The translations under genes were made by a program, and so were the position numbers. Source: Lingula anatina (taxonomy: Eukaryota; Animalia; Brachiopoda). From it: DNA of 64,000 bases. The stretch covers positions 38,508,401-38,572,400 of the forward strand of contig CM120641.1 of assembly GCA_051362555.1 (NCBI GenBank), read 5' to 3'. Below, piece after piece: positions 1 to 64,000 of this stretch; within the stretch, counting starts at the first letter, position 1, and every line of letters starts with the position of its first letter. The notes under the pieces are model-generated. The model was not told the origin of the DNA and ran no database searches. It saw nothing but the letters and a program-made list of their open reading frames with translations.

Positions 1-1026
1 GTAGGCCTATTTCTTGTTACAAAATTATCAGGATGATTTTGGTGAAAAGACTCACAGGGATTAAACAAAAAGGGATTAACTGTTTTGTCACGGAAATTAA
101 ATAAACGTATTAGAATCTGATTCCATTATGGTCACATTGCACATATAGTTTTCCTTCCGATCGATTGGTACCATTTTATAAACATAAAACTCACACAGTT
201 GTTTATTGACACACGGAAGTAGAAGGTATCAGATTTGTTGCGACAATAATGATATTTCGAAATGTTAATAAAAATTTGATTACGTGTCTTTCATCGAAAT
301 TATCTGGTTACAGAAACATAAGAAAAAAATGTTGATAAAAAGTTGATTAAATTGGTTGGCATTTAAAGTGATCAGTAGAAAGAGATGGAAATGCTTCAAC
401 GCCCCCCGTCTTATTCAATACAAACTACACTTATACATAGAAGTATACTTGACGCGGATATTAAAGACGGATGAACATTTTTTCGATTAATTAGGTTCAA
501 AAGATGATCAACTAAACACGTAGTTTGTCACGCAGCCTGACAGGTTTGAGTCAACCATGGCAAGAGCCATATAGGCAATGTTCCCCAGAGAGGAATAAAG
601 ACACTGATACCTACGTCATCCTTGTAATCTGACATTTCGAGAAATCTGAGCTGCCTACTGAGAATTTAAGCAATTCCCGACGTGCTACAGAATAAACCTA
701 TTTTCGTCTTTCGTGAACGGAAATCCTGTACTTTCCGTTCTTCCAAATTAAGGGCATACAAATACGAATTTTATTGTATGAATAACCTCTTTTCAGATTA
801 ATATCTCACTGTGTGATTTTGACGTAGCAGGTGGAAGAGCACATTTCACTACTATGCATTTATATTTACGAAAACTTAGGAAGTTTAAGGGTGAACTCTG
901 CAGTGTTTTGTTAAGGGTATGCTTAGGAACCGTATTGACTTTATTTTTATTGCCACATAGTATCATCAACGTTGTAGTTGCGGTCCTGTGAAGTCGTTTA
1001 ATGTAAGTGTATGGAAACAGCCAAAC

Positions 1027-1055
1027 CATGGACATAATCTCTTATTATGTCCATG
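1027..1055. mobile_element. 29-bp P-like transposon remnant / excision footprint
   Basis: CATGGACATAAT-ctctt-ATTATGTCCATG (perfect 12-bp inverted repeat) flanked by the exact 7-bp direct repeat GCCAAAC (1020-1026 and 1056-1062). Confidence 0.75.
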
Positions 1056-1778
1056 GCCAAACATAAAAGTCAAACCAGGATATAACAGGGTCATTTTTTA
1101 GTTATGTGTTTGTTCTGATTTAAATATCTAAAAACTGGCTTCGATAGTTGACAAGTAGACACCACTGTGTGATATGATTCAATATATATGTATACTTACA
1201 AATTTTCCATAGCTTTCATTTCTCTAAGACTCAAAGCACGACCGTATGGATAACGTAATACTAACAGTGGCGTTTATGAGGTATCGGATGTTATCATAAA
1301 ATTGTTCTCCTTTACATATAATTCTTTCCGTACTTTTTTAAAAACCAATGGCCAATGTTGCGTGGCGTGGGCTTTGTGCACTGTAAGATTATTATGTGGG
1401 AAGATGAAAGGATAATGACGATGATCTCAACTTGTTTTCAACCGATGACGAGAGATTGTGACGCAGAACGTCGACATAATTATCGGGATTCGTGAACGTT
1501 TCCCGAAACCAACAAAAAGTCTGAAGTTTTGTCATAGCCAATGCTTCCCTCAAAAGGACTCCGATTTTCTAGTGGTGAACCGCGTATTTTCGGCATAATA
1601 AAACTCTTGCCATGACGTATACCCTGACATACCGGTCAGAAAATAAAACATGCCTCCAGTGTTGCTTGGTTCTTGTCTCTGTGTTCTTGTTGTCTGTAAG
1701 GTCGCATTCGGGCACCCTGAGCTTCAGAGATAACTTGACACTAACCTCTTCACTATAGCCTATCTTCATCGTGTCATT

Positions 1779-2073
1779 GGGGCCGTTCAGAATGGATGAT
1801 CCGAGTACTAACTGACCCGCCGACTAAATATGGCATACCCCACTTCAAAAGCGATACCGCTAATTCCATGATGGTCTCCCCGCCTCCACACGAGCCGTCC
1901 CTGCAGGGGCCTAGCAATTAAACCTAGGAGCCGAGATTTAATACGTTTTATGGCGCGTGTGGAGGCGGGGTAGGGAGGCCATTGGGAATCAGCGGCATCG
2001 CTTGTGAAGTGGGGTCGGCCATATTTAGTCGGCAGATCAGTTAGTACTTGGATCATATATTCTGAATGGCCCC
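1779..2073. mobile_element. Foldback MITE (PIF/Harbinger-like ends)
   Basis: Begins GGGGCCGTTCAGAAT and ends ATTCTGAATGGCCCC, with imperfect inverted arms of over 100 bp (e.g. ccgactaaatatggc / gccatatttagtcgg). Confidence 0.75.
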
Positions 2074-2413
2074 ATTCAGAACAGATGATCCTCAGATCTA
2101 CCGATTCTCGGATCAAATATGGCTGACCCTACATGAAAGTAAAACTGCTTAATTTCGTAATGGTCTCTCCGCCACCCACACGCCTCTCACGCGTCGTTCC
2201 TGAAGGGGCACAGTAATTAATTAATTAATTAATTAATTAATTAATTAATCTCGACGCCATTCGACAGGTAGCTTTAATTACTGTGCCCCTGTAGGGACAA
2301 CGCGCGTAAGAGGCGTGTGGTAGGCGGAGGGACTATTACGGGATTAAGTGATCTTGCTTTCTTGTAAGGTCCGCCACATTTGATCCGCGGATCAATCTTT
2401 TCCGAATGCAACC
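2068..2413. mobile_element. Second related foldback MITE abutting the first, with a central (TAAT)n expansion
   Basis: Inverted arms ggatcaaatatggc...ggggcacagtaattaa / ttaattactgtgcccc...gccacatttgatcc. (TAAT)n at about 2214-2249. A related fragment lies at 9865-10032. Confidence 0.7.
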
Positions 2414-3223
2414 TAAGACTCGCTACAACTAAGATAGAAAAGATCTTGGGTTCTAGGCCACAACCTTGAAACTCGCCTTTCTCTATAGATTGGCTTCCCG
2501 AACAAAGCATACGAACTATTCTTTACTCTGAAAAAGACTTCTCCCTTTGGGAGTGAATTTCCTGTCGTTTCTGTTTTGAATAAGCTTGTCATTTTTCACA
2601 GTGATCGCTTCTTCAGCTAATAACAGTGTGTAATATGTTAGAGGGGACCTTTCAGATGGGCGTGGCAAAGACAAAAAAACAGCAAAAAGGGCATCCGTGC
2701 ACTCCTCTGTTGTAAATGCTCTTTTATAGGTCACGAACCCCGAAGGTGGGTGAAGCCTTTGCTTAAATCTTTAAGTCCCGAAGGTAATATTAACCACAAA
2801 ACATGAATGATCATGTCTCACGCAAACATTTTACAAAAAACACCAAGTGAAAGTCAATGTTAGACTCAATAACGTCTGTTCTCGTCTCTTGCGTTCCCTT
2901 GTGACTGATAATCATGAGATTTCAGACCACACGTATCAGTCTAACCACAAACCGTGTATGTGCTCGTGGAAAATGGTCTGCTTTATGTTATTTGAACAAC
3001 AATTACTAATATCTACTAAAATGATGCCATATTACAAAGGGCACTACCTAATAAGTACGCTTTCTATTATTACCTTTTGTTGTCATGAGGAAGAAAGTAT
3101 TAAAGGAATGGTGGGGAACGGCTGTTATGGGATCTCTAATAGAAAGTTGGTCAACAGATACAGATAGATAATGAAATACATCACTAACACGGTGATTTAG
3201 TATGCCATATAACAGAAAAAAAT

Positions 3224-3271
3224 ACACTACACTACACTACACTTATACTACACTACACTACACTACACTAC
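3224..3271. repeat. (ACTAC)n microsatellite
   Basis: About 9 tandem ACTAC units with one variant. Confidence 0.9.
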
Positions 3272-3390
3272 AGAGGATAAAGTATGATAATATAATGTAA
3301 GAAATGGTTTATACTTCAAAGCATCACTGCATGGTTCAAAATATATTTCGACTTACATATAGCGGTTTGTCACATTGCCTCAAATTGCAG

Positions 3391-5734
3391 ACTGGCTTGA
3401 GCCATGCTAGCGAGCAAGGGTTCATGGACATATTGCGACCCCTAGGCAGCTTGGAAGGGATGGATGTCAATATCCCCGATAACGAGGGAAATACACCCCT
3501 GATCTTCGCAGCAGAGGCAGGTAAAAGAAACTGTTTTATTTATAGTATTTATTACATGGAAATATACTCCCCTAGCAAAAAAGCGTCACCAGCAATGCAA
3601 TGCGTAAAATTATCTACAAAAAAATCAAGTCACAAACCAATGTTTGTTATTCATCTTCTAAAATGATTTTTTCACCAGGAAGGCTGAGTAGCATAATCAT
3701 GCTGAAACATATAACTGGGTAGTCACGACCCCCAAAGATATTCTCGACAGAGTTTCTGAAGTTCCTTTCCAGTACTTGGATGCATTGCTCTGCGTTAAGT
3801 TTTCCGTTGACCACCACCGGCTCACCTAAACCATGGTAACCAATACACTTCATGCCATGACTGATATGCGCCCTGTCGACCAGAGGCAGAAAATTGGGAA
3901 GATACCCTTCTTACCCTTACCAGCTGTTCTCCAAAACCTTCAGCAGGCGTCACTTCTGACAAAAACTGAACCTCCTTTCATATGATAACAGTATCATAGC
4001 CAAGTTGCTGGCTGGTGTCTTCTGACGGTAAACTCAGAAACATGGTTTTGCCTGATTTTGGTTAAATGTTGCAGTCAAGTTCCTTGATGTCATGAAACGT
4101 TTTCAAAGTAGAAGGCGTCCCAGCATTCTCTTTTCTTTGGGTGCGGTGTCCTTCGATCGGCCTTACCTAGGCAATCTTGCCCATGTGGCCCCTTGGTTAT
4201 GATGTTGTGTAACCCTCTGGATGGTTCTTATGGTACAACCCAACTTTCATGGTGAAAAAGTATCCCTCTCACTTACTCCAATGGTCACGCTAGGTAGGTC
4301 AGTTGTTTTACTACTCACATCTCAAATTTGAACGATGATCGGTTGTCTAGTTTTTACGTAATAGTAAAACGATGGGGACCCTGCAAGCAGTGTAAAAAAT
4401 GCCGTAGTGGTGACACTTTTTTGATAGGAGAGTATATAATGCATTAAATTGGGTCTCCATTTGCACTGATAATTTCAATACGGTATGTTGAAGACTTTTG
4501 GAAGCGGTGAGAATACATTACGCCAATTTATGAAAGGATTAAGGTTACATACACCCATAGCAGATTAAATGCTTTATATTGAACTTTTTTTCTGTAATAT
4601 TATTATATAATGCTCATGGTCATTATTTGTCTTCAGAAAAGGTTGTGAACGCCCGGCAGATAATTCATTGTGTGGGCTCTATTTCTACATTTACAGGTCA
4701 GCCGGAAGCCGTCAAGTTTTTAATTCAAAATTTTCCGGATATCAATATTGACCAAGAGAACGAGAATGGTTTAACTGCGCTCATCAAGGCCGCCATTCAA
4801 GGGCAAAGCCAGACTGCAAGTCTTCTCTTGGAAGCAGGTAAGGAATTCATTGTTTACAGGCATTGTACAACAGAAGTATTGGATTGTTTGTACGTCTTTA
4901 CTGATGCCATGTGGCAATGAATAAGAAAATACTGTTTCTACAAAAAGTTTTTTTTCTCCTAGATTGAAGGTAATTTTACAAGGTAGCTGTTTGTCTTCTT
5001 CATTTGCGATAACTAGTTGCAAAGACCTGGTATGTTCAGTGTAACATGCAATTAGGAGATAAGATATAAATGCCAGAAGGCATGTACATCCACGTGCTAT
5101 CTTTACCAAGCACCTACTTGACGACAGTAAATGCGGAAACTTATTCTTTTTTACCATTTTCCAAAACTTGGCTTATCACACCTAGTGCTGTAAATTTGCC
5201 AAACACGTGCAGTATTTAATTTTTTACAATAAAGATTCTTCTTTATTTATATTTCTCTGTTTTACAGGTGCATCGGTTCTTCACAAAGACAAAATGCGAG
5301 GGATGAACGCCCAAGAATGGGCGCTTTATTGTGGCCGAAAAGACTGTGCGGACAGTATAGCAAAGTTCCTAAAAACTAAAAAGACGTGGTTCAAAAAACA
5401 TGGAACGCCACCATGTATAAGACTAAAACAGCAGCACCGACAATCAATCAGCGAACCAGACCTAATTTATGCAGTAAAGAACAATGATCGCGGATTGAAA
5501 GTCAACTTCCAGCAAACTTTCAGGAGAATATTCAGTCGCTGTACGGGAAACAAAAAACGGGAACTAACCCCGAATAAACAAGCATTCCAGCCACTCGTGC
5601 AGGCCGCGCGTTGCGCTTCATCTCCACTTCTCCCAGATATTGTGAGTCCGCCTAACTCACCAATGATCTTTAAGAGAGAATGCGTCAATCAAAGACCAAT
5701 AATGATTGTTCCCAAGGTGAACATTTCGCCTTAG
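3391..5734 (+). CDS. ANKRD33B: Ankyrin repeat protein, ANKRD33B/PANKY-like (5' exon(s) not identified)
   Basis: Exons 3391-3520, 4697-4837, 5268-5734 with AG/GT sites and phases 1/1. They translate TGLSHASEQGF..DVNIPDNEGNTPLIFAAEAG / ..NENGLTALIKAAIQG..LLLEAG / ASVLHKDKMRGMNAQEWALYCGR, resembling the ANKRD33 family ankyrin pattern (recalled). Confidence 0.75.
3567..4432 (-). mobile_element. Degenerate, internally deleted Tc1/mariner element in an intron of the ankyrin gene
   Basis: TIRs CTCCCCTAGCAAAAAAGCGTCACCA / TGGTGACACTTTTTTGATAGGAGAG with TA on both sides. Minus-strand transposase fragments: CIGYHGLGEPVVVNGKLNAEQCIQVLE, FQHDYA and LPR*GRS. Confidence 0.9.
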
Positions 5735-7965
5735 TGTTATCTTTACATATATATTTTACACACAACATCATAAATGGATTTTCACTGAAATAAATAGGAA
5801 TGCTGGCAAGAAAATGTTGAAGCCCAATTTTGCTACAGGGCGGGAGAATCACTAAATACCAATCGATATTTTAACAATGCGGTAATTTATGGTACACTTC
5901 ATTGCCTCTAATATGGTATCTAGTCAAAGATTCCGAATTGAGAGAGAGAGTCGTTTATTTCCACAAAACAACGCTGAGATATTACTGAGATGTTCAAAGG
6001 GAAATAGAAGAGTTTAAATCAACACTGATTCTACAATACATTACGTTTGTGCTGTGGCCTTTTTTTTTGTATTTTAAATGTCAAGTCCTTTGTGCGTTCT
6101 CAGTTGACGGAGCATTGCACGGCGACGGAAATAAATCAGAGGGATAACCTCCATGTCGTGATCCTGAATCTCAACGTGAGGTCAATTAATGTCCAGGGAC
6201 AAATGTGCCAGTATAATTGATCTCCGGCAGAGGTTACTTAGCCGTACACTTTTACGACTGGGCAGCAGAACTGTCAAATGGACAGACAATGTGATTAGAA
6301 TTCATGAAACAAATCTGCACCAAAGATATAACTATTACGTAGGGCATATTTTATATGCGTGAACCACTGGAGCACCTAACTAGACAATACATTGCTTTTC
6401 TCGGCAACGCGACTACCTTCTTGGCTGGCATTTTTTAAATTACTAGATAACAAATTGGAAGCTGTGGGGGCATTACGAAGTTGTCAGTTTTCAACACGAA
6501 CACATTCATAAAACTTCAACTCATTTATTTATATGTTGTATATTTAAGTAGCATGTCGTAATTTCTTTTAAGTATAAACTTGTTAAAATCTATAAAGATC
6601 ATGTGTGAGATTCTTTTAAAATTTGGCATATTCTTCTCTATTCTGGATTAAGATCATGTCATTCCTCTGTTAAAAGCATTCTTTAATACATTAAAATGTG
6701 ATGTTCAAAGTATTTGTGACATACCTTTACAATAAAACACCTTGCAAAATTGTGTGTTGTATCACATAAAAAAGACAGTTGTATGTAATGTGAAAAGATG
6801 ATAAAATTACACAATTCACATTTGGATCGAAATCTATCCACTATGCCTTGCTCTATTACTCTTTCATAAGTTAAAACTTTACTCAGCAGCAACCAGGCAG
6901 GTAAATTTGGAATTCAAAGTTCCAATTTAAAATATCAAGAAAATAATGCCTGGAGTGTTTGATTACAACTGATAAAATATCTTAAACTAAAAAAAAAAAA
7001 TAAAAATTAAAACCTACATCAAAGCAGTCTGTATTTTGCATTTTCTTAATTTTCTGGCAAAAATCATCTTTACAGAAAAAAGAAATACTTTTTAAAAAAT
7101 TACATAATAGTTTAAAACAGTAATATTAAAGTTTTAAACATTTGCTCCATACTTTTAATATACTTAACAGTCTTTGTACTTGACGAGATAACTTTTAAAA
7201 TATACAGTATATCTGAATACACATTTAAAAAAATCTGACGTAAAATTTCTCACCTTTTGAAGCACTTTATTAATCTCCTTTGAAGCACTTCATCTTTTTT
7301 TCTCACATTTAGCTGAGCATGTATTTACCACAATTAATAGGATCTCGAAAGTGTACAATGGCACTTTTAAAATATACAGTATATGGTTTCAGGATTTGTC
7401 ACTGATGCATAGATGCACTTTCAACACATTCACATACTTTTAGACATTCTCTAATGCTAAAATAATGAGGTTTGTAATGATCCAGCAGTGTTCTTAGACA
7501 AGACCATTTGCCAGCATTTCATCTCAGCCTCCATAATGAGCCAACAGTAGGTCATTGAAGAAATTAATTGGACTATTATACACCTTATAATTGTTAATGT
7601 ATATAATAACATAGATATAACCTGCATAATCTCCATTGCGACTCAGCAGTATTTTTGAGACAATGCATACAGAGCTTGAACATTGTGTCTTATTCAACCT
7701 TCAAATGTATATTACTCAGCAGCAACACACATGAAGAAATGCAGTTGGCAACTGTCAATTTTTTTCTGTGATTGCTGTTCCAAGAGGAATTTCATGAACA
7801 TTAATTTGCAGTGTGTGGCTGTCAACAACAATCAACTGAAGCCACTGGAGTGCTTTTATGGCCAGGTTCTGTAAGGATAGCAACAGCTAAAAAACATGGC
7901 ACCCTGGAGTTAAAAGTGCCTGTCCTCACTTGCTTTTGTTAATAAACCATTAGAAAACCTGTTCA

Positions 7966-10900
7966 TCATACTTCATACATGTTGTAGGAGAAGTGCTGTG
8001 GGTTTCCAGATAAATGAATATTCCGAAAGTCCTCTGGAAAATCAGAAAAGTCTAATGTTAAGAAAAATTGACTTGGTATCTCTCATTTCTTCAACTTTAT
8101 AATATAAAAGTCTATCATTTTGACAGCAGCGTACTTTGATGACAAGATAAACATTACTGGCTTCTGTTAGCATTTTAACAAATAGGAAAATGGTGATAAA
8201 GTTGTAGTCATGAACTTTTAACATACCTTGTAAGCCAAAAGGCAAGTCATCTTCAAACTCCATCTGGGTCTTAGATCTCTCCAACAGCTCTGGGTCATAC
8301 TGATCCACAGCAAAATTGAAGGACAGAGCTGAAAGTAGACAAACACACTTAAGTAGGAAATCTATTACGACTGAAAAATATATAATGTAATAAATTTCAT
8401 ATCAAATTGTTATATGTGACCAACTGCCTAAATGTGAAAATATAACATTTTCAGATTTGCCACATATTGAAATGTGGATTATATAAATGCACAGACAGAC
8501 ACCACTGTCAGTAAACTTCAGTTTCTAAAGAAAGGAGTCTTCAATAGGCTGCATATTTAATATTGTGAGGACAGATCAACTCTTGGCATTTCAGTGTCAT
8601 CCACAGCCAGAGATGGCTAATTTACAAGAAGTTTCAGAATACTGTGTCATTTTGAAAGACCTCTGGATAACTGTAAGGAAATACTACATTGTTTTCTTTT
8701 TCCTAGAGTCTTTCACTTCTTAATGGATAATTACAAAAGGATCTATGGCTGTACAAAAACAAAACATAAAGATACAGACATCTGTCATAATGCAAAAAGT
8801 TACACAGGATTACTGAAAATTCCTACCAATAAACATCTAGTAAATCTTGAGAAAATTCTGTTTGGAAAAAAAGCAAGTCATTTAGGTACCTTCTCCTGGA
8901 AATAGACGCCATCATGGCAATTAAAACTTTCTGATCACCATGAAGTAGACGGCTTAACATGTATTCTCTATTAACTGAACAGTGAGCGGATTAACTATGG
9001 GATTTGAAAGGCCACACAGGGTGAGACAACTGTAGAATTGCCAAGATTCTCAGTCACATACTCTTGGTAGTTGAATCCTAAAGATATTCTATACAGGATT
9101 TACCCACCAAAATGAATTTTCCTCCGTAGGGTGGTGGTGGTGGTGGTGGTGGGGGAGGGGGGAGTGGAGCAATTTTCTTCTACTCATAAATCATTGCTCA
9201 ACCCATTTTTACACTTCGATTCGATGTTTTATTCCATTTCTAATTCAATAATTTAGTTTGATAGGACTGGCCAGTCATTTAGAATGCCATGTTCTTTATT
9301 GTACATTTTAGAAAGAACTATTGACACCAGGCACTTTTACTTGACCGGTTTTATAGTTTTAAGGTCTAAACTGGAAAAGAATGCAGGATATGTAGAGATA
9401 GAAAATTATATGACTTTGGGAATTTTTCAAATGCATGCAGTACACCTTTAAACATTTTATTAAGGACGTTTTTGGATGCGGATGCAGTTTTGCACACACT
9501 AACAACACAAACAAGCCAATGCAATAAATTTACCACAAGTTAAATTATTCAAGAACATGATTAGCACTGTTTATACATGTACCATCAAGAGAATTGAAAG
9601 TGGAGCCACATGTGTACTTGAATGCTTTGTAAGGAATTTATAAAATTAATACCCGGCGCGTCTTATACATGAATTGTGAAGATTATTTACTTTTTGAAAT
9701 TCATTCTCATACATTATTTGTCAAACTGCTATTTCACACAATTAAATAAAAATATCCAATTAACTAACAATAGCTTCTGAAGACAGACATTAGTCCCATA
9801 GGACAGGCTGTATAAAGAGAGGTAATGACACCCTTAGAAACTAACATAGATCGCATTCACAACGAGTCCGCCTCTCACACGCCTCCCCATGTGTCGTCCC
9901 AATGGAGCCGAGATTTAATGACTGTCCCCCCGCAGGGACGAAGTGTGGGGAGGTGTGTGAGAGGCGGAGAGACTATTAAAAGATTAGGCGGTTTTTCTTT
10001 CATGTACGTCCGCCATATTTAGTCCCCAGGATTTGTAAAGCCTGGCTCAACTCGTTGTGAATGCGATCATAATGTCAGAAAACAAAGATGGTATCAGGAC
10101 ATTCCGTTGTATTTCATATAATGTGACAATTTTTGGACCTTGATATGAAATAGTACCTGTCAATATTGCATGGATTTTTATATATAAGTATACATTATAA
10201 AGTAGTTTTAACAAATGTATAGATATCTTCCTTCTTTTTTTTTTCTTTTGGCTGTTTAAGGTAAAAAGAAAAAAAGACTTCACTAGCGTATGTGAGCCTA
10301 TTGAAGTACATGTTAAGTAAAGAAACACTGGTCATGAAGCACCTGTGACATCAAACCCTTTACTGAAATGACCACCAGTTTATACATACACACATTTTAG
10401 CTGTCCAGGTGGTCCAGGTGTAGACCTTAATGACAAAACCCATCACCTAGCATGTATATGGACCACCATATGATGCCTTACAGCAAATATCAATTGAAAG
10501 TGTTTCAGAGGAAAAATTTCCTTTGGGATCTTAAATGGTTTGACCCTGGCAGAAAGATTGAACAAGCTAACGGCAAGGAGTTATAACAGAAGGAGATTAC
10601 ACGCAAGCCTTTCTATTGTCCGATGTCTGTTACGGTGGGCGGAGCTAGCTACGGGGGGCCTCCGGTCTCAAGGTTTCGTCTGCGTCGCTCTCCTCAGCTT
10701 GGAGATAAATTTCATATGCGTTATTTCGCGTTAGAATTCGAGATCAGTAATGTCAAAGCGCCGCTGTATGCTGACGATTTTTTTCACAGGTAATTATTTG
10801 GACGATGTGCTGGAAGGGAACGATATCATAGAAAGCGATTATAAGGTGGTGACTGAGGATGGTCGCCATGAGCTTTTTTTAGTCGGTGATAGATGGCTTT

Positions 10901-13900
10901 TTTATGGCACAACCCGGTGAAAAATCACCAAGGAGAAGTCAAAAGAAAACGTCCCAACTGTGGTTTGTGAAAATGACGTTCAAGTGAACGTCTGTCCTCA
11001 CTGCCAAAGGACATAATATTAATACATTAACGTTTGGACCCTCCTGCCCTTGGGTCCCATAAACATATACATTGTGACAGTGCCTACGCTTTGTGTCTGG
11101 TTTTAAATTTCTTAAAGTATTTTTTCTCTCACTCGGTATAATTTTAATATTATAATGCATTTAATTAAAATTTTAATCCAAGGTTGAGGCAATGCCACGA
11201 CAAGTCAGTTTACTGAATACTCGTTATAAATTTCTTTATCTTGGAAATTTCCCTTTTTTTAGGATTATTTGACACGTACTAACACTGTTCATATTTGTCG
11301 GTAAACAAGTGCACAGTGCTATACATTAAGAATAATTATTCATTCATAAATATATTTATGTACAAAATATATCAGAAATTTTAGTATTCACTGAGCTCTT
11401 TAAAGTGAAACAAATAAAGATGAGAATATTGAATTTCAAACTATTATTTACTATATTAACTTAAAATATCTTTTAAGTCAATTCTATACTCAAGCACTCT
11501 ATACTCATGAAAAGTAGCATCTGTGAGTAAAACCATTTTATTATATCAATAGAAGAACAAAAACAAAAATTTTACACATAAGCAGTAATAAATGAAGTCA
11601 TAAGAATGATTAAGTTGCTACAGTTTTCCAGTTTTATGCAGTCTATAATGGCATTTTTTTCAACCGTGCAAATAGAAATAATTATATTCTTTTTTATCTG
11701 ACTTGCTGATACCAGTCTGTGCCAGATACTATTCCACTTACAGGCCAGCAAGGTCTGAGAATCTAATGGGCTGAATGAAAAAAAAAAATCCTAGAAGATA
11801 AAGTGGTTAATTCTTACAAATAGGATGAAAAACATGGGATTTTCAAAAGGTTATTATAGATCAAGACAACACTTAGTAAGAACATTTATAAAATGTAACA
11901 GCTGAAAAAATTAACTGGTAAGTAAGCAGTAAGTGACTGCTTTAAAGAAATTTCACTGAAACAGAAATTTCACTGGCAATCAGGTAGACTGTTATACCAT
12001 GGCACTCAACAATTTATATATAGGTTTTGAATTTTTTTCCACGTAACAGTAACATAAAATTTATGTCCACTTTTGCAATGTATAGAGTCAGTTAGGTGAC
12101 TGAAAATATTTTAAAATGTCATAAAGGAGCACTATTAATTTAATGCAATCTCTGTTGGCCAGTCTTATCCAGTTTCTTCTCCAAAAAGGACAACTCAAGT
12201 GAGAATTTCTTCAGGGCCTTTTCTTCTGCCTTGCTAATGCCATGCCACTCAGAAAAGAGAGAAACCTGTAGGTTAGAAAAAAAAAACATAATAATAGCAT
12301 TATGAACTACTAGTATCCATGTAGACATTATGGAATTATGCAGTGAAGTTAATGTGTCTTGTTATGACTTGACTGAAATAATGTTCACCACATAAATGAA
12401 CAATTTACAACTAAATTTATATGGAACATCAAGATTCATGATTACAAGCTAATAACCCCCAAGAAATTGAAAGAAATTGTACTTATTACAAGAAATTATT
12501 TAAATCCGCCCTGGTCCCTACTCTTCTGACAGGACAAAAAGGGGATTTCAGAGAGGCTGGTTGCTAAAAGGAAAATGCCCAAGGTTGTTGTATTTAGAAA
12601 AAAAAAATTAAAAAGGGTACTGTTGTTAGTGAATGTTTAATGCATCTTAGGCATTATGACAAAAAGTAACTTACCCCAGACACACTGACCTCCTTTTTTC
12701 ATTGACATATTTTAATTTTTTCCAGCCTGACCATAATTCATATATTCAATGCAGCCTTCTCCCATATCTATAATAGAAAAAAAAACTTGAGTAGTGTTAA
12801 GATATGCATGTCAAATTCATTATCAATTTTGAGAGAATTTCTGTTTCAACACTACAAGATGAAATATTTAATTTCAAGTAATGAATAAACCTTAATAGAG
12901 TTCTATTCTTTTGTAACCACCAAGGCAAAGCTTCTTTCTTAAAATGAACTGAAACATCCAAGCTTGCAACCTAACATGCCAAAGTAGTGAAGTATAATTT
13001 AAGTAGAGAAGCAAGTACCCCTTAATTATAGAGGTGTCTTACACAATAAGGTGTGTCTTACACACCTCGACTCAAAGAGAGATGTGTAGTGAGATAACAG
13101 GTAAAATAATTGGTGGAGCCTAGGTGAACTTAAAACCTTAAGACTTTGAATTAAGAAGCACCAGGATTCATGTGTGTTCTTTTTTCAAAGGTTTAATATG
13201 AATTAAAACATATATATGTAAAAAGAAGACTAAATAAGTTAAAAATAACTATACCAAAGACACTGTGAAGTCAAACTTCCTGTTAGACCGCCATGATGGA
13301 AAATGCTGGGTGGAGGCAAAATTTTCCAGTCAAAAAAACTGAGCACTTTACTTTAACAACAAAGTTACCACTCCAAAGCCACCCACCATGGTGAGAAGAA
13401 AAATGATGACCAACTGTCATGATAAGTCTTTTTAGATTTAGACATGAAAAAGGTAAAGGCCAAAATGGTACATTTACCCATAACACTAGAGTAAAAAATT
13501 GGTATTCTGAACAAATCGGGTTATTTTTTTCAAGAAATATTGGAGCAGTATCCATGCAATATATACCACGCCACGACCAAGATGTTCAAGAATCTAAACA
13601 CACCAATTTTTTTTATAATCTTGCATTTGAAAAGTACAAAAAGCGGTAAGGCTTTCGGCCGTAACAAGCGTAACACTTTTTGATCGGAACTCATGAAAAT
13701 TGTCAATTGTCGTATCCAAGCTAGACCACATGTAAAATCGCAAAAAAAAACAATACTGCTCAAGCAAGTGTGTTGCACACATAACAATTAGTTAAATTTT
13801 ATGACTGTCATGTGACACAAGTTTCAAAAAGTAGGAGGAAAATGTCTTTTGGAGTAATTTTTTTTTCGAAAAATTAACAAGATGGCGGTTTAAGCATCTG

Positions 13901-14687
13901 CTTGTTATTCGGCTACTGAAAGTGCACCTAAGTTTTATTCTTTGCTATTGCCACAAATTACTTAACAATTGCAACTGTATAAAGACCAAACTTTCTTCAT
14001 CTGATACTATATTTATAGGCACTTGTTATGAGTGGGAAATATTTTTCGTGCAATATTTATTCTCCACACACCACCTCGCGAGATCAACGTGTAGCTGGAC
14101 ACTTACACAGTGAGACCCTACGACATAAAAGTTGCAATTTATCTTCATATTTCGTGTAGTTATGCATTTAAAAGCACTTACCTGTTTTTTGAAAACCTTG
14201 TCCAACGTAATATCATATAAATTCTGTATTTCTCTCATTTTTTAGAAACTTGGGACTCCGTTTCTGTTTCTGTCCTCAAAAATCAACAGACGAAGGCACA
14301 GATACTAACAAACGAGATTTAAACGAGATAGCAATTAAGCGTAACAGAGATAGGCATCCATTGTTCTCTGGGTTCTATTCATTCCGACCAATGAGAGACC
14401 GTAATACGGGCTCCGCCCCCACGCGTGTAATCTCCTTCTGTTATAACTCCTTGCTAACGGGAACATTAAAAATAGGTGCTCATCGGTCCAAAAGAAAAAA
14501 ATGAATACATAAAAAATTAATGGAAACCATAAATAAATAAATAAATACGACATTTTATAAGAGAGACACAGATAAAGGCCAGTGCTTACCTGCTGCTGAT
14601 GGCATATACTTGAACCAAAGAGGTCTGACAGGTGCCTCCAACCTTGGAAACCACTGAACAGCCTCTATATGCTCAGCTAAAAATGTA

Positions 14688-14733
<46 letters not shown>

Positions 14734-16723
14734 TGGAGTTCATCACTGTAAGAACAAGTGATAAAAAGTTGTAGGTGTGACAAACAGCTTTGTGGTTAGG
14801 TCACATAGCAAAATTATCACTTATAAGTGATTCTCTGCCCACGAACCATGCACTGCTGTCGTCATTGCAATTCAACAAGACTAGTTTTACATCACACAAT
14901 GCTGTGGATCAATCAACACCTCTTTCTGTCCTTATTTCTTTTTTTAAGATGAGGGGTCAATAAAATTCAGCAGGTGATAAGTTATTTAAGCACGATGAGG
15001 TAATGACGTCTGCAGGCTGTTTTCCATGTACTAATCTGTCAGGAAATAAATTGAGGGGAACCTACTGTAAATTTGTTCCATCAACATCTGCTGTTTAGCT
15101 GCTACCACTTCTGGATCCCACATATGCAGCACACGTTTGCTCTTGCCAGTCAAGGATGTCAGTAACTTCTTTCTGAAAACAATTGGTTTATTCATAAAAT
15201 GAATACCAAGGTTTTAAACTGAAATTATAGGTGTTTTAATATGAAAGAACCATTTCCATTAATCAAATGAGAAAGCTAACTTAAAGGCTTCCACAACCAC
15301 TTGAGAAAATTGTTTCTTTTAGAAAACACAAAAAATGGTTTTGACTTGACAAAGTGTATCAAGTGCAAAAAAAAAATATGTTCAGTGCTTAATTTGTTTT
15401 TCAGTTTTCACAAAGGAGCTGTCAATGAAACATTTTACTGAAAGAACAGATCAGTCATCATTTAATTACACATTTCAAACCCACATATCTCTCAACCAAA
15501 TAGAATAGCAGGATGAAAAAACTAAAGCCTGGTAATGATTTTCATTATTCCCCATTGTCAAAAATATGTCATCTTCCCAAATAAAGTTCAGTGGACAAGA
15601 CACAGTTAAAAGTGCATCCCTATAAAGTTCTCTTATCTATCTTCCCTTGTGCATATAAAGTTCTATAATAATCTAAATGTTAAATTGGGTTTTAGGTACA
15701 TCAAAACTTTGAAATGACCACCAGTCAAAACTGTGCCCAATATTCTTTAAAAACTCAGCTCTTTCTTCATCATAATAACACAAGACTCAAACCTACCAAG
15801 ATATTTCCATTCTATGCCCATTACATACAAGACAATTTACATCTGTAATCTGCAATGTGCATTACTGCAGTGTCTCGCAGGAGAAATCAGCACATAAGTA
15901 AGGATTCCAACTGGAATCCACTTATATCCTGCATTTTCTCTTAATGTGGCTCTCCTAGCTCACTTAATAACAGCCAATCTTTCCCTTAATGCATCAGGAA
16001 ATCTCTATCTGATCTATCCACTTACCTGTAAAATTTTCTCCATGCTAACTGAATTGTGAGAGCTGCAATTTGTCGCTTCCATTCCTCTTCACCAGCTTTT
16101 AACCTCTTAGACTTAATGGCATCTGCAGCACTCTTCATGACTCCTTTGAAGCGAAACACATAACTGGAACAGAAATTTGTGATCAATTTAAATTTGCTTT
16201 GAGGTTTATTTTGATAACAAAAGGAGAAGAAGCAAAAAAAACATCTTAACACAAATATTCTGCCATACTTTCTGGATTTCTTTATATTAAAATCATATGG
16301 GTACAGGTGGTAAAGTAAGGTTCCTTTACATAATACATTGAAAAAGAAGTTGGATACTGTATGTACAATCAAAATAAATAGATAAACAATTTGCTTCTTA
16401 CTGTTTCCAAGCTCTCTGAATTACTCTAGCAGCATGTTCTTTCCTTCTGAATTCTGAAAGTCTATCTCTTTCTTTAGAGACAATCTGTCTGTTTTGTTTA
16501 TTAAGTAATAAAATTCTCTCCTCCTCTGATAACTGAGGCTCTCTTTTCCTAGAAGAAGAAAAATGAAAAGCATTATCTAGATTTCAACAAGTTGCATTTC
16601 AGCATTCATTAATTAAGAGAAAAACAATTCCATAACCTTACTGGAAAAAAGCATTTTTTAAATGAACAAAAGTAAACCCCACAACATCATTCTGTTTAAC
16701 AGTTTTATGATGGTATCCATCCA

Positions 16724-16763
<40 letters not shown>

Positions 16764-19700
16764 CTAAACCTCCAAGTTATCTTCAACCACTGTAGAAAAA
16801 AAAGCAAAAATTGCACTCGTTTTCCGTCTGTGGATTTGAAAATCTTTAAATTCAATAGACAAGTACCTACGTACTAATGCTGAAAATCAAAGGCTGAATG
16901 TGCTGTTTGCATTTTTAAATTGATTGGGCTGTTTGGATTTCATTGTGCTGCATACTAAATTGCCATTAAGAGTTTTGAAAAGGGTTTTATTGATCTGTTC
17001 CTATGAAATCTTGTCTTTTCAAAACAATTTGACTGGATTCTTGAATATTTTTTGTAAAGTTGAGGGCTTCTGATGTATTAGGGTTTGATTATCAATGAGA
17101 AGAAGATCTACAAAATTTTATCTTTACGAAGAAGATTACACTTTCAATAATGAGAACATCAGATTATGCTACATAAGAGAAGGCAACTGAATGTCAATCA
17201 CCTATGAAAATACCAACAACATGCTAAGTCTACATTGATTTAACCATCTCTAACCCCAAAAGGTTTTGCTACACTTTATCAGATATCCATGCAACATTCA
17301 TAAAAATCAATTTTTCAAACATGCTTGAAATTAATATCCTCCATGCAGAAGTGGGCTGCAAATATTGTAAACTGAAACAGCATGCAAAACTAGAACTGCT
17401 TGAATTGATGTACACTGTTGGGAATAAGCAGGCACGTGTTCACTCAATCTAACAAGTCTTAAAACATTTGTTCAAATATCCCTCGAGGCTTACAATGGTA
17501 ATTAATTGTAATGAAACAGTTGTTTTGCTTGCAAGTTGTTATTTTAAGATCACTTGAACCCATGATTTATGAAAAGTTTTTTTAATATGCTACCTTTATT
17601 TTAAACGATCATTATTTTGCTCTAGGTTTTGGGTGCTGAACCAAAAACATCTTCAGCCACTAGTTACATTTTGATGCACTTTTAAAAGTTTTTCTGGGCA
17701 TAAATCTATTAGTATTCTAACATAGTTATTCAAATAAAAATCTGGCTGCTGTGAGTCAAAGATTGGCACACGATCTCACCAGACAAATGAAACTTGTCAG
17801 TCATCAGTGCAAAATATTGGTATCTTTGACAGAATTCATGTTATCCTTAAAAGAAACCCTATGAACACTTAGCAGTCTAATTTCCATTATACCTCAATCA
17901 TTACTGCCATAACAGGAATATGGCACATTTGCCTTGGTGACAGAATTTCTACTGTAAAACAGTTGTGCTAAGACCACATATCTCAATTATTTCAGAAGAA
18001 TATTAATATCTTTTACATGTGTACTTTAGAAAAGACCCAGGGACTGCACATTGGGAGTCTTGCCTATCCTCCTGAAGCTAAAGCAGAGCAAGTACTTTAT
18101 ATGGAACCCATGCGGTTTTTGAGTGCTTTGACTCCTTTTTTTAATGGCAGGGGGGAAGAGTGGACTTGTATGAATAAAAATAGCCAAAATATAACTAAAC
18201 AAAAGCATAATAGTCATACTCAAGTTTGAACTAAGATAGTAAAAAGATTTCAAATCTGCCCCTAAAAACATATTTAATAATAAAATAGTTAATTAAAAAT
18301 AACCATTAAGTCATGTAAAATGTAATCACACTATTACAACATAAACGGTAATTGCCATATTGCGTTGCATAAATACATTAAACAGAAACCATCAAGTAGA
18401 AACAAAGCTGGTACATAGGGAAATGAAAATGGTAGGTATAATGCATTAATGGAAGCTTGGACCTAAATAGAGAAGGACAAGAAACGCGGCATCTTCCTTT
18501 GAAGCTATGTGCGTTCGGGTAAACATTCGCCTATTGTCTCACATAATCTGTTTTGATAGCTCCACGGGCGTCTGAACAGCTTATTATCAAGGTAGCGCGC
18601 GCTGTGCTTCAGTGCATTTCTATTGTTTCTCTGCATTGATAACGCAATTTCTCGCAGTCCCTCGTGGTTGCTATGATACAGCATTGCCGCCATCTTACAG
18701 TTGCGAGCACACAGGTTTCCGTCAACACGTGGAAATTTATTGAGGGGTTTTCGGCATTTTTCCCCGTTACCTCATAAAAACGGGGTGTGAAGTTTGTCTT
18801 CAATACCTGCTGCCTTTCCCTGTCCGTGAGGTAGTCTCTGACAGGACAGGAATACGCACCCAACGACCGGAAATCTCATTCCTACATGTAGGCCTACCAG
18901 TAGCTGTGACACCCCGGAAGATCAATCAAATTTACACAAGAACTGACTGCTGGTGAATCAGACAAATTAAAAATGGACCTTTTTAGCATGTTTGTGAAAT
19001 TATATATTACCATTAGGGGCCACTCATTTCGTAGACAGCTTAAAGAAAAGTACCAAGAATCTGTGTCTGCATCTACGAAAGAAAAAGGATTGAGAAAGTC
19101 TCTCAAAAGGAAGAGTAGAATCACAGCTTGAATTATTACCTAGATTTTCAACAAACAGGCAGTATGATCTTGTGCATTTATAACATTTGGGTTTTTTCAC
19201 TTCGCAATTAAGATCTTAATTAGAAATTTCATCTAGGTTTACATTAATTTTAATTAGTTATTTAAGAGTCAGATTTGTCGTATTAGTTTGGTAGAAAATA
19301 ATACACCAGGTACCAAAATATGGCTTTCCGTTTTCAGTTACTGAAAAGCAGTCGTAATTCAAGAACTTATTATAAGTATTTATAATATTTGTTTTTTTCA
19401 TTCAGCAACTATCTTTCATTTATATTTTGCTTTATTTTTCATTAAAAGTTACCCGTTTACAATATGAGATTAATTTCACCAATACTGATCTTATGCTAAT
19501 AAAAAATACATATATTTGATATAAAAAATCTTCTTTTTATTTCTTTTCACTTCCTTTTTTTTTTTACACAACTTTAAATAATAAAAGATTTGACAAATAA
19601 GACGCATATCACTGCAAGAGGGTCAATGTCAAATGTGAGTATGAATTTTATCAGGATCAGATTTTTTAAACCTGTAGTTAGTGTATTCTGAGGTAATTGA

Positions 19701-22700
19701 ATATGCAATTTCAATCAAGCAAGAAAAAACTGTCTAAACATATAATCCATGTTTTTTACATTTGATTTTTTTTTCATTATAAGATAGGAAATATAAAACA
19801 ACTTGAGTACATTCCAATATTTATTATTATAAAAGTAAACATTAAAATTTTAAAATGCTTGTTACAAAGCTAGTGATGATGAATATACAATACATGTGCA
19901 GTTTTCTTGTCTTGTCTCTTTTTGTGAAAGTCATGGAGTTCTTTCCTATTTGTATCCAAGTAGTATTAACTTATTTATAAAAGGTATAAACTAATTTCTC
20001 ATTGACCTATGTGAATTACTGTCCAAATGTTTAATTAGTGAGTCTCCTCTTGGGCAATGGTGCATTGTCCAATTTTAACTTTCCGGCATCTTGTGGAGAG
20101 AATCTGGAAGAGAATAAGAATGTTTTTATCACAAACTACTATAAATGACAATTGCCTTTTTTACTTCTACTTGGACATTTGAGCCACAGGTAAGCCTTAT
20201 CAAATGCATCTCAAGATTCTACCTGTCAGGTAGATTTTCCCTCTAGTTAAATTTACTTCCCTTGTTAGACATGGACTTTCTAGATCATTATCAGCCAGGT
20301 AACTAAGACGTCTGGCCCTTTGATGATTTGATAAAGCCAGCTAGGTGCTATCCAAAGGCATGTCTCAGGATTATTTCAAAGATTTCAAGCACCTGATAAC
20401 AAAATAATGCAATGTAGCAAGGCAATTACAGAGGTGAGACTCTTATCACAAATGTGATCAAGATCTACTTTTATGACCATTACCCGAGTAAATATAATCA
20501 TGAACTTTGCATGTGTACATGTCCACATATACACTTTCACTATAAGACCAATGAGGGTGTTTGTCAATCGTCTTTATTCTGTTTAGGGAATCCAATTTAA
20601 AAATGAAAAACTTATTATTCTCAAACTGGAGCAGACTTTAGCCGGTCATGTGAATATACATATATACTTCAGAGTAGAGTTAATGTCAACTTTGATAAAA
20701 GGATATTAAAAGGCCCACAGGTGCGTTTTTTGTGTGTCATAATTGCATGGGTGGTGCCATATTGCAATGATAGCCCATATTAAGAGTTAAAAAAATAATT
20801 ATTATCATTCTCAGACTGGAGCTGGCTGGAGCCGGTAATGTGTAAATATATATATATACTTTCGAGCAGTGTTAATGTCAACTTTGATAAAAGGATATTT
20901 AAAGAATCACAGTGTGGTGTCATATTGCTATGATAGCCCATATTGAGAGTCAAAAAAATAATAATTATCATTTTCAGACCAGAGCTGACTGTAGCCGGTA
21001 ATGTGTAAATATATATATACTTTAGAGCAGTGTTAATGTCAACTTTGATAAAAGGATATTAAAAGGATCACAGGTGCGTTTTTGTGTGTCATAATTGCAT
21101 GTGTTGTGCCATATTGCAATGATAGCCCATATTGAGAGTTATAAAAATAATAATTATCATTCTCAGACCGGAGCTGACTGTAGCCGGTAATGTGTAAATA
21201 TATATATACTTCAGAGCAGTGTTAATGTCAACTTTGATAAAAGGATATTAAAAGGATCACAGGTGCGTTTTTGTGTGTCACAATTGCATGTGTGGTGCCA
21301 TGTTGCAACGAGAGCCCATATTAAGAGTTTAAAATATTAATTATCATTCCATAATTCGGGCTCACTTAAGCAAGTAACATAAACCTATACATATAGTACA
21401 CAGCGGTGTTGATGCCACCTTTATCTAAACCGTACGTAAAAAATACCAGACCTAAAACGATGTCGGCGAGTCGAATAAATCGGAGAGGAATTGCGTCATT
21501 TCAATTCAAAACACGATTTGAGGTTAAATTATTGCCGCATCTATGGCTAATTCTTTACATAGAGGTAAAATTTCGAGACTAGAAATATTTTTCTATCGGA
21601 TCATAGCTAAAGACAAGTATTCGACACCGCAGTTGTACAATTTTAAACACTCATTTTACGGCAACAAACACGATTGCCTTCACCATATTGGGCATTTTGA
21701 ATTCCTCCATGAACAAACATACCTTATTCTCATCTAGCATCCAAAATAGCAAAAGAAATTGTACTTACATTTTATCTCTATAAGTGTCTTGACTCATCCA
21801 CCCGAACGTTTTCCTCGCGTTATCACCAGCTACCTGTCCAAATGACACAAAAAGTCATCAACAGCCGCGATATGCTCGCTACCTGTACGGGAGGCCACGT
21901 GATCCGAACGCACATCGTTTCGCGAAGAGCTCGCGCTAAGCCGATTATCCTTTGATCTTTCTCCGCGTTACTTGTCCTTCTCTATTTAGGTCCAAGATGG
22001 AAGCAAGCACTGACAACATATCCTAAAATCAATAGGCCCCTTCCTGGACCACCCCTCGCTTAGTTTCTAAGCTGGAGCTGGAGGCGAGAAGCCAATTAAC
22101 ATACGGAAATTAAACAAGAATGTTTGCTTGTGGATAGGGCACTCAACTGTGACTGTAAAAAAAAAAAAAAGGATGACATTTTAATAATGTTCTCACAACA
22201 GTTCTCACAGGTCACAGGGAAGCAACATCAACAATTTTCAAGCAATGAGACAATAACACAGGGCCATTTTGACGAAACAAATACATCAGTTTCAATTAGA
22301 GAGAAATAAACTGTAATTAATAAGTTTCAAGTATTTTATTTGTAAATGGTAAACACCCAAAGCTTCTGTTCCAGAGGTGATTGATTTTCAGTCACTCAAA
22401 CACTCATTCAGTTGCAAAAGCAATCCATCAATGGGAACACTTAAATCAAGTTATCTGAGAAAAATTTACAAAAAAAGGGTTCTTCAAGTAGTAATTTGAT
22501 GTCTAATACTTTCAAAGAACATTTTTTTCAGGTAGGTACAAGATTTCCAATTTCTCAAATCCCATACCAGACAGAAATCATCCCTCTTGTCAGCTTAGTG
22601 TTGCCACACTGATTGTAATTCCAATCCTATGTGACATCTAGACATGACATCTAAACGTTATACATTGTGCCAAATGACACTTCTTTTCCACAGTGACATG

Positions 22701-25700
22701 TTAAAGTACAAATCAATGTTCTATTCAACTGAAGTACATTACTCATGGGTTTTTTTATATATATACTGGAATGTTAATTCTTTTCAAAGTGTGAGAGTGC
22801 ATAATATGCAATTAATTATTTCAAATTATCCCTTTTTGGTAGATTATGGAGGTCAATTCCTTAAAGAGAGGGCACTGGTATGGCAGGCTAAGTTATTCTT
22901 AATTTCCATCTATAAGCATCACCTTAGGGAAATTTAATATTGTCTGCTGTCTAGGCACAATCGCAAATGGAGTTTTGTTTCGTAAGGTGTAAGAAATAAG
23001 TACAAGGATACATTTTATGTTAAGGTCCCGTAATAAAAAGAACTAAAAACATTCCAATCAAGCAATCATTATTAAATAAAAAAAATTCTGAAACAAAACA
23101 AATCCTGCAACCTTGAAACAAAGAAAAACCCAACCACTCAGACCTGCAAGAATTCTGCAGTCAATATGTCATCACTCATGCTAAGAAAATGTTTAATTGT
23201 TTCCGTGCATAATTCAACCACCCTAGTGCAATACCTAAAAGTTAGGTGACCACACATGACTTCTCACACTTGCCACTACCCACATTGTTAGTCATAAACC
23301 ACTGCGTGAGTGTTAATAGTGACAATATGAAAACACCTGGTGGGGAAAAAAAAACAGAAACATTCTTAGTAATAAGGCACTGATGGTGTGTTATTAAATA
23401 ACAAATAAACACCAAGTTGTTCCATTAAGGAGCAATACCAACCCTGACGGCCCCATAATGTAGTTACATCCAACAATTAGTCCTGACGTCTGCTTCGAAC
23501 CTTCAAATTAATGTGGAGTCATGGGTCATTTCTCTTTGTCATATATGGCAAAAGTACACTGTACCAAATGCCTTAATTTGTTCTTGTGCGATGCATGTCA
23601 CAGAACTTACTTACTTGGTAATCTTTCATCATAAATGCAAGATTTTTTCCTTCAAATCTATTCATTTTGAAATAATAAGTACTATCTTATTAATGTTGAT
23701 GAATTGATACGTTTTTTACCTTTATCTTAAAAATATGTAACTGTCACATACATAAACATTCCCATGTGGACATACATATTTACAAAAAATGAATAACAAT
23801 CACTCTTGATAGCATTACATACTTGTCACTTACTTCACAATAACAAAATAACATGTCACATGCATTTGCCAAAACAATATTTCATATTCAGTTGTCAATA
23901 TATTCATCACTTCTCCCTTTGGATACACTGGAATCTTGAAAGTGAAGATGCTTACCTTCTTGATGATTTACTGTGTCCTTCCCCTAATTCAGTTTTCCTC
24001 CTTTCTTCTACTTCTCTCTTGTTTCTTATGTCTTCTTTTCTTCGATATTCTTCTTCAGCACGTTTTCTGAAAGACACAATTACTCTGGTGAGAAAACATT
24101 GTTCATACAAATTTTCATAAGGTATCCTTTTACATCATTTACACTGCAGTCAAAACAATTCCAAAATTAAAATAACAAAACACTTATTACACCATTTAAC
24201 TCAAGTGTGACTGGATAAAATATCAGTTTTTACTTTAAATCACTATGCACAAATCTACAGGGTATTTCCATGTCATGCAGACGAGTAATTCAAATGGCTC
24301 AAGAACAGCAGTTTCAATATCAAAGCCATCAGTGAAAAACAATGCTTTAATGAAAGGTAGAAAGCAGTGAGTAAAGCTATTCAAATTGAAATACTAACTT
24401 GGCAGCATCCTTCCTCAACTGTTCATGTTTCATTAACAACTTCTTCCTCTCCAGGAAAGTTTTGCGGACTCTATACCCTCGAAAATTGGACTGAAAGCAC
24501 AACAGGGATATTAATATGCATAAAATATATCATGACAACAGGGGACTCTTAAAATAATATATAGACCAATGAGGGATATCACCCCCCTTTATTAGTTTAA
24601 TAAGTACAAAGAAAAGATCACATCTCATAAATTTATCAACTGACTGGGGTTTTTTCTAGGTATTTTTTGTTATTTGTGGTCTTGACAGATTGCAAATAAC
24701 AAAAGCAAGTATGCAACCAGTCAAAGTGTTAAAGCCAGGGAAAAATAGATAATTTAAAGCCCTATGTATAGGATATATTGATTCTAAAAGTGATTTTTCT
24801 TAAAGTCTAATTATCCAAAAAATTAGCCCAAATAATTAACACCTACATGAACAAGCACCAATTTTTAATGGATAGCGTACTGCCTTAATTTGTACCAGTG
24901 TTGCTGTACAAGCTCTCCATGTTAAACCTTGAGCAATTAGATGGTCTTTCTCTTGGCAGCAAATCTACATGATATTGAGCTTTCCAAGAAAGGTATATCT
25001 ATCATTTTTTTCTCTTCCTGTGACAGCAGCAAAAATGTCAATAAATTTTCATTTTTATCTGTCAAATGTGCTCCTTCATTTTTATTGATGATATTTAAAC
25101 TGGATTTTTACTTTGTAGGGTATTTTATTTGAGAAGGACAGTTGGTAAATGGCCTTGAGTGGACAAAATTTTTTGCCTAGGAATGTGCCTGAGAAGACAC
25201 CAGCTTCCCGACTTTGAACAAATATAGATTAGACAAACTGGAGATAAAATAATTTTAAACACAGAATAATGATGAATACATGAGTGAAATATACAAAAAA
25301 AGAAATTACTTTAAAATATATATATTTACAGCATAAATTTATCTCCCTGTGTTGTTAACATGTAAATAAATTGGACATGTTTTACAAAGCTTGCCTTAAA
25401 AAAACATTTACAAATAACTGAAATACCATAATTATATTGCTTTCCTTCAAATGAAGTTAATGGATATTGGATACTGGTACAAAATCTATAACAATAATGC
25501 TAATGAAAAAAAACCTTTATAACAAAAACATCCTTTCTTAAATTGGCATGAAATCATTATTGATGGAACTGCTAATTCAGACATGCCTTACACTGCAAAA
25601 CACTTATAAGCAATCAACCAACAACCTCAGAATAAAGTACCTGCTGTTGCCCAATAAAACCTGGATGACTACTTGATACAGCAACCATATGCATTGTCTT

Positions 25701-28700
25701 CCTGGTCAGACAGATTAAAGGTAATATACTTCAGAGTTTGAAGGGTTTGGTACTGCACTTGTAAAGATCCCATGGATAGTTTAAACTTGTGGGTTCTCTA
25801 CATTAGACTATTTCTTAAAAACAATACAGAGAGGAAATTTCAAAATCTAATCAAAACTTCTTTATGAAATAAAAACTACTGAAAAACAGAAGTACATTTA
25901 CAAATAAACTACTGAAAAAAACAAAAATTCCACCTAAAATCATCTCAGCAGTTTTTTAAAAGAGAGAAGGGCATTGTATTTAGTATTTAAATACAACACT
26001 ATCAGCTAAGAGTGAATTAACTGCTCCTACAAAGAAGCAAGACGAGTGAGAAATGCTCATGAATTCATAGATTAAATCCTGATTGGACAAGACCTGGTAC
26101 CCTGTCGTCTCTACGTAATTTTTATCCCTCCCCAAATAATTGAAAAGACAACCCATCACTCTCTCAGCAGAAGAGAATTGGAGACATCGAGCATAACGAA
26201 GAGATAACCCCGAGTGGATCTTTACACCAAACTGTAATCACTTGCCTTGAAATCAGATAAAAAGAAAACCATTACTCCTACATACTCTGGTGGTATTTCC
26301 TGAAAACCTTCCTACCTACACAGATTCATTCCACGGAAAAGATGGACGCCAAAAAAATTCCATTTAAATATCAAAATCATTCTGCCAATCAACGAGATCA
26401 GTATATGAGCAAAAATGTTCATTAGCTTGGTAGATTTTTACAATTATAGCAATTCATAAACAAAAATCTGTTGCTCAAGTCAATAACTGGCTTGCATAAT
26501 TAAAATTTCCTGTCAGACAACCTACAATAAATCATGTTTTCTGGCAATGTTCACTAGCAAAGCAAATAAAGCTCATTCTGAATGTGAGGAAAAATTAAAT
26601 TGCTCAAGAATCAGAGAAACACCAGTCATTAATGTTAAAAATACCTTTTTGTATTTTCCTAAGCAATGATACATTGTGTTAATAAGTTTTTGTACCTGTA
26701 TTTTACAAGCAGCTAGTTCTTGTATTCCGTTGATAGACAATGCTCCTTGTTCAATCATAAACTGGGACACCTCACGATGCTCTCCCATCAACGCATAGTC
26801 CAGAGGAGTGTACCTGAAAGCAGAATATAAACATCAACAGTTACAGAACAATGCTGGCCTGTATGTTTTTACTTTTGATTTAATGTTTTCAAGAGACAGC
26901 AGAATGAGAAGTGAAATATGTGCAAAAACTTTCAGCCAGGGGTCTGGGACATAAAGTCCCCTATATATATATATATACACAGTCAGAGGAGCTCAGGGCA
27001 TACCAGAATTCTGTGGAATTCTCTCAGCTCTGAAGAAATCTGACAAGCGAAAATAGCAATGATGTATTTTTATCATGTGCTTCTCTATCACAAAAACAGC
27101 AGGCGCTTTATGACTGAATAAGGTCATAGAGGATAGTGTAATCTTTCAGCAAAATAAACAGCTAATGACAGACTTAGGTGACAATGAAGAAAACCACAAT
27201 AAAATAAGACATTATACTAATGTAACAACTAAGTTTTTTGTCTAAAACATAAAATATCAGAGAAACATTTTCCAAAACAGAGTTGACAAGAACCCCACAG
27301 AACCTGAATAATAGCTGCAATTCACAGAAAAAGTTGTTCTCCCTGCAATATCAGATATCAGGTTGTTTCAGCAAGTAATCAAATAATGACTGCCACCAAT
27401 AATTCAATTACATTTCATGCTTTATCATTGTTCCAGTCACATCAGCACGAAGTGACTTCTTAGATCCTGCCACATATTATTAAGTGTTTCTGACACCAAT
27501 CTGATGTCCATAACTCGCATCTAAACCAGGACTGCATCAGTATCTGCTTATTAAAAATAGTGAGTGGGAGTTTACCACTGGAAAATGACACTTCGAGATT
27601 GACTAAATTGCATTGTAATTATTTATGATTTACTTCAAAACCTTTTTCCCATATTCACCACCCCACCAAGAAATGTGCAAACAACGATCTAGAGATATCG
27701 CAGCATATATCAAATAAAATTGTTTTAAGAGAAACATCACAGAGTGCTATGACAGATCAGCACAAGCAGGAAAGGGAGGAGGTTCAGTTTTAAAGTCTAA
27801 TTCCAAGTTATACTTTAGTTTTGATAAAAATGGGGCTAAATTTACTAAAATCAGTTGACTCACCCAGCTAGTTAGGGTACCAATCGACTATAGTGCTTTT
27901 TACACTTACAAGTAAACTGCCCTTAAAAAAAAAAAAAAAACTCAAGTGAACTGCGGTCAAAATCCACTTTCTTTGCATTCACACTGCTTAGGAGAACGAT
28001 TGCTGTGAAATTAAATTGGCAGTGTGAATGGCCTTTATGTGATCCTCCAAAGCTGGTTTCCAACGTCAGGACAACCTGACACCCTGCTATCAATTTAAAT
28101 GAAGCCTGTGCAATCTTTGATTTTACTGTATTGAATTCCTTGAGAAATCCATTGACATCGCTCACAACAGCCTCAGTATACTGATCAGATCTTAGAAGAA
28201 ATAAGTACCAAAAAGTTAAATGTATTGACTTATCTCAAATTCTCCAGGCATATATCTGCCAGAACTTGAACACATCAATCTGCTGTAGTGAGGAGTCAGG
28301 AAAGTTCTATAGATTTATCATCAAGCATACAAACTGGTGTGAGATTTGATACATCACAGCAAGTCTAGGTAACATTGTAAATGACTGCCATGTTCTAAAT
28401 AAGCCAAAACTGATAGTGAAGGCCTTTTGACTGGCAAAGGTTTCCTCTGGATAAAAATTTGACTTACATTCTATGACATTTCTCAAGTTGGATCAATTAA
28501 GAGGGTAAATAAGTCCGTTTTTTTTTTTTTTTTTAACTTTGAAATTTCTGGCTACATGCAGGGTAAAAGTTGAAAGAGGTAAGGGGGAAGTTGAGCCTGA
28601 TATAAAATGGTCCAACTTGCCTAACACTGTGCACAGTGACATAAAAAGATGAGTAAATGCTGACTGGTTTTTAAGTGAGCATTAAACAGGTTATTACATG

Positions 28701-31700
28701 TAATATGTACGCGGGGAGTAATGTAGGAGTTTGAGAGAGCTTGACATTATCAAGCTTCATCCATTTCACACCCATTACAAGCCACAATTAATGAGGAAGC
28801 TGTATTGATCACCATGAGCAGAAAAACAAATAAAAGAGACGCATTCGCCATCAATAAATGTGAAAATTACTTATTAATGAAGACACTGAAACCCTGAAGA
28901 TGAGGAAAATCCCAGGATACAACTGATTCCATTTAGATCCTGCCAACAACAAAGTGGTAATGCTACTGATGCAATGAACAATCCTATGGGAAACATGTTC
29001 TTGGGAAGAAGCGGCTTTTTGATGAGAGAAAACTCTGCCAGCAATTAATTCAATACTCCCAACTCGCACTCTCCCTCTCATATGGACCTATCAATTGTTA
29101 TTGAACACTGAGAATGACATTAATGGCCAAACTTCATCTTAATGTATAAAGCAGACATAGGGTATCAAAATATTCTAAGAAGCACAAAAATGTGAATTTC
29201 TACAAGATATACAATTTACATCAATCTAAGGTGGCTTTAGGTATCAAACTCAATTTAAGGCATTGCAAAATATCATATCTGTAATTATCAAATACCCATA
29301 ACCAACCCATCTGGGTAGAGAAATGTGCAAAGTTTTCATCCCAAATAGGGCAAATTGGTGTTCTACTCACCTGTCCTCAGTAAATTCCATGTGATTTGGG
29401 AAGGCATGGAATTCTAGTAGCAGTTTAACAGCGTCTAGATGTCCTTTACTACAAGCCCAGTGTAGAGCTGTCATACCCTAAACAAACAATTCACAATTAT
29501 AAAACCATCAAACTTACCATGTCTGTCAAAACATATAATTTGATCCAAGGCAGGTAAATGTGAATATTCATGAATCAATAACAGATGAGGTAACTACTGT
29601 GATCTTTTCTGCCTAACTAAGATGGCTGCCAGCCTAGTAACCAAATCACTGCGATAAGGGGACTATACAGTCTCTAACACCCTCAATATGTAGTGAAATA
29701 TTAGTGCCGGGCTGTAAGCCCTTTGTTCTCTTGTTTCAGAGACTGGTTTCGATTACAAGCACTCATAGAAAGGAACCTTTATTCTCTTCCAAAGAGTACA
29801 GCCCAAATAAAAATAAACAGCACCTTTTATGTGTACCTTTTCATGCAGAACAATAATCGCTAGTCATACATGTGTGCAAGAACCTTGGTTAGGGAAGGCC
29901 AAGGAACTTTAAAATGGGTCTCAAGCATTCATCATGATGCATTTGGCAGTTCATGAGAAAATCAATGTGTGCATTAGTCCGTTAATGATTTAGGAAGATA
30001 AATATTGGACAAATTACTGGCATCAATCTCTCTACTACCTGAGACTGAGATTGTTTCTAGGTAGTATCTTTAAGAGAATACATGTACGCTGGTTCTCATT
30101 CGAGGACTGGTTAAATGATCAATATCACAAGGTTCTTTTTTTTTTCTTAGCAATACATGACAAACACAAAAATAATTGTTTTGCTCAATATCAAAATGAT
30201 CAGCAAATTTCATACAAAGTCCATCTGGAGCTCTATTTGTATTCCATTCATAGCTCTCTGTTTACTTTGAAAATATAGTATAAAAGGATAGTTCCAATAT
30301 AAAAAATTCTAGTCCCACATCAAAATACCTTTCCAAAACATATATTAATTTACACTTAACTATTCAATGCCACCATTTACAAATTTAATGGATAGAAGTC
30401 TGATATCAAAAGTACAGGCTTTGGCTGTAATGGTATAAAGTGTAAATAAAGATCTGAATGTGTTAGTTGTGACACATTGCTGATTCACTGATCCCAAAGC
30501 AATCCCAGTGTATTAGAACTTAGAATGAGAATTTTGAGAAATTTTTTGCCCCTTTCACCCTTTTTTTCCTTTTGTGATGGAAAGCTATAACTCAAATATC
30601 TTATAAATATTCACATGATGTTCAATATTTTCAACAAATACATATCAATTCCATTGGCAATTCCAGTAGAAATCATTTCAGCAAAGCACAAAAAATTTTC
30701 AAATTTTTATCTTTCCGAATGAGTACCACTGCGTGTTCTATTAAGACGTGTTTCAATTTAGCTAATGATAGACAGTTAAGGCACAGGTGCCAGATATACA
30801 AGGGCAAAATATTATCTTTTTTCTACCGTGCAGGACTCCAAACAATCTCTCTGATTATATTCCTCTTATTCAGTGTACCAAGACTAGAGAGAGAAATATG
30901 CCCTTATGCCATGATGGGGGATAAAAAACATTTTTGTGCAATTTTCAAAATTGATGTCCTGACTTATTAGTAATAAATCATCCATGAAATTCCCCAATCG
31001 GTAGGCAACCATATGAATAGTGATTGGTAATGCACACATAACATGACTATTGGCAATACACACAGTATCCAGTCAGCCTTTGTGGGCTAAATTAGTCTGG
31101 CAATTATAAAAGCTCCTTGAACTTATGACTTAATCATATGTCATTGGGCTAATGCCAAGAACAATTATTCTGAAACTACTATATCATGTTGCAGATGATA
31201 AATTGCACTAAAAAAGGGGGGGCATAGAGAACACAGGATTTGGAATATTAGTTAGTAATGACAAATGAAAAATTGCCACATTCATTATCATTTTATGTCT
31301 TTGATTTTTAGAATCAATCTGTGCAGCATAGCATGTTTTGTGTTTCTTAATTAAATATCCTAAACACTGAATAAGAACTTCAACAATGTTGTAGATGATA
31401 AATTACACTCAAGAAGGGCAAAAGAACACAGGGTTTGGAAAATCAACCTGTAATGACAAGAGGAAATTGTGACATTCATCATCAATTTACCACTCTGATT
31501 TTTAGACTCAATCTGTGCAGTGCAGCATGTTTTGTGTCCTTTAATTCAATACATTAAATACTGAATGAGAAACGGGCCAGATTATAACACAAACTAAATA
31601 ATAGAATATCATATGGTGCTTCTTTCTTATATTTTTTTTTATCTTATAGAACACATCCTGAGGAATATCATCAAAATCTTTGACCTATACTAGACATATC

Positions 31701-34700
31701 TTAACAGCAACAAACAGGAAGAGGAAAGATAATGTAGCTTTATGAGTATTGTAATTCTCAGAAGGTATCACCCACCTCATTGTCCTGTGCATTTGGATCT
31801 GCCTGGTTTTCTATTAACACTGACATACAGTTCACATAACCACCATAGGCAGCACACTGCAAGGGTGTACGCCTGAAATGAATGACATTAATAACATAAA
31901 ATACATATGAAAATCCCATAATCTTTAAAAGAACAATGTATAAAGTGCTTAAAAGAGCATACAACTGAAATTTCTCTTCATGCGAATATGATTCATTAAA
32001 CTGATTACATGATATTATCCTTAGAAGAAAACTTTTCACACCAAGTTAGCTGTACTTTGAGAGATAGAAAATTTAACAGCCTGGCTATTTCATACACCCC
32101 ATTTCCATAGATTTTTAGATCGATCTATCCCTGTGGGGAGTCTCACTAGATTACTGTCAGCTTGGCCGGCTTAAGCGTCTGTCCCGCCTACTAAAAGCTG
32201 TAAAGGGGTAATTAACTATGGTGCCCGCTCAGCTGACTGCAATTTAGCGTGAACCCCCAGGGAGTTAGGTCGATCTAAATCTTAATCTTTAGATCGATCT
32301 AAATCTCTGGGAAAGCACCCATAGAGAGTCACGTATGCAGAGCCCCTATGCTGGACAAAGCCAATTAAATAACTAAACAGCAGGAAGCAAACTTATGATG
32401 AACTTGTAGTAAATCCCACTGTGGAGTAATGGCACGTAAGGATGTCCCAAAGTGGATGGGGGTACACTGGATCAGTTAAGTATACTGCTTGATGTGAAAT
32501 GGACCTAATAATAATCATCCAGCTATCTATAAGGAAGTTATCTCTATATCTCAACTTCAGAAGCCATATCCCACTCACCCAGAGTGATCTCTGATGTTGG
32601 GATCAATACCATACTTGATCACAGTCTGACAGATGTAGGCATGACCACCAAGAGCAGCCCTGGAACCAAAACATAATTATGGAAATAAAATTATAAAGAT
32701 AAGAATGTACATATTTTGCATACAAATAACATTCATTTATGAAAACATTCACCATGTCATAATGTTACCCCTTTTTTAACTGTGGATAAGAATAGACATT
32801 CATATATTCTATATTCAATATTGTGGCAGAATTCCTCACAAAATATGAAACTGTTGAAACGAAAAATAATTTCACAAAATCTGTAAGTCATTTCTGGTAC
32901 AAGATACAAAATAGGTTAGCAACTGGCAGCATACCAGTGCAATGGAGATCTCCCATCCTGATCATAAATTTCTACTTTGGCACCATAGTCAATCAGTGTT
33001 TGGACCACATCTGTGTGTCCCATCTCGCATGCACGAAATAACGGGGTGTGCTTCACCAAGTCCTCTGCATCTATGGGGGCTTTGTACTCCAGCAACAGAT
33101 TCACTGTGGTCACATGGCCTGATAGAGCAGCAGCGTGCATTGCTGTAAGAAGAAAATAAATATAGATGAAACAAAATTAAGGTAAAAATATGAAAACTGG
33201 TCAATAGAGAGCCATTGGATAATTATACAAATTTTATCTTCCCCTTCTGAAACATTTTCCTTTCATACCATTTTACTTTAAAAGATAATAAAAATGCACT
33301 TCTTCTGAACTATTGTAGAAACAGAGACCCCTATTAGAGGTCCACATATTTCACAAATTGTAATATACAGGGAAAATAATGTGAATTGACCTAACTCATT
33401 GATATTTATATAAAATGAAATCAACCCTTGCCTACCTTTTTTTTTTTTTTGTTAAGGGGGCAGGGGCTTTAATGATGTATATTGTAATTTCATAAATTGT
33501 ATCAATCTATAAATTTTACAAATCTTATCATGCTCTGTATAATCTTAAAGCTCATAAAAAGACATACCAGTTCCTCCATTTTTATCCACCTGCTGTAGGT
33601 CAGCCCCATACTTGATAAAGACCTTGATCACATCATCTGCTCCCTTTCCCGAGGCCCACATGAAAGCTGTTCTTCTTTCAACATCAGGCTCATCAGTCAC
33701 ACCCTTGTGACGCAGGAACACTTCCACTGTATCCTATAGTTAAAAGAAATCACACATTTTCATCATAACTGACAAGGTGTTGTATTCGAATGATACCTTT
33801 AACTGAAATTTGATATATCTATCTTATAATTATAAATTGAAAATAAAATGAATTAATAATCAGCTGGCACGTAAAATCAGCCAAAGCTTTACACACATAC
33901 AGTTGTGCCTTATCATGTTACCTACCGCAAAGTTGTTTTGTGCTGCATAGTGGAGAGGAGTGGCGCCATTAGAATCTGAACTGGCATAATCAGCCTTCTT
34001 TGACAGAAGAAGCTCCACAATTTTTGAATGACCTGTAACAAATTGTCCACGTTATAAAATGATTGTGTAATTCTTGTTCTCTTTTTGGCAATCTTAATAT
34101 AGCTAAAATAACTGTTTGGAAAAAAAACAATTTAAGTAACACAGAAATAAGTGATAAATCATTTAATTAACCCCATGAGACAGTCTCAATATAATTTCAC
34201 TATCACAAATACTGTATGCGAAAGCCATAGCAATCAAAACATCATTAAATGAGGTGAAGGTGTAACATCTTAAACATGTTCCCATAAATTTATTTCTTCT
34301 AAATGCTTCACCTAATACTGCTGCCCAATGCAGAGGCGTCCTGAACATGTTGTCTAAGGCAGAAACATTGCACTTCTCAAGGGAGATCTGAAAGCATGAC
34401 AAATTGTTCCTAGCATTACACAAACTGCAAACCAATTTCAACCTACTGAGACAAAAACTTTAAGAAATTGGTTTCAAGTAGCAATACATCATGCAAACAA
34501 TCACCTAGCTTATATAAAATCTATGAGGTGATTAGTGTTTACTGCCAAGATATTCAATTACAAAGAGGAAGTGACATTTCAAACAGGCACAGAAATATAT
34601 GTACATAAGACATCAGTCTTACCAAAGCATCAACCACAGCATAGTTTCCATCTGCCACTGCCAAATGTAGTGCTGTTCTTCCCTCATAATCCTGCCAGTT

Positions 34701-37480
34701 GATGACACTCCCTGCCATGTCCTGCAAACATAACAAAACATCATCAAAGCTTACGCCTGAGTACTACACCATAGCTTACACTGATCAACTCTTCCATCAC
34801 CTGAATTCACAGTTACTTACTTAAATGTTTTCAAACACTATAGCAGAATATTATCAACTGTTGACCAAAAGAAAAAAATAAAAATAAAAACATCTCACAG
34901 AGTTGGGTTTACTACCAATACTTACTAAGAGTAAGTTAACACAGCTGACAGCTTCAGCATCTCTACTGCTAGCTGCCCAGTGGAGGGGTGTCTTGCCTTC
35001 AACATCAGGAATACCAATGTTTGCATCCTGGGAAGTGAAAGGTGCAATTGTTGGAAAGTTCAATGTTTTGAGGTAAATTAGTACTCACTTTGATAATGAT
35101 GATATGAAATGGACAACATTTTCAAAACAAAAGTCAATTCTTAGAAAAAAAATATTTAAATAAGGGACAACCTTACTGAATTTCTGAATTTTTATCTTCA
35201 TTTTTTGAGCTTTAATGACACACCAAAAACTTTACTTAAGAGAGATATCCATCTGTATAACTAATAGATTAAATATGCAATTAATAGACCCTAAAATGCA
35301 AAATATATAAATTAACAAAAATCAAACTCATGAACAAACCTGCTTTATAAGCATCTTGATGTGCTCTAGATTTCCATAAGATGCACTCCAGTGAAGAGCT
35401 GTCCTCTGTGAGAAAAAAAAAAACATTATAAACCACAAAATCCCACATTCAAATCAGTGAGTGAAAAATAAATCTTAATGATGAAGTGTACAATCTTCAT
35501 GTTTTTAAAAAATATATTTGGGTGCAGGCTATTTAGTTTTATCTTCTGGTTTTTAATATTTGAGAAGCCACATGTCAATTTTTAGGCTATTGTAATGAAG
35601 ATAAGAGTTCCATTCCTTAAAAATTTTGAAACTATTTCTTTGCACCAATTTTTATGACATATGTAACAAAGCTCTAACAAATGCTACCACAACCCAATAG
35701 AAGTAAAGTAGCAGAACACTGTGTAGTATACAACTATTACTAACTGGGTAAAAATAAATAAAGAAATAAATCATTTCTAAAGAGACTTAGACTGGGTTCC
35801 CATACCCAGATCGATCTAACAAGATCGATCCATCTCCAAGGAGTTTCTCGCTGAGCGGCTTAGATGCCTGGCACACCTACTGAAGCTGCTAAACGATAAT
35901 TAATTACCCCTTAGCAGCTTCAGTAGGCGTGGCGGTTGACTGCAATTTAGCAAGAATCTCCTCGGAGATAGATCGATCCACAGTTAGTACGACAGGGTTT
36001 AGGAATGGTCCCCAAATATATTTTACCTATAGGGCATGTGGTTTACACCTTTCATCAAAGGGCCTTGCTCACATGACTGACTCATCCATGTGAGCTTACC
36101 ATACCTTATTTTTGTCCTGGTCATCTACCTCTCCAGGTGCCACTTGCTTCAAGAGCAGGGCCAAACATTTTGGAGACTTGTGTCGTGTGCACAGGTGAAG
36201 GGCAGTTTGACCTTCATTGTCCTTTTCCTTCCAGTTGGCATTTTTGGATAACAGCAGCTTCATGCATCGGAAGTTGCCCTAAATGATAGAACAGCAAAGA
36301 TAATGTTTCATTGGACAACCATCTTAAAAGATTATAGAACCTTTAAATCATTTTTTTTGCAGCAACCCTGCCATTCATCAAAATGACTCCCACTTATATT
36401 CATGAAATAAGAAATTTCTTAAAGACGGTCAACAGTCTGATATCCAGGGGCAGATACAAGTCATCTTCTGGTTCTTCCGGAAGACAGTCAAAATTTTTAA
36501 GTTTACATTGACGGGCATCTTATTTTTTCTTTCAGAAGACAGTCAAAAATGGAGGATGAATCAACAAAGATAATTTTGAAGACTGTCAGATAATATCTCT
36601 GGATCCGCCCCTGATATCTAATCAAACAGTCTAAACTCCAAACTTGCTTCGTGTGCTCTAAGTTGAACCTACACAACATATTAATAAACCACTGTTGTCT
36701 TGAGTTACCTTATGAGCTGCCCAGTGTAAGGCTGATCTCCCTCCCTTGTCCTTCTTGTCCAGGTGAGCTCCAGCTTTTAACAACAACTCTGCACAGTCCA
36801 GTCTATCTGCCAGCACACAGAACATTAGAGGAGTACGGCCAAACTGATCTCCTGTGTCTATATCCTTTGCATTGGCTGGAAGCATAGAGCAAAATACCTT
36901 ACTCATTCTGATTTAATATCATCTTGCCATGAAAAATGGCTGACAAAGTGGGCAATACTTCTGAATAAGAGATTGAGCACATGATAATGATTTCATTTTT
37001 TATTTTTTGATGAAAAATTGGGAATTTTACAAATAGTGTATTTTTTTCAAGTCAAGTCAAGTTTCTTAAAATTGGAAAATTCCCAAATCATCACGAGCTA
37101 TAGAATCAAAACTAAAAATTTGGCTACCTTATAGTTTTATTCTGTATATTAAAAGCACCACAAACACCACACAGAAATATATATTTTTAATGATTCAAAA
37201 ATTATGTGTCAGAAAGATAGATAACTTTTCCCCATTGAAAAGATTGAGTCATTACTGTACATTTTTTAGTGTCCAAAAAGTATATACTTACTTCCTTACA
37301 CTTAAATCAAAATATATTTAAAACAACCATTATCACTTAAAGCTAAGACAATCTTGTGTACATACAAGTTAGTAATCTTGCTAGGGTAGCCTTGTCCCCA
37401 TTCACTGCAGCAGCATGCATTTTAGTTGTCGAGCCCTCGGGCTGCACTGGGCTGGAGCGGTCAAATGGCCCAGCAGCCAT
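7966..37480 (-). CDS. INVS: Inversin (nephrocystin-2): ankyrin repeats plus IQ motifs, about 850 aa
   Basis: Coding exons (minus): 37480-37366, 36875-36709, 36278-36105, 35405-35340, 35027-34926, 34721-34623, 34387-34312, 34032-33926, 33733-33568, 33142-32935, 32659-32579, 31872-31776, 29477-29371, 26813-26696, 24490-24399, 24066-23956, 16548-16402, 16163-16026, 15172-15066, 14676-14590, 8328-8227, 8051-7966. All are GT-AG and phase-consistent. Inversin-typical motifs include HAAAVNGDK, DQFGRTPLMFCVLADRLDCA, NWQDYEGRTALH, KHTPLFRACEMGH, RTPLQCAAYGGY, YTPLDYAL, LLMKHEQLRKDAA and VIQRAW. Confidence 0.95.
9865..10032. mobile_element. Fragment of the same foldback MITE family as 1779-2413
   Basis: Shares tccgcctctcacacgcc..ggagccgagatttaat..gtgtgagaggcggagagactatt..ccgccatatttagtcc. 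Confidence 0.7.
10750..11016 (+). pseudogene. Cargo ORF of element A (88 codons, one in-frame TGA)
   Basis: MSKRRCMLTIFFTGNYLDDVLEGNDIIESDYKVVTEDGRHELFLVGDRWLFYGTTR*KITKEKSKENVPTVVCENDVQVNVCPHCQRT*, starting just inside the GC-box-containing left end. Confidence 0.45.
12140..14238 (-). pseudogene. Three-exon cargo mini-gene of element A (two in-frame TGA)
   Basis: Exons 14238-14182 (MREIQNLYDITLDKVFKKQ|gtaagt), 12767-12675 (93 nt; IWEKAALNI*IMVRLEKIKICQ*KKEVSVSG|gtaagt) and 12265-12140 (VSLFSEWHG..RLH*). All are phase 0 with pyrimidine-rich acceptors. Confidence 0.55.
13283..13893. mobile_element. About 610-bp non-autonomous DNA element nested in element A
   Basis: Ends TTAGACCGCCAT / ATGGCGGTTTAA form an inverted pair with one mismatch. 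Confidence 0.55.
14688..14733. repeat. (AAT)n microsatellite next to an INVS acceptor
   Basis: About 15 AAT units. Confidence 0.9.
16726..16757. repeat. (TA)n microsatellite
   Basis: About 16 TA units. Confidence 0.9.
18910..19131 (+). pseudogene. Cargo/relic ORF of element B
   Basis: Open frame ..FTQELTAGESDKLKMDLFSMFVKLYITIRGHSFRRQLKEKYQ..KEKGLRKSLKRKSRITA* (ATG at 18973). It resembles the C-terminus of transposon-associated proteins (recalled pattern, unverified). Confidence 0.5.
20031..21797 (-). CDS. Putative two-exon 33-aa mini-gene inside element B
   Basis: Exon 21797-21769 (ATG..MSQDTYRDK, phase 2, gtaagt) and exon 20103-20031 (ttcttattctcttccag acceptor; FSPQDAGKLKLDNAPLPKRRLTN*). 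Minus-strand AATAAA at 19820-19825. Confidence 0.4.
20610..21349. repeat. Tandem array of four ~187-bp units inside element B
   Basis: Each unit contains agccggtaatgtg..gttaatgtcaactttgataaaaggatatt..agcccatatt. The second copy has an internal deletion. Confidence 0.9.
31186..31573. repeat. Diverged tandem duplication (2 x ~195 bp)
   Basis: Both copies contain gatgataaatt..gaacacagg..tgatttttaga..tcaatctgtgcag..agcatgttttgtgt. Confidence 0.8.
32096..32320. mobile_element. Foldback MITE (agatcgatct family), copy 1
   Basis: Inverted tagatcgatcta arms. Shares cctactRaagctg and gactgcaatttagc with 35793-36012. Confidence 0.65.
35793..36012. mobile_element. Foldback MITE (agatcgatct family), copy 2
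   Basis: Internal palindrome cctactgaagctgctaa / ttagcagcttcagtagg plus gatcgatc arms. Confidence 0.65.
36445..36613. mobile_element. Small non-autonomous element with CAGGGGC termini and 5-bp TSD
   Basis: CAGGGGCAGAT...ATCCGCCCCTG flanked by ATATC on both sides, with internal gaagacagtc repeats. Confidence 0.75.
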
Positions 37481-37936
37481 CTATGACATAAAATATTCAA
37501 CATAACAGTAAACTAAAGCAACTGAAAGCATTATTTTAAACCACACATCTCGTTTACATTCCCTTGAGATGCGTAAAATAGTCACAAAGTCATAAAATAG
37601 TCTGTAATCCATATTTTACAAAGTAAAGATTTAAAGATCAAAATGTTATGGGCCCATTCCATGTATCACCTGAACCATTTCTTTAATTTTTTCTGTCAAA
37701 TGTGTCCCTGCCCTCATATCACACACAAAAACTTTTGCAGACTAAATCTACTGATAATAAAAAAAAAGTAAATATACTCACTTTTTGCAAATGTTCACTA
37801 GCTATTACGGCTACTTCAAAGAGAGGCTGAAAATAAAGATGTACAGTACACAAATAGTAAGTCAACAACACTGTACATTGCACGAGAAGATATGCAAAAT
37901 GTAATCTTAATACCACTGGATATTATAATTGCATAC

Positions 37937-38065
37937 CTTTCTAATCGCCCCTGTTTGTACTGCTTCATGCTGACTTCCCCCCTCCTCCTCCTCTTCCAAC
38001 ATCTCCTCCTGGTATACAGGAGCAACTCGGGTGTTTTTTGACAGACAGAGACCATGACGGGACAT
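37937..38065 (-). CDS. INVS: Candidate alternative first coding exon of INVS (+43 aa)
   Basis: ATG at 38065 gives MSRHGLCLSKNTRVAPVYQEEMLEEEEEGGSQHEAVQTGAIRK|gtatgc, phase 0 and in frame with the exon starting at 37480. Confidence 0.5.
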
Positions 38066-41000
38066 AGCAACTGATCCACCCGACACACAAGGCAATGGAC
38101 TGACCAAACCCTTCTAACCTTTCCTCAGTCACCCTCTGTCATGTCTTAAGAAAATGCCCTTGTACTTCTAACATAGATCGAACAAGTACAAACAAACACA
38201 GTTCTCCCCAACAATTTTCCTGAAGTTTTCATTCAGACACTACTCGCCTCGTTTTCACGACAATGACCTTGGCCTACTTTTATTCACCACTGAAGTTCTT
38301 TCTTTCTTGTGTGTGTGTTAATACAGTGTAACCACAGGTACTTACTTAGCACTTACTGCTCGAGCCATTTTAACAGACCAAGATTTATTTAATGGCTAAA
38401 TAAATGCTGTCTATTTATATAAAATGGTGATAATTCTTTATATCTTTCTCTTTGTGAGAAGTGATGAAGTTACTATAAACCACGTAAAATACCAAAAAAG
38501 TACGTGAATTTGCAGTTTTACAGTATGTTAGCAACCACGTAATCTATACACACATAATGCATTACCATTGATCACAAATAAACATCTACAATGTATCAAA
38601 ATGTATTTCTATCAGTTATTCAGTACAGGTAATATTAATGTGTGCACTAGCTGTCACTTGTTAAACTTGTGGAAAAAAAAATAATATCAACAGAAGAAAT
38701 GCACCATGTATAACAAAGACAGTATACAAATTATACAAAACTTAAATGTATTAATCTTCATATTTAATATCAAAAATACAATATAGTTGACATTTGATTA
38801 TGTGTAATGTGTTATTATATTGAAATGGTGTGCAAACCAATATTTTATACACAATTCAATTCGAAGCACAAAAAATTCTTAAAATGTTGGCAAACATTCA
38901 TTTCACAGTCTACTAGTTTTGACAAGGAGCAGGAATTTGAAATTATCAATATTTGTGACAACGAAATAAAAGAATTCAATGGTCAATATATGGTGACTGG
39001 TGAATGTCAGCTATTAAGTAAATATACACTGTATGCCTTATTTGATTCTCATAATAACCTTTAGAAAAGTAAGACGAAACTTATATCTAATAAATAACTT
39101 CAATTTAGTCATGGAATTTATCACTGATCCCATCCACAGCAGATTAGAATGTCTGACCATTCAAATAAAGTTATCCTATATACACCCATGGGGTGTTTTA
39201 AAGATTTTGCCAAAGATGCTTGCCTCAGGCTACAACCTAATTTCTTTTTTAATTCACTCTACTTGATGATCAGGCTATTAAAGTAACATAAAGGATATGG
39301 GAGCTCTTTGTGGTTTTTACTGTAAGACTAGAATGATTTTCTTTATCCCTTCACTTATTGATGATGACTAATGTAATCATCATTACTGTCTTTTTTTTTT
39401 TTTTTTTTTTTTTTTGCTCACCATGTTTGGAGCATAAAAAAGGCACTGTAAAGGTTTAGATGTCACTTTGCTTTGCAAGATCATTTTGTCATTTAATCTG
39501 AGAGAGAAATGAATCTTTGCAGTGAAAATCTAGTATCCATCAACTCATTATTTTACAGTTACATTTCTGTACTGCATCATCTATTTAATGTGCACAATGA
39601 TCTGCACATTTGATACATGTACTCTGTATTAGCTTCATGTCTGACAAGAAGTTGTTAGCATTTTGATTGTGAAAAAAAAAGACAGCACTTTCAGTTTACT
39701 CCACGCATTGAGAGGAAAAAAAATCAATTAACAGTAATTACTAAATCTTTTCAATTGGGGAAAATTGTGAATTTTATAGATATTGTATTTTTAAGTCATA
39801 TTGTTTTAAATTACAACTTTCATATTGAATGGTTGCAGCAAAATTAAAATGCAGGCTACTTTATTGTTCTTTTCTGCAGTAAAAGCAACACAAATGTTCT
39901 AAAATATAATTTTGTGTTTATAATTATGTATCTGAATGTGTGAGCATTTTTGACCATTGAAAAAATTGAGTAATATGGTAATAATTGCTGATGTTAGCAG
40001 GGCCATAGATGAGGAACTTGCCTTTTGAAACTCCCTTATATTTGTTTTTCTGATAAAGTTGGCCTCAGGGAGATTGTCCACAACTTTCCACAGGGAGTCA
40101 TTTGCCATAGTGAGTAGAGGAATTTTACCAGCACTAAGTTTTCATCATTAAGTCTTGCAAATCCACTTTGCACAGAATACATTTCCTGCCAATCAGATTT
40201 TTCTTGAAACCAGTGCTTAACCCATTTGGATTCAATGTTTTATACCTTTTCTAATTAAATAATCCACTTCTAAATAACTAGCCAGTCATTATACAACGGC
40301 CATATCTTCCTGTACACTACGGAAGGATATACCATCTTCAGATAATTTTATATGAAGTATTTTATTATTTTTAAGGTCTAAATCAGGAAAGGTAAGAAGT
40401 TTTGTGGGAAATTTACAAATTATAGTGAAATATGACTTTGGGACATTTTCAAATGTAGATCCTATATACCTTTCACAATCTGTTCATAGTTTGTTTTTGA
40501 GAAAATGTCAAGTCAAGTGATCACAGTGCTTATTTCTTTTAACAGAAATAGCCACACAGGAGGGAGATAACCAAATATATATATCTTCCATGGTTTGGGT
40601 TAAGATGTGTTAATTCTGTCAAGTCTGTCTTCAGAGATGAACCAAGGCAGAGGAACAATAGATGAGTAGAATTGATTTTCTGTGTTGTAGCACACCGTTG
40701 AAAAACTATACTAGTTCCAGTAGATCACATTGTCAAGGGGATGTGCTTATAATGTAGCCTACATGTACATGTACTGTACCAGCTCCTCATCTTGACACTT
40801 CATGATCATTTTTATAGTTATATACCTTTTCAGGTAATATGGTCATTTTACACTTGCTCTGAGAACTATATATAGCAATAGTTTAGTATGTGCAAATACG
40901 TACCGTTTGTTTTTCAAAAAACGCCCTAAAATTAATTAATTATAACAAGCCACAGAAATATTTATGAATTGGAATGTGTTTGAATATCTCTAATGGTTCA

Positions 41001-41381
41001 TAATGGATAACAATACTGAAATTAACTCAGAATTGTCAAAAGTTATACTTCTAATAGTAATAACATGTATTTAGCGCTATTTAAAGAAGCGGCAAAATAG
41101 ACCAAAACCATTATAATAGTGGGTCTACACAGATCGGATATGTTTCTTTATATTGTTCTTGGCTTACAAAACGATCGTGCTCCTGGTAATGCCCAATATT
41201 GTACATAACTGTACTTTATAACCCCCTTTTTAGTTATCATAACATATATCATCTAAGGCGATTTTAAGGGTCAGTGCTTCCGTTTAAGTCTGTATCACAC
41301 ATGTATATTTTATGTTATCGTCACTTAATTATAATTCCACAATCAATTGTCTGTACACAACTAACACAGAAGATAACCTAC

Positions 41382-41600
41382 CTATCACTTGATTAATTAC
41401 TTAAGGGTGTCTTCCCGTTATTTCCGCTGAAAATCGACCCGGCCATTACCATACACCTTCAGGTAGTTTTGTTGTTAGGGAGAATATCGATTTCACGCAC
41501 AATTAATCGTTACTGTAAATAATAGAATAAAAGGCAGTTTCTATTGGCTAAGCAACCGAGCCAACAATGTAAGACATAATGTCATTGGATAATTAGCAAT
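41382..41600 (-). promoter_or_regulatory. Probable INVS promoter and non-coding first exon
   Basis: Minus-strand donor AG|gtaggt at 41382/41381, local CpG enrichment, ATTGG boxes, and X-box-like GTTGTTAGGGAGAA and GGCTAAGCAAC. Confidence 0.5.
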
Positions 41601-42632
41601 ATTGCAGCAGGTGCGTCTTTGTAAGAGCTCAACCCCAGAAAATGTAGTTTTGTGACATTTGACGCATCGATTAACGTGCTGAATGGATAAAACTGTTACA
41701 CTACCAGTTTCCTTACGATAAAATTCGTGTTTTTTGTGCCTGCACTTTATTTGCTTCTAACTTTATTTGCCTCGGTCGTTTTCCAAATTACACCCGTAAA
41801 TGAATAAAACACTTTAAACTGACCAATTTGTAAAATAGGCCTGTCAAAACTGAAAAGATGGGAATCGGAGTCGATAGAAAAAGTTTTGTTTTTTAACGAG
41901 CATAGCAGCTAAGTTTCACGGTAAGTCGGTGTTTAATATTATTATTTTATCATATTTTATTATATTCATTTTTTATATTTTTAAAGATAATTTTTAAAAA
42001 CACGATGTGGAAGATTCAAGTGCATAAAACAACATCATGAAGGGGTTTCCTGGGTCAATTGTAAATTTCTCCCACTTACCAAACCAATACCTAATGCATT
42101 TTCCACCAAAAAAGGGGGTGAAAAATGATTTCCTCGAAATTGGGGTCGGTTGCACTCGTTAAATAACTTATTATAAATAACTTGACAAAAACCTTGGAAC
42201 TACGATGATATTAAGTAATTAATATGTTTCAGATGTGACTAAAACTCACCTCTCTCCTATCAGTTGGCCTCTGCTATTTCCAGTCTTTAAGACTCTGGCT
42301 GGCCAAATTGCACTTTACAAAGTTTGTTTTTAAAGTTGGCTTACGCTTCTCCCTCAACTATCAGTTATAGATATGACACTAGAGTATGGCTGTACATGAA
42401 GTGTATGTACAACCCCTTGATTAGATTAGGTTATGTTGATTGAACTCGATAAAAAATAATGATCCGGCTCACCCAACTTGCATTATATTGACGTTGCAGT
42501 ATTGACGTTGCTTGACGGAATTAAAGGAGACAGCAGCCTACCATTTTATGCATAAGAACATTTTGTTGATTTTTTTTTTCTTTACGATAGAGTACACTTT
42601 ACTGGCCACTGTTGCAAAAGTACTTGAAAGGA

Positions 42633-42876
42633 CAGGGGCGGATCCAGGTTTATTTGAAGGGGGGTCCACGGATGTGAAGCCGACCCCACCCCCCAACTTG
42701 TCGTGGGGTTCGAGGCCCTCTGAAGAGCCACGAAAATGTTGGTATTTTAGAGGGTGGGTGGTGCCATTTGGTACGGTTTAGAACTATGATTTAGCTACTC
42801 AAAATTCTAAATTCAAGAGTGGACTTGAAATCAAAGGGGGGCAGGACCCCCCTTACCCCCTCTAAATCCGTCACTG
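42633..42876. mobile_element. Non-autonomous element with CAGGGGCGGAT termini and 6-bp TSD
   Basis: CAGGGGCGGATCCAG...TAAATCCGTCACTG flanked by AAAGGA on both sides. Confidence 0.8.
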
Positions 42877-43801
42877 AAAGGACGAACAAGAAGTTGCCCA
42901 TAACATTTCATTCCCTAATTATGTTAACGTTTTATTTAAAGAGGGTACATGTTTTCTCACAGGTAAATGAAAATAAAAAGACGGGCTCCCATGAAAAACG
43001 ATATCTTTTTGTCGATGTATCTTGTAAAATACATTGATCCCGTTAAGATAAAAATTAAATATTGGCACCAAATTTTTTTCTTCCAGAATACCCCCTTCTA
43101 TTCCATTTCGATTAAATTTTATCAAACAAAAGCGTATGAGACGACATGGATGCGTGAGTCCAAGATACTGTTGTTACCCGATATCTGTGTGTAGCAATAG
43201 AACTTGGTCTCGTAGCAAGATACCATTCAAAGCCTTGGTATAGTTCAAGGAGCAGGTGATTTATATTGCTGGGTCTTCGGTCATAGACCACAATATTCTG
43301 TGTTATCGCTTCATTGATGACTGATGATATATGTTACCATTCTTACCTGTACGTTTCTAGTGCCTTTGTTTGTTTTTAAACCCATTGCTGCGTTAAGAAT
43401 CTTTGTTGCAAAATATGTAAGGCTTCGGCGGCGTTTTATCCGAGCCGCCGATGTAATTTGATTCGGCAATATCTCACAATCGAGTATCACATATTAAAAG
43501 TGTTATGAGCCCTGTGCGAGTAGCTTTGTACATTCACCTTTAAGTACGACAAGAGCCCATTTCAATTATTCCCTGCCATCTGGGGTGTAATTACACGACA
43601 GGGGGGTGTAATTAAATCAGCGCGAGCCTATCAGCACGCGGCAGCCTCTCCTTGATTAACCGGCCAGAACCGATAGAGTGCCCGGCTGTTCACTTGGCAG
43701 TTCTCACATTATTGCTTACGGCTCGCGCAGCCAGAGGATGCGTTGCCTAACTTAACTACAAAAAATGGTGTTTTAAAGGGAACTCGTAAGGAGAGATCAA
43801 T

Positions 43802-46800
43802 ATGGGACAGTGGTGGGACTGTGTGTTGGTACTTGTGTTATTATTAAAGGTGAGTATTATTCTTATGTGCATTAGTAACAAAATTAATGCAGGGAATGGG
43901 AAGTTGAGTGGTTTAAACCTACTAGTTTAAACTATGAATTACAGGACTCTGCATGTAGCTGTTTACTAACCCAGCGCAGATGGTGCGATCGTTGTTTCCT
44001 TTTCACTGGGAGGTTAAATAAGTATGTGTGGTAGTAGTACCCGACAGGAAAGATAGAAGTATTATAATTAAGTCCGTGTTGCAGTATATGCAATAGTTGT
44101 TTTTCGTTTTTATTTTCCGTCTGTCTCATTGTATATTCAATGTTCTTTGATGGAGCGGCATCAAAAGAACCCATGCCATTGTGGACGTTTAATAAATGTT
44201 ATTGTATCGTTTCCGAAGAGGATGCATTGTGGCTCAGTCAAGCAGAATACATTCAATTTAACTGATAACCCCAATTGTTAAAACGAGGAGTAGGCTGGGT
44301 TTCTATATGGAGCACAGGGAGAATAAATGCACGGAACAGTATCAAATTCGGGCAACTTACGTCCGCCACAGTTGTTACATAGGGTACCTGCCTATTGCAG
44401 AGATAGAGGGATGGAAAACGAATGAAAGAATAAGATCAGACCAGGGAATTGTTTTGAGTTTGAAGGGCGTTAGATTTTTCAGGCGGTACTGGAAAATTGG
44501 TTACACGTTTTCTATTGCCACTGGTAAGCCTGGCAATCCTCTACGTTTCTGATATAAAACATAAATATTGGTAGTTTCGTTAAACACTACAAGAGTGTTG
44601 TAAATTGAAGCCATATTTTGCAGGGGAAGAAAGAGAAAACCAGTTCCCATACGTGAGATTAAAACAGATGTGGGGCATGCTCTCTGTAATACGGATAACT
44701 TTGAACAAAATTGTCTTGCTGCTTTAGCCTTTTATTCCTCTCTTCCACTACCCTCTATCTTATCCCCTCCCTCTCTTCAAGCTATAAGCGGATACTCAAA
44801 GGCTATCTCACGTGTCTTGCTGCTTTTCTCTCTCTTTCTCCACCCTCTATCTACAACTACTATCCCTCTCCTCACGCCATAAGCGGATACTCAAAGGCTA
44901 TCTCACAAGCCATATAGTGACTGTTGATAGCCCACCTTGATTTTATAGCTTTCGTTAAGTCATGAGTGTTTCTTATCTTGAATCCCCAACTTGGTTTAAT
45001 TGCACATTCAGACTATTATACTGCTCTTTGATGTTATAAAGTGACTATTCGTCTTCACGGGAAACTGACAAACATACGCTGCATGCCATGGTGTGCACGT
45101 GTGTGACTTTGAAGGTATTAGGCACTTAATTTTACCTATACTAGTCTGTGTTGCTTATCACTTATCTTTCTTCTTAAACACGAGAGCTTTGCCAGCTAGC
45201 AATGAATGCTAAGAGAACCCATGGGAAAACGCGGCCTACAGCAGATTAATCAAAAATTAATTTACTCGCACGCATCTGAAACAGATTGATCTTTTGAAGC
45301 GTAACCAGAAACTCCTTCAAAAATGATCACGCCATCTAAAAATCCCAGGTTTCACAACACGAGATTAAACAACACGTACGCATATACAAAAGCCAAATGC
45401 TGGTAAAAGTGTTGTTTAAAACGTATCCCTACAAACTATCATGCAAAATAAGATGAGAAGGGGTGGAAGGCTTCTGTAGCACGCGAAGGAATGAAAGCAT
45501 GTGTTGTATGTTTGACTCATGATTTTTACTGATACATTCAATGATTGAACTCGACTTTCATAGGAGCCTTTCTCTTTTTCTGCCGTAATCATAAAGGTCC
45601 CTTAAATGCAGTAAGTGGATGGAGGCAGAGCTAGGGTGCTATAGTTTTTATCTAGCGAAGTTTTTTTAAACATGTTAGTGGGTTTATCTTTTTAAAGATC
45701 AGTTCTAGAGACCATAAAACCTTATAATTTTACGAAAAACAGTCAAGATTCAAATTATGCAAAATTCACAAATTTTCTTCACATTTTCTCTTTCAAATAA
45801 AACTTAAAAGCGTAAAGATGAAGCAAACTTTATCAAACAGGCAATGTATTACAAATCAAACGATACTTGAAAGAATAACCTAATCATTTATCGAGTCGCT
45901 TCCGTCACTTTCATCTGACTAGATGAAATATGCAAGCAGCCGGACTAACTTTCATCCCAATGTGTAACTTCCCCTCAAAGTACAGTAACACTGAATGTGT
46001 GTTAGTTGAATGCAATTAAGGAGGTTTCATCAAACAAGCCGCCGACTTGTTCTTACCTGTTAATTATGTAGCAAGTATTATGTATAATACACTGAATATC
46101 TCTGTGCAATTACCTAGGTGAAAGTAACCGTGGTGAAACCGCCACACTATCAGCGATAAAATACGAAATGTTATAAGATATATAGTAGATAAGGATAATG
46201 ATATAACATTGTGCTCTTTTCGAATGATATATTTAAGTTGTCCAGAACAATATTGTTAAAGGAATTAGGCAAATAATTCGCATAAATCACTTCATTATTT
46301 TTTTTTCAATATCATCATTTCAAATCCAACAGTGTTAACTAAAAGATGCATAAGAAGCGAAAGTAAACGCCTGTAACGCGTATAGATTCTTAGTTCCCGT
46401 TTCTTACACAACGCAAATAAAATCCACATGCCCAAAAATAAACTGAAATTAATTTCTCGGACTTTTTTTCCTCCTATCCGTAATGCGCAGAAAGTAAGCA
46501 TAAATATAATTTTTCGGAAAATAATTTAAAAACTCTGCTATTTCTTTATACTAGTTGAAACTGAATGGTGACATTCGGTCGGGTTTAACGGCAATAATTT
46601 GACATAAGCGCTCACTTAATACGGATCATTAACATTTTCCATCCATCAAAATAGATTGTATGTGCGTGTACACCAAATCAATTTTAAAACCAAAATGATC
46701 ACATTTTTGGGTTTAACCTCTTCGCGAAAGACCTATCATGACAATATTTTTTTCCTTTACAATTTACATGTAATGCTTTTTAGAAACGCAATTAAAACTG

Positions 46801-47121
46801 TAATACTATAAAGCCTTTCAAATTCAATCAATTAAGTCCGTAAAGAAAACATTAACTAACACCAACATGGGTGTCCTTGTTAAGGGACAGAGAGGACAGG
46901 GTCGGCACGGGAGGCAGACGATGGCGTGACTTATGTTAAGCTACGAGAATACATCAACAGTTGGTTTATATTCAAGAAGTGACTTGAAGAAAATCCAGGG
47001 ATTGGATTTTTAGCAGTGGTCAGGGTCACAAGCGTGCATAAAAGTGTGACTTAACCCCAGACAATAAAAGCTGTGAGCAATTACATTATCATTTTATTTA
47101 TAAACGTAGCAATAAGTTAAT

Positions 47122-47154
<33 letters not shown>

Positions 47155-48134
47155 ATTTTGCATTTTGCTCTTTGTTATCCGTAGGTCATACAACACAAAC
47201 TTTTAAAAATAAGTAAATAAATAAATAAATATCTCTTCAGGTTCACGCCGAGTTGAGCTGCACTAGCAATGAGATTGAGTACGAAGGGGTCCGGTGCTGT
47301 TCTAAGTGCCCCCCAGGAAGAGGAGTCGCCGCACTCTGTTCTCCTGATAACGACACCGTATGCAGACCGTGCGATGTCGGAGTGACGTTTTCTTCATTAC
47401 ATAGCCACACGGAAGCATGCAGGCCGTGCTCCACATGTGGCGTCAATGCTCATGTCTTAAAAAAGTGCAATGGGACACACGACACCCAGTGTGAATGTGA
47501 CAGTGGTTTTCATTATAACTTGTCCGAGAAACGGTGTGAGGAGTGTAACAGGTGTCACCCCGGGTGGGGCGCCTCTCTAGCTTGTAACCACCATTATAAC
47601 ACGGTGTGCAGACCGTGCCCTAATGGGACATACTCTGAATATGTGAGTGCCCACCTCGGGTGTATAGTGTGCACCAAGTGTTCTGATGATCACATCAAAC
47701 TTCAGGACTGCACGCCGTACCAGGACACATTATGTATGGGTAGGTGATACCATTAATTTTCTTCGTAAATCTGCAGTGAAATACATAGACTCTTTATGTT
47801 AATGTGTAAAATGGACAACATGCGAAAATTAAATGTACTGCATGAGATATACTGTATAAGGATTGTACGAAAGGATGTCAGAATTGGTTGCCAAAATGAG
47901 CATGAAAAACTTAAATAATGTACTGTGGTGACTAAACAACTATACTAATGCATGGATATGCGTTGAAGCTGGCTTTATTTTAAAGACTGGGTTCTGTGGA
48001 AATCATGTCAGGTATTGTGAAGAAGACAAAAATGCTGATGGAGACGAATGCTTCATTTCTTTATATTGCGGTTGCGGCAAATGTAAATGGGAAGGGAGAG
48101 GGGCGTTGGAGACTACTTGGTTTGTTGAAAATTA

Positions 48135-48173
<39 letters not shown>

Positions 48174-50504
48174 AAAGAAAAACACATCAGAAAATTTATT
48201 TATTTGAAAAATTTTTTTCAGCCAAGTCCTTGTTGGGGTCTTCCAAGGTCGCCAGTAAAACGGCACCAGTGAGTCCGCCAGTTAACTACAACCCTGGTTA
48301 CGACATCATTCCTCTGTATTGCGCTGTCCTAGGCTTGCTGGTGATAGGTCTGTTGGCGTACGTGGTGGTGAAACAGTGGCAGAGGAACGCAGCTCATCGC
48401 GCCAATAAGCTCAATACTACGGGGGTGACGCCGTCGTCCATACGGGTTGACCCCACGTGCCAAATCCAAGTGCCACCGAGCTCACACGGGTCAGATAGCG
48501 GGGTCTTCCTGGACAGCGATGGAAAGCCAGGTGAGAGCGAAAAAATTGGTTTTAAAATTTAAGTATTCGAAGTTTAGGTATATCTTCGGATTTAGGTAGA
48601 AGAAAATATTACGAAATTTTGACAGAGACGGAAAATGTTCTCATGAGATCTGTCAAAACTCGGAAAGATTTCAAGAACTGCTCCTGTGCCGACAGTGCGG
48701 GTAATAATTGCCAAATAATGGCTTCCTCATAAAGGTTATCTTAGAAATTGTATTACTGGGCTGTTAAGTTTGCCAGACTTACTGCGAGTAACTTATGACA
48801 GCGTGTCTGGTTAATTCCTGATAATATCCAGAAACCAGGAAAAGGAAATTGTTTATTCAGTTGTATACAGGAAAAATGCTTAAACGGCTTGTATTTGTAC
48901 GTTTTCATAATTTTCAGTTACCAGCACGATGAAAGTCCGTGATCTACCGCCAAACAAAAAGAAAGAAATTGAAGTTCGTCTTCATCACAAACGTGGCGGA
49001 CGAGGCGACTGGACGGGTTTAGCTAGAGAATTAGGTGAGGGCTTTTAATGTAAAAAAAAAAAATCATGTTATCGATTTTTTTTCTTTTTCCAGAGTTTTT
49101 GTGTGTGGTGTTTGTGGGAACGAAGATTCGATAAAATGAAAAAAATATGGGTTGCAAATACTCAGCACGCGATTTCAGTGTTTTTTAATGACCTCCAGTG
49201 TATTTTCCTAATGGATTTTGGTAGAGCACGTTCGTCCCTAAGTTGAATATTAAATTTGACCTTTTCTAGAAAAGAATGATTATATTCACTTCACAAAGCA
49301 ACAGATTCCTCGTCTTACACTAAATGTGACGCAATGTAAAAACTGCTTTCACTTAACAGGAAAATAAATGGGTTCCGTGGTACATCTTACCAATTTCCGA
49401 AATGTAAACGCCGCGAGCGCCGTTGGTTATGGAGTCTACTTGTTTAAAGGAAATCTCATCCAGAATAATTTGCCACTAATTTCACAGAAGCGAAAGCCTG
49501 CAGACATAACATTTGTCAAATTTACTTAAAATTGCAATAGCATAGTGCAAGACACGCTCTGTTTATTCTATTACTCCCATCTTGAATCATAGGTTAGTGT
49601 ATTTTGGTGTTTGGAAGCGCCCTGGTCTTGAATGGATAAAAGAAACACTGGTTCTTTCATCATTCTTTCATACTCCCTGTACCGTAAATCCAAAGTTACA
49701 ACTTGTCTGAAATGTCAGAAGTTCGAAATCAAACGTTTGTTGTGATATCTCACAAAACAAACACCGATAAAACCGCTACGTGGCCCCAAATCCCAAAGAC
49801 GTGAGTTAAGAAATGTAAAGGAGGCCATGACCGCGGCGCGCATACTACAACATAGATCACAGTTGATCTCTGTGTGTCAGACTGTCCCATCTTCAGGCGT
49901 TTTGTCTCCTGTTTATTCTATTGTGTTGTGTTTCTATTGTGTGTCCTGTATAAAACTTTGAATTAAGAAACGTGCACTAAAAATTCTGTGTAGGGTTTTA
50001 TTTATTGCGCAAAGGAACTGCTAGTATTTGGCCCAGTGATACTCTTACTTAAAGCAGAGAAATCTGCTATGAAAAAGCTTAATAAAAACACTAGTTTTAC
50101 TGCAAGATTGTTGATAAACGTGTAGTTGGTTATTGACTTTTTCATTACGTAAATAAGATGAACACTAGTAATACAATTTAGATCGACGTCACGTCTGATC
50201 ACTAATGTACTGTGTCACTGTTTTAGGGAAATGTAGCTTTTATTAAATATTTCAGGTTCATTTAACTTTATCCTTCTTTATTTCAGGTTATACAAAGTCC
50301 CGTATCACAAGCTTAGAATCTCATGCATGCCGTGAGAACCACGTGCCAGCACGCTACCTGCTGTTGGAATGGAGCAAAAACGATAGCGCCACGGTGGGGA
50401 TGCTGGTGCGCGCGCTCAAAAGTATAGGAAGACATGACGTTGTTAAAGTATTGAATGGACGCTCAAGGAAACTGTTTAGAGCACAGCCGGCAGAAATAGT
50501 GTAG
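43802..50504 (+). CDS. NGFR: p75NTR/TNFRSF16-like receptor (signal peptide, 4 TNFR cysteine-rich domains, TM, death domain), about 396 aa
   Basis: Exons 43802-43849, 47241-47739, 48222-48530, 48918-49034, 50287-50504 are phase-consistent. TM DIIPLYCAVLGLLVIGLLAYVVVKQW, juxtamembrane HGSDSGVFLDS, death domain DWTGLARELGY..LLLEWS..ATVGMLVRALKSIGRHDVV. Confidence 0.9.
44712..44906. repeat. Tandem duplication (2 x ~100 bp)
   Basis: tgtcttgctgcttt...ataagcggatactcaaaggctatctcac occurs twice. Confidence 0.85.
48138..48171. repeat. (AAT)n microsatellite
   Basis: About 11 AAT units in an NGFR-like intron. Confidence 0.9.
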
Positions 50505-52207
50505 TTGAGAGGCCTTCGGAACGTTGCCTTGTCAAACCATTTCAGACGAACCTCTATTATGTACCAGTGTGTATCTACAAAAACATGGTGTAAACATGTC
50601 TGAGCGATAAACTAGGGAGCTTAGTACTCGCTAAAATACTACGAGACTCATTAGCAAAAAAGAGAAGTCGCATCTTTATATTGTTGACTTAGCAACAGCA
50701 AGTCATTTGTCAATTAGAAGAGTAAGTACGGTGCTCAGTTTTCTGGATTGTCTCTGGATGGTATAGAATACCAAAACTCCTTCTACGGGATCTGTTTACA
50801 AAACAGTTTAATTATGTCAATTGATAAGTAATGAAAAAAGATCGCGATAAATGCCAAGGTTAACCAAATAAAATATATTCTGACAAAGACACATGAAAAA
50901 TGAATGACATGGTGTTTATTCATATTTCTCATAATTCTTATCTCACAATAAAATTCACCTGACGTACGACATTTTTACACATTATGTACATTATAACTGT
51001 TAAAAAATCGACATTTACTAAGTGTCTACTGAAAGGAATACTGAGTATAAAATTACAAAATATTTACCGCTGAATATCAACAGATCAAAACCTAAAATTC
51101 GCCGATAATGCCTTCCCTTCAGGTGACATTTATAAAAGTCATATCGGAGGAAAAGACCTAGGAAAACAGCCTATTTATCTTTTCATTTCTATGATCATGA
51201 GCTCTCTTTTTACCACGATTTCCAGATTTTACAGACAATCTTGTCAATTTGCAGAAACCAGTAAAAACGCTGCTTATTTGCTAGTGACTAAGACGGGCCG
51301 CTTTGGACTCGGGGTTACCTTGACAACTCGCTTCTATATCGGCGAGAATTATAAAACTGATGCAAATACAACTGGACTATGACAACTGAAACTCCTACAC
51401 CTCAACCCAGATAAGGAAGTATCACCTAGTATTCCTCATAACGAGGGCGTGTATAAATGTAGACATTTCTGAAATAATTTCAACAAATTTTTCAATGCCC
51501 TAAAAAAATTCACAAAAAGTACTTCACAAAATAAGATGGACGAATAGATGGATGAATATGGATGCCCAAGATAAACTATTTTTATCTGGCTCCACGTAGA
51601 ATTTATTAGTTCTTCCAAAGACAAGTTTAAAAATGTCATCAGAGGCATTTTCTGAACTCAAAGTTCTGACAAAAAAAGTAATGCAGAATAACACAATGAA
51701 GCTCAAATAGATTCATCTAATCTGATTCATAATCTTAACTTCCTCAAAGCTTCAATTTTCCATCATTCATACGTGAACATATTGCTGACCAGACAATTTG
51801 CAGCATAATTGTAAAAATAAAGGTATACTTGAAATGAGTTGCATAAGAAACCAATGCCTGTATTTGTCCTCAAATTCCCCACGAGTTACCAGCAGGCTTA
51901 CTTGCACAACCTGTAGCAACTCTGCAGAAAACTTGTTTTATCAGTGTCAAGAGAAAAGATTTCTCTATCAACTAACACTTTACAGAAATCTGGCTGTACA
52001 TAGCCACCATCTTGAGTTCACAAGAAGAAAAATTAGGCTGGATCTATAATACAAACTCATCTATCACATTTCAGTCTGGACAATTCAGGGAAAGAAAAGG
52101 ATTAAAAAAAATTAAAAGTCCTCATAAATATCTTTCAACTTTAGAAAATTCTGGTGTTCATTTCAGTTTGTCCCTTCTGGACAGTTACATCTGTAGATCC
52201 CAGAACT

Positions 52208-54939
52208 TTATTTGATAGTGGGAGAAGCTGGATCACGTTTGTATATTTGCCCAAACTTGGACATGTACTTTTTTATGTAGTCTTTGGCTTTAGATTTGAC
52301 ATTCTCATTGACCTCCAAATCTTCTGGGTGCTTACAGTGCTTCAATTCTTTGGTCATTATGTGATGAGTGAGCTGAAAGGATAATCGTGTGTTCCAATTA
52401 GCATTACACAAAACTCAAATACAATTTTGATCACAGCTTTTAAAATTAGGACTAAGCACCTCAAATAAATATAACTAAATGATGCAACTGATTTTAAATC
52501 TAAAATAAAGAACAAACCTGTGTCTTCACAAACAGAATATTTTGATCAGAAAAAGAAAATGCTTGATTGTCTGATGTGCAGAAAAGCTGGTTGAAAGACA
52601 GCTTTAAATATGAATTAGAAGAAAATACCTTTCTGGCCAGGTGTTTAAAATCATCAGTATTGGTGATTTTACCAAGTTTACAGTCTGGCCTTCTAAAGGG
52701 ATTCAAACATGTTACAATGTACTGGGACATCTGAAAGAAATACTCAAAATGAATACCAAGTGCACCTTTTTATGTTAAATGCATATAGATACAGTTCACA
52801 TCAGAGCAGAAGAACAGATAACCCATTCATTATTCATGGTTTAAAAACCAGTGATCACAGTCTCAAGAGTATCTATCAGCAGTAATGCAAAATCGTGAAA
52901 GATGGATAAAAAACATCTAATGTGAAAAAACACAGATTTAGATTGAAGACACAAAAACTTATCTCTGCTGTTCATTATGTGATAAGTTCTATTACTTCTA
53001 GATAAAATCTGATTTCAGTCTTGAGGCATTCAAAGCCTATTTCTAAACAGATAACATGGGTGAATATGTGCATTAACCAACTCCAGGTCTGCTTTCCAAG
53101 AAATTGTTCTCAGCAGATGTTACTTCCACATGAAAGCAATAATGCACCATGTATGGAATAAAGACTGAAAAGCTGTTGAAACCATACCTTTCCCCTAAAG
53201 GCTTCCTTGCATCTTTTAGCAACCTCACTTGAAGTGTCAGCAGCAGCAGTTGTGGTCTTCTTCTTGGCCTACAAGAATTTTATCAAACATCAAAAAAGCA
53301 TACAAAATCTATAAAGATGGTGTTATGTAATTTAACCTTCTGGATGTTTATATCTGCTATAAATTCTTAAATGCACAGAATGCAATGCACACATTATTTA
53401 AGGAGATGGCATGGGTCTTACAAACAAGGTCATCTTTCACACTTTCATTCTGTGCAAGGTGGACACAAGCACACCTGGGCTCTGTATCTCAAAAGGTTCG
53501 CTATGTTGCGCATGTGCGCAAGTGTCTTGATTCCATAACTGATTCTATTTCGAGATATGGGGCCATGGAATCGAGACACTTGCGCACGTGCGCAACATAG
53601 CGAACCTTTCGAGATACGGAGCCCTGAATGGCACCATACACCAACCTTGATCCTTGGCTCATCATGTGTGGGCGTGCCCAGGTCCATTTCATCCTGCTCG
53701 GCTCCCTCCCAGGTTGGTGGATCCCACTGGGTTTGTCTGAAGAAAAATATGCAAAGATAAAAATCAAACATTTGCCTGTCTGCTAAGATTTACATGAAGT
53801 ATTTAACAAAACTGAAGAAATCTCAAGTAAAGGCCAGTATATTAGGCAGAATGGTTGTTGCCAAATACCAATGAAATGAAATGACATGATTTTTTTTTAG
53901 AAAAACATGTCTATTGAAGATAAATATAATTTATATTGGTGCTTGAAGACTGAAACATTCTTTTTAAAAAAATTATATTAAAGAGAAATACATACAAATT
54001 ACTTATTAACCTTGTGCCAAAATCATGAGCATTATCTGTCAGTAATATTAAAACAAATATGAGCAACTCACCTTGTTCCAGTATGGTAATAGTAAGTCTT
54101 GCCCTCTGGGTCTTTGGCAGTCTTCCAGTTAGGAGGTAATTTCTGTTTTGGTGGGGGTGGAGCAGGCGGAGGAAGGGTATCCTCCTCAATGTCCGCCTCC
54201 ACGGCCTGGAGAGGCTGCGGCTGGACTTGCAATGGGTGCTGCAAGGGGACCTGACAGAACATTGTTTTAAATAACACTGCACTCATATTGAAAAATATGA
54301 GGGATTCAGAATTAAAAAAAAAAGTCACTGTCAATGGTTTTCTTTACCAATTTTTTTATTCAAATGAATTTAAGATTCAACTTCTATCATTTTCTGGTTA
54401 TGCATTTAAATAAAAAAAATTAGAGATAGAATTCAAACAAAAAGTTCATTTAATAAAACTTATCAACAACTACTACTAAAAAAATCATTAAAACTAATAA
54501 ATAACTACCTGCTGTAATCCTGTCTGAGTGGAGACCACAGGTTGATTGACCTGGCCATAAGGTTGCTGTACTACCACACCAGAGTGTGAGGTAGACACAT
54601 AATACACTGGCTGCTGCTGGGGTAAATACTGGGGGGCTGGGCTTCCAGCTGCCACCTGCACATAACCACTGGGGGTCTGGATATACTGAGGCTGAACCTG
54701 AAGTGGAAGTAATGGAGCCTTAATACAGTCCTTTTTCTTAACATGCAGAGTCACAGAAGCTCACAGAAGCAAATGATAACATCTGTGAATTATATCCAGG
54801 TTCAATTACAGATGCACGTCATGTATGCTGTGACTGTGAGTAAAAATCAATGAAGAAAACAATCCCTTAACTTTCTTTAACATAACATTAACATAACTAC
54901 ACCAATAAAGAGATGAAGTTGTAAACACTTGATTTGAAG

Positions 54940-54980
<41 letters not shown>

Positions 54981-57900
54981 GTTCCATCCCAATTTCTCCA
55001 GACCCCTCACCTGATACTGTGCAGGCTGCTGTGTAGGCTGGTAGATGACCTGGGGCTGAGTGGGGTCAATATACTGTGGCTGGGCTGACATTGGCACTTG
55101 CTCCAAGTATTGTGGGATGACAGGACGGTTTGAGTCTAAGAACTGAGCTCCCTGAGGTGCTGTTTGCTGTTCATACTGAGAGCTAATGAAGGCTGCTGAA
55201 GGATCACCATACTGCTGATTGGGGTCTACGCCTAGCAATTCAGGGGCAGCACCTGCGATGATATTTGGGTCTTGAACATAAGGTATGCCATTAGCATCCA
55301 CTGGAATGAAATGTCTTTTGTTATACAAAAGTGTGTTTGATAAAAAAAAATGCAGCAAAAATGAAAGTCTGCTTTTTTAGATGCTACAATTTTACCCATT
55401 TTGACCTCTTTCAAAAAATATTCTTAAGGCCCAAAATACCTAAATATTCTTTTAATATCTGATCAAGAAGCACTGAGACAGTCCTATCCATGTGCTGCTG
55501 AGACAGTGGATTAGCTATTACTTGCTCTAGCATGAAACACATTGAATAGCACCTAACTGCCCAACATGTGACAGTGACCACAGTGATAACTGATCAGACC
55601 GATTAGTTCTGCTTGAAATACTGGTCTGTCATGCAACTTTGACTATGTACTGAATAACATGAACTGTATGACCTGGATCTAGTGGATATTTTAGTGGACT
55701 ATATGTGATGTCAACTGGCGAGAAACACAGTTCTTTTTTAAAAACTAATTTTTGTAGAATTATTTAAAAATTTTTAATTATGTGAGCTCCACTTGTAAGT
55801 GAAATCTAACTAAATGAAATCAAGTCAACTTAACTGAAAACATTAAAATTCAAACATGAGATACACATGGAATTCTCCACTATTCTTTGCAAATAATAAT
55901 AGTTAATAATAAAAAATATATTTATAAAAAAAAAAAGAATTAACAAATAAAAAGTAAAGTAAAACACCTACAAAGATTAGTCTTACCTGTAACAGGCACC
56001 CCATACTGGTCATAATACTGATACTGCATTGCTTGCTGTATGGCCTCCTGCTGGAGGGCTTCTTCCTGTTGTCTTGTCATCTCATCTTGAGCACGCACCT
56101 GAGCCTCGAACAGCTGTCGGCGCTCTTCTTTGGACATTTTAGGTGGTGTGGGCAGCAATGGTTTCCTAAAAAAGAGACACACAATAGTAAGTGTACGTAA
56201 ACAAGGCTGTTTGCAAAGAAAAAGAATCTGAAAAAATTAAATATGCATGGTGAACGTAGTTATAAGGTGAAAGCATAGTGAAATTTGCTATAAAGATAAT
56301 TCAGAATATGTCAAATTACACAGCAAAGCAACGATATACCTGGCTATATCATGTAATCAGAAAGAGTTATTTATGAGCAGAATGTATCATTCACCTAGGT
56401 TTATCATCATCATCCGTTTTTCGTCTTCGTTTTGTACGATCTCTGTCAGGGGAATCATCATAGCGTCTCTTTCTGTCATAATCTCTTTCTAAAATAATGA
56501 AAATAACTGTCTTTAAAACTCATATTACTTTCCTTTTAATATTTAAATTCAAGTAAAACCACAACCACGCAAGTTGATTTGATCTCTGTTTCTCTTCAAT
56601 AGAGCAAGGCAAACTGTGCTGATATTACACTGTTCAAAATTATTTGTAATAATTCATACTGCATATCACACATTTCCATTTACTTCACAAAAAATCATTG
56701 TCTAATATCCTTTAAAGAGACATGAGACCTAGCAATTATGAAAGAGGAATGAGATAATTGCATATCACAAGCCTCACATTCTACTTACCTCTGCTCCTAT
56801 CCCTGTAGTAGTCACTGTCTCGATCCTTGTCATATCTTTTGTCTCGTCCACGATCACGGTCCCTGTCGTAGCTGTCCCTTCGATCTCTGTACCTTTCCTT
56901 ATCTCTTTGATCTGAAAAGTGGAATTTTCATTGAAAAACTTGAAATATCAGTCAAACAACTTGAAATTGAAATTACCTTCAGAAAGAGATATTGCACTAC
57001 TTTGTCTTTTTTATTCTCACTTTTCGCATTTCAGATAGAGGCATTGAGAAGTAATTCTTTCATGTACATAAAAATTGAAACAATTAGGTGTAAACTTACC
57101 CAGCTCTCTTTCAGTTTGTTTTCTTTCTTCAACCTCCTGTTTCTTGGGGATTCTAAATAATTCCTGGATTTGAGAAATAAGTTAAATCTATTCAGGTAAT
57201 TTCCTTCATCAGACACTGACAAAAAATATCATAAATGGAGACACTTATTCTGCTTCATCATTAATGGGGGATCACAGAAATGCAAAACTAATTACATTTT
57301 ATTGTAAGAAAGACTGTATTTTGTACAAACCTTGAGATTACTCCAGGACTCCAGCAATTCGGATGCAAAGTCTGCTAGCGAGGGTTCTTCTTGATTTACT
57401 GTTGATTCTGTTTGCTGTTCTCCTTGTGTTGTGTCAGCCTGGATAGAGTCTGAAAACAGCAAATACATGATGTAACAACTATACATACTAAAGTAACTTC
57501 TCCAGTGATCAACTTTGCTCTTTGCTTCTTTTATCAAAGGAAACTAAAAGCAGTATCTTTAAATGACAAATGGTACGGAAAATCATACAAAAAACATTAC
57601 CTTGTGAAGATGAATCTTGTTCTGCAACTCCTATAGTTTTTTGGGCATCCAGAGCCTCCTCAGATAAAGATGGTTCCTCATCTGCAGCCACATCACCTTC
57701 CCCACAAGGAGCAGGGACACTTGGATTTTCTTCATCCACTACAGTGTCAACAATACTTTCAGATTCTGCCTCATCTTGTATGGATGGACCATCACCAGGA
57801 ACATCCTCCTCCTCCTGTTCAACATCACTGTCTTTCTTTGTATCCTGGGACTGACCTTGGTCTGGTGGGCACATCTCATCACCTGCCAATGCCTGATCTT

Positions 57901-60900
57901 GACTGATGTCAGAGTTTTCTTCTAAAACCTTTAGCTCTGCATCCAGCATCTCTTTTTCTCCATCTTTTGCAACCCCACGAAAACCCAGCAACTGTTCGGA
58001 GTCCTGTGAGGATGCCATGGTTGAATTGTAGGATTCTTGTAGTGTATTTAGACTAGCTGAGAGCCTGCTTGTTGCTAAAGAGCTGTCTAATGTGCTAATT
58101 GTGCTGTTAACTGATATGTCCAATGCATTTATAGTAGAATGTCTACTAGACTCTGACAACTCGCTGTCAGAGCCACTGTTGATTTCATCTTGTTCTTTCA
58201 CTCTCTGCAATATTCTCTTTTTGTTTGGTGTCTTTTGTAGAGCATCATCGCTGTCACTCTTATACTGTTCTGATAAGCGCAGACTATCAAGATGGCTGCT
58301 GCTACTAATGAGCGGAGTCTCAGAACGTGATGGTGGCTCACTTGCACATTCTTCATCTACATCTTTATCTACACCAAAGTCACTACCATCTGGCTTCTCC
58401 TCGTTGTTTTTAAGTTCCACAGCCCATTTTTGTACCACTGAAAGCACTTTGCTGTCCTCAAGCACAGTTTTATTAGTGATGGGCAACAACTTGAGCACAG
58501 TGAGGATTTGTTTCTTCAGTTCCAGGGAACCATCCCCAATGTCTGCCATCCAACTCCACAACAGTGACAGCCCATGGTAGCCAAGAAACAGGCGATGGCA
58601 GGCTGGTTCTTTTGTTTCCTGTCCAAGGCAAAAGTGATATCTGGAGTCTCTTCTTTCTCAATTACGATATCTTTCACTTTTTTGTATCGAGTTTAAAAAA
58701 ATTAGACTCATAATTATTAATCATATATTTAAGCTTCTATTAATAAGCAACTGTTTGTATATAGTGAAATGTCCAGGATTAATATAAGACCTTTCATGAC
58801 CAGTTTTGTTATAAAACAAGAGAGCACATGATATATATTGACTAACCTGCATTATCTGTAACAGAGCCAGCTTTTGACTAGTGGTTTCTGCCCTCACCAT
58901 TACTCGGCACAATTCTAACACATGCTTGTGATTCTTCAGACCATGCCACTCCTGCATGCGCTCAATTTCTTCCTCCAACTAAAATCACACGGAAAATATT
59001 TCCAAAATGAAAAACTCAACTAAAAGACACATCACTCTCTTTTTCAAAAACCAACAATATAAGCTTCTGTTTGACAAATCTAGTGAAATCTGTCAAAGAG
59101 ATTTAATATAGGTTTTTAGCTGAATTCCTTAAATTTGAATAAAATGAAAAGAATGAGTAAAGTGCTAACCAAAATGTCATCAAATAATTCTTTTTTCCTC
59201 TTCTTTTCCCTCTTCTTATTTTCCAATGCAAGTTTCTGTGCTTCCGTCTGTTTCTTTTGTACACCCAAGACACCACGGCAGTTAGAGGAACCACAGTAAC
59301 ACTTCTGTGCTTCTTGACTGGAGGGACAAAGAAGGAAACCATTCTACAGATTATGTATGATATTAATAATAGATGTACAGTATATCAATTACGTAAATAA
59401 TAAACATCATTATTGAGGAACTCTATCAATTTAAATTTTTTATGACATTTGTGGGTTTTCCAACTACTGTGAATGTGCTTTAAAAAAGACACTTAACCTG
59501 GATAGCATTGATTATAAATCTCACCTCAATTTGCCCACTTACCCGTACACCTCAAACTGGTAGTCAAAAGTGAGTTCTGTCCCCTTGGGAATATGTTGTC
59601 TTGTGAAGAATCCAACCCTCAACTGTCCATTCACTGTCCACTGAAAAAGACAAGGGTTTAATCATCCAGCTCCATTGCATGCATTTCTCAAAAATTTGAC
59701 AAGGCTTCTACTATGTTATCAAACATATTTGTGCCAAATGACCCCAAAACAGTCCAACTTGAAGTGAACAAGATTGATGTTTAATAAGGTATTATTACAT
59801 ATTAGTTTAAGACTGGAAATGCAGTCACATTTCAAAAGACATGCTTAAAATAAACTGAGCAAGATGCCATTTTTTTTTTTTAAATAGTGTTATTCATATG
59901 CGACCTTGAGAACTAGTTCAACATTGAACAAAAATGAAAAATAATTTAGCTAACATGTTCCAACTACCTTCTGTGTTTCACAATTGGGATCACAACTGTG
60001 GTTGATGAATCTAGAATCATTTCCTTTAACAGTAGCATCTATTATTTCATCTGCATTCAGGGCCATAAAATAGTGATGGGCGTGACCTTCTCTTGCATAC
60101 TGCTTTGTGCGGGCCTTAAATTGCTTGTATCCCAACACCTCCCCTATATACTCCATGACAAATTGGCCTCTGTAAGTATGACCAAAATTAATTCATGTTA
60201 TGGTCCATTTAATAATGCACGTCTTACCCAAATTTATGGTTATAATAATTGCTTTATTCCCTTTTTTTAAATCATATTAAAGTAAATCATTAAAACTACC
60301 AATGAAATGTGCAATAATTAAACAACTTGCACTAAAAAAAGCACTTCATTTAGCATTCAAAAAGAGCCAGCTAAATAGGATATAATATATCATATGACAA
60401 GAAAAGATACATTGTATTAAATAATGCATGATATGACATGGCATGTGTTGTGACATCACATAACATGACATAATGTAACACATAAAACTATAAGTCTAGA
60501 TTACTTTGCTAAATCTTCATTGGCCTTGAGACCCCAGCCTTTCCAATCTGTCTGGAATGGTGCTACATTGGAATACTGAAACTGAAGTCGAAGTAACATA
60601 GTCAGTAAAATCTAGTCTAATTTCTTTAAACTTAAAGCATAGGGAGCAGCTCAACCTCAGGTTTCTCAACGTGCTTACTAATATCTCTACTGTTGCTCAC
60701 TTCCTATACAGTAACTACATGTAGGCTTATTCCATTTTTTTAAGTGAATAATTGATGTAATTGCCCCCAATTTCAAATGTTTCTGTTACTGTCATACATC
60801 CACGTGAAGTTATTTATGTAATAAATAGATTTATTGTACTAGTTTAATCTTATTTCAGTTACTTGAAACTTAATCATTCTACAAATACCACATACTAAAC

Positions 60901-63900
60901 ACATTATTAACTTGGAAAAGATTATCACCTTAAGAATATTGTGCTGCACGCCCAAAATAAAACAGAGCTTGTACATACTTTAAAATTGGGAAGTTTATTC
61001 CTTTCATTGCCTTACCCTTTGAAATCTCTTATTTGTGCAGTAATCTCCACATGGGCATCTGGAACCACTGAAATAAAACACAGGTAATCAGCTTAATCCT
61101 TATCATTTCTCTTTTCAAATGAGAATTTTTTTTTTATTTCCCAACAACTCAATATGTTAATTGTCCAGGTAATTATGCAATAAATTGCTGTCAGAAACAC
61201 ATGTAAACCTACCATTCAATCATGAGCATTCTGTTAAGGCAGTCTTCTCCACAAGCTGCCATACCATACATACGGTCTTCCTTGGAGGTTGTACAATCAC
61301 ATACCATACGCCGAACCTCCTTAGATGCTTTGGACTTCTTTCTATTATAAGAATATAAATCTTCGTGTTAAAGGAAATTTTTTTCTCAAACAATGTAACA
61401 AGTATTCTGCTTCATGTAGGAGTTCTGTAATTAACATGCATAATTTTATTAAGTCTAAAATTTGGTTTGGGTTTGAATTCTATCTCTCTTCTGAATACGT
61501 TACCACTATTTACTATCCATGATATTGTTTGAAATTTTGCTTTTGGTATGTAAGAAAATAAGGCATGTCAGGGAATGTACTAAATAATGTACTAAAAGCC
61601 AAGTCAATTGAATTGACACTATCAAAATTTCAGAAGAAATTGTGACAAAAGACAATTCTTGAGACCATTATTATGTACCTACCTCTCTGACAAGTAAACA
61701 TTCTCTGTTATTTTCTCATAAACTGGTGGGGTTACTTTTTCTGGACTAGGTTCTCTTTTCTCAAGATCTTTGCTTGGAGACACATCCAAGTCCTTGAACC
61801 TGGGGTCATTTTCAATTCTCTCCAGTTTCAACACTGGCACTTTAAATGAACTCTCTGAAGTTATACTGCTGGAATCTGTATTGTCTATAGCAATACCATC
61901 AACAAGCTCCTGTTTCACCACTGAAGCAGTCTCTCGTGAGGGTGATGACGGTGGGGGTGGGATCAGAGTTGTACCCTCATGGATATTAGAGTCTGTAGTG
62001 GACTGTGTGGCACTACTAGAATTAACCAAACTGGAGACTTCGTTATTCTCCACCTCACTGATCCAACGCCATCTTGACTTAGGCTTAACATTTGGGGACA
62101 TCATCTCTTCTTTCCGAATTCCATCTTCTGCTTTCAGAGCTGATACAGCGTCAAATGGTTCTTTTCGCCCAGGCAGAGGGATGTGTACATCTCTAGCTTC
62201 TGAGGAGGATACCTGCTTGATTAAGCTTAAAATTGTTGGCCTTTCTTCTCCGTTTTCTTCATCTACAGTTCCTTTTGTGATTTTTTCTTTCTCAAGTTTT
62301 GCAAGCCTTATTTGTTCCATTGCTTTTCTTTCCCGTTCCTTCCTCTCCCATTCTTCCTTATCCCTTCGATCCTTTTCTTCTTTCTCCTGTTTTATTTTTT
62401 CTTCAATAGACCTGATCCTATTACTGCGCCTTCTCTGTGGAGTTCCTGCATCAGAATTTGAATCATCTGTGTCCACTTCTATTGCATCAGACCATCTTGT
62501 CTTTCTCTTTTTCCCTTTTGATCCTACGACTTCTCTTGTTTTGGTGTCCTCTGCATTGTCCTCTGTGACAGACTTATTCTCCGTAGCAGTTTCTTCTGGA
62601 GGTGTGCTAAATGTTACAGGTGCCCATCTTTGTGCCAGCTCATGTTTAAAATTTTGCACTTCTGCTGGGGTTGACTTGTCAAGAAGCTTCTTAATCTCAC
62701 TGTTATCCCCAATATCTTTATCAACTGTATTAGGTTGTGTACTAATATCCTGAACAGAGTGATGTGACTGGGAGAGAGACTGCTGTTCCCCTACATAAAC
62801 TGACTCCTTGACTTCAGTTTTAGAAGATTTGATATCATCTTGATCCTTTCTTTCTAATTCAAGTGATGCATCCGGTGACAGAGGGGCTTTTGGCAGAGCA
62901 GACAATTTTTTCACCTCTGTGTCATCTTCCCACAGGTCACTCAGTGTAAGTTTTTGTTTTTGTGCCCTAAAAGATAATCTGAAAGGTGATGGCTGTGTAG
63001 GTTCTGTGTAGGGCCCAGTAGCTGATGGGGCTGGTAAATGACTAACAGGCAGAGAGATATCCGCTAAGGTTTCCTTGCCAATGGATGAGGTTGGCTGTTC
63101 GTCAGGTTGATCATCAGTTGGAGCTGGTGGTGGAGGTGGTGGTGGTGGTGGTGGTGGCTGGAGAAGAGATTTGCTCAAATCAGTCTGGTGGAATTCCTGT
63201 TCAGGAGAACTGATGTCCATATCTATACCAGACTCCTGAGGGGCACTGTTGCTTTCACTGTCAGAATCGATGTCCATGTCTATCTCACCAATGTCATAAT
63301 CCCCCTGGGAGGACTGAACCTCTGGGTTTTGGACTGGACTCCAGGGCCTTTGGGGTGCAGCAGTTGGGAGCTTCTTTCCCCAGGTGAGACCATCCTGAGA
63401 GCCGCTCACTTCTTGCTCATCATAGCTACTGGAAAGGGGGTCTGCTGGTGGAGGGGGAGCTGGAATGTCATGCTTCTTACCCCACACAGTGCTTGGTTCC
63501 ACTTCCTCAGCAGATAAATCTTCACTCAACGGTGGCAGGGATAATTCTTCAGGATTTGTTTTCTCCTTTGGAGGGGGAGGAGGTGGGGGTGGGGGTGGAG
63601 GTGGAATATCATCTTCTTCCTCCTCCTCCTCTTCTTCTGCAACCACTTTAGGCCGAGGAGGAGGAGGTGGAGGTGGTGGAGGGGGAGGCACATCATCATC
63701 ATCCTCATCGCTCTCCTGGTTGTACACATATTCATCCTCAATAATAGGTGGTGGAGGTGGGATCTCGTATTCATCATTCTGTTCTGAAAAAGTAACAGTC
63801 TTTTTCTTTGGAGCTGTAGCGGAAGGAGGGGGTATTTCTCCTTCTCCGTTTTCTAGTACTACCTTCTTTTTATCAACAAATGATGTAACCAGCACTGGTT

Positions 63901-64000
63901 CTGGACTTGTTGGTGATTTTTGCTGAGTATTTGTGTCACAAATAGTTTCACTGGATTCAGACTGAGGGGCATTGGAGGTTGTGCTTGTGGCAGCAGGCAG
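52208..64000 (-). CDS. SETD2: Histone H3K36 methyltransferase SETD2 (5' end outside the window)
   Basis: Exons (minus): >64000-61683, 61341-61213, 61067-61016, 60581-60505, 60169-59968, 59640-59543, 59317-59170, 58978-58847, 58618-57601, 57449-57331, 57163-57100, 56911-56789, 56488-56395, 56165-55987, 55300-55011, 54697-54509, 54250-54072, 53736-53646, 53268-53188, 52730-52629, 52372-52208. Domains: AWS (CGEDCLNRMLMIEC), SET (RFINHSCDPNCETQKW, ELTFDY), post-SET (KCYCGSSNCRG), WW (LPPNWKTAKDPEGKTYYYH..TQWDPP) and SRI (DFKHLARKLTH..KELK). Confidence 0.97.
53478..53623. mobile_element. 146-bp near-perfect palindromic MITE in a SETD2 intron
   Basis: Arms of about 60 bp (ggctctgtatctc..tgcgcatgtgcgcaagtgtcttgattccat / atggaatcgagacacttgcgcacgtgcgca..gagatacggagcc) with 3-bp TSD CTG. 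Confidence 0.85.

What the first reader, a model, noticed from the sequence alone, without database searches (positions are those of the whole stretch)
10567..22003. A family of transposase-less P-like cargo transposons with two inward-facing promoter-like ends and convergent small genes
Seen: two different multi-kb elements in INVS introns share one design. Both have exact 7-bp TSDs and alignable TIRs (CAAGGAGTTATAACAGAAGGAGATTACACGC vs CTTGGACCTAAATAGAGAAGGACAAGWAACGC; shared C..GGA..TA..AGAAGGA..ACGC). Both have CpG-rich ends in AT-rich DNA, a short unspliced ORF running in from the left end and a spliced mini-gene running in from the right end. I see no similarity between their interiors and no transposase. 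Known: TIRs of about 31 bp and 7-8 bp TSDs typify the P superfamily. Inference: a Pack-type P lineage that carries and may express small accessory genes.
Basis: partly seen in the sequence, partly recalled or inferred. Interest (0 to 1): 0.85.

Follow-up and report, generated by a model that had tools for sequence, protein, structure and literature searches.

The report
Remnants of a two-gene P transposon
Two recently mobile, multi-copy jumping-DNA elements sit in introns of an animal gene (likely of the brachiopod Lingula); one carries not captured cargo but the leftover end of a gene from an unusual P-type transposon whose cutting enzyme is encoded in two facing genes that likely work together, and the other is probably of the same kind.

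Summary
Both elements are real. A (10574-14453) and B (18456-21996) have 31-34-bp TIRs, 7-bp duplications, CpG-rich ends, empty alleles in other individuals and many copies. The 'Pack-type cargo' reading fails for B. Its left ORF is the last 64 codons of a 391-aa Lingula protein whose C-terminal half folds like the C-terminal domain (CTD) of Drosophila P transposase (best of 48,161 chains, Z 11.5). In 17 of 23 loci carrying relatives of that gene, a P transposase faces it on the other strand. That transposase usually stops about 70-79 residues after the catalytic-Glu motif, so it lacks a CTD. Three complete elements have TIRs and 7-bp duplications. B is therefore most likely an internally deleted copy of a two-gene 'split' P transposon. 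Its spliced right-hand transcript is probably the transposase promoter joined to the last codons (weak match). A has the same outline and a strongly expressed spliced RNA, but only 28-33-aa ORFs and no detectable homology, so its P membership is inferred. The autonomous Lingula element was not seen. My paper searches found no description of split P elements; Repbase and Dfam were not checked, and this scan had already noted them in other genomes.

The parts
10567..10573 (.). A: left 7-bp target-site duplication
   Evidence: identical to 14454-14460; empty allele skips 3,887 bp in X1, X2, X3
10574..10604 (+). A: left TIR, 31 bp, perfect
   Evidence: loose ends with mixed flanks at 10574 in RNA runs
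10605..11023 (+). A: left CpG-rich, promoter-like end (GC box at 10637) with short ORFs (10623-10793, 10750-10920) and a splice donor at 10790; no homologue found; RNA mostly antisense
11500..12265 (-). A: last exon of the right-end transcript (3' end not mapped; 11500 is nominal)
   Evidence: junctions into 12265 and depth up to 109 in X12
12483..12563 (-). A: optional exon (donors after 12490 or 12483)
   Evidence: junction 12675-12563 in 61 and 11 reads; GT-AG
12675..12767 (-). A: exon 2; holds the stop of the 28-aa ORF
   Evidence: junctions; translation
14182..14301 (-). A: exon 1 of the right-end transcript, starting about 150 bp inside the right end; CCAAT (14388) and GC box (14418) upstream
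   Evidence: junction 14182-12767 in 149, 17, 0 and 118 reads; 7+7 molecule ends at 14300/14301 in X13; motifs
14423..14453 (-). A: right TIR
14454..14460 (.). A: right 7-bp duplication
18449..18455 (.). B: left 7-bp duplication
   Evidence: empty allele skips 3,548 bp in X1, X3, X4 and X18
18456..18489 (+). B: left TIR, 34 bp
18490..18936 (+). B: left CpG-rich, promoter-like end; no match to the 5' part of the CTD gene
18937..19131 (+). B: last 64 codons of the stand-alone P-transposase CTD gene, behind a deletion junction near 18938 (52-aa ORF from the Met at 18973)
   Evidence: 94% identical to the end of P0001; family profile E 4.6e-16; loose ends in 16 and 12 reads continue upstream
20032..20103 (-). 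B: coding part of exon 2 of the right-end transcript; ends in a PLPKRR-type basic tail like the last codons of the split transposases (weak, inferred remnant)
   Evidence: junction 21769-20103 in 2 and 8 reads; tail profile E 2.3, rank 2 of 3,531 window peptides
20559..21349 (.). B: about four copies of a 189-bp tandem unit inside the transcript's intron
21769..21962 (-). B: right CpG-rich end and exon 1 of the right-end transcript (start site not mapped)
   Evidence: donor at 21768 used; CpG o/e 1.47 over the last 600 bp
21963..21996 (-). B: right TIR
21997..22003 (.). B: right 7-bp duplication

Best explanation
Element B is most likely an internally deleted, non-autonomous copy of a two-gene P-type transposon in which the transposase core and its C-terminal DNA-contacting domain are encoded by separate, facing genes, and element A is probably a more eroded derivative of a related family. 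Shown in complete relatives: left TIR, CTD gene, then a convergent transposase gene (HTH, RNase H, GTP-binding insertion, catalytic-Glu motif, short basic tail), right TIR, 7-bp duplication. Inferred: each gene has its own CpG-rich promoter just inside a TIR, and the two proteins assemble into one transpososome that cuts and pastes with a 7-bp stagger. In B a deletion removed the first ~327 codons of the CTD gene (shown) and almost all of the transposase gene (inferred), leaving both ends, both promoters and two stub transcripts. A and B would be moved in trans by intact family members elsewhere in the genome (not seen directly; a longer CTD-gene RNA is expressed).
For: B-left ORF is 94% identical to the end of the 391-aa P0001. 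Reads in two RNA runs leave the window at 18938 into sequence that reads in frame as the preceding residues of P0001 (16 and 12 reads; frame read by hand). The AlphaFold model of P0001, residues 205-369, matches 6P5A_B (Drosophila P transposase 617-734) best of 48,161 chains: Z 11.5, rmsd 2.7, 115 of 118 aligned; next hit 8.3. Sequence agrees weakly: family profile to 6P5A_B E 0.019; Pfam Tnp_P_element_C E 0.004-0.15, below cut-off, in P0001, P0002 and 3 of 9 further members. P0001 has no RNase H match, and its residues 70-195 match the N-terminal half of the locus-derived CTD-gene profile (28.9 bits; best of 1,000 shuffles 6.2). Of 23 metagenome loci picked by the CTD gene, 17 have a transposase tail facing it (15 distinct; two pairs share identical tails), 1 has it in tandem, 1 has only a facing HTH piece and 4 have none (3 of these end within 165 bp). 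Pfam confirms P-type RNase H, GBD and HTH pieces. In 13 of the 17 loci with a motif hit the frame stops 69-79 residues after the catalytic motif (others 39, 45, 58, 98), and no peptide holds both tail and CTD. Of 4 loci picked by the transposase tail, 3 are real hits, and each has a facing CTD gene, TIRs of 35-51 bp and a 7-bp duplication. Their ends are CpG-rich too (13-23 CpG per 300 bp vs 4.5-7.5 inside). In B the CTD stub points inward from the left and the spliced RNA inward from the right, as in these elements. Empty alleles and high depth show recent mobility.
Against: No autonomous Lingula element was seen: no genome is held, so the DNA around P0001 is unknown. B's transposase remnant is only a weak match (E 2.3; an unrelated-looking B peptide scores as high). 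A shows no homology to any of four family profiles or to about 1,000 locus peptides (top 40 rows shown; the one row in A, E 0.006, looks like chance). The window TIRs are only modestly like the six CATAGAT-type TIRs of complete relatives (1.1-2.8% of random 34-mers score as high). P0001 is only 17-25% identical to the others and sits on a long branch. Foldseek found no match for the model, and Z 11.5 for an all-helical domain is below the ~13 that names as safe for helical bundles; the case rests on rank, coverage and agreement with sequence and gene context. Loci were selected by patterns from this family, so fused P transposases would be under-sampled. Activity of the two proteins together is untested.
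Confidence: 0.8

Rival explanations
1. Pack-type lineage: the elements captured, or evolved, small accessory genes that they express as functional cargo.
For: Both right-end transcripts are spliced at GT-AG sites. A's main junction has 149, 17, 0 and 118 reads against 29, 4, 13 and 37 for a host-gene junction (all copies summed). A's interior has no recognisable transposon protein, so host origin is not excluded there.
Against: B's ORF is a truncated piece of a transposon gene. Spliced forms hold ATG ORFs of at most 28-33 aa. No Pfam family reached its cut-off in any element ORF tested. No parental host locus is known, which the Pack-TIR definition requires (PMC8277862, passages); it could not be searched without a genome.
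Confidence: 0.08
2. A is unrelated to B: a non-autonomous member of another superfamily with 7-bp duplications (such as some hAT families), and the shared outline is a general feature of transposons with end promoters.
For: A has no protein homology. Only 6 of its first 11 bases match B, failing the Repbase rule for grouping non-autonomous elements, and Repbase lists hAT families with 7-bp TSDs (PMC4455052, passages).
Against: The A and B TIRs align far better than chance. Both have 7-bp duplications and the same polarity of transcripts. Flanks at other A insertions end in GTTAAAC- or GTTATAC-like consensus, close to the GTANTAC/GTATTAC target of the P-superfamily element Galileo (PMC4168063, passages).
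Confidence: 0.25
3. B derives from an ordinary one-gene P element; its left ORF is the tail of a fused transposase and P0001 is a partial gene model.
For: P0001 is a prediction from one contig, and its genomic context was not seen. The search for longer relatives used only the 64-aa piece and had 37 candidates.
Against: The part of P0001 upstream of the CTD matches the N-terminal half of the stand-alone CTD proteins and not RNase H. All three complete relatives with duplications encode it separately. A second, facing transcript is not expected of a one-gene element.
Confidence: 0.07

Closest known systems
Drosophila melanogaster P element, its 87-kDa transposase (PDB 6P5A) and its internally deleted copies such as KP
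   Same: 31-bp TIRs; RNase H core with GTP-binding insertion and HTH; helical CTD fold; small internally deleted non-autonomous copies (PMC7776569, passages). There the CTD hangs on a flexible, disordered linker and contacts transposon and target DNA.
   Different: One gene and 8-bp duplications there. Here two convergent genes and 7-bp duplications, a CTD with an extra N-terminal helical region, and no THAP hit in the N-terminal ORFs scanned (small THAP exons could have been missed).
Galileo (P superfamily, Drosophila)
   Same: 7-bp duplications with a GT...AC palindromic target (PMC4168063, passages), like the flanks at other A insertions.
   Different: Long foldback-like TIRs and a single transposase ORF.
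RAG-like (RAGL/ProtoRAG) transposons
   Same: Two convergent genes between TIRs (PMC7204232, passages); a layout analogy only.
   Different: Transib-related RAG1L plus an unrelated RAG2L, and 5-bp duplications; here the second gene is a piece of the ancestral transposase fold.
Pack-TIRs / Pack-MULEs
   Same: TIR-bounded, non-autonomous, often transcribed (PMC8277862, passages).
   Different: Defined by captured non-transposon sequence with a parent locus; B's coding remnant is the element's own gene.

Membership tests
P superfamily (element B and its lineage) | P-type DDE transposase with RNase H, GTP-binding insertion and HTH | tested here: met
   Met in relatives that carry the same CTD gene (Pfam TNP-like_RNaseH_N, RNaseH_C and GBD, several above cut-off; HTH just below). 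Absent from B itself, apart from a weak tail match.
P superfamily (element B and its lineage) | P-transposase C-terminal domain | tested here: met
   Present, but as a separate gene: Z 11.5 to 6P5A_B; B holds its last 64 codons.
P superfamily (element B and its lineage) | Short TIRs and 7-8-bp target duplication | tested here: met
   7-bp duplications also at L024 (inner and outer), L025 and L026. None found at L009; L012 ends at the contig edge.
P superfamily (element B and its lineage) | N-terminal THAP domain | tested here: inconclusive
   No Pfam THAP hit in the N-terminal ORFs of L004, L009, L012, L024 and L025; short exons were not all scanned and the Lingula transposase is unknown.
P superfamily (canonical one-gene form) | Core and CTD in one polypeptide | tested here: not met
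   No peptide of loci L001-L027 holds both the catalytic tail and the CTD; tails stop 39-98 residues after the motif.
P superfamily (element B and its lineage) | GTP-dependent cleavage leaving 17-nt 3' extensions | not testable with these tools
   Needs biochemistry or excision footprints.
P superfamily (element A) | P-type protein remnant or autonomous partner with matching TIRs | tested here: inconclusive
   No hit with four profiles; TIR and 7-bp duplication fit; no genome to search.
Pack-TIR | Captured non-transposon sequence with a parental host locus | tested here: not met
   For B's ORF the source is a transposon gene. For A not testable without the genome.
hAT with 7-bp TSD (element A) | hAT transposase remnant or hAT partner with matching ends | tested here: inconclusive
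   No hAT Pfam hit among the element ORFs tested; partner search not possible.
Already described Repbase/Dfam family | Match to a deposited consensus | not testable with these tools

The most novel reading that the evidence does not exclude
A widespread animal lineage of P transposons uses a two-subunit transposase: a CTD-less catalytic core plus a separately expressed CTD protein with its own helical extension. It is still moving in a brachiopod, where both A and B are its derivatives. Their retained end promoters make abundant spliced RNAs or short peptides that could tune transposition, as KP-type deleted copies do in flies.
Probability: 0.5. Interest if true: 0.72.

Novelty: new variant of a known kind. 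Interest (0 to 1): 0.55.

Why it matters
In the fly enzyme the CTD contacts both transposon ends and target DNA but hangs on a flexible linker (PMC7776569, passages). A natural lineage that makes it as a separate protein would allow direct tests of what the CTD does. Its target preference, its part in the 7- versus 8-bp stagger and its role as a regulatory subunit could be assayed by adding it, leaving it out or swapping it. This window adds a bilaterian case with polymorphic insertions and an expressed CTD gene, which suggests a currently active element could be found in Lingula. It also shows that 'cargo genes' in non-autonomous TIR elements can be remnants of an unrecognised second transposon gene. 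The two window elements are themselves ordinary deletion derivatives.

Tried and rejected
No whole genome is held, so genome-wide TIR searches, consensus building and dN/dS were not possible. A relaxed shared-TIR pattern gave chance-level counts in the window (6 matches; 21 of 100 shuffles reach 6). Pfam on 30 window ORFs gave nothing above cut-off inside the elements. Ten window ATG ORFs were not in the protein collection by exact look-up. ESM Atlas gave only scores of 0.82 or less for P0001 and for the L024 CTD ORF. Foldseek against PDB found no match with E <= 0.001, and phmmer of P0001 alone against PDB found nothing relevant. Viral contigs held no relatives of either gene. Four of the 10 phmmer hits (P0003-P0006) were dropped: P0003 and P0005 were read and are repeats, P0004 and P0006 were dropped unread for their many-stretch matches. 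L027 was dropped as a 13-residue chance match. The idea that A's left ORF is the acidic N-terminus of the CTD gene got only a weak score (55 of 5,000 shuffles) and is not claimed. In-frame stops in A's exon 2 were noted; whether other copies lack them could not be read from the truncated variant tables (40 of 409 rows shown). Complex prediction for core plus CTD was not available, so binding was not modelled. No RNA holder was listed; RNA evidence comes from raw-read runs of the same species label (4 of 9 laid). Nine paper searches listed no title or abstract on two-gene or split P elements; most listed papers were not opened. The primary structure paper was not held; my recollection that that structure used two separately expressed halves is unverified, though 6P5A lists the CTD as its own 135-residue chain.
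Full report
OBSERVATION. Element A spans 10574-14453 (3,880 bp) with a perfect 31-bp TIR. Element B spans 18456-21996 (3,541 bp) with a 34-bp TIR and one mismatch. Each is flanked by a 7-bp direct repeat. The A TIR occurs twice in the window and never in 100 shuffles. The two TIRs align better than 19,990 of 20,000 shuffles, although only 6 of the first 11 bases agree. The four ends have CpG o/e 0.95-1.47, the interiors 0.09-0.38 and three host stretches 0.20-0.46; 22 of the 28 CpG-rich 200-bp bins in the window lie elsewhere, so CpG richness is not special to these elements. The interiors share no DNA or protein similarity. Spliced reads place A in intron 8329-14589 and B in intron 16550-23443 of a minus-strand gene with ankyrin and IQ-like motifs. 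The label INVS fits my recall and was not tested.

MOBILITY AND COPY NUMBER. No genome is held. I laid 4 of the 11 runs listed as DNA and 4 of the 9 raw RNA runs. Contigs bridge the empty site of A in 3 of 4 DNA runs (skip 3,887) and of B in 3 of 4 (skip 3,548); 6 reads in X18 also show empty B. The skip lengths alone do not fix the duplication length (A could be read as 3,882+5, B as 3,540+8). For A, foreign flanks begin at 10574 in all four RNA runs (23, 17, 13 and 18 reads; agreement 0.51-0.55 in three, meaning mixed loci), and one other insertion shows the same 7 letters on both sides. Single contigs in B have about 16-28 times the depth of flanking contigs, and one in A about 90-105 times. 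The tool warns that depth is not copy number, so I read this only as tens of copies. X1 may be the source of the window and is not independent support.

TRANSCRIPTION. From A's right end a minus-strand RNA starts near 14300 and splices 14182-12767 (149, 17, 0, 118 reads in X12, X15, X18, X13) and then to 12265, with an optional exon. A host junction has 29, 4, 13 and 37 reads. Many reads differ from the window, so the signal sums copies and may not come from this one; one of three studies shows no such junction. The longest ATG ORFs in the spliced forms are 28-33 aa. A's left end is read mostly antisense to the proposed ORF. In B the right-end junction 21769-20103 has 2 and 8 reads and gives a 33-aa ORF. 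The left ORF region is read on the plus strand (depth 12.9, 2.1, 0.05, 9.2), and 16 and 12 reads leave the window at 18938 into one other sequence.

WHAT B'S LEFT ORF IS. It is 94% identical to the last 64 residues of P0001, a 391-aa protein labelled LOC106173704 of Lingula anatina, so the window is likely from Lingula. The loose end at 18938 reads in frame as the residues of P0001 just upstream, so a longer form is expressed and the window copy is a deletion product. The 5' part of P0001 is absent from the window. The AlphaFold model (mean pLDDT 69.5, 13 sequences) gave no Foldseek match. The wide VIA search ranked the Drosophila P-transposase CTD first of 48,161 chains (Z 11.5, rmsd 2.7, 115 of 118 residues, model 205-369; next 8.3). 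A family profile hits the same chain at E 0.019, and Pfam Tnp_P_element_C gives sub-threshold hits. Residues 70-195 match the N-terminal half of a profile built only from locus ORFs (28.9 bits against a best shuffle of 6.2), and RNase H profiles do not match P0001.

THE COMPLETE ELEMENTS. Twenty-three metagenome loci carry a relative. Seventeen have a P-transposase tail facing the gene (15 distinct), one has it in tandem, one has a facing HTH piece only, and four have none, three of which end within 165 bp. Pfam identifies RNase H, GTP-binding and HTH pieces. In 13 of 17 loci with a motif hit the frame ends 69-79 residues after the catalytic motif, mostly in a PLPKRR-type basic tail; the others end after 39, 45, 58 and 98. 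No peptide holds both tail and CTD. Searching from the other side, with the tail, gave 4 loci. One is spurious. L024, L025 and L026 each hold a facing CTD gene within 35-51-bp TIRs and exact 7-bp duplications. L009 and L012 also have TIRs around both genes, without a readable duplication. These ends are CpG-rich like the window's. B's exon 2 ends in a similar basic tail, ranking 2 of 3,531 window peptides at E 2.3: suggestive by position and strand, not significant.

MECHANISM. Shown: the two-gene layout, the missing CTD in the core gene, the CTD fold of the second gene, TIRs, 7-bp duplications, empty alleles and transcription. Inferred: the two proteins assemble into one transpososome; each end is a promoter; A and B are mobilised in trans. 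[quoted passage not shown] That makes a fission at this point plausible.

ELEMENT A. No profile or locus peptide matches it convincingly. Its link to B is TIR similarity, duplication length, a GT...AC-like target resembling Galileo's (PMC4168063, passages) and transcript polarity. Repbase has hAT families with 7-bp duplications, and A and B fail its 11-base rule (PMC4455052, passages), so I put about 0.25 on A being unrelated. Its strong spliced RNA is most simply a leftover promoter with little or no coding output.

NOVELTY. Internally deleted copies are normal for P elements. Nine searches of the paper library listed nothing on split P transposases. I read passages only of PMC4168063, PMC7776569, PMC10983969, PMC8277862, PMC4455052 and PMC7204232, no supplements, and saw the rest as listings. 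Repbase Reports, Dfam and most subscription journals were out of reach, so prior annotation is possible. After reaching this reading I found four earlier notes of this scan on two-gene P elements in other genomes; they are unchecked and not independent support. This window adds a likely brachiopod member, polymorphic insertions and expression of the CTD gene.

VERDICT. Real elements; the cargo reading is rejected for B and unsupported for A. B is a derivative of a split, two-gene P lineage (0.8). New variant of a known kind; interest 0.55.

Noticed in passing
RNA run X18 laid on window 10574-14453: Eleven reads join 10593 to 14437 with three letters between, and both flanks carry the same 7 letters. 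This looks like a roughly 40-bp A derivative made of little more than TIR ends, at another, transcribed locus. Its duplication equals the first 7 bases of B's TIR, which may be chance.
   Followed up: partly
window 9845-10075: A roughly 230-bp element with 19-bp exact inverted repeats and an inner 34-bp hairpin. Its left end starts CATAGAT, like the TIRs of the complete two-gene elements; no matching duplication was found.
   Followed up: partly
L024:1667-8552 and L026:3275-7711: Two-gene P elements nested in their own kind: L024 inner 2160-7652 inside an outer element with similar TIRs and its own 7-bp duplication; L026 4597-7711 beside or inside another CTD-plus-tail pair.
   Followed up: partly
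L024, L025, L026: The record titles call these bacterial MAG contigs, yet they hold intron-split eukaryote-type transposons and genes, so they are probably mis-binned animal DNA; the host was not determined. L024's inner element is 5,493 bp, the same length as earlier findings e1-6728889 and e1-6728883, so those may be the same element and not independent.
   Followed up: no
L015:179-4500: The one locus of 23 where transposase and CTD gene lie in tandem on the same strand, still separated by a stop; a possible intermediate or a local inversion.
   Followed up: no
window 10607-11013: Minus-strand RNA peaks again at A's left end (27.6 and 24.9 depth vs 7.8 and 5.5 in the next bin, X12 and X13), unexplained; and a plus-strand splice 10789 to 14246 skips the whole interior (4 reads).
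   Followed up: no
window 18504-21944: DNA contigs show several further deletion variants of B (for example 18562-21665, 18738-21217, 18830-19501).
   Followed up: no
window 1808-2044, 53481-53620, 31186-31571: Two other small inverted-repeat elements and a 194-bp tandem pair.
   Followed up: no
P0012: A family member carries a bacterial (Candidatus Thioglobus) label at its source, probably host contamination of an assembly.
   Followed up: no
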